A stretch of DNA of 64,000 bases, from the NCBI GenBank assembly GCA_034670305.1, contig JAXMNT010000021.1, positions 57,762-121,761 of the forward strand, read 5' to 3'. The first letter of the stretch is position 1, and every line of letters begins with the position of its first letter. Shown here piece after piece: positions 1 through 64,000 of this stretch. The stretch is from Deltaproteobacteria bacterium. GTDB lineage: Bacteria > Myxococcota_A > Polyangia > Polyangiales > Houyiibacteriaceae. The notes below the pieces were generated by a model. That model was not told the origin of the DNA and did not search any database. It saw only the letters and a program-made list of their open reading frames with translations. Both the position numbers and the translations under genes were made by a program.

Positions 1-1704
1 AAGAAGAAGCAGCCGCTCGGCACGTTCGTCCGGCTGCAGTGCGACGCCGAGGAAGCCACCGGCGACGCGCAGCGGCTGCTCCAACGCGAGGCTTGGGATC
101 TGGCGCGCGAACACGAACGGGACTGGCTCGCGCCGCTCTTCGAGATCCCCTCGGTCGGCGCGGTGCAGCGCCAGCCGCTCTTCGAGCAGCGGCGCGGACT
201 CGTCGAACACCTGAACGTGCACGAAGACGTGGTCGACGACTTCGATGCGATCTGTGAACGCGCGCCGGTGGTGAGTGTCTCCGGCCGCATCCACGACCAC
301 AAACAGGCCGCGCGGTTTCTGGAGCTGGCGGACTCGAAACACATCGACCAGGTCCACACGCTCCGGCTCAACGGCAACCACACGAAGCTCCTGTTCGAGC
401 TCGCGCGGCGCAAGCGACCGCTCGCGTTGCGCACGGTGGTGGTGAACGTGGATGCGGCGGCGGACTTCGACGCACTCGCGGCCTGGGATGCGTTCGAGGG
501 AATCGAGTCGCTCGAGATCTTCTGCGGCAATACGGACGTGGCGACGTCGCTCGTGGCCTGGATCGGCGCCGCGGGGTTCGCGAAGCTGCACACGCTGAAG
601 TTGAACATGCCGCTCTCGAAGAAGACGGTGGCCCCGCTGGTGGCGGCCGAACTTCCCGCGCTGCGGCACTTCGCACTGCGCCGCGCACCGCTCAAAGCGG
701 CCGGCACGAAGGCGCTCGCGAAGGCGGCGTGGCTCGGCCAGCTCGAGTCGCTGGAGATCAAGACCTGCGACCCAGGCACCGCGATCACCGAGCTGCTCAA
801 ACCGGCGACCCAGCTGTCGACGCTGATGGTCGGGGGACCGGGCGGTCTGACGGCGAAGTCGATGCCGCTGTTCATGGAGGCGCTCGGTGGCTTGAAGAAG
901 CTTCGCTCGCTCTCGATCGCCGGCAACGCCCTCCGTCACAAGGGCGCGGACGCGTTCGTCGCGGGCGCCAAATCCGTGAAGGACCTCGAGGTGCTCGACC
1001 TCTGCGGCCTCGCGATCAAGGACGTTGGCGCGAAGGCGCTCGCGACCGCCTCGCTCCCGAAGCTGACCAGTCTCGACTTGAGCCAGAATGGGATCGGGGC
1101 ACCGGGCATGGACGCGCTCGCACAGAGTGGCTTCTTCGCGCGCATCCGGGACCTCAACCTCGCGACGAACAAGTTCCAGAACAAGGGCGCGCTCGCGTTC
1201 GCCAAAGCGCCGAAGCTCGCGCTCGAGTCGCTCACGCTCTCGTACAACTGGATGGGCAAGTCGGGGCTGGCGGCCATCCTGAACCACGCGGGCGTGCGCG
1301 GGCTGCGCACGCTGCGCGCGGGCGAGAACAACTACCAAGAAGCGCCGCTCGAGGAACTGGCGAAGAGCGCGGTTCGACTCGAGTCGCTCTCCTGCCGGGA
1401 CGCCACCGTCGAGTCGGTGGACGCTTTCTGCAACTCCGACGCCGGGACCGAGTTGCGCTGGTGGACGCTCCGCATGGTGCCGACGCGGACGAAACAGGTC
1501 GAGGTGGAAGCAGCACTCGATCGGGTGATCGCCGCTCCGAAGCTCGAGAACCTGATCGACTTCCAGACCGGAACCTGGAAACTCGGCGCCGAGGTGTTCG
1601 GCCGCCTCCGCCGCCGGTTCGGCCACCGCATCCACGCCCCGATCGACACCCAGCCGCACCTGCGCGACGCCCCCATCGAGCCCCGCATCCGCCCCGGCGA
1701 CTGA
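1..1704 (+). CDS. Leucine-rich repeat protein with N-terminal TIGR02996-like domain (5'-truncated by window edge)
   Basis: Frame is open from base 1 (KKKQPLGTFVRLQCD...WLAPL...RRGLVE). RI-like LRRs follow, e.g. LEVLDLCGLAIKDVGAKALA and LTSLDLSQNGIGAPGMDALA. Confidence 0.85.
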   Translation, partial: KKKQPLGTFVRLQCDAEEATGDAQRLLQREAWDLAREHERDWLAPLFEIPSVGAVQRQPLFEQRRGLVEHLNVHEDVVDDFDAICERAPVVSVSGRIHDHKQAARFLELADSKHIDQVHTLRLNGNHTKLLFELARRKRPLALRTVVVNVDAAADFDALAAWDAFEGIESLEIFCGNTDVATSLVAWIGAAGFAKLHTLKLNMPLSKKTVAPLVAAELPALRHFALRRAPLKAAGTKALAKAAWLGQLESLEIKTCDPGTAITELLKPATQLSTLMVGGPGGLTAKSMPLFMEALGGLKKLRSLSIAGNALRHKGADAFVAGAKSVKDLEVLDLCGLAIKDVGAKALATASLPKLTSLDLSQNGIGAPGMDALAQSGFFARIRDLNLATNKFQNKGALAFAKAPKLALESLTLSYNWMGKSGLAAILNHAGVRGLRTLRAGENNYQEAPLEELAKSAVRLESLSCRDATVESVDAFCNSDAGTELRWWTLRMVPTRTKQVEVEAALDRVIAAPKLENLIDFQTGTWKLGAEVFGRLRRRFGHRIHAPIDTQPHLRDAPIEPRIRPGD

Positions 1705-1742
1705 AGGCATCCGCGCTTCCGAGGGCTTGGTATCTTCGCTTC

Positions 1743-3503
1743 GTGACCACTCTGCGCGAGGTACTGAACGCGCCGGCGGACCTGACGGTACGGCGTGCGT
1801 ACGGCGCCGCACTCGAGCAACAGAAGCAACCGCTCGGCCGGTTCATTCGACTGCAGTGCGACGCCGAACAAGCGGACGGTGACCCGTCTCGCGCCCTCGC
1901 GCGCGAGGCGTGGGATCTGGCACGTGACCACGAACGGGAATGGCTCGCACCGCTGTTCGAGATTCCTTCGATTGGTGCGGTGCAACGCGGGCCACTCTTC
2001 ACGCAGCGCCGCGGTCTGGTCGAACACCTCTGCGTCGACGAAGAGATGGTCGGTGACTTTGACGCCATCTGTGAGAGGGCGCCCATCGTCAGCATCGAAG
2101 GACGGGTTCATCGTCACCGAGACGCATGGAGGATCCGCGACCTGGCCGGGTCGAAACGCATCGAGCAGGTGCACAGCTTCCGGCTGAGCGAGCTCCACGC
2201 ACCACTGCTCGTGGAGCTGGCGAAGCGCGCTCGCTCGCTCCGTTTGCGAGCGGTCCAGACCCACGTGGGTTCTCCAGCGGAACTCAATGATCTGATGGCG
2301 TGGGATGCGTTCGACGGCATCGAGTCCCTCGAGCTGCGCTGCGACCACACCGAGACGGCGTCGAAGCTCGCGCGCTGGATCGGCACCGACCCGCGCTTCG
2401 CCAAGTTGGACACGCTGGTGCTTGATGCGCCCCTCGGTAAGTCCGACGTCGCACTCCTCGCGGGGGCCAACTTTCCGAGACTTCGGCGATTCGCATTGCG
2501 GCGCGCGTTGCTTCGGACGGCAGCCACCCGCGTGCTCGCCAAGGCGTTATGGCTCCCGCAGTTGGAGTTCTTGGAGTTGAGTGGCTGCGCATTGGGCCAA
2601 GCAATCACCGACGTGGTGAAGGTGGCCTCTCGTGTCTCCACGCTCGTGGTCGCGGGGCCTCGCGGGCTGAGCGCGAAGGCGATGCCGGCTCTTGTCGACG
2701 GGCTCGGTGGGTTGCCCTCGCTCCGTTCGCTTTGTATTCGCGACAACGTGCTTCGGCACAAAGCCGCCCATGCCTTGGCCGTGGGGGCGCAGTCCGTGCG
2801 GGGCCTGGAACACCTCGATCTCTCTGGGCTCGCGCTCCAAGACGCTGGGGTCAAGTGGTTCGCGACCGCGCGCTGGCCGAAGCTCGTGAGTCTGGATCTG
2901 AGCCGAAACGGAATCGGCCCGCCGGGGATGGATGGGCTCGCACAGAGCGGTTGTCTGGAGCGCGTTCGGTTCCTCAACCTCGCGACGAACAAGTTCCAGA
3001 ACAAGGGCGCGTTGGCCCTTGCGGCCGCGCCCAAGCTCGCGCTCGAATCCCTCACCTTGGCGTTCAACTGGATGGGCAAGACCGGCGTGGCCGCGATCTT
3101 GAAGCACCCGGGTGTGTGTGGTCTGCGCGAGCTGCGGGCCGGGACCAACAACTACGCGGACGCGCCGCTGCTGGAACTCGCCAAGAGCTCACTTCGACTC
3201 GAGACGCTCATCGTCCGAGGCGTCAGTTCAGGATCGTTGCGCGCGTTCTGTGGGTCCGAAGCCGCCAAAGAACTGCGCCACTTTGACGCCAACTACGTCT
3301 CGGTGGACCGGGACGACGCCGCGGACACGGTCGATCATCTCAGCGCGGCGCCCAACCTTGGCAACGTCATCCGACTCCAAACCGGCTTCGGGTATCTGAG
3401 AGTCGGCGTGTTGGACCGACTTCACGCGCGGTTTGGCCACCGAATCTTCGACCAGCGAGACGACCCAGAGCTGTCGGGTTTGCCGATGGAAGTCAGGATC
3501 TGA
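1743..3503 (+). CDS. LRR protein with TIGR02996-like domain, tandem paralog of the upstream gene
   Basis: GTG at 1743 with TATCTT 6 nt upstream. VLNAPADLTVRRAYGAALE...FIRLQC motif; colinear with gene 1. The 729-1742 part of the ORF-track entry is a shadow extension. Confidence 0.85.
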   Translation: MTTLREVLNAPADLTVRRAYGAALEQQKQPLGRFIRLQCDAEQADGDPSRALAREAWDLARDHEREWLAPLFEIPSIGAVQRGPLFTQRRGLVEHLCVDEEMVGDFDAICERAPIVSIEGRVHRHRDAWRIRDLAGSKRIEQVHSFRLSELHAPLLVELAKRARSLRLRAVQTHVGSPAELNDLMAWDAFDGIESLELRCDHTETASKLARWIGTDPRFAKLDTLVLDAPLGKSDVALLAGANFPRLRRFALRRALLRTAATRVLAKALWLPQLEFLELSGCALGQAITDVVKVASRVSTLVVAGPRGLSAKAMPALVDGLGGLPSLRSLCIRDNVLRHKAAHALAVGAQSVRGLEHLDLSGLALQDAGVKWFATARWPKLVSLDLSRNGIGPPGMDGLAQSGCLERVRFLNLATNKFQNKGALALAAAPKLALESLTLAFNWMGKTGVAAILKHPGVCGLRELRAGTNNYADAPLLELAKSSLRLETLIVRGVSSGSLRAFCGSEAAKELRHFDANYVSVDRDDAADTVDHLSAAPNLGNVIRLQTGFGYLRVGVLDRLHARFGHRIFDQRDDPELSGLPMEVRI

Positions 3504-3512
3504 GCGCGGGCG

Positions 3513-5651
3513 TCAGAAAGGCGTGAAGCCGCCGTCGTCGGTCCAGCGGTACCAGGTTCGTTCGTTGCCGCGGCGGACGCGGAGGACTCGACCTGGTTGT
3601 CGTTCGAGGGCGCGGTCGCGTGTGCCGCTGACGCCGTCGGAAGGATCTCGGCCGCCGGTCTGTAGGGTCGCGCGCCACACCGACTCGGTGGTGCCGAGCG
3701 GCCATGCCGTCCACGCGCGCGCCTCTCCGTCGCCGTGCACGCTCGCAAAGAGGACCGTGCCTCCGGCCGGCGGGTTCTGCGTCTCGCTCAAGAAGGTCTC
3801 GTCGAGGTGGCCTTCGAAGGTGTGCGACCACATCTCGTCGCCTGCGACGCAATCCTCGCGCATCTCGTGCACTGCGACGAAGGTCCGTCGGTCGTCGTGG
3901 GCGGACATCAGGTAGACGTCGACCCGCGCGCCGCGCTCGAAGACGTGGGTGGCGGCGACCCGGAAGCTCGTGCGGATGGCGGCCGCCGCGTCGGCGTGCG
4001 CGGCCACGAGGCGCCGTGGGATCGCTACGCAGCCATCGTACGGCGCGAGGTACGTGGACTTCGCCCACCCGCGGGCTTCCCGCGACACGACGAAGTGGGC
4101 CCACGCGTCTTCGTCGGTCGACGCCCCGTCGCTCGGCTGCCCATCCAGATCGCCTCGCAGCGCGACCACGACGGTGTCTTGGGGTACGACGTGGCCGAAA
4201 CCCGCGTCGGCCTCGGGCCGCTCGCGGACATTCAAGCGCACGGTGGTGCGCATCAGCTGCGGCGTCAGCCCCGAGACCGACTCGCCGGTGAAGCGCGCCC
4301 CGGTTCCGCCGAACTCGGTGGTCAGCGCGTCCGCCGCGTGTGCATCGACGTCGGGTGCTTCCGCGACGACGCTCCAACCCTCGTCCGTGGCGACGAAGCG
4401 CACCGGCACCGCCCGCTGCTCGGCCGGAAGCCGGCGCCAGATGACGGCCAGCTTGCTCAGGCTCTCCGAGCTGCCGAAGACGAGGGGCGCCACCGCGCTC
4501 GGCTCGGTGGGCTCGGTCGTCGGGCTGGGTGGGTCGTCGGTGGGTGCGCGCATGGCGCCCTGCGGTTCCGACTCGGACTCGGACACGACCAGGTAGGTGG
4601 CGACCCCTCCGCCGACGAGCATCAGGCAGACGAAGATGATCAGCAGCTCTCGGGTCTTGCCGCGCGGTTTCGGCGCCGCGTGCTGCATCGAGGGAACCGC
4701 TGGCGCGCCGGCGGGAAGCGAAGGGGTGCCCTCGGCCGACGGCTGTCCGAGTTCGGTTGGTCCGGTCCCGAAGTCGTCGGGCGGTCGCGCAGCCACGGCG
4801 GGCAGCGACACGTCGGTGAACGGCGCGAGCGACGCGGCGAAGGCGCGCATGTTCGGACGCGCGGCGGGGTCGAGCACGAGCGCGGCATGGACCGCTTCAG
4901 TGAGTGCGCGCGGCAAACTCGGCGCGACCTCGGCGAGCGGCGCGGGTGGTTCGGTGTGCAGCTGGATCGCAAGCGCGCCCATGCTCGTCGCATCGAACGG
5001 GCGGCGTCCGGACAGCGCTTCGTAGACGACGATCGCCATCGACCAGACGTCGCTCGGGGGCCCGAGTTCGGAGCTGCCTTTGACCTGCTCCGGCGACATG
5101 TAGACCGGGGTCCCGATCGCCATGCCGGTCTGGGTGAGCCCGCCTTCTGCGGCCACCTTCGCGATGCCGAAGTCGAGCAGCTTCGGCACGGTCTGGCCTT
5201 GGACTTCCGCGAGGAAGATGTTCTCCGGTTTGAGGTCGCGGTGCACGATGCCGCGGTCGTGCGCGCACGCGAGCGCGTCCATGACCGGCAAGAGCCACGC
5301 GATCGCTTCGGCTGGTGAGACCGCCGCCCGGGCGAGGCGTTCGTCGAAGGGTTCGCCGGTGAGGAACTCGAGCACGAGGAAGAACGCGCCGTCGTCGGTC
5401 TCGCCCATGTCGAGCACATCGACGACGTTCGGGTGTTCGAGCGCGGCCGCGGTGCGCGCTTCGCGAAGGAACCGCTCGCGCACTTCCGCGTGCCCGGTCA
5501 GATGCGCGTGCAGCATCTTGACCGCGACCCGTCGGCCGGTGAGCTCGTGGGTGCCGGCGTAGACGACCCCGAAGCCGCCGGTGCCGAGCACCCGCTCGAG
5601 GCGCACCTTGCCCACCGTCTGACCAAGGCGGGGATCGTCGGCGTCCGTCAT
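3513..5651 (-). CDS. Membrane Ser/Thr protein kinase with C-terminal SH3b-like domain
   Basis: GTGGFG, VAVK, HRDLKPEN, DFG and GTPVYMSPE motifs; TM segment LLIIFVCLMLVGGGVATYLVV; LNVRERP...WAHF...RGWAKSTYL. Start set at ATG 5651 (TAACCT 8 nt upstream). Confidence 0.9.
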   Translation of the reverse strand: MTDADDPRLGQTVGKVRLERVLGTGGFGVVYAGTHELTGRRVAVKMLHAHLTGHAEVRERFLREARTAAALEHPNVVDVLDMGETDDGAFFLVLEFLTGEPFDERLARAAVSPAEAIAWLLPVMDALACAHDRGIVHRDLKPENIFLAEVQGQTVPKLLDFGIAKVAAEGGLTQTGMAIGTPVYMSPEQVKGSSELGPPSDVWSMAIVVYEALSGRRPFDATSMGALAIQLHTEPPAPLAEVAPSLPRALTEAVHAALVLDPAARPNMRAFAASLAPFTDVSLPAVAARPPDDFGTGPTELGQPSAEGTPSLPAGAPAVPSMQHAAPKPRGKTRELLIIFVCLMLVGGGVATYLVVSESESEPQGAMRAPTDDPPSPTTEPTEPSAVAPLVFGSSESLSKLAVIWRRLPAEQRAVPVRFVATDEGWSVVAEAPDVDAHAADALTTEFGGTGARFTGESVSGLTPQLMRTTVRLNVRERPEADAGFGHVVPQDTVVVALRGDLDGQPSDGASTDEDAWAHFVVSREARGWAKSTYLAPYDGCVAIPRRLVAAHADAAAAIRTSFRVAATHVFERGARVDVYLMSAHDDRRTFVAVHEMREDCVAGDEMWSHTFEGHLDETFLSETQNPPAGGTVLFASVHGDGEARAWTAWPLGTTESVWRATLQTGGRDPSDGVSGTRDRALERQPGRVLRVRRGNERTWYRWTDDGGFTPF

Positions 5652-5700
5652 GCGACGCGAGGTTACCACCCCGACGGGAGCGGTCGCGCCGGCGCGCCGT

Positions 5701-7620
5701 CTACATGATCTTCAGGCCAAACGACTCGTCTTCGTAGAGGCGCTTGAAGATGTCCGCGTAGCGGGTCTCGATGTTCTTGCGTTTGACCTTGAGCGTCGGC
5801 GTGAGTTCGTCTTCGGCGACGCTGAGTTCGCGTTCGAGCAGGTGCACCTTCTTGATCGTCTCGACCTTGGCGAGTTTCGCGTTCGCTTTGCGGATCGACT
5901 CGGTGACCCGTGTTCGGAGCGCTTCGTCCGCGGTGACCTTCGCCATGAGGGCGTTCAGTCCCTCGGGCGTCGACAGCGGATCGGCGCGCAGCGCGGCCAA
6001 GAGCGCGTCGGCTTCTGCGCGGGTGCAGTGGCCGTGCTCCGCGCCCCACTCGACCGCTTCGCCCGGACCGATCGTCACGAGCGCGACGAGGTACGGCCGC
6101 TTGTCGCCGTGCGCGTGGGCTTGGCTGATGAGTGGGTCGGACGCTTTGACTTCGTTCTCGATGTTGGCCGGCGTGAGGTTCTTGCCGCCCGCAGTGATGA
6201 TGATGTGCTTCTTCCGGTCCTTGATGAACAGGTAGCCGTCCCGATCGATCACGCCGATGTCGCCGGTGTGCAGCCAGCCGTCGACGATGGTCTTGGCGGT
6301 GGCTTCGGGGTTCTTGTAGTAGCCCTGGAAGACCATGTCGCCGCGCATGAGGATCTCGCCATCCTCCGCGATGCGGTGCTCCACATAGTCGAGCGCTTGG
6401 CCGACGCTTCCGAGTCGGACCTTGCCGGGCCGGTTCGCGTGCGTGACGACGGTCGCTTCGGTCATGCCGTAGACCTCGTAGATCGGCATGCCCGCGCCCC
6501 AGAAGAACTCCAGAATCTCCGGCGCGATGGGCGCGGCGCCGGTCGCGAAGTGCCGGACCCGGCCCCCGAACGCGTCGCGGATCTTGGAGAAGACGATCCT
6601 GTCGGCGGCGTGGTGTTGCATCCGGAGCTTGAGCGGCACGCCTTCGCCGCGCTGCCAACGCTGCGCGACTTCGCGCGCGGTCTTCTCCGCCCAGTGGAAG
6701 ATCTTCTGGCGGCGCGGCGCGGCCTTCTCGACCCCGGATTGAATCGCGGCGTAGGCCTTCTCGAAGATGCGGGGCACGCTGCCGAACACCGTCGGCTTCG
6801 CTTCTTTCACTTCCTCGAGCACCTTCGGAATGCTGGTCGCGTAGTAGCAGGTCATGCCCGAATCGATGCGCCCGTAGAACCCGAGCACCCGCTCGGCGAC
6901 ATGCGCCATCGGCAAGAAACTGAACGTCACGTCGTCCGCGTCGAACACCGCCTGCTGGGCCTGGTTGCGCAGCACCGTCAGGATGTTGCGGTGGCTGATC
7001 ATCGCGCCTTTGGGCGGGCCGGTCGTGCCGCTCGTGTAGACGATGATCGCGGTGTCTTCGAGCTGGGTGTGGGCGACGCGTTCGTTGATCGCGTGGTCGT
7101 CGATCGCGCCTTCGATCGTCCGGTCCCAGCGGACGACGCCTGTCGCCTCGCCATCCCAGAGGATGATCTGCTCGAGTTTCGGGAGGGCGTCCTTCTTGGC
7201 CAGCACCTTTTCGAGATCGGCTTCGCCTTCGAGCACCACGATCTTCACGTCGGCGTGGTCGAGAATGTACGCGAGCTGGTCGGCCGTCAGCGTCGGGTAC
7301 GCGCCGAGGGTGATCGCGCCGGCGAGCTGTCCGCCGAGATCCGCGATCGCCCACTCCGGCCGCGTGCTTCCGACGATGCACACCTTGTCGCCGCGCTGGA
7401 CGCCGGAGCGGATCAAGTGACTCGCGAACCCGCGCGCCCGCTCGTGCAACTGCATCCAGCTCGTCGCCTGCCACCGCCCCCGGTGTTTGCGCCGGTACGC
7501 GATCCGGTGCCCGTCCCGACGGGCCCGCGCGATGAGCAACCCTGCCACCGAATCGGCCTCGCGAGACACGTAGTACGGACGGGTGTGCGGGGTGTAGGGG
7601 AGGTCGAGAACAGCCTTCAT
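5701..7620 (-). CDS. Long-chain fatty acid--CoA ligase (AMP-dependent synthetase, FadD-like)
   Basis: YTSGTTGPPKG, YGMTE, GWLHTGDIG, DRKKHIIITAGGKN and ELTPTLKVKR motifs. Confidence 0.92.
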   Translation of the reverse strand: MKAVLDLPYTPHTRPYYVSREADSVAGLLIARARRDGHRIAYRRKHRGRWQATSWMQLHERARGFASHLIRSGVQRGDKVCIVGSTRPEWAIADLGGQLAGAITLGAYPTLTADQLAYILDHADVKIVVLEGEADLEKVLAKKDALPKLEQIILWDGEATGVVRWDRTIEGAIDDHAINERVAHTQLEDTAIIVYTSGTTGPPKGAMISHRNILTVLRNQAQQAVFDADDVTFSFLPMAHVAERVLGFYGRIDSGMTCYYATSIPKVLEEVKEAKPTVFGSVPRIFEKAYAAIQSGVEKAAPRRQKIFHWAEKTAREVAQRWQRGEGVPLKLRMQHHAADRIVFSKIRDAFGGRVRHFATGAAPIAPEILEFFWGAGMPIYEVYGMTEATVVTHANRPGKVRLGSVGQALDYVEHRIAEDGEILMRGDMVFQGYYKNPEATAKTIVDGWLHTGDIGVIDRDGYLFIKDRKKHIIITAGGKNLTPANIENEVKASDPLISQAHAHGDKRPYLVALVTIGPGEAVEWGAEHGHCTRAEADALLAALRADPLSTPEGLNALMAKVTADEALRTRVTESIRKANAKLAKVETIKKVHLLERELSVAEDELTPTLKVKRKNIETRYADIFKRLYEDESFGLKIM

Positions 7621-7682
7621 GCGGCAGACTCTACCGGAAACGCGCTGACGGGTCGGCGAGGATGGACCCGGGGGCGGGACGT

Positions 7683-7892
7683 TGTCGCTGTGCTGTCTCT
7701 GCCGCTGTCTCCGCTGCCGCTGTCTCTGCCGCTGTCTCGGTCGCTGCCCTGTCGCTGGCGCTGCCGCTGCCGCTGCCGCTGCCGCTGCCGCTGTCTCTGT
7801 CTGTGTCTGTGTCGCTGCCGCTGTCTCTGTCTCTGTCGCTGTCGCTGCCCCAGTCTCTGCCGCTGCCGCTACCGCTGCCGCTGCCGCTGTCT
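7683..7892. repeat. Hexamer simple-sequence array (CCGCTG/TCTCTG/TGTCGC variants)
   Basis: Imperfect tandem hexamers seen directly over about 210 bp; boundaries approximate. Confidence 0.9.
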
Positions 7893-7897
7893 CGGAC

Positions 7898-8009
7898 TCT
7901 CGCGGAGCGGCTCGGCGTGCCGGTCGAACCGGAGGACGAATACGCCTTCTCGGTGGTTCTCCGCACGTTCGAAGCCGCCCGCGTCACGGCCCGAGACGCG
8001 GCCGACTGA
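7898..8009 (+). pseudogene. Orphan 3' gene fragment (LAERLGVPVEPEDEYAFSVVLRTFEAARVTARDAAD*) between two SSR arrays
   Basis: Genome-typical G/C-ending codons up to TGA at 8007-8009; the upstream in-frame sequence is only SSR. Confidence 0.35.
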
Positions 8010-8010
8010 C

Positions 8011-8102
8011 GCTTCGGCTTCGGCTTCGGCTTCGGCTTCGGCTTCGGCTTCGGCTTCGGCTTCCGCTTCCGCTTCCGCTTCGGCTTCCGCTTCCGCTTCC
8101 GC
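8011..8102. repeat. Hexamer simple-sequence array (GCTTCG)n/(GCTTCC)n
   Basis: About 15 tandem hexamers just past the stop of the minus-strand kinase. Confidence 0.92.
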
Positions 8103-8116
8103 GACCGCTGGTCCGC

Positions 8117-10288
8117 TCACGGGGTCTGGGTGAGTTGGTCGATCACGTCGCGTTGGGAGCGGATGAGGGTGTGGAGCAGGGCTTCGCTGTGTTGCAGCGC
8201 GTCGCGGTACTGGGTGTACTTGGTGTCGATTTGGCTGAACTGCAGGCCGTTGCAGATGTGGTCGATGGTGCGGGCGGCTTGCAGCGCGGGCTGGGCGCCG
8301 CGGGGGCCGATGTTGCGCGCGGTGCGTTCGAGGCGGGCGTGTTCGGCGCTGTCGCACGGGAAGAGGCCGGGGGCGGTGACGCGCTGTTCGAGCGCATTGA
8401 TCTGTTCGATCAGGGTGCGCCGGTCCGCGACGGAAAGAACTTCGGTCGAGCGGGCTTCGAGGTCTTCGCGGGCGCGCCGGAAGCGCGCCGGGATGCCCGC
8501 GATGTCTGCGCTGGTTCGAGCGTTCGGGGAACGGTAGAAGCGCAGCGCGTCACAGAGGCTCGAGTGGGCGCGCTCGATGCGGGGTGCGATCGACCGGGTG
8601 CTGGCCTCGCCTTGGATCAGGGGCATGCCCGGCGGTCGGGCGCAGGTGCGCGGGACCGAGGGCGGTTGCACGAGCCCGTTTCGGTACGCGGTGATCTCGG
8701 GGATGGAGCGCTGGTACCGCGCGATGAGGGTGCGGGCGCGTTCGATGACCGGCCGGATCTCCGACGCCCGTTCACGCGACGCCCGCGCGAGGAGCTCGGT
8801 GGTGCTCGGAATCGGGCTCAGGGCTTCGCGGGTCTCGGCGGGCGCGATCTCGGACCGCTGCACCACGTCGGAAGGCGCTTCGCGCATGGTCGATGGGCGA
8901 CGCTTCGTCGGGCGCATGGTCGACTCCGTCTCTCGGTCCGACTCGTCCACCGGGTCCGAGTCCGAGTCCGAGTCCGAGTCCGAGTCCGTTTCCGAGGGCG
9001 GAACTTCGGACGGCGCCAACTCGGTGTCCGACTCCGCGACTTCGGTCGGCGGCTCGTGGGTCGGCGGCTGCGCCACCACGACCGGCGCGATGGGCTCTGG
9101 ATCCGTGGAGCCCGCCGGCCGCGTCACGTAGATCCCCACCGCCGCCGCACTCACGAGCACGACACCGAGCACGATCGTCAGGACCATCCACGGCCATTTC
9201 GCCGACTCCCCGGTGCGGGCACCGATCGGCGTCTGCGCACCGACGGGCGCCTCCACCCCGAGCGGTGTGTCACCGAGCTGCCCGCGCGGAACCGCCGCCA
9301 CGATGGGGGTCACCGCCGTGCCGGGCACGCCCGAAGCGGCGGCACGCGCCACCGCCACCGGGGTGACCTGGGTCGGCGGCACGGCTCCGCGCATCGGGGC
9401 CGCCTCCGTCATCGGCACGCCGCGGGTCGCGGACTCCACTTCCATGCGCAGCATCGCGACGCTCGACTGCCGGTCGAGCGTCACCTTGGCGAGCGCACGT
9501 CGCAAGACGTCGTCGAGCGCCTGAGGCACGTGCGGCTGAAGATGCCGGACCGAAGGCGGCGGGTGGGTCAGCACCTTGGAGAGGATCGCGGTGAGCGTCG
9601 GGCCCTCGAAGGGCGGACGCGCGGTGAGGCACTCGAACAGGATGGCGCCGAGCGAATACACGTCGGTGCGCACGTCGACGTCGTAGCCCTGGGCTTGCTC
9701 GGGCGACATGTACATCGGCGTGCCCATGGTCGCGCCGCTCGCGGTGAGGCGCGACACCTCGGTGCTCTCCTTGAGGAACTTCGCGAGCCCGAAGTCGAGC
9801 AACACCGCGCGGTCGGGCGCGCCCGGTCGCTCCGCGAGGAACACGTTGGACGGTTTGAGGTCGCGGTGGAGGATGCCGCTCTCGTGCGCGCCGGTGAGCG
9901 CGTCGGCGATCTGATCGAAGAGGTGGAGCGCTTCGGCGAGCCCGAGCGGTCCGCGGCTGAGCCGCGTCGAGAGGTCCTCTCCCTGCAACCGGTCCATCAC
10001 CAGGTACGCGATGCCGTCTTCGGTCACGTCGAAGTCGTGCACCGCGACGATGCTCGCGTGGCCGAGGCTCGCGAGCGCTTCGGCTTCACGCCGGAACCGT
10101 TTCAGCGCGGTCGGCTCGAGTGCTGCGTCCGGGAGGAGCACTTTGACCGCGTAGAGCCGACCGGTGCGCACGTGCTCGCCTTCGTACACCGCACCGATGC
10201 CGCCCGCGCCCACGCGCTTGCCGATCCGGTAGCTCCCGAGCAGGCGGCCGACGATCGACCCGTCCTGGCTGTCTCGTTGGGCATCCAA
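8117..10288 (-). CDS. Membrane Ser/Thr protein kinase with helical Cys-containing extracytoplasmic domain
   Basis: GAGGIG, YAVK, HRDLKPSN, DFG and GTPMYMSPE motifs; TM segment WPWMVLTIVLGVVLVSAAAVGIYV; DSDSDS linker. Confidence 0.9.
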   Translation of the reverse strand: MDAQRDSQDGSIVGRLLGSYRIGKRVGAGGIGAVYEGEHVRTGRLYAVKVLLPDAALEPTALKRFRREAEALASLGHASIVAVHDFDVTEDGIAYLVMDRLQGEDLSTRLSRGPLGLAEALHLFDQIADALTGAHESGILHRDLKPSNVFLAERPGAPDRAVLLDFGLAKFLKESTEVSRLTASGATMGTPMYMSPEQAQGYDVDVRTDVYSLGAILFECLTARPPFEGPTLTAILSKVLTHPPPSVRHLQPHVPQALDDVLRRALAKVTLDRQSSVAMLRMEVESATRGVPMTEAAPMRGAVPPTQVTPVAVARAAASGVPGTAVTPIVAAVPRGQLGDTPLGVEAPVGAQTPIGARTGESAKWPWMVLTIVLGVVLVSAAAVGIYVTRPAGSTDPEPIAPVVVAQPPTHEPPTEVAESDTELAPSEVPPSETDSDSDSDSDSDPVDESDRETESTMRPTKRRPSTMREAPSDVVQRSEIAPAETREALSPIPSTTELLARASRERASEIRPVIERARTLIARYQRSIPEITAYRNGLVQPPSVPRTCARPPGMPLIQGEASTRSIAPRIERAHSSLCDALRFYRSPNARTSADIAGIPARFRRAREDLEARSTEVLSVADRRTLIEQINALEQRVTAPGLFPCDSAEHARLERTARNIGPRGAQPALQAARTIDHICNGLQFSQIDTKYTQYRDALQHSEALLHTLIRSQRDVIDQLTQTP

Positions 10289-10436
10289 GAGACGGAGAGT
10301 CTACCGCGTTCTGCGACGCGTGCCCGCACACCGCCCAGCTGGGTGAAACCTGTCGCTGTCTTCGGTTCCGGCGGGCACGACTCGCAGGCGAGACCAAGCG
10401 CAGGACTCGCAAACCCTGCCGCTCGCCTCGCAGAAC

Positions 10437-11414
10437 ATGCACCATCGGGCGATGGGCCGGAGGTATGTCTCGATCGTCACCGCACCCACCCACGCGAGGC
10501 TGTGGCCGTGGGTGGGGTGGACCCTTGTCGTCTGGACCCTGAGCACGCTCTTCGTGCTCTTCTTCATGCCCGGATTCGGCGGCAGCGGTGGGCCGTGGGT
10601 GCGCCTCCCGATCGCGGTGATGGCGGGCGCGTTCGCCACGTTCTGGATCGTCGGCGTCTTCGGCACGATCATCGCGAACCTTCGAAGCGCCGGTCGCAAG
10701 AAGGCGCTCCAAGACGTGGTCTTGAAAGACGCGACCCTCACCCTGACCGACCCGGTCGAGTGGAAGATTCGACTCCGCGAGCCGCACGACGCGGTGGTGG
10801 AGCTCTCCGGCACCCGAGCCGCGGTGTGTTTCCTTCGACCGGACGAGGACGTGTGGATCCACTGCGACGTCTCGTCGGGCGCGTCCTTTCGCGGTGCGGG
10901 CGACCGGGTGCCGCTCCGCCGCGGCAGCGTGATGGGGTCGGCCGCGCGCAGCGTGGCGTTCGGGGAAGCGCTGCTGAAGTCGCTCGACGAACACCGCGAC
11001 CGGAACAGCTTCCTCGTCTGCCAGGACAAGCTCCGCGGGTTCGGCGCGCGGCCCGCCGCCGTGCCCGACATCGTCCCGATCGATTCGGACGAGGAACGCG
11101 CCGGCACCCCTTACCGAGAGAGCGGCCGACCGGTCCCCGGCGACCCCGAGTTCGAGGCGTGGCTCGAGCGCGAGGGGCTCCGGCTGAGCTCGGCGATCGT
11201 GCTCTCGACCGAGCACCTGGTGGCGCGCTGCAACGACGGAGTGCGGCGGGCGTTTCCGTTGGGTCTGGTCGGGGTGGAGCGCCACCCGGATCGGCTGACG
11301 CTGCGCGTGACGCTGCCCGATGGGAGGCCGGTGGTGCAGTCGGTCACCGAACTCGACTGCGGCGTCCAGGAGGCGCTGGTGCGCTGGACCAAGGCGCTCG
11401 CCGCCGCTCGCTGA
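10437..11414 (+). CDS. Hypothetical membrane protein (two N-terminal TM helices)
   Basis: Two hydrophobic segments and coding-like codons; start could be 10452. Confidence 0.7.
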   Translation: MHHRAMGRRYVSIVTAPTHARLWPWVGWTLVVWTLSTLFVLFFMPGFGGSGGPWVRLPIAVMAGAFATFWIVGVFGTIIANLRSAGRKKALQDVVLKDATLTLTDPVEWKIRLREPHDAVVELSGTRAAVCFLRPDEDVWIHCDVSSGASFRGAGDRVPLRRGSVMGSAARSVAFGEALLKSLDEHRDRNSFLVCQDKLRGFGARPAAVPDIVPIDSDEERAGTPYRESGRPVPGDPEFEAWLEREGLRLSSAIVLSTEHLVARCNDGVRRAFPLGLVGVERHPDRLTLRVTLPDGRPVVQSVTELDCGVQEALVRWTKALAAAR

Positions 11415-11452
11415 GGTTGTGGAGAACGGCGGTTTCGCGTTAGGTCTGCGCC

Positions 11453-12310
11453 ATGCAACAACCTCCGCCGGGACCGCCCGGTTCGCCGGGCATGCAGCCG
11501 GGGTACGGACAACCTCAAGGCCAGGCTCAGGGCCAAGCTCAGGGCCAGGCGCCCGGCGCGATGCAAGGCGCGCCGCCGCCCGCCGCCGCACCTCAGGCGC
11601 CCGCGATGCAGCCCGTCCGCCACGAGATCACGCACGGACCGTCGTTCGCGATGTTGCGGGTGGACCTGCAGCCAGGTCAGACCGTCGTGGCCGAAGCGGG
11701 TTCGATGGTCGCGCGCAACCAGCACGTCCAGATGGACGTGAAGATGAACGCGTCTCCGTCCGCCGGCTTCTTCGCGAAGGTCAAAGCGTTCTTCATCGCG
11801 GTGATCCGGAAGATCGTCGGCGGCGAGACCTTCTTCGTGAACCACTTCACCGCGCCGCAACCCGGCAGCGTGTGGATCGCCCCGACGCTCTCGGGCCAGC
11901 TCACCCACCGGGTGATGAACGGCGAGACGTTGACGCTCAGCACCGGCGCGTTCGTCGCGATGAACGGGCCGCTCGACATGAAGTTGAAGTTCGGCGGCTT
12001 CAAGAGTCTGCTCGCCAAAGAAGGCGCGTTCTTCTTACAGATCAGCGGGCACGGAGAACTCTGGTTCACGAGCTACGGCGGCATCCACGCCATCGACATC
12101 AACGGACCGTTCATGGTCGACAACGGCCACCTGGTCGGCTTCGAGGGCAACCTCGAGTTCAAGATCCGAAGCGCCGGCGGCGGCGTCATGGGGTTCGTCG
12201 CGTCCGGTGAAGGGCTCGTGTGCGAGTTCAACGGCCAGGGCCGGATCTACATCCAATCACGCAACGTCAGTTCGCTCGTCGGCTGGCTCACCCCCCTCTT
12301 GCCGGGCTGA
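11453..12310 (+). CDS. TIGR00266/AIM24 family protein with Pro/Gln-rich N-terminus
   Basis: AEAGSMV, GGETFFVNHF, VDNGHLVGF and SGEGLVCEFNGQGRIYIQSRN motifs. Confidence 0.9.
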   Translation: MQQPPPGPPGSPGMQPGYGQPQGQAQGQAQGQAPGAMQGAPPPAAAPQAPAMQPVRHEITHGPSFAMLRVDLQPGQTVVAEAGSMVARNQHVQMDVKMNASPSAGFFAKVKAFFIAVIRKIVGGETFFVNHFTAPQPGSVWIAPTLSGQLTHRVMNGETLTLSTGAFVAMNGPLDMKLKFGGFKSLLAKEGAFFLQISGHGELWFTSYGGIHAIDINGPFMVDNGHLVGFEGNLEFKIRSAGGGVMGFVASGEGLVCEFNGQGRIYIQSRNVSSLVGWLTPLLPG

Positions 12311-12320
12311 CGAGGACACG

Positions 12321-12998
12321 ATGCAGATCGAAGTTGGATACCGACCGGCCCAAGCCATGGCGCGCGTCGTCTTGGCCGCGGGCGAACAGATCAAAGCCGA
12401 GAGCGGCGCGATGGTGGGCATGAGCACCAACGTGCACATGCAGACCGGCACCCAGGGCGGCGTGATGAGCGGCCTCAAACGTATGTTCGGCGGCGAGTCG
12501 TTCTTTCAGAACGTCTTCACTGCGCAGAACGGTCCCGGAGAGGTCTTGCTCGCGCACTCGCTTTGCGGCGACATCGTGCCGCTCGAGATGACGCAGGCGG
12601 GCTACTTCATTCAGTCGTCGAGCTACATCGCGAGCAACCCTTGGGTGACCTGCGAGACCAAACTCGGCGGCTTCAAGAGCTTCTTCGCGGGCGAAGGTGT
12701 GTTCGTCTTGAAGGCGACCTCGCAGCAGCCGGCGCAAGTGCTGGTCGGCGCGTTCGGCGGCATCCAGGAGCTGCACTGCGATGGGAACCTCGTCATCGAC
12801 ACCGGCCATCTCGTCGCGTGGGACGCGACGCTCGAATACAAGGTCGGCAAGAGCGCGGACGGTTGGATCTCGTCGTTCTTCAGCGGCGAAGGACTCGTCT
12901 GCCACTTCACCGGCCAAGGCCGGATCTGGATCCAGACCCGCAACCCGCAAGAGTACGGCGGCATGATCGGCCGCATGCTCCCGCCGAGGCAGCAGTAG
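12321..12998 (+). CDS. TIGR00266/AIM24 family protein
   Basis: ATG 12321 after GAGGA; AESGAMV, GGESFFQN, IDTGHLVAW and GEGLVCHFTGQG motifs. Confidence 0.9.
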   Translation: MQIEVGYRPAQAMARVVLAAGEQIKAESGAMVGMSTNVHMQTGTQGGVMSGLKRMFGGESFFQNVFTAQNGPGEVLLAHSLCGDIVPLEMTQAGYFIQSSSYIASNPWVTCETKLGGFKSFFAGEGVFVLKATSQQPAQVLVGAFGGIQELHCDGNLVIDTGHLVAWDATLEYKVGKSADGWISSFFSGEGLVCHFTGQGRIWIQTRNPQEYGGMIGRMLPPRQQ

Positions 12999-13000
12999 TC

Positions 13001-13687
13001 ATGAGATACGAACTCCTCGACAAACCCGACTTCGGCATGGTCCGGGCGTACTTCGATCAGCCCGGCGAACAGATGATCGTCGAGTCCAGCGCCATGGTCG
13101 CGCGCGACACCGCGATCGAGATGAAGACCAGCATGCAGGGCGGGCTTCTCAGCGCTGCCAAACGCAAGCTGCTCGGCGGCGAGAGCCTCTTCCAGAACAC
13201 CTTCACGTGCACCCAGCCGGGGCAGCAGCTCTGGCTCGCACCGAACTCCGAGGGCGATCTCATCAACCTCGAGATGGACGGCTCGTACGAGGTGATGCTC
13301 AACAGCGGCGCGTACCTCGCGTCCGTGCCGACGGTCACGCTCGACACCAAGTGGGGCGGCGCGAAGGGCTTCTTCAGCGGCACCGGCTTCTTCTTGCTCA
13401 AGTGCCACGGACAAGGCCCGCTCTTCTTCTCCGCGTACGGCGGCATCCACGCGGTGGACGTCGGTCCCGCCGGCTACATCTGCGACACCTCGCACGTGGT
13501 GGGTTTCACGAGCGGACTGAACTACTCGGTGCAGAAGGTGGGCGGACTCAAGTCGCTCTTCTTCTCGGGCGAAGGCTTGGTCTGCAACTTCCAAGGCCAA
13601 GGCCGGCTCTGGATGAGCACCCGCAACGCGGGCGTGCTCGCGTCGTTCCTGCACCCCTACCGCCGAGTCCAACGCTCCCGAAGCTGA
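13001..13687 (+). CDS. TIGR00266/AIM24 family protein
   Basis: ATG 13001, 2 nt after the previous stop; ESSAMV, GGESLFQNTF and GEGLVCNFQGQG motifs. Confidence 0.9.
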   Translation: MRYELLDKPDFGMVRAYFDQPGEQMIVESSAMVARDTAIEMKTSMQGGLLSAAKRKLLGGESLFQNTFTCTQPGQQLWLAPNSEGDLINLEMDGSYEVMLNSGAYLASVPTVTLDTKWGGAKGFFSGTGFFLLKCHGQGPLFFSAYGGIHAVDVGPAGYICDTSHVVGFTSGLNYSVQKVGGLKSLFFSGEGLVCNFQGQGRLWMSTRNAGVLASFLHPYRRVQRSRS

Positions 13688-13718
13688 GGGGGATTCTCGG
13701 ATGTGCTAGGGCAGCGCC

Positions 13719-16079
13719 ATGCATGTCCGTCCTACCGTGTCCGTTCGCGCCGCAGCCTGCTTGGGCTGCGCGCTCTTGCTCTGGGCAGCGGTGCCAGAAC
13801 CCTCGCACGCCCAGGCGCCTGTCGCGGCGTCGGAGGACGCGGAGGGCGAGGTGGGACGCACCGGTGGGCTGACGCCACTCGCCCGCATTCTCGCAACCGG
13901 TGGGGTGGGCGGCGAGCTCGCGAACCCGATGTGTCGCGACGGGCACACGCTCGACCCGGCCGAGATCGCGCACAACGATGTCTGGCGCCGGCATGCGGAC
14001 CGAAGCGAGACGCTGCTGCTCGACACCGGCGGTCTGCTCGCCCGACACGGGGTCGCCCGGTTCGCCTCGCGCCGGGATCCCGAGGCGCTCGCGGATCTGG
14101 TGCGCGACCTCGGCTACGCGGCGCTCGGGTTCAGCGAGTCGGACCTCGGCGACCCGCGCGAACAGGTGCTGGCGCGGGTCCGTGCGCTTCGGGCGCGCGG
14201 GGTGCGTACCTTCGCGACCAACCTGCGGTGTGAGCCGAGCGCGCAGGCGCTGTGCGACGCGCTGGTCACCGGCGCGTCCGGTGTGCCGATGGTGGAACTC
14301 AGCGGGCAACGCATCGCGCTGCTCTCCTACATCGATCCGGCCGCGTCGGCGCGCGTCGGGCCCGACCGGATGCAGGGACTCCGGCTCGAACCGCTGGTCG
14401 GTTCCATGCGGGCCGGCGTGCGCGCGGCCCGCGCGGCCGGTGCGACGCTGGTGGTCGCGCTCGCCGACACCGGGTACGGGGCGTCGGGGGCGGCGTCCTT
14501 GATCGAAGCAGCCGGTCAACTCGAAGCCGCGGACAAACCGGACGTCGTGTTCGTGTCGGAGGCGGGCTCCGAGATTCTCTTCGCGCGCCCGGTCGGGTTC
14601 CGGCCCGCGATCGTGGCCGCGCCAACGCGCAGCGCGGTCGACGTGCGCATCCGCCGCAACGAAGCGGGCCGCCTCGACATCCTGGCGCAGCCTGCGGAAG
14701 CCGGAGAGCCGCCGCCAGCGTTCGAGCGTTTCGTGCGGCAGGTCGGTGCGGAGTACTGCGGGGAGCTGGGTGCGATCTTGCCGGGCGGGCACATCGACGC
14801 GGCCGAGCCCATGGACGCGGCGGGCATGGTGGCGCTGACGGCCGGGGTCATGCGCGAGGTGACGGACGCCGATGTGGCGCTGCTCAACGTGCACGCCATC
14901 GACGCGCGCTGGCAGATGATCGGAGCCGACCTGACCGCGAGCGACGTGAACATCGCGGTGCAGTACGACGAGCCCTTGATGACAGTCGACGTGCCGGGCA
15001 CGTGGCTGCGCAACCTCGCCCGCACCTCCCCGGAGAACCGGGGCCTGCAGAGCCTGGGTCTGGTGATCACCGGCGCGCTCACGAGCCTCGAGAAGATCAA
15101 GGTCAACGGGCGGGTGCTCGACGTCGACGCGACCTACCGAGTCGTGACGATCCGGTTCTTGGCGGAAGGCGGCGACGGGGGACTCGTTGGACAGGCGGCG
15201 GAGTGGGAGACCACCGAACACACCGTCCGGCAGGCGGTCCTCGATCACCTGGAGATCGAGCGCACCGAAGACCCGCGAGCGGCGCTGACCGACCTGGCCG
15301 AGCAACTCGAATGGACCTTCCGCGTGGGCACCGATCTCACCTTCGCGGGCTCCGCGGTCCAGGATCCGGGCATGTACGCGGAGGGGCCGCTCCAGAACGC
15401 CAACCAGACCCAGTTCGGCCTCAACATCAACTTGGGGCTCAACGCGCTCTCCCGACAAGCGGCGTGGGAGAACACCGTGACCGCGACCTACACGCTCGCC
15501 GCGACCAGCGAGACCGAGGGCTTCGACGAAGGCGCGGACACCATCCTCTACCGAACCAACGCGCAATACCGAGGTCTGCGTGCGCGCCGAGACGAGCTCT
15601 ACGTCCCGGACCTCATCGTCGAAGGGTTGCTGCGCACCGAGTTCACCCGGCAAGACGAACGCGAGACCCACTTCTTGAACCTTCGTTTCACCGCCGGGTT
15701 TCAGTGGCGACTTCACCTCAAGGTGAAGACGAAGCTCCTCGCCGGTTTCGAGATCCTCGACGCCATCGGCAACGACCGCTCGCTCGAGCCGGGCTTCGGC
15801 GCGCAGGTGAACATCGACCCGTGGCTTCTGCTGCGCGAGGGCCTTCGGAAGCTGACGCTCGGTCTGACACTCGACTACTTCGCGTCGGCCCCGCGCGGCC
15901 GCAACCGACACGTGCTGCAGGGGACCTTCGACCTCGATTTGAACCTCAACCGGTTCATCGGACTCGTCGCCAACGTCACCCTCTACGGGCTCCGCGAACG
16001 CGAGATGCCGTTCTCGTTCGCGCTGCAAACGACGATGGGCCTGCGCGTCTCCTTCGTCGGCCGACACGTCACGCGCTGA
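13719..16079 (+). CDS. Secreted degenerate 5'-nucleotidase-like protein fused to a predicted outer-membrane beta-barrel
   Basis: Signal peptide; LLLDTGG, LGYAALG and ATNL; 5'-nucleotidase C-domain DADVALLN...TYRVVTIRFLAEGGDG; about 260 C-terminal aa of alternating amphipathic strands. Confidence 0.75.
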   Translation: MHVRPTVSVRAAACLGCALLLWAAVPEPSHAQAPVAASEDAEGEVGRTGGLTPLARILATGGVGGELANPMCRDGHTLDPAEIAHNDVWRRHADRSETLLLDTGGLLARHGVARFASRRDPEALADLVRDLGYAALGFSESDLGDPREQVLARVRALRARGVRTFATNLRCEPSAQALCDALVTGASGVPMVELSGQRIALLSYIDPAASARVGPDRMQGLRLEPLVGSMRAGVRAARAAGATLVVALADTGYGASGAASLIEAAGQLEAADKPDVVFVSEAGSEILFARPVGFRPAIVAAPTRSAVDVRIRRNEAGRLDILAQPAEAGEPPPAFERFVRQVGAEYCGELGAILPGGHIDAAEPMDAAGMVALTAGVMREVTDADVALLNVHAIDARWQMIGADLTASDVNIAVQYDEPLMTVDVPGTWLRNLARTSPENRGLQSLGLVITGALTSLEKIKVNGRVLDVDATYRVVTIRFLAEGGDGGLVGQAAEWETTEHTVRQAVLDHLEIERTEDPRAALTDLAEQLEWTFRVGTDLTFAGSAVQDPGMYAEGPLQNANQTQFGLNINLGLNALSRQAAWENTVTATYTLAATSETEGFDEGADTILYRTNAQYRGLRARRDELYVPDLIVEGLLRTEFTRQDERETHFLNLRFTAGFQWRLHLKVKTKLLAGFEILDAIGNDRSLEPGFGAQVNIDPWLLLREGLRKLTLGLTLDYFASAPRGRNRHVLQGTFDLDLNLNRFIGLVANVTLYGLREREMPFSFALQTTMGLRVSFVGRHVTR

Positions 16080-16430
16080 TTTCTTGCCGTCACGGGCCTG
16101 GGCTCGCTTCGCGAGACTGGCGGCCCTAAGTCGCGCCCCGTCGCACCTGCACGTGCTCGCCGCCTCTGCCTTGATGGAATGAAGAATCATCTGGGGTGAT
16201 TGGCGGCTGCGCGGCGTGCAGGCGCTCCTCAAGGGCGCTCAGTGTTCACCTGGGGAGTGCACCAGTTGCTCGCCCTACGGGCTGCGCAGGTGCACGAGCG
16301 GAGAGCTTTCTTCTTTCTTGCCGTCACGGGCCTGGCTCGCTTCGCGAGACCCCGTCCCGGTGACACGGCTTGCTCGCTTCGCTCGGCTTCACCGCGTCGG
16401 TGCACGCGCTGGCGGCCTCCTCGGGTGAAA
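16080..16430. repeat. Structured intergenic element with a 37/38-bp direct repeat (16080-16117, 16314-16350) and multiple hairpins; REP/REPIN-like
   Basis: TTTCTTGCCGTCACGGGCCTG(G)GCTCGCTTCGCGAGAC occurs twice; internal inverted repeats CTGCACG/CGTGCAG, GCCGCC/GGCGGC and TTCACC/GGTGAA. Confidence 0.7.
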
Positions 16431-16453
16431 CGAAACGCGATAGTCTCGCGGCC

Positions 16454-17767
16454 ATGTTCGATGCAGAGAAGTACCGCGCGCGGATCGCCGCCTTGGCAAC
16501 GCTCGATCCAACACACCAGATCTTTGGTGCGATGAATCATCATTGGAGCTTTCAGCCGACGCTCTCCGAGCTGGAGGTGCAGCGGTTCGAAGGACTCATC
16601 GGGGCCGACCTGCCCGCCGACTACCGCGCCTACCTCACCCAGCTCGGCAACGGCGGCGCCGGTCCGTACTACGGCATCGGTCCGCTCGCGGAGTGGGAGG
16701 TCGAGGGGCTTGCGAGTGTCACGGTCACCGCCACGATGACGACCAAGGACGGCGAAACGAAAAGTTTCACGTCCGGCACGGGTGCGCGCCCGCCGCTCTC
16801 TCGAAGTTCGAAGACCTCCGAGAAGTTCGTGCTCACCTCGCCCTGGAAGGTCGGCGACGCGATCCCCGAGGGCGCGAACCCCTTCGATGGCTGTGTGCAC
16901 CTGGCGCAGATCGGGTGCGGCTACGAAGCGTTCCTGGTCGTGAAGGGCGAGGCCGCCGGGACCGTCTGGGAGGATTACACCGCGGGGGATGGCGCCATCG
17001 CCAAGGTGGCGGATTCGTTCGGCGCGTGGCTCACGAAGTTCGCGGACATCGAGCTCGCCAAACTGGTCTTCCAGCGCATGGAGAGCGGTCTGCTCGAGTC
17101 TCCGTTTCAACCCGACCCGGCCCTCGTCGAACACGCGGACGTGTTCGGGGCGCTCTTCGACGAAGCGGATCCCATCTCGCTCCTCGAGCGCGCACTCTGC
17201 GCGGCCTACCTGGGCGAGGAGTCGAAGGCGCTCGAGGCCGCCGACGCGGTGGAGGTCGCGATCGATCTCGCCGCGAAACCATTTGTCGCGACAACCCTCG
17301 GGGCGGTGCACCTGCGGCTCGGCAACGCCGCGAAGGCGCGGGCGCTGACCGAAGCGCGGCTCGCCGCCGAGGGCCTCGCCTTTCAGACCCGCGGTGGGCT
17401 CACGCTCGCGCGTGCCCTCGCGGTGATGGCGATGGGCGAGGACGCCTCGGAGGCGTGGGCGGCGGCGCGCGAGGCCAAACCGTTCGAACTGAGCCTGCGG
17501 GTCTGGCTGGCGTTCTCGCATCTGTCGGCCGACCGCGTCGAAGAGGGCGATCTCATCGCACGCGAAGCGGCCCACGAGGTGCGGCTCTTCGATCGCGGCC
17601 AGACGCTGGAAGGCAACGCGCTCAAACGCGCGGTCTACGAACGGTTGGCCGACCGCTGCGACCCGGCGAAACTCACCGATCACGCGGCGCGCTATCGGAA
17701 GATGGCGGCGGAGTTGCCCACCGGTCCCTCGGGCTGGGGCAACCCGGGCAACACCAAATCTTGGTAG
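16454..17767 (+). CDS. SMI1/KNR4 (SUKH) family protein with Ala-rich helical, TPR-like C-terminus
   Basis: LSELEVQRFEGLIGADLPADYRAYLTQLGNGGAGPYYG and IGCGYEAFLVVKGEAAGTVW; TAGTCT 7 nt before ATG 16454. Confidence 0.85.
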   Translation: MFDAEKYRARIAALATLDPTHQIFGAMNHHWSFQPTLSELEVQRFEGLIGADLPADYRAYLTQLGNGGAGPYYGIGPLAEWEVEGLASVTVTATMTTKDGETKSFTSGTGARPPLSRSSKTSEKFVLTSPWKVGDAIPEGANPFDGCVHLAQIGCGYEAFLVVKGEAAGTVWEDYTAGDGAIAKVADSFGAWLTKFADIELAKLVFQRMESGLLESPFQPDPALVEHADVFGALFDEADPISLLERALCAAYLGEESKALEAADAVEVAIDLAAKPFVATTLGAVHLRLGNAAKARALTEARLAAEGLAFQTRGGLTLARALAVMAMGEDASEAWAAAREAKPFELSLRVWLAFSHLSADRVEEGDLIAREAAHEVRLFDRGQTLEGNALKRAVYERLADRCDPAKLTDHAARYRKMAAELPTGPSGWGNPGNTKSW

Positions 17768-17829
17768 GGGAAAAGGCGCTGGCAAGGACCCACCCGTTCC
17801 ACCGCCGCGGCATGGTGTAGCCTGCCGCG

Positions 17830-18723
17830 ATGGCCGACCGTCCCATTCTGTTCACGCCCCCGAAGAGCCCTTACCTCGTGCCGTTCAACGGACGGTGGAA
17901 GGTCGACAAAGCCGACACCGCACCGCCCAAAGATCGGGACGGCAAGAAGGCGAAGAAGAAGCACAAGAAGGCGCTGGCCGAAGAGGTCGGCAAACTCGCG
18001 GAGCTTCAGCGCAGACTCTACGCCGCGGACCGGCACAGCGTGCTCTTCGTCTTCCAGGCGATGGATGCCGCGGGCAAAGACGGCACGATTCGCGCGGTGC
18101 TCAGTGGGGTGAACCCGGCCGGCGTGCAGGTCTCGTCGTTCAAGAAGCCGTCCGACGAAGAGATCGATCACGACTTCCTCTGGCGGACCACCCGCGCGCT
18201 GCCCGAACGTGGGCGCATCGGGATCTTCAACCGCAGCCACTACGAAGAAGTGCTCATCGTGCGTGTGCATCCGGGCATCCTGACCGGGCAGCGGCTCCCC
18301 AAGGTCGGCAAGTCGGTGTGGCGCGAGCGGTTCGAGTCCATTCGCAACTACGAGCAGCACCTCGCGCGCAACGGCACCGCGGTGGTGAAGTTCTTCTTGA
18401 ACGTGTCCAAGGACGAACAGCGCGATCGGCTGGTCGCGCGGATCGACGACGAGACGAAGAACTGGAAGTTCGAGGCGGGCGATCTCGTGACGCGCGCCAA
18501 CTGGGCGAAGTACATGGGGGCCTACCAGAGCGCCATCAACGCGACCTCTCGTCCGTGGGCGCCGTGGTACGCGATCCCGGCCGACGACAAGCCGTTCATG
18601 CGGGCGACCGTGGCGTCCATCATGCGCCGCACCCTCGAGGGTTTGAAGCCCAAGTATCCGTCGCTGGACGAAGCACAGACCGCCGCGCTGGCCGGACACC
18701 GAGAGGCGCTGCTCTCCGAGTAG
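17830..18723 (+). CDS. ppk2: Polyphosphate kinase 2 family (polyphosphate:nucleotide phosphotransferase, class III-like)
   Basis: FQAMDAAGKDGTIR, HDFLWR, FNRSHYEEVL and APWYAIPADDK motifs. Confidence 0.93.
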   Translation: MADRPILFTPPKSPYLVPFNGRWKVDKADTAPPKDRDGKKAKKKHKKALAEEVGKLAELQRRLYAADRHSVLFVFQAMDAAGKDGTIRAVLSGVNPAGVQVSSFKKPSDEEIDHDFLWRTTRALPERGRIGIFNRSHYEEVLIVRVHPGILTGQRLPKVGKSVWRERFESIRNYEQHLARNGTAVVKFFLNVSKDEQRDRLVARIDDETKNWKFEAGDLVTRANWAKYMGAYQSAINATSRPWAPWYAIPADDKPFMRATVASIMRRTLEGLKPKYPSLDEAQTAALAGHREALLSE

Positions 18724-18738
18724 CTCGGCGCTGCGCGC

Positions 18739-19422
18739 CTACTCGGTGAAGCCCGAACGGGTGAGCTGGAGGCTGCAGCGGCCGCAGCTGAAGGTGATCT
18801 GTTCCGGCCGCGCCGAACCGTAGGTGGCGCCAGAGCAGCTGCGCTCGATGCCCTTGTTGTTCAGCCGGAACCCCGCGTCCAGCGTCAGGGACCCGTCGGG
18901 CGCCACGGTGGCGTCGCCGAGGATCGTGTACGAGCGGGTCGAGGTGGAGAACCGCACCCGGCACGCGCCGATGTTGGAGATGGTGGTGTCGGCCAGGTAA
19001 CAGACCGCGTCGGGACAACCGGCCGTGTCGCAGACGGACCAGTCACCAGCGAGGTTCGGACAGATGGGGGCGGGCCCGGTGTCGGTGCCCGCATCCGGAC
19101 CCCCGTCCATGCCTTCGATTGTGGAGCCGGTGTCGACGCCGGTGTCGGTTGCGCCGGCATCCGACGGACCCGAGTCGACCGTGACCGCGCCATCCGGCTC
19201 GTTGCGCGCATCTTCCGCGTCGCCCGCGTCCACTGCGCCCGCGTCTTCTTCGCTGGGCGCATCTTCTCCAGCGGCGTCCACCAACCTGCGTTCGACGCAG
19301 AACCCGTTGAGACAGCGCTCGTCGGAGGCGCACTCGGAGGAGGTCGCGCAGGTATCGGCGGATTCCTCCGGCGAACACGCAACAAGGGCGGAGAAGAGCA
19401 CAAGACAGGCAAGACGCGACAT
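18739..19422 (-). CDS. Cys-rich hypothetical lipoprotein
   Basis: Lipobox LVAC; CATSSECASDERCLNGFC; DAG-rich linker. Confidence 0.8.
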   Translation of the reverse strand: MSRLACLVLFSALVACSPEESADTCATSSECASDERCLNGFCVERRLVDAAGEDAPSEEDAGAVDAGDAEDARNEPDGAVTVDSGPSDAGATDTGVDTGSTIEGMDGGPDAGTDTGPAPICPNLAGDWSVCDTAGCPDAVCYLADTTISNIGACRVRFSTSTRSYTILGDATVAPDGSLTLDAGFRLNNKGIERSCSGATYGSARPEQITFSCGRCSLQLTRSGFTE

Positions 19423-19607
19423 GGTGGCCGAGTGTAGCAGCGCGAACGCGATTCGCGTCCAGACACGGTTGGCGTGGGGTGGCGGCTCGGGTGGCCAGCG
19501 TCCCAGCCCGACTGGCCAGTGCGAACTCCACCTCGTTCCGGAATCATTGGCTTTTCCACCGGCGACATCGTGACTGTTAAGGCACGTTTGATGCTTCTAG
19601 GGACCGC

Positions 19608-20129
19608 ATGGACGACGATCAGCTCGATGTGTTCCCAGAGTTCGTGCCCACCGCGCCGGTCGCTGCCGCCCTGCTGCTCGGACACGACGACGAAGCACCG
19701 ACGATGCGGTTCGATCGCCGCGAGGTCCTCGAGGAGCTCCGCCGCCAGGACGAAGCCGCGCTCAAGGCGCAGCTCGGTGCGGACGATCCGCTCGGGTTCC
19801 GTGAGTGCCAGACCCTCGACACCTTCCGCGACCTCGTCGGTCGCAGCCGCCGCACCCAGAGTCAGACCCCGACGCTGCCCGCGCCGCCGCCGCTGCCCGC
19901 CGCGTCCGCCCGTTTGACCGACGCCGCGCCGCTCCGCTTGGTCCGGCGCAAGTCGAGCTGGATGGACAAGCTGCCTTCGGGGACCCGTGCGGTGCTCGAG
20001 GACGCGGCATCGCTCACGCCGAGCTGGCCGCTGCAGGCCCGCGTGGTGGGCGCCGTCGCGATCCCGAAACAGCGCATTCCTTCGCTCCGCTCCGTGGCGC
20101 GGCCTTCGCTCCACGCCAGCACGCCCTGA
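19608..20129 (+). CDS. Hypothetical protein
   Basis: Fills the gap before the deiminase on the same strand with plausible codons; no motif recognised. Confidence 0.55.
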   Translation: MDDDQLDVFPEFVPTAPVAAALLLGHDDEAPTMRFDRREVLEELRRQDEAALKAQLGADDPLGFRECQTLDTFRDLVGRSRRTQSQTPTLPAPPPLPAASARLTDAAPLRLVRRKSSWMDKLPSGTRAVLEDAASLTPSWPLQARVVGAVAIPKQRIPSLRSVARPSLHASTP

Positions 20130-20142
20130 TCTGAGGTCTGCG

Positions 20143-21072
20143 ATGATCCCCGCCGAGTGGGCGCCGCATCGGGCGACGTGGCTGGCCTGGCCGTACCGGG
20201 ACGACGAGTGGACCGATCTGTCGGCCGCCCAGGATGAGATCCGGACCTTCATCGAAGCCATCGCTGAGACCGAACGGGTCGACCTGCTCGTGCATCCCTC
20301 GCTCGACGAACCGCCGACGTTCGAGGGCAACGTCTCGATCCACCGCCTCGCGTACGGCGACGCCTGGACCCGCGACACCTTTCCGATCTTCACATCGGAC
20401 GGCCGCGCGGTGGTGTTCGGGTTCGACGGCTGGGGTGGCAAGTACCGCATGCCCGGCGACGAAGATCTCTCCGCGCGCATCGCGGCGCACTGCGGAGTGG
20501 ACGCGGTGGCGTCGGACCTCGTGCTCGAAGGGGGCGCGCTCGAGTTCGATGGCGCCGGCAACGTGCTGACCACCCGCGCGTGTGTGGCACTGCGCAACCC
20601 GTCGAAGGGCGACGCGGCGTTCAAGGATCTCGCGCGGGTGCTTCAGTGCGAGGTGTGGGCCATCGACGGCACGCTCCAGAACGACCACACGGACGGGCAC
20701 ATCGACACGCTCGCCCGGTTCGTGGAACCCGGACGGGTCTTGTGCATGCATGGGCGCACCGGCGATCCGAACCGCGACGCGATGCGCTCGATCGCCAAGC
20801 AGTTGGCGCGGCTCGGCCTGCACGTGGATCTCGTGCCCTCGCCTGGAGAGGTGCGCACCGCGGACGGAACACTGCTTCCCGCGAGCTACTGCAACTACTA
20901 CCTCGCCAACGGCGCGGTCCTCGTGCCGACCTACGGCGTGCCGAACGACGCCGAAGCGGTCGAGACGATCGGCGCACTCTTTCCGGACCGCCGCGCCCAG
21001 GCCGTCCCTTCGCGCGCCATCCTCGAAGGCGGCGGCGCGCTGCACTGCATCACCCAGCAGCACCCCGCGTAA
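20143..21072 (+). CDS. aguA: Agmatine deiminase / peptidylarginine deiminase family
   Basis: PAEW...WLAWP, DAWTRD, LEGG, DHTDGHID, ASYCNYY and GGGALHCITQQ motifs. Confidence 0.9.
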   Translation: MIPAEWAPHRATWLAWPYRDDEWTDLSAAQDEIRTFIEAIAETERVDLLVHPSLDEPPTFEGNVSIHRLAYGDAWTRDTFPIFTSDGRAVVFGFDGWGGKYRMPGDEDLSARIAAHCGVDAVASDLVLEGGALEFDGAGNVLTTRACVALRNPSKGDAAFKDLARVLQCEVWAIDGTLQNDHTDGHIDTLARFVEPGRVLCMHGRTGDPNRDAMRSIAKQLARLGLHVDLVPSPGEVRTADGTLLPASYCNYYLANGAVLVPTYGVPNDAEAVETIGALFPDRRAQAVPSRAILEGGGALHCITQQHPA

Positions 21073-21090
21073 GCCCGCGCGCTCGGAAGT

Positions 21091-22479
21091 TCAGTCGAGG
21101 GGGTCGGGCACCGGCAGCGGTGTCGTGCTGGCGCTCAGGCCGCTTCCCAGCTGACCCCGCCGCCCGTCGCCGAAGCAGAGAATGCCGCCGGCTGCGGTGA
21201 GCACACAGGTGTGGCTCCGGCCGGCGGAGACCTGCACGATGCGGGCGAGCTCCGGCACATTCGTCGGTCGCGCGCCGCCGGACCCTTCGTGCCCGAGCTG
21301 TCCGTCTTCGTTCGAACCCCAGCACCGGACGGTGTTGTCCATCATCACCGCGCAGGTGTGGTCGAGGCCCGCCGACACCTGCTGCGCAGGCGACGAGTTG
21401 GCGATCGGCCCGAGCGTGTTGGCCGTCCCAGGGCTGCGGCCGGACTGCCCGCTGAGGCTCGAACCCCAGCAGCGCACGGCGTCGTCCGCGAGGCCGATCG
21501 CGCAGGTGTGATCGAACGCGGTCGAGAGGCCGCGAAACCCGCCCCGCGCGAGACCCACCGAGACGAAGTCTGGGGACGGCTCGCCTTCCCCGTTCGCCAG
21601 CTGCCCGTGGTTGCGGGCGCCGACGCAGAAGATGCCGCCCGTGCGCTCGAGGACACACGAGTGGGAGCCGCCCGCGCCGACTTCGGCGACCGGGTCCTCG
21701 AAGTCACCGACCTCGGGCGGGCTCGAACGCGAGACGCCGCCGATGCCGAGCTGACTCTGCCCGTTGGCGCCCCAGGCTTCGTAGTTCTCGCCCCGCACCG
21801 CGAGGGTGTGCTGGCCGCCCGCGGAGAGCTGGCCGGCGGTGCCGCTGAGGAAGACCTCGGTCGGCGGCAAGGTCGGGTCCATGCCTTCCGCGATCTGGTT
21901 GATGTCGTTGGCCCCCCAGCAGAAGACGCGGCCTTCGGCGGACCGAGCACACGTGTGGCGATCGCCCGCTTCGACCTGAGCGACGGGGCCTGGGAGCACC
22001 ACCCGCCGGGGTTCGGGGGAGAGGTCACCAGCGGGCGCCGCGAGTTGCCCGGCTTCGTTGTCTCCCCAGCACACGACCGAGCCGACCGTGGTCCACGCGC
22101 AGGTGTGGGCGCCGCCCGCGGTCACACCGACGTAGTGAAGCTGGCACCCGTCGGGGGCGCACCGCTCCCCCGGATCGCATTCGCACGCGTCCACGGTGGC
22201 GCCGTCCATGGTCGCGGCTGCGTCGTCCGCCGCATCGCGCAGCGTCGCGTCTACCACCACTGGGCCATCCACCCGAACCAGTGCATCGAAGGACGCGTCG
22301 ATCGACGCGTCGAAATCGCCGCCGTCGATCCGGACCACGCCTCCGTCCACTTCGTCGGGCGCTGGGTAGAGGTCGAGGGTGAGTCCACACCCGCTGCTGA
22401 CCACGCCCAAGAGCAGGATCTGCAAACAGAGGTGTCGCGTCGCCGAGGCGCGAGGTGTCGACGAACCTCGTGGGGTCAC
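21091..22479 (-). CDS. RCC1-repeat beta-propeller lipoprotein
   Basis: Repeated AGxxHTC...CWGxNxxGQLG; lipobox-like SSGC. GTG start at 22479 is inferred. Confidence 0.88.
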   Translation of the reverse strand: MTPRGSSTPRASATRHLCLQILLLGVVSSGCGLTLDLYPAPDEVDGGVVRIDGGDFDASIDASFDALVRVDGPVVVDATLRDAADDAAATMDGATVDACECDPGERCAPDGCQLHYVGVTAGGAHTCAWTTVGSVVCWGDNEAGQLAAPAGDLSPEPRRVVLPGPVAQVEAGDRHTCARSAEGRVFCWGANDINQIAEGMDPTLPPTEVFLSGTAGQLSAGGQHTLAVRGENYEAWGANGQSQLGIGGVSRSSPPEVGDFEDPVAEVGAGGSHSCVLERTGGIFCVGARNHGQLANGEGEPSPDFVSVGLARGGFRGLSTAFDHTCAIGLADDAVRCWGSSLSGQSGRSPGTANTLGPIANSSPAQQVSAGLDHTCAVMMDNTVRCWGSNEDGQLGHEGSGGARPTNVPELARIVQVSAGRSHTCVLTAAGGILCFGDGRRGQLGSGLSASTTPLPVPDPLD

Positions 22480-22498
22480 GCCCTCAGTATGGCGCGTT

Positions 22499-23101
22499 TC
22501 ACTTTTTTCCGGCAACTCCGTCCTTGTCGGAGGCGACCCCACACCGCGCCTTCCAGCCTCCGCCGCGCTGCCGCTCGCGGTGTTCGGGGCGAATCTCCGA
22601 GCGCGCATCGGGCGTGAGCAGCTCGCAGGGATCAAACCAATGCACCGTCCTGGCCTCGCCCAGCAACGCCGGGAGTGGCGCGGGATGGAACTCTTCGTTG
22701 TCGGGGCACCGGCGGTGCCAGAGCGCATCGGCTTCGATGGGCACGGACCCTTCGAACCAGAGCACTTCTTTGACGCCGCCATTGCAGTTCGTCGCGACGA
22801 CCAACCAACCCGCTGGCTCGGAGAGCTTGAACACGACGTCGTGGTGGAACTCGCCCTGGGTCCAGTGCGCCACGAGCTCGGGGGTGCATTCCACCGACAG
22901 CGCGCTCAAGACTTCGCCGAGCGTGAGGTGGGTGGCCAGCTGCTCCACCCATTGTTGTCCGAGGGGGATGGGCGCATCCCCCTCCGGCCTGCGGGGCACA
23001 GCCCCTCCGGCCTCCTCCCCAACTTCGCTTCGCACAAAGTGCTGCGCACTTTGACGGTCTTCGGCGCTTGACAGCGCTCTCGACCGCTGCGTTGTGTCCA
23101 T
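22499..23101 (-). CDS. Hypothetical protein
   Basis: Globular-looking core (HWTQGEFHHDVV...VATNCNGGVKEV...HWFDPCELL); true start is probably further downstream. Confidence 0.65.
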   Translation of the reverse strand: MDTTQRSRALSSAEDRQSAQHFVRSEVGEEAGGAVPRRPEGDAPIPLGQQWVEQLATHLTLGEVLSALSVECTPELVAHWTQGEFHHDVVFKLSEPAGWLVVATNCNGGVKEVLWFEGSVPIEADALWHRRCPDNEEFHPAPLPALLGEARTVHWFDPCELLTPDARSEIRPEHRERQRGGGWKARCGVASDKDGVAGKK

Positions 23102-23265
23102 GCCTGGCAACATGCGTCGGCGCCCCAAGATGTCTATCGAGACCTGTGATTTCGCCGAGGGGCCTCAACCAAGATTGTGGGTTCGGTGCCTTCCTGGGTG
23201 TACGTCCTCTGTGTGGTGGCGCCGCGATCGAGACAAAGGAGACACAGCGTTCTATTCTTCCGCCC

Positions 23266-25065
23266 ATGAAATCGGCGTGGGTTGGGGTGGGTGCGATCGC
23301 AGCAATGCTGCTGGTGCTCGGGTGTGGGGACGACGACTCGATGGGAGGCGGGGACGCGGGCAGCGACGCCGGCGGGGGCTGCGCGATCGCGTGCGACGAC
23401 GGGCTGTTCTGCAACGGCACCGAGCGCTGCGACCCCGGGTCGACCGAAGCGGACGAGAACGGCTGCGTTGCCGCCGCCGCGCCCTGCGGTGCCGGGTGCG
23501 ATGAGGCCACCGACATGTGCATGGGCGGCTGCGACGCCGACGGCGACGGCGCGGAGTCGTTTGGGTGCGGCGGCACGGACTGCGACGACGCGGACCCCGA
23601 CCGGTTCCCGGGCAACGCCGAGGTGTGCGACGCCGAAGGACACGACGAGGACTGCGACGACTCGACGCTCGGCGGCACCGACGGCGACAGCGATGGTGTG
23701 GTGTCGGACATGTGTTGCAACGGAGCGACCTGCGGCACCGACTGCGACGACGGGGACGCGGCGACGAGCCCCGGGGCGGCCGAGGTCTGCGACGAGATCG
23801 ACAACGACTGCGACGGAAGCGTGGACGAAGAGGCGAGCTCCACCGACTGGTACCCCGACGTCGACGGCGACCTCTTTGGCGATGCGTCGGGTGAACCGGT
23901 GCTCTCTTGCGCCGTCGTTCCCGGACACGCGAGCAACGGCTCCGACTGCGACGACGCCGAAGCGGGCACCCATCCCGGCGCGACCGAAATCGACGACGGC
24001 GTCGACCAAGACTGCGACGGCGCGGTCGACGAAGGGCTCGCGACCTGTACGGCGGCGGGACGCAGCACGTTCATCTTGCCAGACCCGGACAGCAGCGTGA
24101 TGGTCAACGGGGAGACCCGACCGACCAGCGGCTTCGGAGAGTGCGACGAGGACCTGCTCGGCGACGAAGAACACGCGTTCTTGATCCCGGACGGAGACCG
24201 GCGGACGCTGCGCTTCGAGCTGCTCTCGCCGCCCGAGGGCGCCGAGGTCAGCCTGGTGAAGAACTGCGGCCTCGTGGAGTGCGGCGGTGGACCCGACTTC
24301 TACCGATCGCTCGGGCCGGGCCGCTTCGATGCGGTCGTCGACATCCCGGGCGCCGAAGCCGTGCACACCCTGCGCGTGACCAGCGTGCGCCGCCCGGTTG
24401 GGCTCTCGATGTTCTCGCGCGGCATTCCGGAGACCCACACGAGCACGGTCAACACCGCGACCGAGGACTTCATGGCCGACATCGACTGTGCGCCTGGTGG
24501 CGAGCCCCATCCGCTCGGGGGCATCGGCTTGCTCACCGGACCCACCAGTCCTCCGACGGGCATTGCAGCGCACTGCCGTCCGATGGTGCTCAACACCCTC
24601 GAGGCGGAGCGCGACACGTGGCGGATCCTCACGGACGCCGATCGACGGCAGCCGGTCCCGGGCCGGATGGAGCTCTACGTGCGCGTCACCTCCAGAGGCA
24701 CGCCTGGCACGGTCGCCGGTGACGGGGTCGATGGTTTCTGCGCGGCGGGCAACTACATGTCCGGCCTCGCCATATACGCGCGGCCGCTCGGGCCACGGGG
24801 CGCGGCCCAGATCGTCGGCTTGGCGCCGATGTGCTCGAACGTGACCTTCAGCGGGGCCCACGCCGGTCCGTTCCGCGCCCAACGTGGGCGCACCGAGACG
24901 GAGGGTCTCGTGCTCGGGACCGCCGACGAAGCCAACCGAACCGAGCTCTCCTGTGGCAGCGGCTTCGTGACTCGATTCGCCGCCGGGTTCCAGACCGTCG
25001 ACGGGCCCATCAGCGAAGTCTCCATCGGGTGTGTCGATGTCGAGGTCGTGCTCGAGGCGCTCTGA
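23266..25065 (+). CDS. Lipoprotein with putative metal-binding (MopE-like) DCDD...PGA.E.CD repeats
   Basis: Lipobox VLGC; DCDDADPDRFPGNAEVCD and DCDDGDAATSPGAAEVCDEIDNDCDG repeats; TATTCT 7 nt before ATG. Confidence 0.85.
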   Translation: MKSAWVGVGAIAAMLLVLGCGDDDSMGGGDAGSDAGGGCAIACDDGLFCNGTERCDPGSTEADENGCVAAAAPCGAGCDEATDMCMGGCDADGDGAESFGCGGTDCDDADPDRFPGNAEVCDAEGHDEDCDDSTLGGTDGDSDGVVSDMCCNGATCGTDCDDGDAATSPGAAEVCDEIDNDCDGSVDEEASSTDWYPDVDGDLFGDASGEPVLSCAVVPGHASNGSDCDDAEAGTHPGATEIDDGVDQDCDGAVDEGLATCTAAGRSTFILPDPDSSVMVNGETRPTSGFGECDEDLLGDEEHAFLIPDGDRRTLRFELLSPPEGAEVSLVKNCGLVECGGGPDFYRSLGPGRFDAVVDIPGAEAVHTLRVTSVRRPVGLSMFSRGIPETHTSTVNTATEDFMADIDCAPGGEPHPLGGIGLLTGPTSPPTGIAAHCRPMVLNTLEAERDTWRILTDADRRQPVPGRMELYVRVTSRGTPGTVAGDGVDGFCAAGNYMSGLAIYARPLGPRGAAQIVGLAPMCSNVTFSGAHAGPFRAQRGRTETEGLVLGTADEANRTELSCGSGFVTRFAAGFQTVDGPISEVSIGCVDVEVVLEAL

Positions 25066-25089
25066 GCGAAGGGCGCGGGCAGACGCCGA

Positions 25090-25593
25090 TCAGCGCGCCT
25101 GCGCGGCGGCGGCTTCTTCGAGTTGGCGCTGCACGCTTCGCGGCACGCTCTCGCGCAGGTGGATCTTCCAGCCCCGATCGGTGCGGTGCAGCACCACGGG
25201 GCGCGTCGGGCCCGCGTCGTCGGAGGCGATGGTGTGCGCCACGCGTTCGTCGCCCGAGATCACGAGATCGTCTTTCACTGGCGCGAGGCTGCCGAACACA
25301 TAGCCGACCAGTCCTTCGTCCTGTGCGCCTCCGTAGTCGACGAAACACTCGTCGCGCGTGGCCGGGTCGTTCAGGTGGAAGGTGCGGCCGATCTCCATGC
25401 GCCGGAGGATCTCCTTTTGGGGCAAGTCCGCGACGCCGTAACAATCCAGGAACGTGAAGAGGGTCGCGCGCGGGTTGTGGAAACGCAGGTCGTCGATCGG
25501 CGCGTCGGCATGCGGCATCCACACGAACGCCGCGACCGCCAAGACGCTCAAGCCACCCGCGAGGCCGAGCAAGGAAGTCAGACGGCGGTTCAT
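25090..25593 (-). CDS. Hypothetical membrane-anchored protein, translationally coupled to the carboxypeptidase
   Basis: ATG at 25593 overlaps the upstream TGA (ATGA); N-terminal hydrophobic helix. Confidence 0.75.
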   Translation of the reverse strand: MNRRLTSLLGLAGGLSVLAVAAFVWMPHADAPIDDLRFHNPRATLFTFLDCYGVADLPQKEILRRMEIGRTFHLNDPATRDECFVDYGGAQDEGLVGYVFGSLAPVKDDLVISGDERVAHTIASDDAGPTRPVVLHRTDRGWKIHLRESVPRSVQRQLEEAAAAQAR

Positions 25594-26462
25594 CGAGGTC
25601 GGGTGGTGGAGAGGGTGCCGCGCACGAAGCGCTCGAGCGTTGGCGCCAGGGCGGTCACCGTGCGGTTGGGGCTCATGGGGTTGAACCACTCGAAGGGCTG
25701 TCGCCACCGCGACGGCGTGAGCCATTCGAAGCCCCCGTCGCACTCCACCAGGATCGCGTCCGCGCCGTACTCGGCGTGCAGGGTGTCGAGCTCCATGCCG
25801 TACGCGAACGCGCCGGGCACCCAGCGGGCGGACTGCGTGGCGCCGTAGTCGGTCGCGGAAGCGATCGTCTCGGCGATTCGCTTCTGGGATCCTCCGTCTT
25901 CGGGGGCCGCCCAGATCCCGCCGTAGGGGTAGAGCACTTTGCGCCCGAAGCTGTGCATGCTCAGGGCGCGCTGCAGCCCGTGTCCCTGCGCCTTCCACGC
26001 ATCGAGCCCACGGCAGACCGCGTCGACTTCCGGTTCGGAACGCGGGCGGCTGCCGCCGTGTCCCAACCGCGGAAGGAACTTCGCGCGCCAGTGGGCGCCC
26101 CGCCAATGCGTCGGCCAGTTGCGGTTCAGATCCACGCCGCGGGCGTTGGTGCGGTCGAAGCTGCGCTTTCCGGCGGCGCGCCCGCGCTCCACCCGCCGGT
26201 AGCCGTCCGGGTTCACGAGCGGATGTACCCGGACCACGCAGTCCTTCGGAGGATCCTCGACGAGCCGTTGCAGCAGTGCGAGCGCCACCTCGACGCCGAT
26301 CCACTCCATCGCGTGAATGCCGCCGAGCACCACCGCGCGACCTGCCCCTTGGCCGACATCCACGGCGAGCAAGGGTTCGCCTTCCAGGCTCTCCCCCACC
26401 GGCCGGGCCCCGAGCCCCTGCAACTTCGCCTTGAGCGCTTCGTACGAATGGTATCGCGCCAT
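25590..26462 (-). CDS. M14 family zinc carboxypeptidase
   Basis: GIHAMEW (HxxE), NPDG, NARGVDLNRNW, SEPE and SMHSFG motifs. Confidence 0.9.
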   Translation of the reverse strand: MARYHSYEALKAKLQGLGARPVGESLEGEPLLAVDVGQGAGRAVVLGGIHAMEWIGVEVALALLQRLVEDPPKDCVVRVHPLVNPDGYRRVERGRAAGKRSFDRTNARGVDLNRNWPTHWRGAHWRAKFLPRLGHGGSRPRSEPEVDAVCRGLDAWKAQGHGLQRALSMHSFGRKVLYPYGGIWAAPEDGGSQKRIAETIASATDYGATQSARWVPGAFAYGMELDTLHAEYGADAILVECDGGFEWLTPSRWRQPFEWFNPMSPNRTVTALAPTLERFVRGTLSTTRPR

Positions 26463-26624
26463 CGGCGGAGTCTAGACCGAGCCCGCGCCACCACTCGACG
26501 GTTTCCGCTGAGTCGCCGGGCAGCCAGGTTCTCAGGGGAACTTTGATGCGGTTCTTCCGAGCGCGTGTTCGATCGCACTGTGTGTAAGCCCCGGTGCGAG
26601 AATCTCGGATAGGCTGCGGCCGAT

Positions 26625-29441
26625 ATGCCGACGCTTCGTTCTCTTCTTTGTGTGTGTCTCGTGGGTTCGCTTGCATGTGGAGACGACGACACGTCCCCGC
26701 CGGTGGACGCTGGCCCCGGCGAAGACGTCGTGGTGGAAGAGGATGGAGGCCGTCCCGGTCTGTGCATGCCTCAAGGCATCCGCTGGAACGCGTCTCGGGT
26801 CGACACCATCGTCGGCACGACCCGGTTCGTCCGCCTCTCGCTCATCCGGGATCTCTGCGACGACGCGGTGCTGAGTGTGTCGGCGTCGGTCGATGGCATC
26901 GTGACCGTGGTCGACACCGTGACGATCCCCGCTGGCGAGAGCCGCGCGGAGCTCGACGTCACCGGCGCGATGGTCGGCGACACGGTGCTGACCGCGACGT
27001 TCGTCGACCTGCCCGGAACGCCAGACGAGACTGTTTTCACCGACGACATCGACGTGACCGTCTTCGAAGAGACGGTGCCCGCCTGCGAAGGCGCCGAAGC
27101 GACCGGCATGCTGACCTACGACGGCGAGCTCCGCTTCAACAGCACCGTTGTCGGCCTCTCGCTTCCGGAAGGTGCGCAGCGCGACGACGAGTACCACGTC
27201 GATGAATTCATGGCGTCGGTCGGCTGTGCGCCGGACCAGGTGCCCGATGGTTTCTCTGCGCTCGGCCCAGCCATCGCGTTCGGACCGGCGCACAGCCGCT
27301 TCTCACGCGAACTGCCGCTGACCATTCCGGTCAACGTGGGCCTGTTGCCCGAGAACGTGTACCGCGGGCAGGTCCGCATGAGCTACACGGGCCCCGGCGT
27401 CAGCGAGCCGCGCCTCGTGCCGGTCGCGTCGCCGGACTTCGAGACCAACCCCGGCTTCGTCACGTTCTTCGCGCCGCGCCTCGGCACCTACCAGGCCGTG
27501 GTCGCGCCGCCGGTCACGCGCGAACGCGAGTTCAGCTACCGCGGCATCATGGGCGTCTCCATGGGCTCTGGCGGCGCCGGCCTGATCGGTGCGCACAACG
27601 TCGACCGATTCGACTTCATCGGTCCCCTCGGCGGCCCCGTCGATTGGATCAGCCTCATGCACTACATCCGCACCTACCACCTCGGCGGCTTCTGCACCGA
27701 AGCGGAGTACGTGGCGGACATGATGTTGGATGAGGAAGATCGAGTCTGTGGAGAGGCGCGCGTCGATCGCACCCCACCGACCGACCAACTCTTCGAGGTT
27801 CAGCAGGACTTCGAGCATTGGTTCTACGAGGACGAGCAACGCGGCCATGGGGGCACCTTCGACCGGGACGAGTACATCCGGATCTTCCGCGACCTCGCGA
27901 TGATGTTCGGCAACCCGAACACGACCGCCGTCTCCGATCCCACCGGCCCCAACGTCTTGCCGCCGGGCATCCCCGACAGCGACCGGATGCGCGAAGACGC
28001 CGACCGCTGCGCGAACCCGGTCGTCATCGAGTCCGGCTACTTCGACGACGAGTACAACCCCGAGGGCACCCACCCGGTCATCACGTTCTGCGACGGCGGC
28101 GAGCTCCGCGACGAGACCGGCGACCGCGACATCGGCGTGTGGGCACCGGAAGGCAACACGCGCCCGATCGAGGTCGCGCTGGCCGTCGACCGCAACAACA
28201 ACGGCATCCGCGACCGCGGCGAGCCGGTCATCCGCGCCGGCCGCGAGGACTTCGAAGACTGCGGCCTCGACCAGCTCTGCAACCCGGACGAAGCCGGCTT
28301 CGACGCGGTGACGAACCCGGACCCGGCCGGCGACGACTACGACTTCCAGTACAACCCCAACGGCACCGAGGGCAACTGGATGCGCGACTTCACCGGCCCA
28401 CCGGTGGGCGAGTGTGCGAGCCCGAACCCGAGCCCCGCGCCCGGCGTCGGCGAGCGCTTCACGGACAACGGCCTCGACGGCGTGCCCGGCACCGACCAGC
28501 TCGACGCCGGCGGCTACGACAGCGGCGAGGGCGACGGCTGCTGGACGCTCTCCCGCGGCCTGGCGCACATGTTCGCCAACAACCCGCGCGGCTTCGTGCT
28601 CGAGGCGGAGCCGGAGGTCCTTCAGAACGTCGACTTCTTCAGCGACGGTGGCATCCGAGACCTCTTCAACTTCGCGACCAACCAGAACCACCTCGCGGGT
28701 GCGTTCTCGGCCCGCGGTCTGCCGCTCAACCTCTACAACTCGCACGCCGCGCTTCGGTACGACGGGCAGTTCGAGGACGCGGACTTCTCGTACACCGGCA
28801 TCGACTGGCGCGAGACCGGCAAGTTCGTCCAGATCCGCTACGGCAACGTGGACGCGGCCGAAGGCCGGGTCATCCAGGGCGACGGACAGCACGTCGGCAC
28901 GCCGACCCAGATCATCAACCGTTTGCTCAGCGTGCTCGGCTGGATGAGTCAGCGCTGGCCCGGCGGCGACCGACGCTACGTGCAGGACCGCATCTGTTCG
29001 GAGCCGAGCGAGGTCTGCCCGCAGCCGAACCAGTTCGCGTTCGAGTTCACCGCGCCGTCCACCGGCCGCACCGGCCCCGTCGCGGTCGTGCTTCCGCCCG
29101 GCTACAACCGCCCCGAGTACGCGGACGTCGACTACCCGGTCGTCTACCTGCTGCACGGGTACGGACAGGATCCCGAAGACCTCGTGTCCATCGGCATCGT
29201 CATCTGGAACTTCATGATCTCGCGCACCATCGCCGAAGCAGAACGGCTCCAGAAGATGATCTTCGTCTTCCCGGATGGCCGCTGCCGCAACGGCGAATGC
29301 GTGAAGGGCACGTTCTACACGGACGCGCCGGAAGGCACGCCGGACGGCGCGCAGATGGAGACCTTCATGTTGGATCTGATGGACCACATGGACGCCAACT
29401 ACCGCACCCGAGACTCGGAGACGCATACCGTCATCGAGTAG
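26625..29441 (+). CDS. Large lipoprotein with a circularly permuted alpha/beta-hydrolase (esterase) domain
   Basis: Lipobox SLAC; GVSMG lies far N-terminal of LPPGY...YPVVYLLHGYG...IFVFPDG...YRT. Confidence 0.8.
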   Translation: MPTLRSLLCVCLVGSLACGDDDTSPPVDAGPGEDVVVEEDGGRPGLCMPQGIRWNASRVDTIVGTTRFVRLSLIRDLCDDAVLSVSASVDGIVTVVDTVTIPAGESRAELDVTGAMVGDTVLTATFVDLPGTPDETVFTDDIDVTVFEETVPACEGAEATGMLTYDGELRFNSTVVGLSLPEGAQRDDEYHVDEFMASVGCAPDQVPDGFSALGPAIAFGPAHSRFSRELPLTIPVNVGLLPENVYRGQVRMSYTGPGVSEPRLVPVASPDFETNPGFVTFFAPRLGTYQAVVAPPVTREREFSYRGIMGVSMGSGGAGLIGAHNVDRFDFIGPLGGPVDWISLMHYIRTYHLGGFCTEAEYVADMMLDEEDRVCGEARVDRTPPTDQLFEVQQDFEHWFYEDEQRGHGGTFDRDEYIRIFRDLAMMFGNPNTTAVSDPTGPNVLPPGIPDSDRMREDADRCANPVVIESGYFDDEYNPEGTHPVITFCDGGELRDETGDRDIGVWAPEGNTRPIEVALAVDRNNNGIRDRGEPVIRAGREDFEDCGLDQLCNPDEAGFDAVTNPDPAGDDYDFQYNPNGTEGNWMRDFTGPPVGECASPNPSPAPGVGERFTDNGLDGVPGTDQLDAGGYDSGEGDGCWTLSRGLAHMFANNPRGFVLEAEPEVLQNVDFFSDGGIRDLFNFATNQNHLAGAFSARGLPLNLYNSHAALRYDGQFEDADFSYTGIDWRETGKFVQIRYGNVDAAEGRVIQGDGQHVGTPTQIINRLLSVLGWMSQRWPGGDRRYVQDRICSEPSEVCPQPNQFAFEFTAPSTGRTGPVAVVLPPGYNRPEYADVDYPVVYLLHGYGQDPEDLVSIGIVIWNFMISRTIAEAERLQKMIFVFPDGRCRNGECVKGTFYTDAPEGTPDGAQMETFMLDLMDHMDANYRTRDSETHTVIE

Positions 29442-29517
29442 TGTTCGAAGAAGTGGAACCAACGACGCCCATCAAGCGCTGCTTGGTGGGCGTTTTGTTT
29501 TCTCGCTGCTCAGGCAA

Positions 29518-31440
29518 TCAGTCGCGCATCCAGGAGACGGCGAGCATCGCGGGGCCGGCGACGGTGGCGAGCGCGATCCAGAGCTGCGCGTGGTCCGGGA
29601 ACGCGAGCACGAGCAGCGCGCCCGCGAAGAGGCCGGGCGCGGCGACGTAGAAACGCCGGTCCGCCAGCAAGCCCGCGAGCACACATCCGCTGGCAAAGAA
29701 GAACAGCTCGATCGCGGTGCTGCGCAGATCCCACAGCCCCATCGCCAAGCTGATCATGCGCAGCAACACCCCGAGCAGCGTCAGGTAGACCAGGGTGAGC
29801 AACATGCGGCGTCCGCGGCGGTTGCTCGCGGTTCGGCGGCGCGTGATCCAGCCACCGACGGCGAAGAACCCCGCCAGCAGCACGTCGTAGATGAGCGTGT
29901 GCCACCACTGGTACTCGAGCATGCCGGCGCGCCGCAGTCCGTAGGCGACGAGGATCGGCAGCGCGACCACGAGTGTGCCGACGAAGAGCAGCCGCCCGCG
30001 GGTCTGACCGCCCGGGTCGTCGCTCTCCTCGTGGCCGAGGCGCTCGAGGCGCGCCGCTTCTTCGCGCTGCCGCTGCGCTTCTTGTCGGAGAGGCTCCGTG
30101 CGTTCGTCGTCGCCGACCTCTTCCAGCAACGTCTCGGCCGACGCCGCTTCGCCCCGCACCAGGTGGTAGTGCGCCATCACGAGCAACGCGGACTGCTGGC
30201 CTTCCACGGCGGACTCGTTGCCCGGCCACTGGTGGATCGCTTCGAGAAACCCGAACCGGCACCGCCCGAATGTGCGCTGCACGGTGGCGTTGCGATCGTC
30301 GCTGCGGGATGGGATGCGGGGCCCCGGTTTGGTGGGTTCGTCTTCGACCGCGTCGACGAGTGCCCGCAGGTCCTTCAACTCATCGTGTGCCTGTCGGGCG
30401 AGGCGTGCGCTGTTGCGGTGTTCCAGAAACCCGGCGATGGCGTCTCGCAGTGCTTCGACCGTCTCGTGCCGGTTCTCTGGATCGGGCTGCATCGCCTTCT
30501 TGCAGATCGCGGCCAGTTCGCTGGGCAGGTCGTCCGGCAACTCCGGCGGTTGCGCGTCGTACGCGGCGTAGAGCATCGCTTGCAGGCTCTCGCCGGTGTG
30601 GGGCGGCCGGCCGACGAGCAGCTCGTAGAGGGTGGCGCCGAGCAGGTACACGTCGGTTCGCGGGCCGAGCGCGCGCCGCGCGACGTCGACCATCTCGGGC
30701 GCGAGGTACGCCGGTGTGCCGAGCACCTCGCTGACCTCGTCGGCCATGGGGAGCCAGCCGCGGTACTTCTCGTTCGTGCAGACGGCGACGCCCCAGTCGA
30801 CCAGGACCACCTCCCGAAACGGACCGATCATCACGTTGTCGGGCTTCAGATCGAGGTGCAGCACCCCGCGTGCGTGGCCGTAGTGCACCGCGTCGCACAC
30901 CCGCATCAGGACCCGCAGATGCCAGCCGAGGCGATCGTCGCCGGAGCTGCGCGCGAGGGGATGATCCGGGTCGTGCATCACCCGCCTCCAGGGCACGCCT
31001 TCGATGCGTTTCATGACCAGGACCGGCGCGTTGCGTTCGTCGGTCTCGAGCCCGTAGAGCGGTACGACGTTCGGATGTTCGACCAGGCCGAGCATCCGAG
31101 CCTCCCGCAGCAGCCGCTGTCCGAACGACTCTTCGAGGAACTCGTCCCGCAACGTCTTGAGCGCGACGTCGCGGCGCAGCCCGCCCTGCTCGGCGAGCTG
31201 AATGGTGCCCATGCCGCCTTCGGCGAGCGGCCCCTTGATCCGCAACCGGCTGCTGCTGCGGTCCTCTTCCGCGGGCGGCGCGAGGGAACGCCGCGGGGGC
31301 GGCGGTACGCTGTGGCCTTCGCCCCGGACCTTGGGCGCGAGCGTTGGCTCCAGCGTGGCGTCGAGTGCCAGACCGTCCGGGACCGCGTCCATGTCGAGCA
31401 GCTCCATCAGCTGCTCGAGCGTCATCCTGCCGGTCGCCAT
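29518..31440 (-). CDS. Ser/Thr protein kinase (non-RD) with multi-pass TM C-terminus
   Basis: AEGGMG, VALK, HLDLKPDN, DWG and GTPAYLAPE motifs; about 5-6 hydrophobic helices at the C-terminus. Start uncertain (31440 or 31425). Confidence 0.88.
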   Translation of the reverse strand: MATGRMTLEQLMELLDMDAVPDGLALDATLEPTLAPKVRGEGHSVPPPPRRSLAPPAEEDRSSSRLRIKGPLAEGGMGTIQLAEQGGLRRDVALKTLRDEFLEESFGQRLLREARMLGLVEHPNVVPLYGLETDERNAPVLVMKRIEGVPWRRVMHDPDHPLARSSGDDRLGWHLRVLMRVCDAVHYGHARGVLHLDLKPDNVMIGPFREVVLVDWGVAVCTNEKYRGWLPMADEVSEVLGTPAYLAPEMVDVARRALGPRTDVYLLGATLYELLVGRPPHTGESLQAMLYAAYDAQPPELPDDLPSELAAICKKAMQPDPENRHETVEALRDAIAGFLEHRNSARLARQAHDELKDLRALVDAVEDEPTKPGPRIPSRSDDRNATVQRTFGRCRFGFLEAIHQWPGNESAVEGQQSALLVMAHYHLVRGEAASAETLLEEVGDDERTEPLRQEAQRQREEAARLERLGHEESDDPGGQTRGRLLFVGTLVVALPILVAYGLRRAGMLEYQWWHTLIYDVLLAGFFAVGGWITRRRTASNRRGRRMLLTLVYLTLLGVLLRMISLAMGLWDLRSTAIELFFFASGCVLAGLLADRRFYVAAPGLFAGALLVLAFPDHAQLWIALATVAGPAMLAVSWMRD

Positions 31441-31573
31441 GAATCGCCGCGATGCTACCAGCATGTGCGGTCGGGGCCAGGCGCCTCGAAGGTGCACGGA
31501 CCCGAGGGTCCGCCGACCGGTCCGGTCTGGACCGAAGCCGTGTCGCGGGGAAGAACGCTGCTACACTCGTGGG

Positions 31574-33976
31574 ATGAAATTCGTCTTCTGGGTGCTTGCT
31601 TCGCTGTCGCTGATCGTGGGTTGTGGTGGGGACGACAGTGGGGGCAGCTGCACCACCGCGGCGGACTGTGTGGCCGGGGCCGCCTGCGTCGATGGCATGT
31701 GCGTGCGCCGGATGGACGGCGGCGGAACCGACACCGGCGGCGGCGGCATGGACACCGGCGAGATGTGCCCGACCGAAGAGCGGACCTGCCGGGGTGGCAG
31801 CGCATGCTGTGCCGAGGGCGAAGAGTGCGTGGACGGGCTGTTCTGTTTCGACGTCTGCGAGAACACCCGATGCGGCGACAACGGCGCGGTGTGCTGCGGC
31901 GCGGACCAGACCTGCCTCGACGGCGTCCTGTGCGCCGCCGACTGTGCGGCGGACCGCGAACTCTGCGGCGCAGACCTCGAGCTCTGCTGCGACGCGGGCG
32001 ATGCGTGCGTGGCCGACGCCTGCGTCACGCCGGGCATCGAGTGCGGCGACGACTTCGACTGCCGCGACGCGGCGCTCTACTGCGAGCCGACCATCGGCCG
32101 CTGTTTGCCGACCCCGGGTGGCGAGGTCTGCGAAGTGCGCCCCGAGTTCGACGACATCTCGCTCGCGCTCGAGTGGCACTGGGAAGGCGTGATGTCCGCC
32201 GGCCGCCTGTACAGCGAGGTCATCACCCCGCCGGTCACTGGTGACGTGAGCGGCGACGGCATCCCCGACGTGATCGTTCCTGCCTACACCGGCACCGTCT
32301 ACCACGACCCGGTTCTGGTCGCGCTCAGCGGCGACACCGGCGCGCTCGTGATGCTCGTCGAACGCGACGGAGCGAACCGCGTGAGCCCCGAGGGCGAGGG
32401 CACCGCGCTCGCCAACTTCGACCCGAGCGACGACGCCCTCGAGATCGCGTACCGCCTCGACATCGGCGGCTTCCGCATCGTGGACGGCGACGGGGTCACG
32501 GAGATCGCGTACCGCACCGGCGAGAACATCCGCGGCACGATTGAGATCGCGGACCTGAACGCCGATGGCACGCCCGATCTGATCCTCGGCTGCCGCGCCT
32601 TCAACGGCCTCGACCCGAGCGACGCGAGCATGGACTTCTTCGACCGCGGCAACTGTGCCACCGGCGGATACTCGGCGACCTCGATCGCCGACCTCGACGG
32701 AGACGGAGAACCCGAAGTCACGTCCGGCGCGGTCGCGGTGAACGTCGATGGCTCCATCTTGTGGGGCAGCACCACTGGCGCCCATGCGCTGACGGCGATC
32801 GCCGACATGGACGTCAACGGCACCCCGGAGGTCATCACCGTGCGCGGCGGCGTGGTCGACATCCTCGACGGAGCCACCGGCGTGCGCTGGAGCGGGCTCT
32901 CCGCCCCGCTGCCCATTCCAGGCGGCGGCACCGGTGGCGCGCCGACCGTCGCCGACTTCGACGGCGATGGGCTCCCAGAGATCTCAGCCGCGGGCCGGGC
33001 CTTCTACACGGTCTACGATCCGGACTGCACGAGCGGCACCCCGCGCGCCGGCGGGACCTGCGTCTCGGGTGCGACCGACGGCATCCTCTGGTCCACCGGG
33101 ACCCAGGATCTGAGCTCCAGCGTGACCGGCTCGAGCGTGTTCGACTTCCAAGGGGATGGCGTCGCCGAGGTCGTCTACAACGACGAGTGTTTCCTCCACA
33201 TCTACGACGGCGAGACCGGCGAAGAGTTGCTCATGGAGCCGATTCCGAACAGTTCGCGCACCGGGTTCGAGTACCCGACCGTGGTCGACGTGGACGGGGA
33301 CGGAAACTCTGAGATCGTCGTCGGTGCCAACCGCGACCAGGCGGTCATCCGCGACCACTGCGACGATGCCTATTCGCGCGAGTTCGGGGTGCCGATCGCG
33401 GAGCTGCCGCCGGAGTACGCACGCGGCACCACGGGCGTGTTCTCCTACGGCGATTCGTTCGACCGATGGGTCGGCACCCGCCCGATCTGGAACCAGTTCA
33501 GCTACCACGTGAGCAACGTCGGACGCGACGGCTCGGTGCCTGCGGTGGAAGCGGACAACTGGACCACGGCCGGCCTCAACAACTACCGCCAGAACGTGCA
33601 GGGCGCGGGCATCTTCAACGCGCCGAACCTGGTCGTCGAACTCACCGCGGTCGACGCGTGCGGCTCGAGCGAAGTGCGGCTCTCGGCGCTGGTCCGCAAC
33701 GAAGGCTCACGCGGCGTCGCGGCGGGCGTCGCGGTGCAGTTCGTCCGCACCGACACCGGCACCGACGAAGTGGTCGGCAGCGCCAACACGACCCGCGCGC
33801 TCCTGCCGGGCGGCACCGAGCGGTTGACCATCGTCGTGACCGTGCCGCTCGACGTCGAGCTGACCTTCGAGGCGCGCGTGGACGGCTCGGACGCCGCACC
33901 CGCGGGGCTCGTGGTGGAGTGCAACGAAGACGACAACGCCGACGCCGCGATGGCGATGTGTCCGAGCTTCGGCTGA
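31574..33976 (+). CDS. Cys-rich lipoprotein with FG-GAP/VCBS repeats and CARDB-like C-terminus
   Basis: Lipobox IVGC; ADLDGDGEPEV, ADFDGDGLPEI, FDFQGDGVAEV and DVDGDGNSEI repeats; VRNEGSRG...ECNEDDN. Confidence 0.88.
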   Translation: MKFVFWVLASLSLIVGCGGDDSGGSCTTAADCVAGAACVDGMCVRRMDGGGTDTGGGGMDTGEMCPTEERTCRGGSACCAEGEECVDGLFCFDVCENTRCGDNGAVCCGADQTCLDGVLCAADCAADRELCGADLELCCDAGDACVADACVTPGIECGDDFDCRDAALYCEPTIGRCLPTPGGEVCEVRPEFDDISLALEWHWEGVMSAGRLYSEVITPPVTGDVSGDGIPDVIVPAYTGTVYHDPVLVALSGDTGALVMLVERDGANRVSPEGEGTALANFDPSDDALEIAYRLDIGGFRIVDGDGVTEIAYRTGENIRGTIEIADLNADGTPDLILGCRAFNGLDPSDASMDFFDRGNCATGGYSATSIADLDGDGEPEVTSGAVAVNVDGSILWGSTTGAHALTAIADMDVNGTPEVITVRGGVVDILDGATGVRWSGLSAPLPIPGGGTGGAPTVADFDGDGLPEISAAGRAFYTVYDPDCTSGTPRAGGTCVSGATDGILWSTGTQDLSSSVTGSSVFDFQGDGVAEVVYNDECFLHIYDGETGEELLMEPIPNSSRTGFEYPTVVDVDGDGNSEIVVGANRDQAVIRDHCDDAYSREFGVPIAELPPEYARGTTGVFSYGDSFDRWVGTRPIWNQFSYHVSNVGRDGSVPAVEADNWTTAGLNNYRQNVQGAGIFNAPNLVVELTAVDACGSSEVRLSALVRNEGSRGVAAGVAVQFVRTDTGTDEVVGSANTTRALLPGGTERLTIVVTVPLDVELTFEARVDGSDAAPAGLVVECNEDDNADAAMAMCPSFG

Positions 33977-34061
33977 GGGGCGACACCCAACATCGTTTGC
34001 GCCGTGCCTCCCCGCCGAACCGGACGTGGGAGCGCGGCGGGGAACGTGCTAGGCGTGCCGG

Positions 34062-34580
34062 ATGCCGACCTACGATGCCGCGCAAGCCGAGTGTTTCGTC
34101 TTCTCGTTCAAGGACGGTCTTCTGTCGAAGATCGCGCACGACCTCAAGATCCGAGTCGAGACGCTGGAGCTGACGGTGGACGGCGACTCGGTGTCCGCGC
34201 GCTTCGACGCGGGCAGCTTGCGGGTGGTGTGTGCGCGCAAAGCCAAGATGGACGCACCGGGCACCCTCGGTGCCTCGGACAAGAAGAAGATCGAGAAGAA
34301 CATCCGTGAGGACGTGCTCGCCGCGAAGAAGCACCGCGACATCACGTTCGTGTCCACCAAGGTCGTGCGCGACGACGACGGCGCGCTGGTCTCGGGCGAC
34401 CTCACCCTGCACGGCCGCACCCGCGCCATCGAGACCCGCGTCACCCGCCGCGGCGACCGGTGGTTCGCCGCGCTCGAGCTCGATCAACGCGACTTCGGCA
34501 TCACGCCCTTCAAAGCGATGCTCGGCACCCTGAAGATCCAGCCCATCGTGGGCGTGGAACTCAGCATCCCAGCCAGCTGA
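34062..34580 (+). CDS. YceI family protein
   Basis: FKDGLLSKIAHDL, VLAAKKHRDITF, GDLTLHG and DQRDFGITPF motifs. Confidence 0.85.
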   Translation: MPTYDAAQAECFVFSFKDGLLSKIAHDLKIRVETLELTVDGDSVSARFDAGSLRVVCARKAKMDAPGTLGASDKKKIEKNIREDVLAAKKHRDITFVSTKVVRDDDGALVSGDLTLHGRTRAIETRVTRRGDRWFAALELDQRDFGITPFKAMLGTLKIQPIVGVELSIPAS

Positions 34581-34602
34581 CCGGCGGCGCCGGTCCCTTG
34601 CC

Positions 34603-35790
34603 CTAGAACCTCGTGCCGAGCCGGATCTCCGCACCCAGGGCGAGGGCGCCGCCGTTGGCGCTCAGGTACTGGAGTTCGCCGACGCTGAGTTCGGCGTAGA
34701 ACTTGTTCGTCACGTTGTAGGCGGCGATCGCGGAGACGCGCGCCATGAAGTTCGGCACCCGATTGCCGCTGACGCTCTGGAAGAAGCCGACCTCGATCGA
34801 GGCGCCGAGGTGCAGCGGGAACGTGAACGGGCTCGCGAGGTACACGCCGCCGGCGAAGAGCGCGATCGCGCTGGCGCTTCCGAAGTCGTACTCGACGCCG
34901 GCCCGCAGCTCGAACCCGGGCAAGCTCTCGAAGCCGCGGCCGACCCGGAGCGCGAGGCTGCCGAGGGCGCCGCCGGTGCCGCCAGCGCCGGTCTTCACGA
35001 GACCACGCACGCCGCCGCCAACCTGCAACATCATCCGTCCATCCGCGACGCCGTAGCGGTCGCGGGTCTCGAAGGCGTGGGCTTCGTTGGCTTCGCGTTC
35101 GGCCGCTTCGCGTTCGGCCGCCTCGCGTGCTTCTCGCGCTTCGCGCTCGCGCTCCGCTTCTTCGGCCGCTTCGCGTTCGAGGCGGGCGGCTTCGTCGAGC
35201 CGCGCTTGTTCTTCCGCGTCGCGTTCGGCGATGCCCTCGGCAAGCCGGGCCGTTCGGTCCTCGCCCGCCAACGCGACCCCGTCGTCGCTCAATCCTTCGG
35301 GGCGCAGCATGGCTTGGAGCAACTCGACGAGCCGGTCGTCCTCGCGCGACAGCCGGACCTCGGCGTCGAGTTCTTCCACGCGGGTGGAGGGCGCGTAGCC
35401 GACGCGGAGCGTGAGGTAGTACCCGCGGGCGTGGTGGTCGTGTACGACGGGCACGATCGACCACGTCGCGTTCTGGAGCTCGGCCACGGCCCGCATCTCG
35501 TTGGCCGTCTCGGGCGGCGCGCCTCGAACCTCCGTTGCGCCGGCTTCGGTGACGGCTTCATGGGAGAGGGTGCGCACCGCTTCGGCAACCCGTTCTTCGA
35601 TTCGGTCGAGCTCTTCTTGGCTCGCACCACCGGTTCCACCGGAGGTCGTCGGAGGCAGCACGACGACCCGATCCGCCTTCGCCGGCGTCGCGGCGAGCAC
35701 ACCCGCGCCGATCAGCGCGATCGCGACGAGATGACGCGACCAGCGGCGGCAGAGAGAACGATGGTTCACGTTTGAAAGGGGAAAGCCCAT
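34603..35790 (-). CDS. Secreted protein: N-terminal alpha/beta domain, charged coiled coil and small C-terminal beta-barrel
   Basis: Signal peptide ending AKA; EAAER-rich helix; amphipathic strands ending in Phe (LGTRF). Start 35790 or 35769. Confidence 0.75.
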   Translation of the reverse strand: MGFPLSNVNHRSLCRRWSRHLVAIALIGAGVLAATPAKADRVVVLPPTTSGGTGGASQEELDRIEERVAEAVRTLSHEAVTEAGATEVRGAPPETANEMRAVAELQNATWSIVPVVHDHHARGYYLTLRVGYAPSTRVEELDAEVRLSREDDRLVELLQAMLRPEGLSDDGVALAGEDRTARLAEGIAERDAEEQARLDEAARLEREAAEEAEREREAREAREAAEREAAEREANEAHAFETRDRYGVADGRMMLQVGGGVRGLVKTGAGGTGGALGSLALRVGRGFESLPGFELRAGVEYDFGSASAIALFAGGVYLASPFTFPLHLGASIEVGFFQSVSGNRVPNFMARVSAIAAYNVTNKFYAELSVGELQYLSANGGALALGAEIRLGTRF

Positions 35791-35881
35791 GGGTGGCCCA
35801 CAATGGGGCAAGAACCCGGCCAAGTCCCAGTTTAATGGGCGTTCGGCCTCCGGCTGGGTCGTTTTGGCCATCGCCGCTCGG

Positions 35882-36340
35882 CTACTGGAAGTGGACTTCG
35901 AGGTCTTCGCAGGGCGTGGGGGCGAAGCCGCCGTCGTCGGTGCGCGATCCGCAGGAGAAGCCGGCGGGGAAGTCGTGGACCCACGCTTCGCTGTGTTCGC
36001 TCGCGTCGTCGATGAACACGAGCGCCACGCCCGAGGCGGCGCCCGTGGTGCGCGCGAGCGGGGTGCCGAGCCGAGGCACGGTGCCGAGCGGCAGGAGCAG
36101 GATCTCGCCGAGCGCCAAGCCACGGTCGAACGCGGCGGCTGGGGGGCGGTCTGCGAGTGCGACCTCGAAGCGACCGTCCTCCGCGTGGCCTTCGCCGTAG
36201 AGCAGCCCTGGCTGGCCCCACCGCACCGTCAGCGTGCCCGGATCGTCGTTGGTCAGCGTGCCTTCGGCGCGCATCGACCGTCCGCAGGCCGCGGCGACCA
36301 ACACCGACAAGACCACCAAGCTGACAACGATCCACCGCAC
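35882..36340 (-). CDS. Hypothetical lipoprotein
   Basis: GTG start, hydrophobic leader, lipobox AAAC. Confidence 0.65.
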   Translation of the reverse strand: MRWIVVSLVVLSVLVAAACGRSMRAEGTLTNDDPGTLTVRWGQPGLLYGEGHAEDGRFEVALADRPPAAAFDRGLALGEILLLPLGTVPRLGTPLARTTGAASGVALVFIDDASEHSEAWVHDFPAGFSCGSRTDDGGFAPTPCEDLEVHFQ

Positions 36341-36497
36341 GATGGGTGGTTTACGTTGCAAGCACCGATCCACTTCCCGCGCATGGTCGATTGTTCCAAA
36401 CCCCCGACGATCCGCACCGCAGCCAGACGCTCAGGTCCGCACAACCCAGTCGATCACTGCCATCCGTGTCATGGGTGTCGTCCCTCGTTCACGTGGT

Positions 36498-37373
36498 TCA
36501 CGTGGTGAGGTGTGACTCGAAGGTGTGGCGGAGGGGCTGGTGGGGGCGGGGGTCGTAGATGGGGAAGACGACGCGATCGAACGCGCCGGCGAAACAACCG
36601 TCCAGCCAGCGGCGAAACGAACTGGCCACCATGTCGGGGTCGCAGCCGAAGACGCCGCAGCCCCAAGCGCCGAGCACGAGCGTGCGGTGGGCGTTGCTCT
36701 GGGCGACCGCGAACATCGCGCCGACGCGTTTGCGAAATGTGGATTCGACCACGGCGGCCGCGTCGTCGCGCTTCTTTTCGAGCTTGCGCATGTGCGGCGC
36801 GGCCATGGTCAAGACGCCCGCGGGGTACACGTGGTCGAGGCGGCTCTTGCTGCGCACGCGGAAGAACGGGACGGCCGGTGAGTAGATCGCCGCGTCGGAG
36901 TACAGGTGGGTCCGCGCGGCGCGGTGCTGGGCATAGAAGCCGCCCGGCACGTTCTGTTCGATCAGGCAGGGATGCAGCGCGGAGCATCGGGCGAGGTCTT
37001 CTTCTTGCGCCCGGGCGCCACTCAGAAACCCTCCGCCGGGTTTGAGCGCCGAGGCGAAGTTGAGCACCACGATGTGCTCCGTGCCTTCCTTCACCACCAG
37101 GCGATGTGCCGCTTGCTGCGACGTCTCGCCGGTGACCTCGACCTTCACCGCCGGCGCCGAGGCTTGCCCGAACTCGATCGCGCGCGCGCCGTAGGTCGCG
37201 AGCATCGTGTTCGTTTGCTGAGGCGAGAGCGTCACGGTGTGCTTCACCGCGTGGGCGATGGCGTCGCCGAACCGGACCTCGGTCCCGCTCTTGTGGGTGT
37301 AGCCCCCCGCGGCCAGGATCCGCTGAGTCTCGACCGCGACCTCCTTGAGTGCCTCGTCGTGATAATGCGCCAC
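36498..37373 (-). CDS. Bacterial-type poly(ADP-ribose) glycohydrolase (TIGR02452/DUF2263 macrodomain)
   Basis: VLNFASALKPGGGFLSGARAQEEDL (GGG-x7-QEE), IYSP.V and LVLGAWGCGVF motifs. Confidence 0.92.
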   Translation of the reverse strand: MAHYHDEALKEVAVETQRILAAGGYTHKSGTEVRFGDAIAHAVKHTVTLSPQQTNTMLATYGARAIEFGQASAPAVKVEVTGETSQQAAHRLVVKEGTEHIVVLNFASALKPGGGFLSGARAQEEDLARCSALHPCLIEQNVPGGFYAQHRAARTHLYSDAAIYSPAVPFFRVRSKSRLDHVYPAGVLTMAAPHMRKLEKKRDDAAAVVESTFRKRVGAMFAVAQSNAHRTLVLGAWGCGVFGCDPDMVASSFRRWLDGCFAGAFDRVVFPIYDPRPHQPLRHTFESHLTT

Positions 37374-37379
37374 GTTCTC

Positions 37380-37385
37380 AACCTA
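37380..37385 (-). promoter_or_regulatory. Putative -10 box (TAGGTT) of a leaderless PARG transcript
   Basis: TAnnnT 6 nt upstream of the GTG start with no SD; the same spacing recurs at many genes in the window. Confidence 0.5.
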
Positions 37386-37460
37386 CCGCGGCGACGGATC
37401 GATCGGGACAGGAAACACCCCTCTTGTGCTCCGGCGAAAGCTTCGGCAGCCTCCCCGGTC

Positions 37461-39242
37461 ATGGCCACCAAGAAGTCCTCCAAGAAGCCCGCGAAGAAAC
37501 CTGCCAAGAAGGCTGCGAAGAAGGCGGCGAAGAAGGCCGCGCCCAAGAAGAAGAAGGCACCGGCGAAGAAGGCTGCGAAGAAGGCCGCGAAGAAGGCACC
37601 GGCCAAGAAGGCCGCGAAGAAGGCACCGGCCAAGAAGGCTGCGAAGAAGGCCGCGCCGAAGAAGGCCGCGCCGAAGAAGGCCGCGCCGAAGAAGGCCGCG
37701 CCGAAAAAGGCCGCACCGAAGAAGCTCGCGCCCAAGAAGAAGGCCGCCGCCGCACCGGCCGCCAAACCGACCGCAGGCGCCGACGGAGTGCTTCTCGAAG
37801 CCACGTTGAACTGGACCGACCTGACCGGCGCGCGCACCGGCGCGACGTCGAAGGGATCCAACAAGTTCTACAAAGCGAAGATCACCGAAGCCGGCGGCGG
37901 CTTCCAGGTCACGTTCAACTACGGCCGCGTGGGTCAGACCGGCCAGCAGCAGACCGCCTGGGCACCGACCTTCGAAGCGGCGAAGAAGATCTTCGACAAG
38001 AAGATCAAGTCCAAGGTCAGCAAGGGTTACCGCCCGCTCGAGATGCGGAGCACCGCGGATGAGCTCGAGAAAGCGAAAGCCAAGGGCGTCACGCCCGACG
38101 CCGGCAAGCCGAAGAAGAAGAAGCCGACGAAGTCATTCCCGCCGGGCGTCGAGAAGCTGCTTTCGATCATGTACCAGACGGCCGGATCGGCGGCGCAGAA
38201 GGGCCTCAGCGCGTCCGCGGGCGCCAGCAAGTCCGCGCCGCTTGGCAACCTGCACGACTCGCAGCTCGACAAGGGCGGCGACATCCTCGAGCAGATCGAC
38301 GCGCTTCTGGAGAAGTCGACCAAGCCGCCCCGCCAGCAGCTGATCAACCTCACCAACGACTACCTCTCGAACATCCCGCGAAACATCGACCACGCGGTGC
38401 GTGGTGGCCGGCTCGACATCGACGCCATCTTGCTCGACCGCGAGGAACGCGTCGCCAAGGAGCGTGAGTTCATCAGCCTGCTTCGCGACCTGCACCTCCA
38501 GAAGGAAGTCTTCAAGCAGGCGGCTGCCGCGGACTCGCCCTACGAGGCTTGGTACGACGGTCTTCAGTGCGACATCGACAGCCTGGAACCGGGCTCCAAG
38601 GAGTTCGAGAAGTGCCGCGTCGCGTTCGACGAGGGCCAGTCGCCCATGAACTCGAACTACTTCGGCAAGCTGAAGGTGAGCCGGGCTTGGAAGCTCGAGC
38701 GCAAGGGCAAGAATGCCGCGTTCCAGAAGTACGCCGACACGATGATCAAGAAGAAGGGCGCGACCGGCATCGAGCTCGGTTGGCACGGCACCCGGACCCA
38801 GAACCTCATGGGCATCTCGCGCTCGGGTCTGTTGATGCCGGAGAACCTGCCGAAGGGCGTCGTCATCACCGGCAAGGCGTTCGGCATGGGCATCTACCAC
38901 GCGCCTCGATGGGCGGATGCAGGCGTGGATCAGAAGCAGGGCAAAGAGACGTTCCGCCGCTACAACGGCGCGCTCAAGAGCATGAACTACACCTCGCTCC
39001 GCGGCGCGTACTACGGCGCGGGCAACACGGGCAAGACGGGCTACCTCTACCTGGAAGAGATGGCGCTCGGCGTCCCGGAAGTGCACCTGACGGCGTGCTG
39101 GGGCCGCAAGCGCCCGGCCAAGGGCTTCGACTACATCTACGCCAAGGCGTTCGGCAACAAGCAGCTCTCGCACGACGAGGTCGTCACCTTCGACGAGAAC
39201 GCGTCGCGCCTGACCCACCTGCTCGAGATCGTCCACAAGTAG
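37461..39242 (+). CDS. PARP-family ADP-ribosyltransferase: histone-H1-like tail + WGR + helical regulatory + catalytic domain
   Basis: AKK/PKK repeats; SNKFY...YGRVGQ...KVSKGY; PLGNL...LTNDYLSNIP; WHGT, FGMGIY, KSMNY and HDEVVTFD (H-Y-E). Confidence 0.9.
   Translation: MATKKSSKKPAKKPAKKAAKKAAKKAAPKKKKAPAKKAAKKAAKKAPAKKAAKKAPAKKAAKKAAPKKAAPKKAAPKKAAPKKAAPKKLAPKKKAAAAPAAKPTAGADGVLLEATLNWTDLTGARTGATSKGSNKFYKAKITEAGGGFQVTFNYGRVGQTGQQQTAWAPTFEAAKKIFDKKIKSKVSKGYRPLEMRSTADELEKAKAKGVTPDAGKPKKKKPTKSFPPGVEKLLSIMYQTAGSAAQKGLSASAGASKSAPLGNLHDSQLDKGGDILEQIDALLEKSTKPPRQQLINLTNDYLSNIPRNIDHAVRGGRLDIDAILLDREERVAKEREFISLLRDLHLQKEVFKQAAAADSPYEAWYDGLQCDIDSLEPGSKEFEKCRVAFDEGQSPMNSNYFGKLKVSRAWKLERKGKNAAFQKYADTMIKKKGATGIELGWHGTRTQNLMGISRSGLLMPENLPKGVVITGKAFGMGIYHAPRWADAGVDQKQGKETFRRYNGALKSMNYTSLRGAYYGAGNTGKTGYLYLEEMALGVPEVHLTACWGRKRPAKGFDYIYAKAFGNKQLSHDEVVTFDENASRLTHLLEIVHK
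37470..37765 (+). repeat. Coding tandem repeats (GCCGCGCCGAAGAAG-type) encoding the Lys/Ala/Pro-rich tail
   Basis: 12-15-bp imperfect units seen directly. Confidence 0.85.
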
Positions 39243-39263
39243 GGCCTGCGTTTCGCTTCGATG

Positions 39264-39302
39264 GGCCAGGCTCGCTTCGGGAGAAGCAAGCCTGGCCTTT
39301 TT
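39264..39302 (+). terminator. Intrinsic terminator after the PARP gene
   Basis: GGCCAGGCT-c-GCTTC-ggga-GAAGC-a-AGCCTGGCC stem followed by TTTTT, 21 nt after the stop. Confidence 0.75.
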
Positions 39303-39365
39303 CGGTGGGCCTTTTCGGTGGGGGGAGCTTTTCGGAGCAGGCACTTTGGCGTAGGGTGCTGCGCC

Positions 39366-39758
39366 ATGACCCAGAAGATCCTCGCTCTCGCTCTGTTCGC
39401 GCTCACCTTTGGCTGCGGTGGCGGCGACGTGAACCAGACCCACACCGGCGCGCTCGAGACGAGCGATGACAAACGACCGGAAGATCAGTCGTACTTCGAC
39501 GAGTACACGTTCTCGACCGTGCAGGGCGCGCAGATCGACATCACGATGACGTCGACCGAGTTCGACTCGTACCTGATCGTCTCCGGCCCGAGCGGCCAGG
39601 AGTTCGGGCAGAACGACGACATGGCCCCAGGCAACCTCAACGCGCAGGTCACCGGCGTGGCCCCCGAAGGCGGGACCTACACGGTCGTCGCGAACTCGGC
39701 TCAGGCGGACGAAGTCGGGGCGTACACCCTCACGATTCGCGCGACGAAGGCCCCGTAG
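39366..39758 (+). CDS. Small lipoprotein with a PPC (pre-peptidase C-terminal)-like domain
   Basis: Lipobox TFGC; FDEYTF...FDSYLIV.GPSG...NDD...GTYTVVANS...GAYTLTI. Confidence 0.85.
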   Translation: MTQKILALALFALTFGCGGGDVNQTHTGALETSDDKRPEDQSYFDEYTFSTVQGAQIDITMTSTEFDSYLIVSGPSGQEFGQNDDMAPGNLNAQVTGVAPEGGTYTVVANSAQADEVGAYTLTIRATKAP

Positions 39759-39866
39759 AACATCTGGCCAGGCGGGGAGGTCTAGGATCGTCGGGCTTTG
39801 TCCGGTCGAGCCGAATTCCCCGCCCGTGAACTGGGCTCTGGCCGGAGTTCCTGTAGAATGAGCGCC

Positions 39867-40901
39867 GTGCGTACCTTTTGCTTGTGGGCCGCTGTGGCCG
39901 TCGGCACCGGTGTGGCCGCGCCCACCCTCGCCGAGGCCCAAGAGGCCGCCACCGAAGAGGCCGAAACGACCGAGACCGAAGACGCGGTCGCGACCGCCGA
40001 ACGGACCCAGCAGGAGTCCTCGGACGTCACCGGCAGCGTGGCCAACCGTCAGGCCGCCGCCCAAGCGTACGACCGCGCCGCCAACTACTACGTCGGCGAG
40101 CAGTACCGTTCCGCGGGGCAGTGGTTCATGGCCGCCTACCGCCTCGCGCCCGCCCGCGCCGCGCTCGTGCAAGCGGTGCGCAGCTACCGCCGCGCGGGTT
40201 CGATCCAGCGTGCCGGCACGCTGGCCCTCTTGCTCGCCCAGAGTTTCCCGGACGATGGCCCCGCAGTGCAGCTCGCCACCGAGGTCATGGACGAAGCCGG
40301 ACGCAACTCCGTGCACATCACCGTGGCCTGCGACGGATGCGCGGTCGAAGTCGACGGTCGGCTGCTCGCGACCCTCGGTGCCTACGTGACCGCTGGGCAG
40401 CCGCATCAGGTCATCGCGCACTTCGGCGACATGCAGGAGACGCGAGCGGCTCAGGGGGAAGAGGGCGAGCAGGTGTTCCTCGAGATCGAGACACCCGAGG
40501 GCGCAAACCTTCAGAACGAGGAGCTCGAGCCGGAGCACATCCGGCGGGCCCGCGAACGCGCGAACGATCCCGGCATCCGCGTGCTGCATCCGGCCGTCTT
40601 CTGGTCGGCGCTCGTCGTCACCGCGGCGGTGGGTGGGCTCACGGTGTGGTCGGGGCTCGACACCGTTGCGGGCGTGGACGCCTACGAGCTCATGCCCACC
40701 CAAGAAGCGTACGACGCGGGTCAGGACAAAGAGTTCCGGACCAACCTCCTCATCGGTGTCTCGGCGGGCCTCGCGGCCATCACGCTCTTGAGCATCGTCT
40801 TCACCAACTTCGGCGGGTCCCCCGACGAAGAAGCGCCCACCACCGTCTCGTTCGGTGCATCGCCCGAAGGCGCCATGTTCATGTTGCGGAGCGCGCTGTG
40901 A
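39867..40901 (+). CDS. Secreted/membrane protein with TPR-like helices and a PEGA-like domain
   Basis: Signal peptide; AAQAYDRA...AYRLAP helices; AVEVDG; two late hydrophobic helices. GTG 39867 lies 7 nt after TAGAAT (alternative ATG 39858). Confidence 0.75.
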   Translation: MRTFCLWAAVAVGTGVAAPTLAEAQEAATEEAETTETEDAVATAERTQQESSDVTGSVANRQAAAQAYDRAANYYVGEQYRSAGQWFMAAYRLAPARAALVQAVRSYRRAGSIQRAGTLALLLAQSFPDDGPAVQLATEVMDEAGRNSVHITVACDGCAVEVDGRLLATLGAYVTAGQPHQVIAHFGDMQETRAAQGEEGEQVFLEIETPEGANLQNEELEPEHIRRARERANDPGIRVLHPAVFWSALVVTAAVGGLTVWSGLDTVAGVDAYELMPTQEAYDAGQDKEFRTNLLIGVSAGLAAITLLSIVFTNFGGSPDEEAPTTVSFGASPEGAMFMLRSAL

Positions 40902-40938
40902 GTTCTTCGACGAAGCGCGACGTGCGGGAGGCCTGGCT

Positions 40939-42501
40939 GTGACTGGCACCGGATCCCGACCCACCCGCACCGCGGCCAACGTCGCGCCGGTCAGCGGTGG
41001 GCAGTACCTCGGCCGCTACCAGTTGCTCGCCAAGCTCGCGAGCGGCGGCATGGCCACCGTGTTCCTCGCCCGCATCGGCGGCGTCGGCGGGTTCGATCGC
41101 CGCGTCGCGATCAAGGTCCTGCACCCGCATCTGTCGGAGGACGCGCAGATCCGCGACATGTTCCTCGACGAGGCCCGTCTCGCGGCCCGCATCCGCCACC
41201 CGAACGTTGTCCCCGTGACCGACGTCGGCGACGAGCCGGGCCACGGCACGTTCCTCGTCATGGACTACATCGAGGGCTGCGACCTCTCGAAGGTGATCCG
41301 CACCGCGTCGCAGCGTCAAACCAAACTCTCGCCCGTCGTGGTGGCCCGCATCGTCTACGACATGCTCGGCGGACTGACGGCGGCCCACGAACTCAAAGAC
41401 GGGGACGGCAACGCGCTCGGGGTCGTGCACCGCGACATCTCTCCGCACAACGTCATCGTCGGGGTCGACGGCATCGCGCGCATCACCGACTTCGGCATCG
41501 CGAAAGCCGAAGGCCGGATCAGCTCCACCAAGACCGGCCAGCTCAAGGGCAAGCTCGCGTACATGCCACCCGAGCGGCTCGCGGCCAAGAAGTCGCAGCG
41601 GCTCGACGACGCGCGCGGCGATCTGTTCGCCACCGGCATCGTGCTCTGGGAGTCGCTCACCGGCCGCCGTCTGTTCCGCGGCGAAGACGACCTCGACACG
41701 GTGCGCAAGGTCCTCCAGGACGAGGTGCGACCCGTGTCGAGCTTCCGTCCGGAGCTCGCGCCCCTCGACCATGTAGTCGCCAAGGGGCTCGAGCGGGATC
41801 CGGACCAGCGCTACCAGACGGCCCGCGAGTTCCGCGCCGAGCTCGAACGGGCGGCTTCGGAGATCGGCGGCATCGGCCGTCCGGAGCAGGTGACCGCCGC
41901 ACTGCGCGGGCTCGTCGGCGGCAGTCTCGACAAACAGCGCGACGCGGTCGCGGCCGCGGTCAAAGCCACCGAAGAGGGCGGCGGACGGCCACCCACGGAC
42001 GCCTTCCCGACCCAGGGCGGCGATCCCGGCACCGGCTCCCACACCGGCACCGCCATCGCGACGCAGAAAGCGCCGATCATCTGGCGCGCTGCGACGCTGG
42101 TGCTCTTGGTCGCGCTCGTCGGGCTCGGCACCTACATCGTCGGCCGGCTCCGCACGACGGAGCCTCCGCCCGACACCGCCACCGCGCCCACGGCGCTCAC
42201 GGTGGTGGAGGTGACCGAAGAGCCCCCGGAAGTCGAAGTCGAAGCCGAAGTGCCTGAGGTTCCCGTCGAGACCGAGACGGAGACCGAGATCGCTGAGACG
42301 GCCGAGGTCGAAACCGAGACCGAGACCGAGATGGTGGCCGAGACGCCGCGGGTCTCGATGCGATCGATGCGCGGCTCGATGCGGAGTGAGATGACGGCCG
42401 AGATGGTGGTGGAGACCGCCATGGAGACCGTGATGGAAACACCGATGTCCATGCGGGTGACCCCGATGGAAGAGGTGCTCGAGAACCCCTATGCGAACTG
42501 A
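40939..42501 (+). CDS. Membrane Ser/Thr protein kinase with a Glu/Thr/Met-rich tail
   Basis: GGGAGG SD before GTG; ASGGMA, VAIK, HRDISPHN, DFG and GKLAYMPPE motifs; TM helix; ends ENPYAN. Confidence 0.9.
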   Translation: MTGTGSRPTRTAANVAPVSGGQYLGRYQLLAKLASGGMATVFLARIGGVGGFDRRVAIKVLHPHLSEDAQIRDMFLDEARLAARIRHPNVVPVTDVGDEPGHGTFLVMDYIEGCDLSKVIRTASQRQTKLSPVVVARIVYDMLGGLTAAHELKDGDGNALGVVHRDISPHNVIVGVDGIARITDFGIAKAEGRISSTKTGQLKGKLAYMPPERLAAKKSQRLDDARGDLFATGIVLWESLTGRRLFRGEDDLDTVRKVLQDEVRPVSSFRPELAPLDHVVAKGLERDPDQRYQTAREFRAELERAASEIGGIGRPEQVTAALRGLVGGSLDKQRDAVAAAVKATEEGGGRPPTDAFPTQGGDPGTGSHTGTAIATQKAPIIWRAATLVLLVALVGLGTYIVGRLRTTEPPPDTATAPTALTVVEVTEEPPEVEVEAEVPEVPVETETETEIAETAEVETETETEMVAETPRVSMRSMRGSMRSEMTAEMVVETAMETVMETPMSMRVTPMEEVLENPYAN

Positions 42502-43723
42502 TCCGCCGAGTTCCCCGACTTCCCCGAGCGCCAGAGCCCGCGTGCTCTTGGTCCTGTCGGTTTTCGCGCTCGGTGCGTGTGACGTGTACGACATCGCGTT
42601 CCTGGAAGCACTCGATGCCCAGACACGCGACGGTGGCGGCGTCGACGTGGGACCGGAGGACGCGCCGGACCTGCCCGATGGCACGGACGGCGGCGGTGAA
42701 GAAGACGCGCCCGACATGGACGCGGCCGACATCGGACCGGTGGACGCACCCGAGATCGACGCGCCCATGGACGATGCCGGCACCGACGCCGGACCCGCCT
42801 GTCCGCTCAAACATCCGAACACCCGACCGGCGGCCGGCACCGAAGGGCCCGATGGTCCCGAGATCTCCTTCGCGCTGCGCGACGTGATCTTCGACCAACG
42901 CGCCAACCGCTGGCAGGACGTCGCGTACGACATCGACAACAGCTGCACCCTGGAGCTGACCGACGAGTTCTTGTGCACCCCGCCCACCGGCGGGGCGCCC
43001 ACCCTCGACGGCGACATGGGCGAAGACAACTCGGTCGGCCGGGAGCTCTTCTCGGTGCTGGTCGGCTTCGATCCAACCTTCGAGTCCGAGATGCAGGCGC
43101 TCATGGCGGGTGGCCGGACCATCGTGCTCCGGGTGAACGGCTGGAACGGCATGGACGACGATCCGCGGGTGGATGTCTCCATCGGCCAGGCGGTGGGGCT
43201 CGAACGTCCGGACGTCGAGACCACGCCGCAGTGGGACGGGGACGACACCTGGAACATCGCGGACACAAGCTTCGTCTCTGGTGACCCGGCCCGCCCGCTG
43301 ATTCGAGACGACAACGCGTACGTCTCGGGCCGTCAGCTCGTCATGTCGATGCCTGACCGTCAGCGCATGGTGATGCCTTGGGCCAACGGGGAACTCTTCA
43401 CGTTGCTGCTGACCGACGCGAAGTGGACCGGCTTCATCAACGCGGACGCGACGCGGATGGAGCAGGTCATCCTGTCTGGCCGCTACGCGGAGATGGACAT
43501 CGGGCCGGCCTTCACCACGGTGGGGATCTGTCCCGGCAGTTTCGAGCGCGGCATCGTCGACGCGGAGATCCGAGAAGACCTCGATGTTCGGTCTCGCCCC
43601 GGAAGCGGCGGCCCCGGCATCATGTGCGACGCGCTCTCGGTCGGCCTCGGGTTCACGGGCTACGCCTCGACGTGGGGCAGCCCGCTGCCGCCGCCCGAGC
43701 CTGGCCCGCCCGCCTGTCCGTGA
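42491..43723 (+). CDS. Hypothetical lipoprotein
   Basis: Lipobox LGAC; overlaps the kinase stop; paralog of the next gene (GEDN, GWNG..DDPRV, CDALSVG). Confidence 0.8.
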   Translation: MRTDPPSSPTSPSARARVLLVLSVFALGACDVYDIAFLEALDAQTRDGGGVDVGPEDAPDLPDGTDGGGEEDAPDMDAADIGPVDAPEIDAPMDDAGTDAGPACPLKHPNTRPAAGTEGPDGPEISFALRDVIFDQRANRWQDVAYDIDNSCTLELTDEFLCTPPTGGAPTLDGDMGEDNSVGRELFSVLVGFDPTFESEMQALMAGGRTIVLRVNGWNGMDDDPRVDVSIGQAVGLERPDVETTPQWDGDDTWNIADTSFVSGDPARPLIRDDNAYVSGRQLVMSMPDRQRMVMPWANGELFTLLLTDAKWTGFINADATRMEQVILSGRYAEMDIGPAFTTVGICPGSFERGIVDAEIREDLDVRSRPGSGGPGIMCDALSVGLGFTGYASTWGSPLPPPEPGPPACP

Positions 43724-43731
43724 GACCCAGC

Positions 43732-44841
43732 ATGGTTCGTTGGGATGGAACCCGCGTTCGCCCGAGGGTTCACGCGGCGTGCGTCGTGCTGGGGTGCGTC
43801 GTGCTCGTGGTGCTCGCGTGTGGTTGCGCCGACACCCACGTGGAAGAGGACGCGGACGTCCGCGACGCGTCGTCGGTGGACGCGCATCTCCCCTTGGCCG
43901 ACGCCGGCGTAGATGCGTCTGCCGACGCGGGCGTCGACGCGTTCCGGCCCGACGCCTACAGCCCGTTCGAACATCCACCCGAGCGACCGATGGTCGCCGA
44001 CGAGTCGGGACCGCCCCTCTCGTTCGCGCTCCGAGCACCTGGGCTCTCACATCCAGAAGACTGGGCGTCGGTCGCGTTCGACCTCGACCACGAGATCACC
44101 GACGGCACGTCGCTCGTGTGCATGCCGCCCGGAGACGCGCCGAGTGTTGCGGATGGTGCGCGGGGCGAAGACAACGCGTTCGCGCTCCGACTGATGCCGG
44201 TGCTCGCGCTCGTCTCGCCCGAGCTGGAAGATGAGGCGCGCGCAGGCACAGAGACCGCGCCGATCGTCCTCCACATCGACGGATGGAACGGGCGCGCGGA
44301 GGACCCGCGGGTGACGGTGTGGCTGGCACACGCGCTGCCGGGTGAGAGCGCGCCGCGGTGGGATGGCACCGATCGTTGGTCGCTCGAGGACTCGGACTTC
44401 GTGGAAGGCGCGCCCGACCGTCCGATCAACCAGGACGACAACGCATTCGTTGCCGGAGGCCGGTTGGTCGCCGAGCTGCCGGCGCGTCAGTCGATTCGGC
44501 TGCGCGCGCCGGACGGCGGCACCCTCGAGTTCCGCCTCACCCAGACCCGCTTCGTCGCCACGCTCGAGGAAGGCGCCTTGAGCGGTGTGACGATGACGGG
44601 CCGGTTCGCATCCATCGACCTCGACTTCGCGCTCGACCTGCTCGGGATCTGCCCCGAGGCGCCGGACCACGCCGTGATCCAGGCAGAGATCGCCCGCAGC
44701 CAGGACGTGCGAAGCACCCCAGGCAGCGGCGGTCCGGGGGCCACCTGCGACGCGTTGAGTGTGGGGATCGACTTCTCGGCGACCCGCGCGGAGATCGGTG
44801 CCATCGACCCCGCGATGCTGCCGGTGGGTCGGTGCGACTGA
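43732..44841 (+). CDS. Hypothetical lipoprotein, tandem paralog
   Basis: LACGC; GEDNAF, GWNGRAEDPRV, DDNAFV and PGSGGPGATCDALSVG shared with the upstream gene. Confidence 0.8.
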   Translation: MVRWDGTRVRPRVHAACVVLGCVVLVVLACGCADTHVEEDADVRDASSVDAHLPLADAGVDASADAGVDAFRPDAYSPFEHPPERPMVADESGPPLSFALRAPGLSHPEDWASVAFDLDHEITDGTSLVCMPPGDAPSVADGARGEDNAFALRLMPVLALVSPELEDEARAGTETAPIVLHIDGWNGRAEDPRVTVWLAHALPGESAPRWDGTDRWSLEDSDFVEGAPDRPINQDDNAFVAGGRLVAELPARQSIRLRAPDGGTLEFRLTQTRFVATLEEGALSGVTMTGRFASIDLDFALDLLGICPEAPDHAVIQAEIARSQDVRSTPGSGGPGATCDALSVGIDFSATRAEIGAIDPAMLPVGRCD

Positions 44842-44873
44842 CGCTCTGACGCACGCGGGCTCCAGACGTGCGC

Positions 44874-47800
44874 TCAGCCGCCCATCAGGGTCCGCACGAC
44901 GCCGAGCTCGTGCGCGTCGGTGACGCTGGTCAGCGCGCGGTTCAGGACCCCGGCCACGTGCGCGCTCAGCATGCGCATGGCGCGCTCCGCGTCCTTCTTG
45001 CGGGTCATTCGCGTCGCCTGGAGAGAAATCAGCAGCGGATGTTCGCCGGCGATCTGCACCTCCCGAAGGTCCGCGTCGTAGGTGGCCAGGGTCTTCGAGC
45101 GCTTCTTGGCGACCACCACCCGCTGCACCACGTGGCTCAGTCCCAGGGTGTGCAGCTGTGCCAGCAGATGCGCGGCGAGTGGTTCGAGCGGGTGTGCCTT
45201 CACGCCCGCGCGCGCGCGTCGTCCCTTCGCCCGGCTCGGTTTGGGTGCGTCGGCGCGGGGCTTCGGATCGCGAAAGTCGATCCCGTGCATCTTCGCGTCG
45301 AACTTCTGGTCGAACGCCACGAGTTGCTGGTCCTCCGGCGCCTCGATGCGGTGTCCGAGCAGCTGGATGAATGTGCGCGCGAGCAGGCCTCCGTCGTCCA
45401 GCAGCACGAGCTCGTCGTAGGTCTTCGGCGGGGGCGCATCGGCCGGCCAGACCTGCAGCTTGTTCCGCACGAAGAGACCGACCGCGCTCATCAGATCCAG
45501 ATGCTTCGGGAAGAAACACGCGAAGCGCAGGTCCTCACCGATCTGCATCGCCCGCCAACCGGTCGCGATGCCGAGCGCCAGGTGGGCGTAGGCCGCTTCT
45601 TGGTCGGCCTTCTTGATCTTGCCTTCCGCGAGCCGTTTCGCCAGCGCGTTGAGGAGCGTTCGGTGGGCCGTCATCGCGAGCCGGTGCACGCCGTCTTTGC
45701 GCCGGGGCGCAGCCGACGCGAGCACGCGTCCTGAGATGGGCAACGCGTGTTCGTGGACCGGTTCGACTTCGCCCTGAAGCGCACCGGCGAGCTGGATGGC
45801 GCCCGGCTGGAGGCTGGGCGTGAGCCAGAAGCGACCGCGGGCGGCGCCGCCGTCAAAGATCTCACGGGCCTTCTTCCGGTCCAGCTTGCCAGACACCAAC
45901 GCGTCCTTCGGCACATCGCCGATCATCTCGGTCAGTCGGGTTTCAACCGCTTTGTCGACGCGTTCAAGCGCACGCTTCCGAACGTCGTCGGCGATCGCAC
46001 CACTCCACGTCCGGTTGGGCGTGAGCTTGGGATCGTTGAGCTTGGCGAGCACGGGCCAGTCGCTCTTCAGCGCCTCGTGCCCCAGGGGATGCATGTCGCG
46101 CAGGAGCAGGCACCCGGTGATCTGCCCACGCGCACGCCGGAGGATCGCCACGGAGGCGTCCGGATCCGAGAGCTCGAACACATCGAGCGCGTCGGCCCTC
46201 ACCGCCCGCTTGAAGCGCAGGCTGTCGTGGCGCGGACGGCTCTGGTTCTTTCGCGCTTCGTCGTCGAGCAACAGCTCGGTCCGACAATCGACGATGTGCG
46301 GCAGCGCGGTGCCGAGCGCGAGCCGGGTCTCTTCGTCCATGCGCAGTGCAAGCCGCTTCGGATCGAGAGGCAGCCGATGCGATTCGAGGTACGACTTCTC
46401 CGTGGTCACCCAGACATCGCCGAATCGCTTCAGCTGAGCGTGCACGTCGTTCATCGAGACCCACGCACCGGCGGTGGTCTGGAGCAGGAGCAGTTCGTCG
46501 TGTTCGCGGCGGGCGGGCACCCAACCATGCAAGAGCGCCAAGAGCATCGGGCGCCGGATCTCGTGGGGCAGCGCGTCGAACTGCGGCAACACCACGTCGA
46601 GCAGGAGTCGTTTGCCCATGGCGGAGATTCGCTTTTCGAGTCGGCGTTGGTCCGCCGAGTTCAGCCCCGCCTCGATGTCCTCGGCGAGCGCGCCGTGTTC
46701 GGTGACCGCGACGATCGGCACCGGCAGTTCGAGCTGCAGCGACGCGGTCATGCGGCCGTCGGAGTACACCTTGAGTCCCGCCGCGCCCTCGTACGACAGG
46801 CCGAGTTCGCCGAGTCCGAGTCCGACGAGTTGCCTCTCGTGCTTCACGAGGTCTTCGAAGTTCGCGACGAGGCGCCGGTCGATGCCGAGCGTCGGGCGCT
46901 GGGTCTTGCCGTGTTGGATGCGCCGCTCCGCCTGGAGATCGCGCACCGCGCGGGTGTGGTCGAAGGGGGTGCGGGGCGCGCCGAGCAACTCGAGCACTTC
47001 CTCGAGCACCTCCCCGCCCGCGTGCCCGTGGCGCCGGAGGATCGGGCGGTCGAGCACATGGTCGTCGTCCAGCGGGCCGAGCCACGTGCCGTCGAATTGG
47101 GCGACCCGGATCCGGGAACGCGTGGATGCGTCTTCGACACTCGCGCGCCCGCCCTGGATGGTCTCGAAGATCGGGAGCTGCGCGAACTCGGTCAGGGCAC
47201 GCTTGCCTTTCTTCGCGCTGTCTTCGCGCAGCCAGCGTACGAAACAGGTGGCGACGCGCGCATCGGTCACGAGCCGCTCGGGCGACTGGCGGCCGATGGC
47301 CAAGAGCAACTGGTGGATGTTGCGACGCACCCGCCGGGCGAGCGTTGCGAGGCCGACGGTCGTCGCCTGGTCGAAGCCACGTGTGCCATCTTCGGAATCG
47401 AAGTAGAGGTGCGCGTGGACCGGGTAGTCGTCGGGTGCACCGATGCTCCCGAACGGGCGTGCGTCCGCGAAGACCTCGATCTCCATGCCACCCCCCGCGG
47501 GCGCGAGACGCAACGTGCCGTCGAGCTTGCCTTTGAGGACCACGCCGTCGGGTCCTGGCTCGGTGCGGGCGACCTGACTCTGGTTGTAGTGGGTCCGCCG
47601 CGCGCGCTCTTGCTCCGCCTCGCGCTGCATGCGCTCGATCTGTCCCTGGGCGTCGGAGATGCCTCGCCCACAGAGCCGGCCCACCGCTTCGACGACTTCG
47701 AGCGGCGCGCATACCGGGTTCCAGTCCGCGAGCTCCACCCCGCGCACCACCTGCTCCGGGAGCAGGTAGCGGAGCACACCGCGATCGGGCCGAACGTCGT

Positions 47801-50417
47801 TGAGCGAAGCGTACCCGCGCACCTGCGGCACGATCTTCAGGTCCGAGAACGTCTCCCACCGCGTCACGCCAAGCGCGCGCCGGAATCCTTTTCGGGCGGA
47901 CACCGCCTGCAGCAGTTCGAGGTGCAGCCGGCGCAGGTGTTCCAGCCGCCCGTCGCACTCGAGCCCATCGACCGACGCGCCGCCGAGGGCATCGATCACC
48001 GCACAGACGAGCTGCCACTCCCACTTGTGCAGGTTCGGCTTCTTGTCCGGCTCGACCGCGACCCCGTCCCAGTTCTCCGTCGGCACGATGGAGTCGTCGT
48101 CCACCCACACGAACGTTTTGAGGAAACGGCTCTCGTGGGGTTGGGGCGGACCAAGAACCCGGCCCCGATGCATCTGCACGAACATGGAGCTCGTCGACCA
48201 TCCGATGACGCCCCGGCGGCCCTCTTCGTCGATGCGCAGCCGGACCGGAGCGACGCCATTGCGCAGCCGCCGCTCCCAGCCGGTGCGCGTCGGTTTGGGG
48301 GTGTAGGGGACGAGGGTCGCCTCGCTGAGCAAGGTCCGCATCAACGCGGGGTCGACCGCCTCGGTGTAGACGCCGAGACGGCCCCGCGGGGGCAAGAGGC
48401 TCTCGTCGGCGGGCAGCACCAGCAGAGGTCGCGACTCCGAGTGCAGATCCGAAAGGGTCCGCCACTGGAAGCCCTCGTCGCCACACAGCCGCCAGACCGG
48501 AAGGCGGCCGAGTGCGCCCTTCCGGAACAGATCCCGAATGGCCGCGGCGTTTGCGCTCAATCCGAGGGCATGTTCTGCAAAGGCTACCTGCGCGGACCGA
48601 AAGAGCGGCCGCCACGCGTCGAGTTGCTCTGCGACGTACGCCTCGGCATCGTTCGAAGCGCGCAGACGCAGCGTCTTCGCGAGGTCGCGTTTCGGACGGC
48701 GACAGAGGGCGGCGAGCTGTTCGATCGCGACGAGGGCGGCGGTATGGCCGGCCTGGACGGCGGAGGCGAACGCCTCGTCGTGCAACACGTCGTCGTAGGC
48801 GGGCGTCGGAATCAAAGTTTCGCATGTGACCACGGCTTCGAACGGCCAGACCGATTCGACCGTCGCGACGCAGATCGGGCGCCCTTCACGCAACATCGTG
48901 ATGCGCCCGGTGCCGGCGAACCGTCGACCGACGCGCAACGGATCGAGCAGACACACTTCGCTCGCGCCGATGCGATGAGACCACTGTTCGCCTGGGAGCT
49001 GGGACTGGACCCGGCGCGTCTCGCCGCCGAAGCGGAGCGAGAGCACCTGGCTGGCGCCCCGCTCGATCTCCGGGGCGCGGATCTCGTGTTTCAACCATTT
49101 GCGTCGTGCGTCCAGTTGTTGGCGAGCGTCCCGAATGATCTGCCGACTCGCGCCCTTGGAGGCGGTCGGATAGAGCAGCGCCGCCGGGTCACCGGGCGGC
49201 ACCCAAGGCATGCCGGGAAGAAAGGGCGCGACCTCCGCTTCGAGTGGTTCGCGCCCGAAGTGCACGCCCCCCTGGCCACCGCTGAGCGACGCGAACGAAC
49301 CGGGGCTGCCGGTCGCGTCCTTGAGCAGCGGTGCGGTGGCGACTCGGCGGAGCCAGTCGGGCATGCCGGCGTCGCCGCGCCTCGACTGATTCCACGCGAG
49401 TGCGTGGAGGAGCGCGGTGCGGAGCTTGGTCCGATAGGGCTCGGCGGTCGTTTCGTCGAGGCAGCGGGTGACCGCGGAGTCGATCAACTTCTCGATCAGC
49501 GCGGTGCCCATCTCGACGGCTTCGCGCACCGGGGACTCCTCGGTGCGCACGATCGAGCGCGACGCGTTGGTCGGCAGACGGGCGGAGTCCACGAAGATTC
49601 GGATCGGGAGTGGGATGGTCGGCGCCTGCCACTGCGATGGCTCCACCGGCAAGACCAAGCGCTGAAGCACGACGCCGTATTCGGCGGCGTCGAAGGTGAT
49701 GCCTGCCCGCTGTCCGGGGAACGCGGGGTCGGTGAGCGCGACGAAGCCCTCGAGCCCATCGGTCAGCGGCAATCGGAGCAGGTCCCGATGGCTGGTCTCG
49801 CGCGAGTACAACCGCCCCTGGATCTCAACCGGAACCAGCGGGTCCTCGCACGCGGCGCGAAGCACTTCGACTTCAGGCGGAAGACTCCCGCCGAGAAACC
49901 GCCCGACCATCTGGAAGTCGACCCGCCGTCGGACGTGCACCACGCCGCCGTCGTCCGTGGCGCCAAGCGGGGTCGGGGCGGACTCGAGGTCGAGCGCCGG
50001 TGCGTCGTCGTCCGCCGCGGCGTCGAACACCTTGGACGTGTAGCGCACCCGATGCGCTTCCCCGCCTTCGATCCGGTACACGTCGATGAACCGTGGCTCG
50101 AGTCCGAGGGCGGTGTTGATGCCGATCGCGAGCAACCGGATCGGTCGACGTTCTTTGACCGGGGACGGACTGACGAGTTCGTCGAGCAGCGCCGGTAGAT
50201 CCTCCGCATCGATCGACGGACCGGTCCACCGGATCCACACGTCGTCGGCGTCGGCGCTGACCACGATCTTCTCCGCGCCGAGCCCGACCAGACCGCGCAC
50301 GACTTCGAGCGTCCACTGCAGCGGGTTGGGCAGCTGGTACTCCCGCAACTTCGCCACGGCGCGCCGGGCATCGACCCGAAGATGCCCTCTCCCGATGCGC
50401 CGGCCCGGACTGCTCAC
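44874..50417 (-). CDS. 1847-aa Hsp90-related protein: degenerate GHKL domain plus repeated middle-domain-like units
   Basis: N-terminus aligns with the neighbouring GHKL ATPase but lacks its nucleotide motifs; IFVDSARLPTNASR resembles Hsp90 VVDSEDLPLNISR. Confidence 0.8.
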   Translation of the reverse strand: MSSPGRRIGRGHLRVDARRAVAKLREYQLPNPLQWTLEVVRGLVGLGAEKIVVSADADDVWIRWTGPSIDAEDLPALLDELVSPSPVKERRPIRLLAIGINTALGLEPRFIDVYRIEGGEAHRVRYTSKVFDAAADDDAPALDLESAPTPLGATDDGGVVHVRRRVDFQMVGRFLGGSLPPEVEVLRAACEDPLVPVEIQGRLYSRETSHRDLLRLPLTDGLEGFVALTDPAFPGQRAGITFDAAEYGVVLQRLVLPVEPSQWQAPTIPLPIRIFVDSARLPTNASRSIVRTEESPVREAVEMGTALIEKLIDSAVTRCLDETTAEPYRTKLRTALLHALAWNQSRRGDAGMPDWLRRVATAPLLKDATGSPGSFASLSGGQGGVHFGREPLEAEVAPFLPGMPWVPPGDPAALLYPTASKGASRQIIRDARQQLDARRKWLKHEIRAPEIERGASQVLSLRFGGETRRVQSQLPGEQWSHRIGASEVCLLDPLRVGRRFAGTGRITMLREGRPICVATVESVWPFEAVVTCETLIPTPAYDDVLHDEAFASAVQAGHTAALVAIEQLAALCRRPKRDLAKTLRLRASNDAEAYVAEQLDAWRPLFRSAQVAFAEHALGLSANAAAIRDLFRKGALGRLPVWRLCGDEGFQWRTLSDLHSESRPLLVLPADESLLPPRGRLGVYTEAVDPALMRTLLSEATLVPYTPKPTRTGWERRLRNGVAPVRLRIDEEGRRGVIGWSTSSMFVQMHRGRVLGPPQPHESRFLKTFVWVDDDSIVPTENWDGVAVEPDKKPNLHKWEWQLVCAVIDALGGASVDGLECDGRLEHLRRLHLELLQAVSARKGFRRALGVTRWETFSDLKIVPQVRGYASLNDVRPDRGVLRYLLPEQVVRGVELADWNPVCAPLEVVEAVGRLCGRGISDAQGQIERMQREAEQERARRTHYNQSQVARTEPGPDGVVLKGKLDGTLRLAPAGGGMEIEVFADARPFGSIGAPDDYPVHAHLYFDSEDGTRGFDQATTVGLATLARRVRRNIHQLLLAIGRQSPERLVTDARVATCFVRWLREDSAKKGKRALTEFAQLPIFETIQGGRASVEDASTRSRIRVAQFDGTWLGPLDDDHVLDRPILRRHGHAGGEVLEEVLELLGAPRTPFDHTRAVRDLQAERRIQHGKTQRPTLGIDRRLVANFEDLVKHERQLVGLGLGELGLSYEGAAGLKVYSDGRMTASLQLELPVPIVAVTEHGALAEDIEAGLNSADQRRLEKRISAMGKRLLLDVVLPQFDALPHEIRRPMLLALLHGWVPARREHDELLLLQTTAGAWVSMNDVHAQLKRFGDVWVTTEKSYLESHRLPLDPKRLALRMDEETRLALGTALPHIVDCRTELLLDDEARKNQSRPRHDSLRFKRAVRADALDVFELSDPDASVAILRRARGQITGCLLLRDMHPLGHEALKSDWPVLAKLNDPKLTPNRTWSGAIADDVRKRALERVDKAVETRLTEMIGDVPKDALVSGKLDRKKAREIFDGGAARGRFWLTPSLQPGAIQLAGALQGEVEPVHEHALPISGRVLASAAPRRKDGVHRLAMTAHRTLLNALAKRLAEGKIKKADQEAAYAHLALGIATGWRAMQIGEDLRFACFFPKHLDLMSAVGLFVRNKLQVWPADAPPPKTYDELVLLDDGGLLARTFIQLLGHRIEAPEDQQLVAFDQKFDAKMHGIDFRDPKPRADAPKPSRAKGRRARAGVKAHPLEPLAAHLLAQLHTLGLSHVVQRVVVAKKRSKTLATYDADLREVQIAGEHPLLISLQATRMTRKKDAERAMRMLSAHVAGVLNRALTSVTDAHELGVVRTLMGG

Positions 50418-50427
50418 GACCGGCCTT

Positions 50428-52107
50428 TCACGACGGCGCCCGGGAGGTGAGTGCTTCGGCGAGGGCCCATTCGGTCATGGCTTCGTCGAGCCCGTCGTCG
50501 AGGTCTTCGCGGTCGAGCGCAATCTCTCGCGCGAGCAACGTGGCGGCCAGCAGCGGGTCGTCTTCGGCAAGCGCCAGGGCACGCGTCGTCGCAGCGTGCG
50601 TGACGTTGAGCAGCAGCCCGGGCCGGCGCAACATCCGGAAGGGGTTGGCGTCCAGCGTGCCTTCGGTGACCCAGGGCGCGCCGTCGACTTTGCCGCCGCC
50701 GAGAAGCCGGTTCGCATGCGCGCCGTGGAAGGCGACGAGCTGAATGCCTGCAGGCGACCGCCAACTCGCCGCGAAGAGCGCGGCGAGTCGATCCAGCAAC
50801 AGCAGCGCGTTCTCCGGAGGGGACGCCATGGGGACGACGAGCGTGTAGCTGCTGCGCGCATCCTCGAGGTCGAGCTCCGTCAGGTACTGGGTGGGGCCGC
50901 GTGCAAGTCCGCGCCCCGGGCTCGCATCCACGACCTGAACCCCGCGCTCGGCGAGCGCATGGCTCAGCGCCGTCTCGTATGCCGACCCAACCGCACTGCG
51001 TGCGAGCTCCTTGCGCGCAAACACGCGTCGTTTGGCGCCCAAGTGCAGAAGCCGAACCGGAAGCCGGGACACAGGAATCGAGAGCGGCGCGCTGGGATGC
51101 ACCACCCGCGCGAGCAAACCCGCGTACCGGTGGTCGTCGCCCGCCTCCAGCGCTCGGCGCATCGTGGAGAGCACCGCCGGAACGAGGTGATCTTCGTACA
51201 CGTCGCGGACTTTGCGGAGCACATCGTTGAACGCCGCGTCGCGCCGGACGTTGTCGCGGCTGAGGGTGTGTTCGAGCCGAATGTCTTGCACCTTGAAGTG
51301 CAGCGCGCCGGTGGGGATCAGCGCCGGGTCCTGCAGGGTGGTCTCGAAGAGTGTGAGTCCGTGGTTGAAGAACCCTGCATACCCGGTGGGGTCTTTCGGC
51401 ACACCGAGCACGATGCGCGTGGTGCCGACGGTCATGTCGATCTGGGCCAGACACTCCGGGAGTCCAATCGGTTCGTCGATGCGCGACTGGTCGAGATCGG
51501 CGTCTCCGTCCGCGTCTTCGCCCGCGTCTTTCTGGAGCACCCCTTGGGCGACCTGGAACCAGATCGGAATCGCGGCGTGTCGACACCACGTGCGCAGCGA
51601 AGCCTTGGAGCGCTCGATGAACTCGGACGCGTCGAGCGCCGGCAGGTCCAGACTCACCGTCGTGCCCGCCGGCGCGCTGCGGGAGACTTCGAAGAGATCG
51701 TACCGGTGGTCGGAGAACAGGTGCATGGTCCACACGGCGCCGTCGCCGCGCGACGTCTCGACTGTGACCTTCTCGGGGTGGAGCGCGAGCACGCTGACGA
51801 ACCCGACGCCGAACTTGCCGATCGCGTCGGTGCGACCTTCTTTGCCACTGCGGAAGAGCACGAGCAGTTTGTTCTCGAGCACTTCGGGGTTCATGCCTTC
51901 GCCGTCGTCCCGCACCGAGACGCGGACCCCGCCCGAGGCGCGCGGGCGCACGAGGACTTTGACCTCCGAAGTGCCCGCGTCGATCGCGTTCTGCACGAGC
52001 TCTCGGTAGAACGCGTAGGGATCGGCGAACTGTTGAACGAGCTCGCCCACGATGCCGTCGTCGACGTGTTCGCGCGCCGCGTCCGATTCGTGTTTGCGAT
52101 ACGGCAC
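50428..52107 (-). CDS. Hsp90-like GHKL ATPase (HATPase_c_3 type)
   Basis: RELVQNAIDAG, DDGEGM, FRSGK, IGKFGVGF, GTTV and LEHTLSRD motifs. GTG 52107 has TACCAT 8 nt upstream. Confidence 0.88.
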   Translation of the reverse strand: MPYRKHESDAAREHVDDGIVGELVQQFADPYAFYRELVQNAIDAGTSEVKVLVRPRASGGVRVSVRDDGEGMNPEVLENKLLVLFRSGKEGRTDAIGKFGVGFVSVLALHPEKVTVETSRGDGAVWTMHLFSDHRYDLFEVSRSAPAGTTVSLDLPALDASEFIERSKASLRTWCRHAAIPIWFQVAQGVLQKDAGEDADGDADLDQSRIDEPIGLPECLAQIDMTVGTTRIVLGVPKDPTGYAGFFNHGLTLFETTLQDPALIPTGALHFKVQDIRLEHTLSRDNVRRDAAFNDVLRKVRDVYEDHLVPAVLSTMRRALEAGDDHRYAGLLARVVHPSAPLSIPVSRLPVRLLHLGAKRRVFARKELARSAVGSAYETALSHALAERGVQVVDASPGRGLARGPTQYLTELDLEDARSSYTLVVPMASPPENALLLLDRLAALFAASWRSPAGIQLVAFHGAHANRLLGGGKVDGAPWVTEGTLDANPFRMLRRPGLLLNVTHAATTRALALAEDDPLLAATLLAREIALDREDLDDGLDEAMTEWALAEALTSRAPS

Positions 52108-52322
52108 GGCTCGGAATGGTACACGAGCCACGCGCGCTGGCCGCCGGACAAAACGTGACCCTGGCATCGGATCCTCGTCGTCGGCTCACGCGATCCAAGG
52201 TTTCGGTGAGCCCGTGGTTTCAGTGCCACCGCTTCCGATCTGGTCGGGGGCCGATCTGCGTCCGCCGACCGCTCACCGTCGTGAGAATCGCGTAGGATGC
52301 GCGCACGGAAGAGGGGGAGCGG

Positions 52323-53981
52323 ATGAGCGGAAGTCTTCGATGGGTTGGGTTCGGGATTGCGGCGGCGTTGCTGGCGGCGGGACTGGGACCGGAACGGGCC
52401 CAGGCGTTCTGCGGCTTCTACGTCGCGGGTGGCAACGCGGAGCTCTTCGCGGACGCGACCTCGGTGGTGATGATGCGCGAGGGCACGACCACCGTGCTCT
52501 CCATGCAGAACGACTACCGCGGTCCACCCGAGAACTTCGCGCTCGTCGTGCCGGTCCCCGAGGTGCTCGACGAGACCCGCGTCAAGACGCTCCCGCGCGA
52601 GGTGTTCGCCCGCGTCGACCAGCTCGCGTCGCCCCGGCTCGTCGAGTACTGGGAGCAGGACCCTTGTGCGCCGGCGGTGCACCGGCATCCGCGGCGCATG
52701 AGGATGCGCAGCGCCGGCTCGGGCATGCGCGGGGCACCGACGGGCGCTGCGGACCTCGGTGTCACGGTCGAGGCGGAGTTCGCGGTGGGCGAGTACCAGA
52801 TCGTCATTCTCTCCGCGGAAGACTCGAGCGGTCTCGACACGTGGCTTCGTCAGGAGGGCTACAACATCCCTGCGGGCGCCGAGCCGCGCCTGCGCCCCTA
52901 CGTCGAAGGGGGATCGAAGTTCTTCGTCGCACGGGTCGATGTCTCGAAGGTGACCTTCGGCGAAGAAGGCATCGCACAGCTCTCCCCGTTGCGCGTGCAC
53001 TACACGAGCGAGCGTTTCGAGCTCCCGATCCGGCTCGGTCTCGTGAACGCCGGCGGGGCACAGGACCTCATCGTACATGTGCTCGCGCGCAACCAGCGCT
53101 ACGAGCTCGCCAACCGCCCGAACGTGACCATCCCCACCAACCTCGACGTCACCGAGTCGGTGCGGGAACGGTTCGGTCCGTTCTACGTGGCGCTCTTCGA
53201 CGAGACGGTGCGGCAGAACCCGAACGCGGTGGTGACCGAGTACGCGTGGCAGGCGACCAACTGCGACCCCTGCCCGGGCCCGGTGCTGAGCATGCAGGAT
53301 CTCACCACGCTCGGCGCCGACGTGGTCGCGCCTGGACAGGCCGTGGCGCCTTCTCCCGGCGGACCTCCAGGCCGCCCCGGCCCAGGACGCAGGTTCCGGC
53401 GCAGCCGTGGCTGGGGCAGCAACTTCGTGCTCACCCGGCTGCATGCCCGCTACACCGCCGACGCGGTCGAAGACGACCTGGTCTTCCGGGCCGCCGAACC
53501 GATCGTCGGCGGACGCGAGTTCCTCAACGACGCCGACCACCTCGAAGAGGGCGCCCGCCCGTCGCACGCGAACAACTTCCAGGGCCGCTACGCGATCCGC
53601 CACCCGTGGGAGGGACCGATCGCCTGCGAAGCGCCGATCCGAAACCGCTGGGGTGGTCCGCCGGCCGGCACCGAGACGCCTGGCACCGCGACGGCACAGA
53701 ACCTCGCGTACGCGCCGCGCGGCTCGGTGCGTTTGCCCGAAGTCGTGCGTTCGCCGATCCCCGAACTCGGCCTGACCGGCACCGATGTCGCGGCGACCGC
53801 TGCTGCGGGCGCGGTGCTGGGTGGAGGGCTCGAAGCCGCCGCGGCGGATGACATCCCTGACCCGCCCGAGGGCGACGAAGCCGCCGGCTGCGGCTGTCGG
53901 ACCGGGTCCGGTGCGCATGGGTTGTGGTTCGGCGCGTTGGCGCTCTTGTGGGGCGCGCGGCGCCGGGGAGAGGTTCGATGA
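52323..53981 (+). CDS. DUF2330 domain protein with MYXO-CTERM sorting signal
   Basis: AFCGFYV, LSMQNDYRGP, TEYAW...CDPC and LTRLH motifs; tail GCGCRT + hydrophobic + RRR. Confidence 0.88.
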   Translation: MSGSLRWVGFGIAAALLAAGLGPERAQAFCGFYVAGGNAELFADATSVVMMREGTTTVLSMQNDYRGPPENFALVVPVPEVLDETRVKTLPREVFARVDQLASPRLVEYWEQDPCAPAVHRHPRRMRMRSAGSGMRGAPTGAADLGVTVEAEFAVGEYQIVILSAEDSSGLDTWLRQEGYNIPAGAEPRLRPYVEGGSKFFVARVDVSKVTFGEEGIAQLSPLRVHYTSERFELPIRLGLVNAGGAQDLIVHVLARNQRYELANRPNVTIPTNLDVTESVRERFGPFYVALFDETVRQNPNAVVTEYAWQATNCDPCPGPVLSMQDLTTLGADVVAPGQAVAPSPGGPPGRPGPGRRFRRSRGWGSNFVLTRLHARYTADAVEDDLVFRAAEPIVGGREFLNDADHLEEGARPSHANNFQGRYAIRHPWEGPIACEAPIRNRWGGPPAGTETPGTATAQNLAYAPRGSVRLPEVVRSPIPELGLTGTDVAATAAAGAVLGGGLEAAAADDIPDPPEGDEAAGCGCRTGSGAHGLWFGALALLWGARRRGEVR

Positions 53982-55579
53982 AGCGGAAGATCGTGTGGCT
54001 CGGGGCGCTGTGTCTGTGCGCGTCGACCGTGTTCGGCTCCGAACGGGTGCGGGCGTTCTGCGGCTTCTACGTCGCGGGTGGGAACGCGGAGCTCTTCGCG
54101 GACGCGTCGATGGTCGTGATGATGCGGAACGGCACCACCACGGTGCTGTCGATGCAGAACGACTACCGCGGGCCGCCCGAGAACTTCGCGCTCATCGTGC
54201 CGGTGCCGGAGGTGCTCGACGAGAGCCGCGTGCATACGCTGCCGCGCGAAGTCTTTGACCGCGTCGACCAGCTCGCTTCGCCGCGCCTCGTCGAGTACTG
54301 GGAGATGGACCCGTGCCAGTTCGAGCGGCCGACAGGGCAGTTCGACGACGAGGTCATGTACGAGAGCGGCGCGGTGCCCGAGCCGACGGCTGTCGCAGCG
54401 GACCTCGGTGTGACGGTGGAAGCGGAGTTCGCGGTCGGCGAGTACCAGATCGTGATCCTGTCGGCCGCCGATTCCTCCGGGCTCGAGACCTGGCTGCGTC
54501 AGGAGAACTACAACATTCCGGACGGCGCCGAAGCGCGCCTGCGACCCTACGTCGAAGCCGGCTCGAAGTTCTTCGTCGCCAAGGTCGATGTCTCCAAGGT
54601 CACCTTCGGGGAAGAAGGCGTGGCGCAGCTCTCGCCGCTCCGGGTGCACTACACGAGCGAAGCGTTCGAACTTCCGATCCGCCTCGGGCTCGTCAACGCG
54701 GCCGGCGCGCAGGATCTCATCGTGCACGTGCTCGCGCGCAACCAGCGTTTCGAGCTCGCCAACCGCCCGAACGTGACCATTCCGACCAACATCGACGTCG
54801 ACGACTCGGTGCGCGACCGGTTCGGACCGTTCTACGTCGCGCTCTTCGACGAGACGGTGCGCCGCAACCCCGGCGCGGTGGTGACGGAGTACGCGTGGCA
54901 AGCGACCAACTGCGACCCGTGCCCCGGGCCGGTCCTGTCGGTCGAAGATCTGACCCTGCTCGGGGGCGACGTGGTCGACGCCGCGGGGAGCAACGGGGAA
55001 CCGGTGAGGCGCCCGTCCGGCTGGGGCAACGACTTCGTGCTGACCCGTTTGCACGCGCGCTACGAAGCATCGGCGGTGGAAGACGACCTCGTCTTCCGTG
55101 CGGCGAACGCGATCGTCGGGGGCCGCGAGTTCAACCACGGACCGAACGGTCTCGAACACGGATCGCGCCCCGACACCGCGAACAACTTCCAGGGCCGGTA
55201 TGCGATCCGCCACGCCTGGGACAAACCGATCACGTGCGAGAACCCGGTGCGGGGCCGCTGGGGCGGACCCTGGGACAACGAGGCAGAGCCTCAGACCCGA
55301 GCCGCGGGCGACCTCGCCTACGCGGATCGCGACGCGGTGCAGTTGCCCGAAGCCGTGCGCTCGCGGGTGCCCGAACTCGAGCTCGCGGCGAGCGCGGCGT
55401 TCGCCGGCGCCGCGCCGACCAACGCACTCACGCAAGGCGAGGCCGACGACGACGCCGACCAGGCCGGTGCGACCGAAGAAGAAGACGACGGCTGTGGGTG
55501 CCGCACCACGCGCGGCTCGGACGCCTTGTGGCTCCTCGCCCTCGGCGCGGTGCTTCTCGCACGCCGCCGCCGGATCTGA
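53978..55579 (+). CDS. DUF2330 domain protein with MYXO-CTERM, tandem paralog
   Basis: ATGA overlap with the upstream stop; same motifs; tail GCGCRTT...LLARRRRI. Confidence 0.88.
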   Translation: MKRKIVWLGALCLCASTVFGSERVRAFCGFYVAGGNAELFADASMVVMMRNGTTTVLSMQNDYRGPPENFALIVPVPEVLDESRVHTLPREVFDRVDQLASPRLVEYWEMDPCQFERPTGQFDDEVMYESGAVPEPTAVAADLGVTVEAEFAVGEYQIVILSAADSSGLETWLRQENYNIPDGAEARLRPYVEAGSKFFVAKVDVSKVTFGEEGVAQLSPLRVHYTSEAFELPIRLGLVNAAGAQDLIVHVLARNQRFELANRPNVTIPTNIDVDDSVRDRFGPFYVALFDETVRRNPGAVVTEYAWQATNCDPCPGPVLSVEDLTLLGGDVVDAAGSNGEPVRRPSGWGNDFVLTRLHARYEASAVEDDLVFRAANAIVGGREFNHGPNGLEHGSRPDTANNFQGRYAIRHAWDKPITCENPVRGRWGGPWDNEAEPQTRAAGDLAYADRDAVQLPEAVRSRVPELELAASAAFAGAAPTNALTQGEADDDADQAGATEEEDDGCGCRTTRGSDALWLLALGAVLLARRRRI

Positions 55580-55580
55580 T

Positions 55581-55801
55581 CCCGCGCTTCGCATGAGTCA
55601 CGACAGCCGATGGTCACCAGGCTTCCTGCCACGTTCTTCTCGGTTCCTTGGGGAGCCTTGAAGAACGCCAGTCGAAACGCGCGACGCCTCTCGTGAGAGA
55701 TGCGGCACGCTCGCTCACTCGGTCGCCCGAGGCTGCTACCTTAGGCCCGTATAGTTACGGAAGGTGTGTACGCTGTTCGAAGTTGGGTCGCGAAGCGCGG
55801 G
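55581..55801. other. ~221-bp structured intergenic element with 12-bp terminal inverted repeats and an rRNA-like segment (candidate ncRNA or REPIN/MITE)
   Basis: CCCGCGCTTCGC at 55581-55592 and GCGAAGCGCGGG at 55790-55801; four internal hairpins; 55735-55760 matches 23S H69-H70 on the minus strand. Confidence 0.6.
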
Positions 55802-55831
55802 GCCGTGAAGGTGGGTCTGTCGAGAGCGCTG

Positions 55832-56572
55832 TCAACCGAAGCGCTCGAGAATCAGCCGCAGTAGCTCGACCACGCCGTCGGTGCCGGCGAGCGGGATCGC
55901 GTTCCAGCCCGCCGGCACATCGGGCCGTTCGTCGCTTGTGACGAAGTAGCCGCAGCCGTGTTCGGCCGCATACGCGATCGCCGGTCGGTCGGTGAGATCG
56001 TCGCCCACGAAGAGCACACGCTCAGCGCCCGTGCGCCGATGCAGATCGCGGAGCGCGTCGCCTTTGTCGCCGACGGTGAGCTCCGCTTCGAACACCGAAC
56101 GTCCGAGGCGCGCATGCAGCCCGAAGGTGCGCGCGACTTCGTCGGCTTGCGCCAGCAACGCGTCGCCGCCCTCCAGTCCGCGCACGTGCACCGCGACCGA
56201 GCTGGCTTTGCGCTCGAGTGTGCCGGCGGTGCCCGAGACCCACGCCGCGAACCCATCCAGGCGCGCTTGGTCCTCGGCGCTGTGCGCGGCGGGCGCGGCG
56301 GTCTCGCCGGGTGCGAACACCCGGCTGCCGTGCTCGACCGCGCGCCATGCGCCGGGCAGCTGGATCATCGTGTCGAGTGCGTTCGCGTCGCGGCCGGTCA
56401 CGAGTGCGACGGACACGTCCTCCAGTGCGACGAGCTTCCGCAGCAGCGCGGTGGTCTCGTCGGGCACGCGTGCGGCGGCCGGGTCCTTCACGATGGGCGC
56501 CAGCGTTCCGTCGACGTCGAGTCCGACCAGCAGCGGAAGGCGCAGGCGATCGAGGTTCGGTTCGCTCGGCAT
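55832..56572 (-). CDS. otsB: Trehalose-6-phosphate phosphatase
   Basis: HAD motifs DVDGTL, VTGR, DKG and GDDLTD; TGATG coupling to otsA. Confidence 0.92.
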   Translation of the reverse strand: MPSEPNLDRLRLPLLVGLDVDGTLAPIVKDPAAARVPDETTALLRKLVALEDVSVALVTGRDANALDTMIQLPGAWRAVEHGSRVFAPGETAAPAAHSAEDQARLDGFAAWVSGTAGTLERKASSVAVHVRGLEGGDALLAQADEVARTFGLHARLGRSVFEAELTVGDKGDALRDLHRRTGAERVLFVGDDLTDRPAIAYAAEHGCGYFVTSDERPDVPAGWNAIPLAGTDGVVELLRLILERFG

Positions 56573-57948
56573 CAGTCGTGTTCGAGCGTGGAGACGAAGT
56601 CGTCGGCCCACTGGTGGACGTCGAGCGCGCGGACCTCTTCGCGGAGCGTGCGCATGCGCTTCTTCTGTTCGCGTTTGGGCATGGCGAGCGCCCGCTCGAG
56701 CGCATCCGCGATCGCGTCCACGTCGTAGGGGTTCACCTGCAGGGCGTCGTCGAAGAAGTCGGCCGCGCCGGCGAACTCACTCAGCACCAGCACGCCGTCT
56801 TCGTTCACGCGGCTGATCACGTACTCGTGGGCGACCAGGTTCATGCCATCGCGCAGCGGCGTCACCAGCGCGACGTCGGCGGCGCGGTAGTGGGCGAAGA
56901 GCGCCCGCTGGTCGAAGTTCCGGTAGAAGTACTGGAGCGGCACGATGCCCGTGCTGGCGAAGCGTCCGTTGATGTCGCCGACGAGCATGTCGATCTCGTT
57001 CTTGAGCTCTTCGTACGCGCGCACGTCGGTCCGGCTCGGGACCATGATCTGGACGAACACGACTTCTTCGCGCGCCTTCTTGTGCCGTGCGAGAAACCGT
57101 TCGAACGCCCGCATGCGTTCGGGAATGCCCTTGGTGTAGTCGAGCCGATCCACCCCGAGCACGATGCGCCTTCCGACGAGCTGCTGGATGCGCGTGGCTT
57201 CCGCGCCGATGTCGTCGGCCTCGGCCAGCTCCAGAAGTTTGTCGACCGGCACGCCGATCGGCGCGGCCATCACCCGCACGGTGCGTTTGCCGACGCGGAC
57301 CGTGCCGCGCGTGCGGTCGACCTGGTGATCGGTGAAGCGGCCGACGCAGTCGAGAAAACAGTCGACGTAGGTCTTCGTGTGAAAGCCGAGCACGTCGGCG
57401 CCGAGCAACCCTTCGAGCAGGAGCTGCCGTTTGGGCAAGATGCCGAAGAGCTCCGCCGGCGGCCACGGCACGTGGCAGAACCAGCCGATGCGGGCGCGCG
57501 CGCGCTTCTTCCGGATCAGCCCGGGCACGAGCATCAGGTGGTAGTCGTGCACCCAGACGAGATCCCGGGTCTGGCTCGCTTCGAGCGTGACCTGGGCGAA
57601 GAGTTCGTTCGCCGCGATGTACGGCTCCCACGGCGCGTCCGACACGGGAATGGTCGTCGGAAAACTGTGCAGGAGCGGCCAGAGGATCGCGTTGCTGACC
57701 CCCATGTAGAAGGCGTCTTGCATCTTGCGGCCGATGCGCACCGATGCGAGGTCGTAGGCGACTTTGGGCTCGCCGACGACGGTCTCGAAGTCCTTGGCCT
57801 GCTTGGCACTGACCCAGACGCCGCCGCGTTGCACCAGCACCGGGTGGAGGGCGGCGACGAGGCCACCCGCGGAACGCACCCAGCGTCCGCCCTCCCGTCG
57901 AAACGGCCCGCGGTTCGAGACCACGACGACCTTGCGCGGTTTCGCCAT
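56572..57948 (-). CDS. otsA: Trehalose-6-phosphate synthase
   Basis: [25 protein letters not shown] and [12 protein letters not shown] motifs. Confidence 0.95.
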
Positions 57949-58015
57949 GCGGCACCTCTACCACATGTTCTCGAGCAAGCCCGGCCGGTCCGGTCGTCGC
58001 CGCGTTCGCTTCGCC

Positions 58016-59716
58016 TCAGCGGAGCATGTTGAGGGCGTCGTTGATGTCGGGCAGGTCGGTGTGCCGCATCGTCGTCATCGTGGTCATCGTCGTCATCGTC
58101 GTCATCGTCGTGGGCATGGCGGTCACCGTTGGCTCCATGGTCGTCGGCGGCATCGCGACCACAGGGGGCGTCATGATCGTCGGCTCCATGACGGTCTCCG
58201 CAGGGACGGGCTCCCGCATGGTGATCGTCGGCTCCCGCATGGTGGTCGGCTCCGGCTGCGCCCTCCTGGTGTCGACCACCACCACGGGCTCCATCGTGGG
58301 CGTCTGGACTCGGGCACCACGCGACCGGCCGTGTCGGTCGCGAAGGAGCGTGAACTCCTTCGTGATCGAACCGTCGTCGAGGCGCAGGGTGGTTTCGTAC
58401 GACTCGTACCCCTCGAGTCGGGCCACGAGCCGATGCGGCTCCGCGTCGACCGGACGTTCGATGTCGAGCGGGTTGGAGACGATGTCTCCGTCGAGTTCGA
58501 TCTCCGCGCCCGCAGGCAAGACCCGGATCTGCACCCGCACGAGTTCGGCTGGCTCGACCGGGGGCGGCTCGGGTTCGGGCGGTGGCGCGGCGGCGACCGG
58601 CGCGGGTTCCGGCGTACGAACCGCGAGGTACACGCCGACCCCGAGCACCCCGAGCAGCAGGATCACCAGCACCCCGAGGAGTGCGTTCGACCCACCGCTG
58701 CGGGGCGGCGCCGTCATCGGATGGGGGGTCGGGAGCGCGGGCGCCCTCATCGGCCCTGAGGGCGTGGGCACCTCGCGCGGGGCGGTGGAGGCCATCGCCA
58801 CGTCGTCGGACGACGGCAAGGGGAAGGGGGCGGTCTCTTCGGGCACCACGCTCTCGAACGGTCGCAGCGCGGCCCCGAGCTCGGCGGCGCTTTGAAAACG
58901 ATCGGCCGGCTCCTTCTGAAGACAGCGCGCAACGATCGCGTAGACCTCGGGCGGCAAGCCCGGTCGAATCGGCTCGAGGGGCGGCGGCGGTTCGATGCAG
59001 ATCTTCACGACGAGGAGCGGAAACGACTCGTCGTCGAACGGGACCTTGCCCGCCAACGCTTCGTACAGGATCACGCCGAGGGCGTAGATGTCTGCGCGGT
59101 GGTCGACGTCGGACTTCCCCTGCGCCTGCTCCGGCGACATGTAGTAGGGCGTGCCCATCACCGTCCCGGTGCGGGTGAGTTTGCTCGGGCCCGCCGCCAC
59201 CTTCGAGATGCCGAAATCGAGCACCTTCACGAACAAGGGATCGCGTCCGCGTTTCGTGAGGTAGAGGTTGTCGGGTTTCAGGTCGCGGTGGACGATGCCC
59301 TTCTCGTGGGCGGCCTGGAGCGCGTCGCAGGCCTGGACGAGGATGTGCGCGACTTCGCCGAGCGCGCGCATCGGGTGTTCCGCGAGCAGATCGCCGAAGT
59401 CCTGACCGTCGAGGAACTCGAGCACCATGAACTCGGCCCCGTCCGGGAACCGCCCCATGTCGGTGCACTCGATGATGTTCGGATGTCCGATGGCCGAGGC
59501 CGCCTCGGCTTCACGTCGGAACCGGGCGACGACCTCTGCGTGGGTGGCGAGCTGCGCGTGCAGACACTTGATGGCGACGCGCTTGTGGATGAGCACGTGC
59601 TCCCCTTCGTAGACCGCACCCATCCCGCCTTCGCCGATCTTCCGAACGATGCGGTAGCGGTCCTGAAGGACCATGCCGATCCGGGGATCGACGGCGGGGG
59701 AACTCGCGGCACTCAC
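58016..59716 (-). CDS. Membrane Ser/Thr protein kinase with a PEGA-like domain and Thr/Met-rich tail
   Basis: GEGGMG, VAIK, HRDLKPDN, DFG and GTPYYMSPE motifs; TM helix; PAGAEIELDG; (TTM)n. Start approximate. Confidence 0.9.
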   Translation of the reverse strand: MSAASSPAVDPRIGMVLQDRYRIVRKIGEGGMGAVYEGEHVLIHKRVAIKCLHAQLATHAEVVARFRREAEAASAIGHPNIIECTDMGRFPDGAEFMVLEFLDGQDFGDLLAEHPMRALGEVAHILVQACDALQAAHEKGIVHRDLKPDNLYLTKRGRDPLFVKVLDFGISKVAAGPSKLTRTGTVMGTPYYMSPEQAQGKSDVDHRADIYALGVILYEALAGKVPFDDESFPLLVVKICIEPPPPLEPIRPGLPPEVYAIVARCLQKEPADRFQSAAELGAALRPFESVVPEETAPFPLPSSDDVAMASTAPREVPTPSGPMRAPALPTPHPMTAPPRSGGSNALLGVLVILLLGVLGVGVYLAVRTPEPAPVAAAPPPEPEPPPVEPAELVRVQIRVLPAGAEIELDGDIVSNPLDIERPVDAEPHRLVARLEGYESYETTLRLDDGSITKEFTLLRDRHGRSRGARVQTPTMEPVVVVDTRRAQPEPTTMREPTITMREPVPAETVMEPTIMTPPVVAMPPTTMEPTVTAMPTTMTTMTTMTTMTTMRHTDLPDINDALNMLR

Positions 59717-59842
59717 CGGAACAAGACCAAGGTAGGCGCTCACACCTTGGTGGGTCAACGCGCACTGCCGCCGTTCGCCGCCCCGCCGGTCTTCCTCCCG
59801 AAAGGTGCTGCCTTTTTCGACCGACGCGCGCAAAAAGACGCG

Positions 59843-61765
59843 TCACCCGTCGAGTGGGGGCAGGTCCAGCGTGCTGTACGGGTCGATGACTTCGGCGGCG
59901 CCGTCTTCCCAGTGCGTCCGCAGGAAATGGAACCAGGCTTCGTACGCCACGTCGCTGAAGCTGAAGTTCGCGTGGGTGGCGGCGGTGACCCCGCCGGACC
60001 CGTCCTCGATGCGATCGAACTGCTGGAGCGCGGCGGTCAGACCCCCGTCGAGGTTTCCGGAGAGCGGTGGGGCGGGCAAGAGCGTGAGCCCCTCCGCGTC
60101 GTCGATCTGCGGCGGCACGAGCCCGAGGCCCATCGCGCGCGCGAACGCCAGGTTGGCTTCGTTGGTCACGATGCCGTCGTCGACGACGATGTGCGCCAAG
60201 AGGTTCGGTGCCTCCCCGACGAACCGATCCTCGAGCACGTGTCCGGCGTAGCTGGCCGCGTCGCCTTGTTCGAGCAAGGTCTGGATCATGGGGAACGTGC
60301 GGGCCTCTCGGGCGGCGCTCCAGTGCGGGGGAATGAGACCCCGCCGGATGAGCGAGAACCCGCCCATCGGGTCGATGATCAGCTGGGTGTATCGGCCGCC
60401 GGGCATGCCGAAGACCGCGATCGGAAACGCGTCGGTGAGCGCGAGCAGCTCCGAGCCCATGATGCCGCCGAGCGACACTCCGATGTAGCCGAGCTTCGTG
60501 GTGTCGACGTCGAGTGTTCCGTCGTCGTCGAAGTCCGGGCCGAGCGCGAGCAGCCGCACCACATGCAATTTGTCGTAGGTCGACTGCCGAAAGTGATCGC
60601 GCGCGCGCAGCGCGTCGAACGAACGGGCATCGAGGTCCGCTGCCAGAAACAGCAGCGTCGCGTCGAGACCGCCCACGGGCGGATCGGGTTCGGTCGGATG
60701 CCCTGGGTGCAGCACCGCGCTGATCGCCACCGTCGCCACGCCTCGGCTGGCTGCGTCGGCCGCGAACGCGGCGCCGTGGTCGGTGGCGCTTGCGGTCAAT
60801 CCGTGACCGAACAACACGGTCGGGTAGGGCGCGCCCGCGCCGTCGTCGTCTGGCAGGTAGGCGTGCACCTCGAGCTGCCAGTCCGCGGTGGGCTCGGCGC
60901 CGCGCACCACGCCGTCCGCGTCCCGGAAGTCGTGCGCGTTCATCGGACCGCGGCAGTGCCGGGTGCCGGAACCGGCGTCGAGGGTGCAGCGCCACGAGAC
61001 CTCGAAGTCGGTGTCGGGCAAGCCGCGCACGTACGCCGCGATCTCCTGGGACCGAGCCGTCACGGTCTGCGTTGGGTACACGAGGAGCGCGACCAGATCG
61101 TCGGCCGACGCGATGATCTCCTGCGCGACGAGCGCGTCGATCGCGCGGGTGGTCTCCGGGGTGGGATCGGCCAGCGCGGATTGCAGGTGGGCGGACGGTT
61201 CCAGACATCCGCCGGCGGCTTCGGTGACCGAGCGGGTCACGTACGCCGCCGCCCACGCGCCTTCGACGAGTGGCCGCTGCGGGGTCAGGAGCAAGGTGCG
61301 GTTCAGATCGACGGTGGCGAGGGAGGCTTCGACGATCGAGGTCTCGGTCGAGAGCGTGACGAATCCGGCCGACGCGCGGTCGATCGCCGGCAGCAGCGCC
61401 GGGTCGAATCCGCGGGTGAACGTCACGAACGCCGCGGCGTTGATCCCGAACCCGTCGAGTTCGGATGCCTGTTCGGTGAACAGGGTCTCGTAGGCGTCGT
61501 AGTCGCCGAGCTCCGGGAACGCGTCGCGGGTGATGCCGAACCGGAAGCCGGTCGCGGTGGCTGGATCTTCGACGAGCATGTCGAGGTTCGGGAAGTTCGT
61601 CAGATCCCCAGCGCCCGGTGCAAAGGTCCACTCGCTGCAGCTCGGTCCGGCGTCGGGCGCGGCGTCGGACGGGCCGGCGTCCGCCGAGGTGTCGTCGTCC
61701 CCGCAGCCCAGCAGCCCGGAGGCGAGGATGCACAAGAGGATCGTAGGTCTGGAGGCGGCGCGCAT
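59843..61765 (-). CDS. Lipoprotein with an alpha/beta-hydrolase (lipase-like) domain
   Basis: Lipobox LLGC; PTVLFGHGL, GVSLGG, DDGIVTN and a late His (ATH). Confidence 0.82.
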   Translation of the reverse strand: MRAASRPTILLCILASGLLGCGDDDTSADAGPSDAAPDAGPSCSEWTFAPGAGDLTNFPNLDMLVEDPATATGFRFGITRDAFPELGDYDAYETLFTEQASELDGFGINAAAFVTFTRGFDPALLPAIDRASAGFVTLSTETSIVEASLATVDLNRTLLLTPQRPLVEGAWAAAYVTRSVTEAAGGCLEPSAHLQSALADPTPETTRAIDALVAQEIIASADDLVALLVYPTQTVTARSQEIAAYVRGLPDTDFEVSWRCTLDAGSGTRHCRGPMNAHDFRDADGVVRGAEPTADWQLEVHAYLPDDDGAGAPYPTVLFGHGLTASATDHGAAFAADAASRGVATVAISAVLHPGHPTEPDPPVGGLDATLLFLAADLDARSFDALRARDHFRQSTYDKLHVVRLLALGPDFDDDGTLDVDTTKLGYIGVSLGGIMGSELLALTDAFPIAVFGMPGGRYTQLIIDPMGGFSLIRRGLIPPHWSAAREARTFPMIQTLLEQGDAASYAGHVLEDRFVGEAPNLLAHIVVDDGIVTNEANLAFARAMGLGLVPPQIDDAEGLTLLPAPPLSGNLDGGLTAALQQFDRIEDGSGGVTAATHANFSFSDVAYEAWFHFLRTHWEDGAAEVIDPYSTLDLPPLDG

Positions 61766-61896
61766 CGCGCGACTCTAGCAGGCCTTGCAGCTCGTCCGGC
61801 GCGCGCGGCCAGTCCACCGCCGCGCTCCTTTGGGGACCCACGAGGAGCCCGATCTGTCACTGGCCGAGGACCACCTCTGGCCCTATCCTCCGCCCC

Positions 61897-62712
61897 ATGC
61901 GGAACATGCTTCTACTTGGGTGCGCGGTATCGATGTTGGGTTCGGCCTGCGGGGACGAGTCGGAGCCGGTCTCGTTCGACTTTGCGGCGGTTGTGAACGG
62001 GGCGAACTTCGTCTGCGGCGACACCTACACGGGCCTTGGCGCGAGCGGTTCGGATCTCACGCCGCGCGACTTCCGGATGTACGTGCACGACGTCCGCCTG
62101 GTGACGGCCGATGGCCGCGAGGTCGCCGTCGCGCTCGACGACGACGGCCGCTTCCAGAACGGCGAGGTCGTCTTGCTCGACTTCGAGAACGGCTGCGGCG
62201 ACATGGGCAACGCGGACCTGAACACGACCATCTCTGGCCGCGCACCCGCGGGCGACTACACCGGGTTGCGGTTTCGCATCGGGGTGCCCGACGAACTCAA
62301 CCACGCCGACCCGACCCTCGCGGACCCGCCCCTGAACCTGACGGCGATGTGGTGGAACTGGAACGGGGGCTACAAACACATTCGCCTCGACGCGGTGAGC
62401 TCCGCGTTCGATGGCTGGCGCCTTCACCTCGGCAGCACCGGCTGCGAGGGCGACATGATGGGCACCGCCACCTGCACGACCGCCAACCGGCCGGACATCC
62501 AGCTCAGCGGCGCCGACCCGCGCAACGCCACGGTGCAACTCGACCTCGCCGCGCTCGTCACGGGCTCGACGTTGATGAACACCGACGAGACCCCGCCGGG
62601 TTGCATGAGCGCGCCGATGGACATGGACTGCGCGCCGCTCTTCCGCGAGCTCGGCCTCGCGTTCGGCGGCGCGTCCGCCACGGAACAGAACGTCTTCTCG
62701 CTCGTGCCATGA
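61897..62712 (+). CDS. MbnP-family copper-binding protein (four-Cys 'metallo-mystery pair' protein)
   Basis: Lipobox SAC; DFRMYVHDV, LNHADP, MWWNWNGGYK (WxW) and HLGSTGC motifs. Confidence 0.88.
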   Translation: MRNMLLLGCAVSMLGSACGDESEPVSFDFAAVVNGANFVCGDTYTGLGASGSDLTPRDFRMYVHDVRLVTADGREVAVALDDDGRFQNGEVVLLDFENGCGDMGNADLNTTISGRAPAGDYTGLRFRIGVPDELNHADPTLADPPLNLTAMWWNWNGGYKHIRLDAVSSAFDGWRLHLGSTGCEGDMMGTATCTTANRPDIQLSGADPRNATVQLDLAALVTGSTLMNTDETPPGCMSAPMDMDCAPLFRELGLAFGGASATEQNVFSLVP

Positions 62713-63842
62713 ACCGCGCGCTGCCCCAGAGGTTCTGGCTGGGGCCACTGCTGCTCGCTGTGCTCGCGTTCACGGGCTGTACCCAAGAGGGCTACGTCTT
62801 CGACCTGCCGGAGGGGTTTCCTGAGCCGCGCGTGCCAGTGGACAACCCGATGAGCGAGGCCAAGATCGAGCTCGGGCGGCACCTGTTCTACGACCCACGG
62901 CTGTCTGGCAACGAGACCCAGAGCTGCGCGTCCTGCCACGTGCAGTCGCTCGCGTTCACCGACGGACTTCCGGTGAGCATCGGCTCGACGGGAGAATCGA
63001 CGCCACGGGGTTCGATGTCGATCGTGAACGTCGGGTACGCGGCGACTCTGACCTGGGCGAACCCGGTCCTGCGCACGCTGGAGGACCAGGCGCTGATTCC
63101 GATGTTCGGGGAGACCCCGGTCGAGCTCGGACTGGCCGGTCTCGAGGAGACGTTGATGGAGCGGCTGCGGGCCGAGGCGCGCTACCAGACGCTCTTCCCC
63201 GAAGCGTTTCCGAACGACGGCGATCCATTTCGGGTGGCCAACGTCACCGCGGCGCTCGGCGCCTTTCAGCGATCGATCATCGCGGGCGACTCGGCGTACG
63301 ACCGGTTCTTGGCGGGCGACGAATCCGCGCTCAGTCCGTCGGCGCAGCGCGGCGCGGAGTTCTTCCACCAGGAAGAGGCCGAGTGTTTTCATTGCCACGG
63401 CGGGTTTCTCTTCTCCAGCAGCCTCGACCACCTCGGCAACGTGTTCGACCAGGCGACGTTCCAGAACAACGGCCTCTACGACGTCGACGGCCGCGGCGCG
63501 TACCCGATGGAGAACCAGGGCCTTGTCGAGGTCACCGAGGACCCGAGCGACATGGGCAAGTTCAAACCGCCGCCGCTTCGCAACATCGCGCTGACGGCGC
63601 CGTACATGCACGACGGCTCCATGGCGACGCTCGACGACGTGCTCCAGATGTACGCCGCGGGCGGCAACGACGTGACCGAGGGTCCGAACGCGGGCGATGG
63701 CCGTCGCAATCCGCACAAGAGCATCTTCGTCAATGGCTTCGACACCGACGCGAACCAGCTCGAGGACCTCCGCGCGTTCCTCGAATCGCTCACCGACGAG
63801 CGCCTCCTGACCGACCCCCGCTTCTCCGATCCCTGGCTGTAG
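62709..63842 (+). CDS. MbnH-family di-heme enzyme (bCcP/MauG superfamily)
   Basis: ATGA overlap; LGRHLFYDPRLS, CASCH, CFHCH and FKPPPLRNIALTAPYMHDGS motifs. Confidence 0.9.
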   Translation: MNRALPQRFWLGPLLLAVLAFTGCTQEGYVFDLPEGFPEPRVPVDNPMSEAKIELGRHLFYDPRLSGNETQSCASCHVQSLAFTDGLPVSIGSTGESTPRGSMSIVNVGYAATLTWANPVLRTLEDQALIPMFGETPVELGLAGLEETLMERLRAEARYQTLFPEAFPNDGDPFRVANVTAALGAFQRSIIAGDSAYDRFLAGDESALSPSAQRGAEFFHQEEAECFHCHGGFLFSSSLDHLGNVFDQATFQNNGLYDVDGRGAYPMENQGLVEVTEDPSDMGKFKPPPLRNIALTAPYMHDGSMATLDDVLQMYAAGGNDVTEGPNAGDGRRNPHKSIFVNGFDTDANQLEDLRAFLESLTDERLLTDPRFSDPWL

Positions 63843-63861
63843 AGCGCCAAGCGCGCTCTAC

Positions 63862-63889
63862 CCCTTGCCCGTGCCCTTGCCCTTGCCCT
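63862..63889. repeat. Short (CCCTTG/CCCGTG)n hexamer array after the mbnH-like stop
   Basis: 4-5 tandem hexamers seen directly. Confidence 0.7.
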
Positions 63890-64000
63890 GTACCGTTCTT
63901 CGTGTCCCGTGATCGTGTGATCATGGCGACTTGAGCGGTCTGCCTCCCGAGAGTGCCTCTCTTGCCCCGCGCCTCGAGCGCCTGGCAAGGATACGCGCCT

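Follow-up and report, generated by a model that had tools for sequence, protein, structure and literature searches.

A PARP-type gene beside a PARG-type gene in a member of the Myxococcota: a probable ADP-ribose writer/eraser pair

Background

To our knowledge, neither the targets nor the physiological role of bacterial PARPs, enzymes known since 2011, has yet been established. In a 64,000-nucleotide stretch of the genome of a Deltaproteobacteria bacterium (Polyangiales; contig JAXMNT010000021.1, positions 57,762 to 121,761; hereafter the window), a PARP-type gene lies head to head with a gene for a PARG (poly(ADP-ribose) glycohydrolase). An initial annotation of this locus proposed a self-contained, co-regulated ADP-ribosylation module. 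Do the two genes encode a functional writer and eraser, and does their adjacency mean anything beyond this genome?

Results and discussion

Two intact genes of known families

Family membership was assessed by the curated Pfam and NCBIfam cut-offs, by PDB profiles and by fold comparison of an AlphaFold2 model. The features of the locus are listed in Table 1.

Table 1. Features of the PARG-A/PARP-A locus (positions in the window)
Feature	Position	Strand	Basis or remark
PARG-A, bacterial-type poly(ADP-ribose) glycohydrolase	36498..37373	-	291 aa, GTG start, both signature loops intact
Divergent intergenic region, 87 bp	37374..37460		Inversion breakpoint between 37374 and about 37422
PARP-A, tail / WGR / helical / ART protein, 593 aa	37461..39242 (stop codon included)	+	ORF and Pfam
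Histone H1-like, K/A/P-rich tail, residues 1-109	37461..37787	+	Predicted disordered; tandem-repeat DNA
WGR domain, residues 130-193	37848..38039	+	PF05406; YGR motif Y154-G155-R156
PARP regulatory (helical) domain, residues 228-359	38142..38537	+	PF02877 and model
ART catalytic domain, residues 379-593	38595..39239	+	Predicted catalytic residues H442, Y479, E573
Intrinsic-terminator-like hairpin (10+5 bp) and U-run	39263..39302	+	RNA fold; starts 21 nt past the PARP stop

The PARG-A reading frame is preceded by an in-frame stop three codons upstream of its start. Its product matches PF10021 (DUF2263; E = 5.3e-43, 147.3 bits against a Pfam cut-off of 23.5) and TIGR02452 (E = 1.5e-70, 237.7 bits against an NCBIfam cut-off of 50), and is homologous over its full length to the PARGs of Thermomonospora curvata (TcPARG; 3sig_A, residues 10-285, E = 1.2e-50) and Deinococcus radiodurans (DrPARG; 5zdb_A, residues 77-288, E = 2.5e-41), with which it shares the catalytic and diphosphate loops. 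The PARG signature, PGGGFLSGARAQEED (GGG-x7-QEE, fitting GGG-X6-8-QEE), and the diphosphate-binding loop LGAWGCGVFG fall on the same residues as in TcPARG. By these matches PARG-A is a member of the bacterial-type PARG family and is predicted to hydrolyse PAR chains, in agreement with the initial annotation, which had noted the same two motifs as intact. TcPARG, with its ribose cap, acts as an exo-glycohydrolase only, whereas DrPARG also has endo activity; the mode of PARG-A is not readable from its sequence.

PARP-A carries a WGR domain (PF05406, E = 1.5e-15, 57.5 bits, cut-off 22), a PARP regulatory domain (PF02877, E = 2.2e-11, 44.4 bits, cut-off 26.8) whose helices are seen in the model, and the first half of an ART domain (PF00644, residues 379-484, E = 1.7e-8, 34.6 bits, cut-off 26.7), the latter match covering positions 1-93 of the 199 in the Pfam model. 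The PDB profile alignments likewise end after the GIY motif, which is followed by a family-specific insertion of ~21 residues, and the last ~105 residues are too diverged for Pfam or PDB profile alignment. In a 21-sequence alignment of the family, H442 (WHGT), Y479 (GIY) and E573 (HDE) are invariant, as are G155 and R156 of the WGR domain, and E573 is aligned with the catalytic-position Glu of a second, more canonical PARP of the same genome (22% identity to PARP-A). The AlphaFold2 model (mean pLDDT 70.9, below 50 over residues 1-107) resembles PARP1 WGR and catalytic chains (7s6m_D, E = 7.6e-24; 4opx_C, TM 0.73, rmsd 4.0). The Pfam matches, the invariant triad and this fold match all uphold the domain assignment made at the outset, and identify PARP-A as an intact member of the PARP1/2/3-like family, with catalysis and DNA dependence predicted. 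Because the catalytic domain is divergent, poly- and mono-ADP-ribosylation cannot be told apart from the sequence.

The initial annotation made no mention of the 109-residue N-terminal tail. This segment consists of 92% K+A+P (40% K) and is encoded by a tandem-repeat array with periods of 12, 15 and 27. GC3 in the tail frame, at 0.88, is close to the 0.92 of the core of the gene, which speaks for a coding tail. Another possible start, a GTG at 37788, lies just past the tail, which may be untranslated if that codon is used, and the exact tail length is uncertain because contigs break within the repeat (37607-37676). The likeness to histone H1 is compositional and does not amount to family membership, the tail scoring 25 bits with the H1-like model NF038053 (cut-off 80). 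Of the 120 listed relatives, 39 extend at the N-terminus by 20 residues or more, and in 11 of these 39 Lys makes up at least 30%. The tail is not necessarily an adaptation specific to PARP, since K/A-rich tails like it are borne in the same genome by trigger factor, a TfoX_N protein, an ArsR-methyltransferase and others. In CarD of myxobacteria, K/A/P-rich H1-like domains act as DNA-binding modules (PMC9304148), and in PARP-2 the N-terminal region is disordered and DNA binding draws on all three domains (PMC4770219).

Intergenic region, terminator and assembly

The 87-bp head-to-head gap and the terminator on the PARP side, both previously noted, were found again. The hairpin itself extends over 39263..39298 and the U-run to 39302; in a fold of 39236-39370 its z-score was -3.72 and none of 200 shuffled sequences was as stable. 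A simple terminator scanner gave just a weaker 5-bp stem at 39294..39311. No sigma-70-like promoter site was found in 36000-39900 and no Rfam match in 30000-46000.

A single contig of 13,821 nt spans 35800..37607 in each of four DNA runs and takes in PARG-A, the intergenic region and 147 nt at the start of the PARP gene; these runs are possibly the source of this DNA and hence not independent of it.

Gene order across relatives

In five other loci (L005, L066, L094, L120 and L122), whose PARPs are all at least 70% identical to PARP-A, a PARG gene adjoins the PARP gene. It lies upstream of PARP on the same strand in all five; in the two loci measured, L005 and L094, the gap is 64 bp and 34 bp, respectively. 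The head-to-head order was seen in this genome alone among 105 related loci examined. Outside the clade of at least 70% identity, 75 loci offer 1 kb or more of sequence upstream, and none of them has a PARG near PARP. The supposition of a divergent, shared-promoter layout therefore does not describe the conserved arrangement. The idea of a PARP-PARG module stands in part: adjacency, which might have been absent from every relative, is kept in five, but elsewhere in the family the two genes do not form a fixed unit.

In an alignment with L005, PARG-A falls on the reverse strand and the ~38 nt just ahead of the PARP ATG on the forward one; from this alignment, the head-to-head order is a local inversion of PARG. 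In a 15-row tree, PARG-A and the L005 PARG are sisters (support 100/99). A search for inverted repeats that might explain the inversion gave only three short pairs, none of them flanking PARG. The ancestral layout of the sub-clade would have been an operon of PARG and then PARP, behind which there usually lies a convergent gene encoding a protein that we call X (see below); in this genome PARG would have been inverted to its divergent position and X relocated to another contig.

Such rearrangement could suggest that the adjacency is meaningless, unrelated genes having been joined by it or through faulty assembly across the Lys/Ala repeat, especially since X has moved away and contigs break inside the tail repeat. 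This is highly improbable, as the junction of PARG, gap and PARP start is bridged by the same contig in each of the four runs, five independently assembled relatives also place PARG beside this PARP, and the same 'MATKK...' start heads PARP in relatives. The adjacency conserved in the closest clade, together with the enrichment of PARG in PARP-bearing genomes described below, argues for a functional link between the two genes.

A metagenome scan with the family alignment returned 58 loci, and with the PARP-A protein alone no relative. The family is also present in the named strain Paraliomyxa miuraensis SMH-27-4, where X adjoins PARP. Polyphosphate kinase, FHA protein and universal stress protein clusters are neighbours in 6-8 loci each, a pattern that resembles sub-clade synteny. 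No DNA ligase was found among the neighbour clusters scanned.

Co-occurrence with PARG and with protein X

PF10021 was detected in 30 of the 44 genomes with this PARP; in a sample of 401 genomes from the phylum, the count was 42. PARG is thus enriched but not obligate with this PARP. It was undetected in 14 of the 44, which are metagenome bins whose completeness is not established. Given these 14 genomes and the 75 unlinked loci outside the clade, the PARP family appears to have no strict need for PARG.

By co-occurrence, X rather than PARG is the closest partner of this PARP family; it is a protein of ~220 residues without a described family. X was found in 42 of the 44 PARP-bearing genomes and in two of the 401 sampled genomes, both PARP holders; in the present genome it is encoded at positions 228457-229098 of contig C5. 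It appears to combine a winged helix with an MraZ-like fold (Z 8.1, rmsd 3.6 over 97 residues with MraZ 1n0e_A), and Foldseek gave 9r4j_B (E = 1.3e-3). By fold it is a candidate member of the MraZ/SpoVT-AbrB family, whose fold is a tandem AbrB-like one. The ESM Atlas offered weak leads only (0.81 to DUF7669, 0.75 to a MazE_antitoxin cluster). No sequence match was found for X in Pfam, NCBIfam or the PDB, nor in phage records (tblastn) or viral contigs. Around two PARP relatives on viral contigs, the HMMs of X and PARG gave nothing below E 2 in ORFs up to 4 kb away.

The term 'self-contained' overlooked both X and the need for a hydrolase of the terminal ADP-ribose, for which the genome holds candidates elsewhere (five Macro matches and four ARH matches, two of them full-length).

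These counts bear on whether PARP-A might instead be a PARP3-like mono-ADP-ribosyltransferase, or a modifier of DNA ends, with X as its true partner and PARG-A acting on something different. The far tighter co-occurrence of X, the excess of PARG over PARP among the sampled genomes of the phylum (42 versus 5), which fits the weak bacterial correlation of the two on record (PMC4245714), the divergent C-terminal half of the ART domain and the insertion after GIY would all be compatible with it. However, the H-Y-E triad of PARP-A is intact and invariant, and published bacterial PARPs with this triad make PAR (PMC5966428, PMC8120803). Moreover, since bacterial-type PARGs act on PAR chains (PMC6445106), the closest-clade PARG-then-PARP operon with its gaps of 34-64 bp is hard to explain without a polymer. 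We consider a mono-transferase or DNA-end modifier improbable.

Is the pair a conflict system?

Bacterial ART/hydrolase pairs encoded in one operon are usually toxin-antitoxin systems (PMC8120803), and the PARP might deplete NAD+ or modify DNA or proteins on phage attack, with PARG as the antidote. In keeping with this, the WGR region gave weak matches to the PADLOC candidate models WGR_XIII (4.3e-8) and HEAT-ARM_XIII (5.7e-4), PARP relatives at 41-43% identity lie on two very large viral contigs, and the linked PARG evolves fast: PARG-A and the L005 PARG share only 57% identity while their respective PARPs share 81%. This difference could also reflect a relaxed constraint.

In PADLOC, however, neither PARG nor X has a match, and PARP has one through its WGR domain only. 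The surrounding genes encode FG-GAP, YceI, PPC lipoprotein and Ser/Thr kinase proteins, and neither an integrase nor a defence gene is present in 31-44 kb of the window. PARP is highly conserved, the 120 listed clusters showing at least 55% identity, and has the autoinhibitory helical domain typical of regulated PARPs. A lethal toxin is unlikely because most of the family has no linked PARG and, in about a third of the PARP-bearing genomes, none was detected. With no PADLOC system match and ordinary chromosomal neighbours, nothing points to the toxin-antitoxin or anti-phage role once envisaged, and a conflict system is an unlikely explanation of the locus. DarT/DarG and other ART/hydrolase toxin-antitoxin pairs also set an ADP-ribose writer beside a macrodomain-type eraser (PMC7050489, PMC8120803). 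However, DarTG is described as a strict two-gene operon acting on thymine in ssDNA, whereas here the linkage is confined to one sub-clade and the writer is a regulated three-domain PARP with no PADLOC system match.

A probable writer/eraser pair

The analysis shows the integrity of the two genes, their domains, motifs and fold, and their linkage and co-occurrence. The reading that we prefer, with a probability of about 0.7, is that PARG-A and PARP-A form a writer/eraser pair for (poly)ADP-ribose, the PARP belonging to a family found mainly in Myxococcota. PARP-A would be an active, DNA-dependent enzyme with a polymer product, serving a function in stress or DNA damage. Its helical domain would keep it inactive until the WGR domain, through its YGR motif, engages DNA at a break or at a structure of that kind and the ART domain (H442-Y479-E573) is released. 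That domain would then use NAD+ to attach ADP-ribose to PARP-A itself and to neighbouring proteins on the DNA. The tail, polycationic and predicted to be disordered, may hold the enzyme on the nucleoid, much like the basic N-terminal region of PARP2. PARG-A would then trim the chains, and the protein-proximal ADP-ribose would be removed by the Macro or ARH hydrolases.

A wider view, which we put forward tentatively, is that the unit has three parts and occurs in Myxococcota, while very large viral contigs carry diverged relatives of the PARP. The parts would be a divergent DNA-sensing PARP, X as an obligate DNA-binding component, and PARG, in an operon in one sub-clade. X might then be a DNA-targeting subunit of PARP, its main substrate, or an HPF1-like cofactor of the active site.

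Comparison with known systems

Bacterial PARP/PARG systems have already been published and reconstituted in vitro. Herpetosiphon aurantiacus (HaPARP) and Clostridioides difficile CD160 (CdPARP) each combine, as here, a WGR/helical/ART H-Y-E PARP with a DUF2263-type PARG that has the GGG-X6-8-QEE signature in one genome. In vitro, DNA stimulates the synthesis of PAR in both cases, HaPARP needing DNA for it, and the products of both enzymes are removed by their PARGs (PMC5966428, PMC8120803). By their tags (Haur_4763/Haur_1618 and QEW_4625/QEW_4455; PMC5966428), the genes of these pairs are apparently far apart, whereas they are adjacent here and form an operon in the closest clade. PARP-A further differs from HaPARP and CdPARP in its H1-like tail, the ~21-residue insertion and the unrecognised C-terminal ART half.

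The best PDB match to PARP-A is human PARP2 (6usj, 6x0l; sequence E = 1.1e-16, profile E = 2.8e-30), which has a basic disordered N-terminal region, WGR, helical and ART domains in the same order (PMC4770219). Identity is about 20%, however; the tail of PARP-A is a low-complexity K/A/P repeat without a nuclear localisation role, and the HPF1/nucleosome context is lacking. In D. radiodurans no PARP has been identified (PMC8120803), and in its PARG mutant PAR builds up and recovery from UV is poor (PMC6445106).

Myxobacterial PARPs, of Plesiocystis pacifica and 'Deltaproteobacteria', and the co-presence of a PARG in P. pacifica are likewise in print (PMC4245714, Table 3; PMC5966428, clades 2.1 and 2.2), and the novelty first ascribed to the pair was overrated. 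In the parts of these two surveys available to us, gene linkage, the tail and the partner protein are not described; in the open-access papers searched, we found no description of PARG and PARP in one operon, of a bacterial PARP with an H1-like tail, or of X.

Conclusions

The operon of the closest clade ties PARP to PARG genetically, beyond mere co-presence in one genome, and the strictly co-occurring X, a DNA-binding-type protein, is a candidate target or cofactor of PARP. The natural occurrence of PARPs with and without a polycationic tail makes a direct test of nucleoid tethering possible, and genetics may be possible in P. miuraensis SMH-27-4 (L012) if this strain can be grown and manipulated. 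If the three-part view is true, X and the H1-like tail would form part of a bacterial chromatin-style PAR circuit, which could show what bacterial PARPs act on.

The divergent PARG and PARP genes

The predicted product of the putative eraser gene PARG-A is a bacterial-type PARG. It matched Pfam PF10021 (E 5.3e-43) and NCBIfam TIGR02452 (1.5e-70) in profile searches, aligned end to end with the solved Thermomonospora enzyme of T. curvata, 3sig_A (1.2e-50), and with the D. radiodurans PARG 5zdb_A (2.5e-41), and keeps both motifs that the initial annotation rightly called intact, PGGGFLSGARAQEED (GGG-x7-QEE) and LGAWGCGVFG.

The putative writer gene PARP-A encodes a WGR, a regulatory helical and a catalytic domain. 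The Pfam match to the last of these covers only the first part of the model, and alignments to PDB PARP profiles likewise end right past GIY. The C-terminal half is present, as PARP-A aligned over its full length with the second, more canonical PARP of the same genome (22% identity); this pairwise alignment placed E573 on the Glu of the second PARP and revealed an insertion of about 21 residues past GIY. H442, Y479 and E573 were unchanged in an alignment of 21 family members, and the AlphaFold2 model (pLDDT 70.9) resembles the WGR and catalytic chains of PARP1 on a DNA break (7s6m_D, E 7.6e-24; 4opx_C, TM 0.73). Domains, invariant residues and model thus agree with the WGR-helical-ART architecture and H-Y-E triad proposed from the sequence. 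The head-to-head arrangement across 87 bp and the terminator closing the PARP side were also confirmed. A second stable hairpin, of 8 bp (window 39346-39365), abuts the likely ATG (39366) of the downstream PPC-domain lipoprotein gene.

Features of the locus and of the loci compared with it
Feature	Location	Strand	Remarks
PARG-A	36498..37373	minus	291 aa; starts with GTG, an in-frame stop lying three codons before it
Intergenic gap	37374..37460		87 bp, between PARG-A and PARP-A
PARP-A	37461..39242	plus	593 aa
WGR domain	PARP-A residues 130-193		Pfam
Regulatory helical domain	PARP-A residues 228-359		Pfam
Catalytic domain	PARP-A residues 379-484		Pfam, first 93 of 199 model positions only
Hairpin, then U-run	39263..39302		10+5 bp, 21 nt past PARP-A stop codon
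Second PARP, own genome	C67:750-2369 (L001)	minus	no tail; PF00644, 90 bits
Second PARG, own genome	C35 about 1600-2490 (L003:1480-2319)	plus in L003	46% identical to PARG-A
Full-length ADP-ribosylglycohydrolase (ARH), own genome	C21:54372-55202		PF03747, E 5.3e-62; about 3.4 kb before window start
X, own genome	C5:228457-229098 (L052:1501-2157)	plus in L052	
X, relatives	L005:7445-8095; L094:6448-7125; L030:5252-5932	minus; minus; plus	
Viral PARP relatives	L130, L131, about 4001-5520 in both		
Sub-clade PARP neighbours	L034:7828-10926, L019:4146-5969, L032:7487-8308		polyphosphate kinase (8 loci), FHA-domain protein (7), universal stress protein (6)
Lys/Ala-rich H1-like tails, own genome	C4:125211-127364, C7:68411-71494, C49:29874-31139, C33:43896-44705, C25:1-1140, C9:140946-143243, C96:2-322		trigger factor, AHSA1-like, ArsR-HTH methyltransferase, TfoX_N, glyoxalase-like, two without family match

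The pair is surrounded by FG-GAP, YceI, PPC-domain lipoprotein and Ser/Thr kinase genes, and searches near it turned up neither mobile-element or defence genes nor any RNA family. These ordinary chromosomal surroundings, the autoinhibitory domain of PARP-A and a PARP-PARG linkage that is not fixed among relatives make a toxin-antitoxin or anti-phage pair unlikely.

Distribution of the PARP-A family

Among 5.8 billion proteins searched, PARP-A had 283 hits. The 120 of these that were listed are all at least 55% identical, contain all three domains and, wherever named, come from Myxococcota. An orthologue occurs in two of 401 genomes sampled evenly across the phylum, the window's own and one other (G120, E about 1e-250); three further genomes gave weak PARP or WGR matches only. 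Two viral contigs, L130 (536 kb) and L131 (315 kb), encode relatives with 43% and 41% identity, respectively, over residues 113-590, and neither a PARG nor an X homologue (see below) was detected within 4 kb of them.

The second PARP and second PARG of the own genome lie on separate contigs and are not adjacent. Roughly 10 kb separate the second PARP from a Macro-domain gene (C67:11714-12088). The genome has five Macro and four ARH matches in all, including the full-length ARH listed in the table, which is on the same contig as PARG-A, about 39 kb upstream and not linked to it; their products could remove terminal ADP-ribose.

Gene order in relatives

The flanks of 47 PARP loci from species genomes and 58 from metagenomes were searched by tblastn. 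PARG adjoins PARP in five loci (L005, L066, L094, L120 and L122), whose PARPs are all at least 70% identical to PARP-A, and lies upstream on the same strand in all five, with the gap measuring 64 bp (L005) or 34 bp (L094). L122 was counted from the metagenome-only search, being absent from the pooled run because its PARP fragment is short. No PARG was found near PARP in the 26 loci of 60-70% identity (19 with at least 1 kb upstream) or in the 68 below 60% (56 informative). Two short fragments above 70%, L117 and L121, have upstream sequence without PARG, with PARP matches of only 53 and 31 residues. Adjacency is conserved, in co-directional order, in these five relatives and was not seen at lower identity. 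Chance or misassembly is a very improbable origin of the adjacency, being contradicted by five independent assemblies; the locus is real.

In a DNA alignment PARG-A matched the reverse strand of L005, the closest relative, and the ~38 nt directly preceding the PARP ATG aligned in forward orientation. The head-to-head order thus results from a local inversion, the ancestral layout being a PARG-then-PARP operon. The two PARGs are sisters in a 15-row tree (100/99), followed by the other PARG of the own genome (94/92); they are 57% identical, and their PARPs 81%. PF10021 is present in 30 of 44 genomes with the PARP-A family vs 42 of the 401 genomes sampled across the phylum, the former being metagenome bins of unknown completeness and related genomes not being independent. 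PARG is thus enriched in these genomes, not obligate. The genes near PARP in sub-clades of the family (table) probably reflect local synteny.

A partner protein, X

A protein of about 220 residues, X, adjoins PARP in 23 of 47 genome loci by flanking-ORF clustering and in 21 of 58 metagenome loci (44 of 104 scored by pooled tblastn), where it is found upstream in the same orientation as PARP or downstream in either orientation. It had no sequence match in Pfam, NCBIfam, PADLOC or PDB. Its confident model (pLDDT 87.5) comprises a winged helix (residues 1-100) similar to Fur-type DNA-binding domains (Z 7.6-7.0) and an MraZ-like tandem AbrB fold (residues 118-218; 1n0e_A, Z 8.1, rmsd 3.6 over 97 residues); Foldseek matched MraZ 9r4j_B (E 1.3e-3).

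X is found in 42 of 44 PARP-bearing genomes, 16 of which fed the query profile, and in two of the 401 sampled genomes, exactly those with the PARP orthologue. Its co-occurrence is strict, and it is a tighter partner of the PARP-A family than PARG. The own-genome copy, 70% identical to that of L005, lies among cell-wall enzyme genes on contig C5, unlinked to PARP-A; contrary to what had been proposed, the window therefore does not contain the complete system. That X is the true partner of a PARP-A acting as a mono-ART or DNA-modifying enzyme would be compatible with the divergent catalytic half of PARP-A, but the PARG operon speaks for a polymer, and we regard this as improbable.

The N-terminal tail

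Residues 1-109 of PARP-A form a tail of 92% K+A+P (40% K), predicted to be disordered. Its score against a histone H1-like family (25 bits, cut-off 80) is below threshold, and the likeness is one of composition. At the DNA level it is built of tandem repeats (periods 12, 15 and 27), and its third-position GC of 0.88 is in line with the coding frame. Because per-run contigs end within the tail (37607-37676), its exact length is uncertain. Four runs, possibly this DNA's own source, each gave a 13.8-kb contig that bridges the PARG, gap and PARP-start junction. A GTG at 37788 could serve as alternative start, giving a tail-less PARP-A.

Similar tails occur on unrelated proteins of the genome (table), several contigs of which terminate within such repeats; the tail is therefore a promiscuous lineage module, not unique to PARP. 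An N-terminal extension of 20 residues or more occurs in 39 of the 120 relatives listed (of 283), and in 11 of the 39 it contains at least 30% Lys. The extensions are found mainly on the sequences nearest to PARP-A. Hexanucleotide microsatellites are very common in the genome (window 7686-7893, CCGCTG x30; 8011-8099, GCTTCG x15; ~65 more places), and their six-frame translations give long PKPKPK, LPLPLP or RKRKRK runs.

Proposed function

By analogy, PARP-A and PARG-A would be a regulated, DNA-activated ADP-ribose writer and its eraser, to which we assign a probability of about 0.7. A DNA-activated PARP with a PARG eraser was shown in vitro for H. aurantiacus and C. difficile enzymes (PMC5966428; PMC8120803). 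PARP-A would write ADP-ribose upon DNA activation, PARG-A would erase it and Macro/ARH hydrolases would take off the last ADP-ribose. The tail may act like the N-terminus of human PARP2, which is likewise basic and disordered (PMC4770219), or like the H1-like DNA-binding domain that some myxobacterial CarD proteins carry (PMC9304148).

Bacterial PARPs, PARGs and their co-presence are in print, including those of the myxobacterium Plesiocystis pacifica and of 'Deltaproteobacteria' clades (PMC4245714, PMC5966428). No description of the PARG-PARP operon, the H1-like tail or X was found in the open-access literature searched. The significance of the locus rests mostly on the PARG-PARP operon and the obligate partner X, not on the divergent pair itself.

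Follow-up and report, generated by a model that had tools for sequence, protein, structure and literature searches.

In a genome of the order Polyangiales, the gap of 252 nt between two convergent gene ends is filled by an element carrying a short stretch that closely resembles helices 69 and 70 (H69–H70) of 23S rRNA. Hence the question raised by this locus: what is a piece of ribosomal sequence doing there, on contig C21 of the genome (G000), within the 64,000-nt stretch of DNA analyzed here as a whole (the window)? The probable answer, in our judgment, is that the element encodes a Y-RNA-type partner of Ro60, the effector part of which mimics 23S H69–H70; what the comparisons show is the identity to 23S, the family, the helices, the strand, and the genomic linkage to Ro60-fold genes and Y RNAs, and what we infer from them is transcription, binding to Ro60, and the purpose of the mimicry. 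The features of the locus are collected in Table 1.

Table 1. Features of the element and its flanks (positions are those of the window; own 23S, the 23S rRNA of the same genome).
Feature	Positions	Strand	Remarks
Whole predicted small RNA, about 225 nt	55578–55804	−	Conserved block in alignments A2/A6; ends suggested by the promoter-like boxes and the closing helix
Closing helix, 5′ strand	55789–55801	−	Pairs with 55581–55593
CGCGACCCAAC motif of the 5′ basal module	55782–55792	−	Common to Y-RNA-like genes (alignment A8)
UACACACC, “16S-like” piece within the shared 5′ module	55763–55770	−	ACCU can pair with AGGU at 55738–55741
H69-like hairpin U-CCGU / AACUAU / ACGG-G	55746–55761	−	Loop shorter by one base than that of 23S (reference, Rfam 23S structure line)
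23S-like stretch	55735–55760	−	Own 23S positions 2020–2046
GNRA-capped hairpin CUCGG-GCGA-CCGAG	55718–55731	−	Site where H70/H71 follow in 23S
Small hairpin UCUC-UCAC-GAGA, variable middle part	55689–55700	−	Minimum-energy fold; L022 differs in the loop only
Stem-loop CGUUCUUC...GAAGAACG around GGCUCC-CCAA-GGAACC	55632–55667	−	Minimum-energy fold
GACUCA, then closing helix 3′ strand	55581–55599	−	3′ strand at 55581–55593
TTGACA, −35-like box	55830–55835	−	Overlapping with the stop codon (TGA) of the otsB-like gene
CACCTT, putative weak −10-like hexamer	55808–55813	−	16 nt after the −35 box
DUF2330 protein gene, convergent flank, outside the element	53924–55579	+	Pfam PF10092, E 4.7e-59
Trehalose-phosphatase-like (otsB-like) gene, upstream flank, outside the element	55832–56611	−	Pfam PF02358, E 5.9e-19

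The 23S-like stretch reads CCGTAACTATACGGGCCTAAGGTAGC, and the corresponding part of the own 23S (gene G000:C85:11277–14289, minus strand), equivalent to about 1908–1934 in E. coli numbering, reads CCGTAACTATAACGGTCCTAAGGTAGC. The two are identical in 25 of 27 columns, the exceptions being one gap and one mismatch. The 23S part of the original prediction is confirmed. By uniform BLAST statistics, the match of the window taken alone is weak and unremarkable. Its E value was 1.5 against the whole genome, with 106 matches of the rRNA operon elsewhere having an equal or better bit score, and 8.8e-4 against 23S alone; for the homologs in G012 and G047, E was about 1e-12. An exhaustive seed-and-verify scan, in which every 27-mer of 16S and 23S rRNA was sought on both strands of the 7.93 Mb outside the rRNA operon, found exactly one place at two or fewer edits, i.e., 55735–55760. 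The scan covered 16S and 23S; the 16S–23S spacer (ITS) has tRNA-like matches elsewhere. When the genome was searched by BLAST with the rRNA operon and only long, nearly exact matches were retained, the stretch was not among them.

The likeness to 23S is settled by the homologs, which carry the same 23S site. It is identical in 30 of 30 positions in G012 and G047, and it was the best rRNA match in nine of the nine homologs tested (24/25 in L019, 26/28 in L042, 25/27 in L041 as in the window, 17/18 in L040, 17/17 in L021, and 16/18 in L039). By manual count, L045 has 29 nt identical to the 23S of G000, with one mismatch each in L044 and L046. Among plasmid and chromid records, 625 contain a 23S gene matched by the 30-mer of G012, in 622 cases with at least 99% identity. 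From Polyangiales to Cyanobacteriota, this stretch is the best-conserved part of the RNA, the flanking stems varying freely.

At the same time, no 23S likeness was found beyond a single stretch of 17–30 nt per homolog, other matches being at most 11 nt long (one of 13) and located at scattered positions. A candidate extended similarity (the 8-mer CTTCGAAC and a “5′-end-like” piece) was rejected, since it consisted of scattered short words only. The longer collinear similarity that would mark 55578–55804 as a 23S gene fragment or pseudogene is absent. The 5′ strand of the H69-like hairpin is absent from L019, L021, L040, and L041, so the full H69 hairpin is not a feature of the whole family. 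Since this strand is missing in several homologs and the stem of the GNRA-capped hairpin is unlike 23S in most lineages, the mimicry can be called secure for about 25–30 nt only. The window copy, with its indel and mismatch relative to 23S and with an inner hairpin that is mismatched where that of L022 is perfect, could be slightly decayed.

The brevity of the match, together with the unremarkable BLAST statistics of the window's own copy, is what one would expect if there were no functional mimic, i.e., if the match arose by chance or if a patch of rDNA (or an ectopic homing-endonuclease site) were carried neutrally in an unrelated small RNA or intergenic region. This reading is strongly disfavored, with a very slim probability in our estimate, by the conservation of precisely this stretch across phyla while its flanking stems vary, by the lack of any other such match outside the rRNA operon in the 27-mer scan, and by the absence of an intron or endonuclease signal. 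Rfam 15, searched with the window at gathering scores and with 55500–55900 at E up to 10, lacks the RNA family and returned no match at all, be it to rRNA or to a group I intron core, and the position of the fragment outside any rRNA gene is confirmed; Pfam revealed no homing-endonuclease ORF in the flanks, which contain ORFs of the DUF2330, trehalose-phosphatase, kinase, RCC1, and uridine-kinase types. The suggestion that rRNA sequence had been captured by a mobile element was not borne out either: the 23S-like part comprises about 30 nt at most, and there are no mobile-element genes in the flanks.

A second likeness had been proposed, to the 16S 1392R sequence overlapping the 23S-like part. 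The letters are indeed present, agreeing with the own 16S (GTACACACCGCCCGT) in 13 of 15 positions, at a level expected by chance: 263 equally good matches to 15-mers of the own 16S occur within the 64-kb window. It is on this match, no better than chance, that the idea of pairing at bridge B2a rests. Judging by the alignments, UACACAC is conserved as a motif of the Y-RNA-like 5′ module, not as 16S sequence.

The element is best read as an independent gene that encodes a small structured RNA, presumably transcribed from the minus strand. Upstream of it, the window, G012, and G047 all have GGTTGACA without variation, although their upstream genes differ, and L019 and L022 have it upstream as well. 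The −10-like hexamers of the first three (CACCTT, CATCTT, and CACTTT, respectively) stand at the same spacing; a scan for consensus promoters and terminators called neither at the RNA locus. The covariance model R1 scores 106 bits on 55705–55803. The possibility of a chimera, raised with the original prediction, was followed up as well. Misassembly is unlikely, because the independent metagenome contig L022 shows the same otsB/element/DUF2330 order and contigs of a sequencing run from another study cover both junctions of the element.

The way in which the RNA fills the space between the convergent gene ends, with L022 arranged alike, might point to a cis-acting element, such as a 3′ UTR or terminator belonging either to the otsA/otsB-like operon or to the DUF2330 gene convergent with it. 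We give this hardly any credence: it is contradicted by the lack of synteny in the homologs, since no otsB/DUF2330 synteny was found in relatives and the neighbor genes in G012, G047, and other loci are unrelated, and no terminator was called by the scan.

Among the homologs, two helices covary, the closing helix and the GNRA-capped hairpin. The former has 13 pairs, four of them changed on both sides; its cells are paired in 95% of cases vs. 26–45% with the partner strand slid, and it is also readable in the cyanobacterial copies. A local hairpin near the 5′ end was considered in place of the closing helix and rejected, its register being inconsistent across homologs on manual reading; L021 is an exception in having a clear 11-bp local hairpin there. 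In the GNRA-capped hairpin, 100% of the cells are paired in 10 sequences, and in the ACCU/AGGU helix 87.5%, both figures coming from alignments fitted to the model and, hence, favoring its structure. Two pairs of the GNRA-capped hairpin are changed on both sides, and at least six different stems occur overall, e.g., GGCGA/UCGCC, CGGG/CCCG, GUCCC/GGGAC, and CCGC/GCGG, the loop always being of the GNRA type (GCGA, GUGA, GCAA, or GAGA). The closing pair 48–64 of the H69-like hairpin is G-U in G012 and G047 and U-G in the window and L022. In L022, the inner hairpin pairs perfectly as GGCUCC-GAAA-GGAGCC, its loop being of the GNRA type on the 23S-sense strand.

Alignment A8 joins the Y-RNA-like units on contig C5 of the own genome with the cyanobacterial elements and their neighbors; UACA and C43 are invariant in it. 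Every full-length homolog that was read, like the neighboring YrlA-like RNAs, has ACUUG or ACUCA just before the closing helix resumes with its 3′ strand. The best reading of these alignments is that the RNA follows the same plan as the Y-RNA-like RNAs found at these loci, with a closing helix flanked by the shared CGCG-CCC-AC, UACAYAC, and ACUUG, and that a near-exact copy of 23S H69 plus the strand leading into H70, followed by the GNRA hairpin, stands where YrlA has its tRNA-like domain.

As to its distribution, R1 matched in 11 of the 151 sampled Polyangiales and in 4 of the 151 sampled Cyanobacteriota; two metagenome contigs found by pattern scan also score with it. The exact pattern had been present only in G000 and G012 among 401 Myxococcota, with more copies found later by the covariance model. 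It had no occurrence in viral contigs, and blastn of phage records gave no match. G012 was the sole true match of the first pattern scan of genome contigs, a match in an AT-rich coding region of a cyanobacterium being ascribed to chance, as was a blastn match in G004, also within a coding region. In the literature, no published description of a 23S-copying RNA was found. R1 could be used for annotating this RNA family missing from Rfam 15.

The genomic surroundings of the homologs point to Ro60. At eight loci (L019, L021, L039–L042, G631, and G700), a gene of the Ro60/Rsr fold adjoins the RNA on the same strand, often together with YrlA-like Y RNAs. The order is YrlA-like RNA, element, YrlA-like RNA, and a TROVE + vWA_Ro60 gene in L021, and YrlA-like RNA, element, and Ro60-like gene in L019; in L039–L042, the Ro60-fold gene lies 1.3–2 kb downstream of the element, and in G631 and G700 the element lies 110–200 nt downstream of the TROVE ORF. 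No conserved partner gene was found downstream of the Ro60-like genes. Long tRNA arrays were observed at two loci, with 25 tRNAs in L020 and 15 in L042; the main text of two papers on cyanobacterial tRNA arrays (PMC8421152 and PMC10272220) does not mention Y RNA, Ro60, or 23S.

The common orientation bears on the proposal of an antisense RNA to the subunit interface, according to which the plus strand would be functional and pair with rRNA or its precursor by being perfectly complementary to 23S H69–H70 over as many as 30 nt. An exact complementarity of 30 nt, as in G012 and G047, is what a pairing RNA would keep, and the plus strand folds about as well as the minus strand (z = −3.38 and −3.59 vs. 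shuffles, respectively), but the 23S-sense strand is the strand of the neighboring Y RNAs and Ro60 genes at 8 of 8 adjacent loci, the GNRA loops and G-U pairs exist on the minus strand only, the conserved TTGACA box precedes that same strand, and the complementarity is broken by indels or mismatches in the copies of the window, L039, and L040. We consider an antisense function very improbable.

In Polyangiales, the RNA often stands alone. There is no Ro60 gene near the copies in the window, G012, and G047, and in seven of the nine further carriers of this order the element was matched on one contig and TROVE on another. Still, the two co-occur: in the 151-genome sample of Polyangiales, a TROVE gene was found in 10 of 11 carriers of the element vs. 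30 of 140 other genomes (one-sided Fisher p = 6e-6, uncorrected for relatedness). The eleventh carrier is the genome of the window, which encodes on contig C5 a divergent protein of 487 aa. Neither Pfam TROVE (PF05731) nor PF25045 was detected in this genome, the classical Rsr protein of L021 gave no match as a query against it, and a sequence search of the PDB with the 487-aa protein also gave none. In a fold search, each of the top 12 PDB matches of this protein was an entry for Ro60, Rsr, or a TROVE domain (TM 0.59–0.69, E 3e-12 to 7e-9), so that, as modeled, it has the Ro60 fold. At least four Y-RNA-like units directly upstream of it share the 5′ module of the RNA, and the same module recurs in the YrlA-like RNA adjoining the element in L041. 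R1 was negative in four of the seven genomes of the host's family that encode the Ro60-fold protein.

The 487-aa protein belongs to a family of more than 2300 homologs in Myxococcota, Cyanobacteria, and Armatimonadota, with an identity of about 60% across these groups and an annotation as “vWA domain” proteins only. A widespread “vWA domain” family is exposed as one of which the folded member has, by its model, the Ro60 fold and sits behind Y-RNA-like genes. Overall, the best reading of the sequence comparisons is that the RNA belongs to a family, not represented in Rfam, that travels with Ro60/Rsr-type proteins.

Y RNAs serve to tether Ro60 and to gate it, and YrlA presumably engages proteins that bind tRNA through its tRNA-like module; the tRNA mimic is, to our knowledge, the only recognized effector module of bacterial Y RNAs. 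According to Chen et al. (2014, PMC4201824), bacteria bearing Rsr encode at least two Y RNAs near rsr, and Rsr takes part in 23S maturation and rRNA decay. The same paper characterizes a Y RNA by its location within a few kb of a Ro60 ortholog, on the same strand, and gives GGUCCGA (vertebrates) and GNCGAAN0–1G (bacteria) as Ro60-binding motifs. Exact GNCGAAN0–1G was absent from the basal module on manual reading. GGUCCUA, which occurs within the 23S-like stretch, differs from the vertebrate motif by one base, but this is a lead only. Two features of Y RNAs are present, a Ro60-family protein encoded in the genome and a basal stem in which the 5′ end pairs with the 3′ end.

Like YrlA (RF02553; PMC4201824), the element has, at the eight loci above, a Ro60/Rsr gene next to it or close by in the same orientation, often with several such RNAs in a row; its 5′ and 3′ ends form a basal stem, and an outer module is followed by a domain imitating a stable RNA of translation. 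Unlike in YrlA, this inner domain imitates 23S H69–H70, not tRNA; the element is also about twice as long, is unlinked to the Ro60 gene in many Polyangiales, and seemingly has its own (predicted) promoter. By the description in PMC4201824, it resembles the Y RNAs found in addition to YrlA (YrlB in Salmonella and M. smegmatis and Yrn2 in D. radiodurans) in being an extra Ro60-linked RNA beside YrlA lacking a full tRNA-like domain. With E values as high as 10 admitted, the YrlA model RF02553, with its tRNA-like T and D arms, found nothing on the element; YrlA-like matches were confined to the neighboring RNAs, where none reached the gathering score.

Short copies of rRNA within an RNA that are bound by an rRNA-binding protein are familiar from ribosomal-protein leaders and the 23S-methyl motif. 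These mimics are cis-acting mRNA leaders situated beside the regulated gene, in which the shape is copied more than the sequence. The element differs from both in that it stands free of any regulated gene, has as many as 30 bases identical to 23S, and has no match in Rfam. With 23S domain IV (H69, CUAAG triloop, GUAGC linker, and H70/H71; RF02541) it shares the same sequence of about 25–30 nt, the same hairpin, which is possible in Polyangiales and L042, and a hairpin at the position of H70/H71; in contrast to 23S, the H70 internal loop and the H71 loop are replaced by the short GNRA hairpin with a freely variable stem.

Among the roles initially proposed, that of an rRNA-mimic RNA has held up: the stretch lies within a conserved, structured, sense-oriented RNA, of which it is the best-conserved part across phyla. 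A mimic could also act apart from Ro60, as a decoy or sensor whose H69–H70 copy soaks up or reports a ribosome-directed nuclease, toxin, or modifying enzyme, a shared “damaged translation apparatus” island explaining the vicinity of Ro60 and Y RNAs. Such a role would agree with the conserved part being exactly the rRNA-like stretch, with the tRNA mimics and the two long tRNA arrays in the same loci, with the often solitary RNA of Polyangiales, and with a bacterial RNase that reportedly cuts eukaryotic ribosomes at H69 (PMC13189344). It is nevertheless unlikely, considering that no nuclease, toxin, or immunity gene is consistently near, that the outer module common to Y-RNA-like RNAs would be needless for a free decoy, and that a Ro60-family gene is present in 11 of 11 carriers in the sampled order.

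If the RNA is, as we prefer to read it, a Y-RNA-type Ro60 partner, the shared basal module would bind the Ro60-fold protein encoded on contig C5. The 23S-like module could then be a pseudo-substrate occupying or gating the site of this protein for 23S rRNA, or else, as in YrlA, a handle recruiting a factor that normally recognizes this part of the subunit interface of the 50S subunit. In either case, a second module copying up to 30 bases of 23S would link Ro60 and the ribosome in a concrete and testable manner.

A bolder and more doubtful possibility is that bacterial Ro60 uses a dedicated Y RNA displaying the subunit-interface side of 50S (H69 and the strand leading into H70), which, along with tRNA-mimic Y RNAs and spare tRNA arrays, makes up a set of baits by which the Ro60 particle docks on ribosomal subunits or else on the toxins and enzymes that target them. 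If this were true, Y RNAs would be general mimics of the translation apparatus, and Ro60 would be tied directly to the surveillance of the decoding center.

The minus-strand stretch within the element (CCGTAACTATACGGGCCTAAGGTAGC) agrees with positions 2020–2046 of the 23S rRNA of its own genome (CCGTAACTATAACGGTCCTAAGGTAGC) in 25 of 27 columns, with one gap and one mismatch, the same count that the original prediction gave for 23S rRNA. This region, which we take to correspond to about positions 1906–1935 of E. coli 23S rRNA, comes from the single 23S gene of a 7.93-Mb genome in 105 contigs. By plain BLAST statistics, the match is unimpressive (E = 1.5 against the genome and 8.8e-4 when only the 23S is searched; 106 other matches to the rRNA operon reach an equal or higher bit score elsewhere in the genome). 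The stretch is AT-rich in a genome of 68% G+C, hence uniform scores understate the match. In a seed-and-verify scan of all 16S and 23S 27-mers (the two genes only; the spacer between them has tRNA-like matches elsewhere) against both strands of the genome outside the operon, the window site was the only place within two edits. The overlapping 16S-like sequence, also claimed originally, is present at 13 of 15 letters but lies at chance level: the window holds 263 equally good matches to 15-mers of its own 16S, so this overlap carries no weight.

Comparison with relatives shows a conserved element rather than an isolated fragment. Among 41 relatives searched by blastn, G012 has a homologous block between genes (E 2.8e-23), and extending the search to all 88 family genomes brought in a further homolog in G047; a fourth hit (G004), located within a coding region, was dismissed as chance. 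The flanking genes differ (DUF2330 and trehalose-phosphatase-like genes in the window, a kinase-like gene in G012, RCC1-repeat and uridine-kinase-like genes in G047), so the block is a unit of its own. A pattern scan requiring only the 3' part of the 23S-like stretch and the hairpin after it matched four metagenome contigs: L022, a close relative with the neighbours of the window; the distinct L019; and L020 and L021, identical over the compared stretch. The covariance model of the element (R1), built from six sequences, matched 4 of the 151 Cyanobacteriota and 11 of the 151 Polyangiales in the samples, and each Polyangiales match read (L044–L047 and genomes G631 and G700) contained the 23S-like stretch. 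In G012 and G047, the stretch is a perfect 30-mer of 23S rRNA; a blastn query with this 30-mer hit 23S genes in 625 records of plasmids or chromids (at least 99% identity in 622), the matches listed spanning exactly those 30 bases. When nine homologs were compared with the rRNA operon of the genome that contains the window, the best match fell at one shared 23S site in all nine (identity from 16/18 to 30/30), with no second recurring rRNA region among them. As to misassembly, one contig from run X1, possibly the source of the window DNA, spans 55200–56200 and is identical to it; run X5, from another study, has contigs of about 90% similarity over 55202–55665 and 55677–56017, and L022 independently shows the gene order of the window.

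Coordinates of the element and of features at the loci compared
Feature	Location	Strand	Basis
Element, predicted structured RNA of ~225 nt	window 55578-55804	minus	
23S-like stretch	window 55735-55760	minus	
Closing helix, two strands	window 55789-55801 x 55581-55593		
DUF2330 genes, two tandem paralogs	window 52323-53981 and 53924-55579		Pfam scan on second only
Trehalose-phosphatase-like gene behind trehalose-6-phosphate synthase-looking ORF	window 55832-57948	minus	Pfam (phosphatase)
Putative Ser/Thr kinase ORF upstream of trehalose ORFs	window 58016-59833	minus	appearance
Own 23S gene	C85:11277-14289	minus	
Ro60-fold protein gene, 487 aa	G000:C5:124231-125691 = L028:5232-6695		fold search
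Tandem Y-RNA-like units	L028:3843-4815 (C5)		direct reading
GGCTTC hexamer run	L028:4960-5080		
tRNA array, 25 genes	L020:3636-5951		
tRNA array, 15 genes	L042:73-1782		
Methyltransferase-HIT fusion gene	L042:3885-4745	minus	
Poly(A)-polymerase/CCA-adding-type gene	L042:11031-11999		

The ends of the block pair in a closing helix of 13 pairs, in which 95% of the alignment cells are paired vs 26–45% with the partner strand slid; the covariation check on five sequences found changes on both sides at 4 of the 13 pairs, and the helix is readable with different letters in the cyanobacterial copies. Its 5' strand is followed by a CGCG-CCC-AC motif, UACAYAC and the 23S-like stretch. Read against the Rfam structure line of the own 23S, the latter comprises helix 69 (H69), a C-UAA-G triloop and a single-stranded GUAGC leading to the pair that encloses H70/H71. 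The H69 hairpin can form in the Polyangiales copies and in the cyanobacterial L042, its closing pair being G-U in G012 and G047 and U-G in the window and L022. The H69 5' strand is absent from L019, L021, L040 and L041, hence the family-wide core is the H69 loop plus the 3' strand through the first H70 bases. The hairpin directly 3' of the stretch is paired in 100% of cells, a count biased toward the structure of the model to which the alignment was fitted. Its stem varies freely (CUCGG/CCGAG, UUCGA/UCGAA, GGCGA/UCGCC, CGGG/CCCG, GUCCC/GGGAC, CCGC/GCGG), and its loop is GNRA in every case (GCGA, GUGA, GCAA or GAGA).

GNRA loops and G-U pairs occur only on the strand reading like 23S, as does the perfect GGCUCC-GAAA-GGAGCC hairpin of L022. 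Folding energy does not decide between the strands, both being more stable than shuffled sequence (z = -3.59 for minus and -3.38 for plus); the strand call therefore rests on these loops and wobble pairs together with the genomic context. Upstream of the element on the 23S-sense strand, the window, G012 and G047 share an unchanged GGTTGACA, with CAYYTT 16 nt after it, and TTGACA also lies upstream in L019 and L022; a consensus scanner called no promoter or terminator at the element. Orientation, conservation and the lack of synteny contradict three rival readings: an antisense RNA from the plus strand, neutral capture of rDNA, and a 3' UTR element belonging to the otsB-like gene. In the window, the TGA stop of the trehalose-phosphatase gene falls within the TTGACA box, and in G047 the corresponding box holds the stop of an unrelated upstream gene. 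The two trehalose ORFs overlap by 40 nt. The DUF2330 proteins end in Gly-Cys, a hydrophobic stretch and an Arg-rich segment, which resembles the MYXO-CTERM sorting signal.

The company of the element points to Ro60-family proteins and Y RNAs. In L021, it lies between two Rfam YrlA matches (61.5 bits, E 3.8e-12, and 42.9 bits, E 8.9e-7; neither reaches the gathering score, 69), and directly downstream follows a gene for a 555-aa protein that carries TROVE and Ro60-vWA domains. The order in L019 is a YrlA-like match, the element and a 479-aa ORF with no Pfam hits and a 46%-identical homolog on contig C5 of the own genome (E 7e-114). All four cyanobacterial elements lie 1.3–2 kb upstream of a homolog of this own-genome protein (54–59% identity) on the same strand, with tRNA-like or YrlA-like RNAs close by, also on that strand; the RNA right after the element in L041 resembles YrlA (E 2.5e-4 over a search space of 261 nt) and shares the outer module of the element. 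In G631 and G700, a TROVE ORF precedes the element by 110–200 nt, on the same strand.

Other observations concern these loci. A second RNA right after the element in L040, L041 and L042 has the same outer module and an inner T-arm-like hairpin; L040 and L041 add a D-arm-like piece, and L042 a GNRA hairpin resembling that of the element. Arrays of 25 tRNA genes (L020, overlapping L021) and 15 (L042, from a cyanobacterial genome) lie upstream of the Y RNA/element/Ro60 cluster on its strand; L020 is, at a guess from a DUF1559 gene, planctomycete-like. Near the L042 cluster, a methyltransferase-HIT fusion and a poly(A)-polymerase/CCA-adding-type gene possibly indicate a link to RNA repair.

The own-genome protein (487 aa) shows a weak VWA_2 as its sole Pfam hit, TROVE being undetected by Pfam, and has no PDB match by sequence. 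Its AlphaFold model (21-sequence alignment, mean pLDDT 77.5) retrieved Ro60, Rsr or TROVE-domain entries at all top 12 PDB ranks (E 3e-12 to 7e-9, TM 0.59–0.69 over full length), followed by isolated vWA domains; a full Ro60 fold, i.e., a HEAT-repeat ring plus vWA, is thereby predicted. In public records, this protein is labelled no more than 'vWA domain-containing' or hypothetical; its family counts more than 2,336 proteins sharing ~60% identity across Myxococcota, Cyanobacteria and Armatimonadota. The region upstream of the gene contains a weak YrlA match and three tRNA-like genes whose anticodons are odd; direct reading reveals at least four tandem Y-RNA-like units with the 5' module of the element and a 3' end of ACUYG plus the closing strand. 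ARAGORN calls three of them tRNAs (Met-CAT, His-ATG and Lys-CTT, the latter two looking unusual); their G012 equivalents read as Lys-CTT and a 72-nt 'SeC-TCA', and one such RNA in L040 as 'Pyl-CTA'. Rather than decoding tRNAs, these are probably the tRNA-like domains of Y RNAs. Between the cluster and the gene lies a run of about 20 GGCTTC hexamers, including a few variants.

TROVE was detected in 10 of 11 element genomes vs 30 of 140 others (151 sampled Polyangiales genomes, taken as the same set since the family denominators are identical in both samples; one-sided Fisher p = 6e-6, related genomes not being independent); the eleventh is the own genome with its divergent Ro60-fold protein. 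The five element genomes lacking a homolog of the divergent protein all have TROVE, and G012 has both. Three results argue against a tight linkage: the element copies of the window, G012 (115 kb, from coordinates) and G047 are far from Ro60-type genes; element and TROVE matches lie on different contigs in 7 of 9 further Polyangiales carriers; and of the 7 genomes from this family that encode the Ro60-fold protein, 4 gave no R1 match. A further rival reading has the element act, independently of Ro60, as a decoy or sensor for a nuclease or enzyme directed at H69; PMC13189344 reports a bacterial RNase that cleaves H69.

No Rfam 15 family matches the element, as the Rfam check proposed originally now shows. 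The full-text literature, many subscription papers being outside its scope, yielded no description of a 23S-like Y RNA, and the main text of two cyanobacterial tRNA-array papers mentions no Y RNA, Ro60 or 23S; the supplements of PMC4201824 (Chen et al. 2014) may list some element loci as YrlA hits. According to that paper, the bacteria characterised encode two or more Y RNAs close to rsr; YrlA imitates tRNA; Y RNAs link Ro60 to other proteins and control access to its cavity; and Y-RNA-free Rsr matures 23S rRNA in heat stress, bound Y RNA being inhibitory. The published Rsr motif, GNCGAAN0-1G, is not present as such in the basal module of the element; GGUCCUA of the 23S-like stretch is one base off the vertebrate Ro60 contact GGUCCGA quoted in PMC4201824, a resemblance that may serve as a lead.

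Judging by its build and company, the element appears to be a Y RNA whose inner domain copies 23S rRNA, whereas that of YrlA mimics tRNA. It is from these features, together with the points from PMC4201824, that the mechanism is drawn: the element would be transcribed, its basal module would bind the Ro60-fold protein, and its 23S-like module would act as a mimic, either competing with 23S rRNA as a pseudo-substrate or offering a handle to a factor that recognises this part of the 50S interface.
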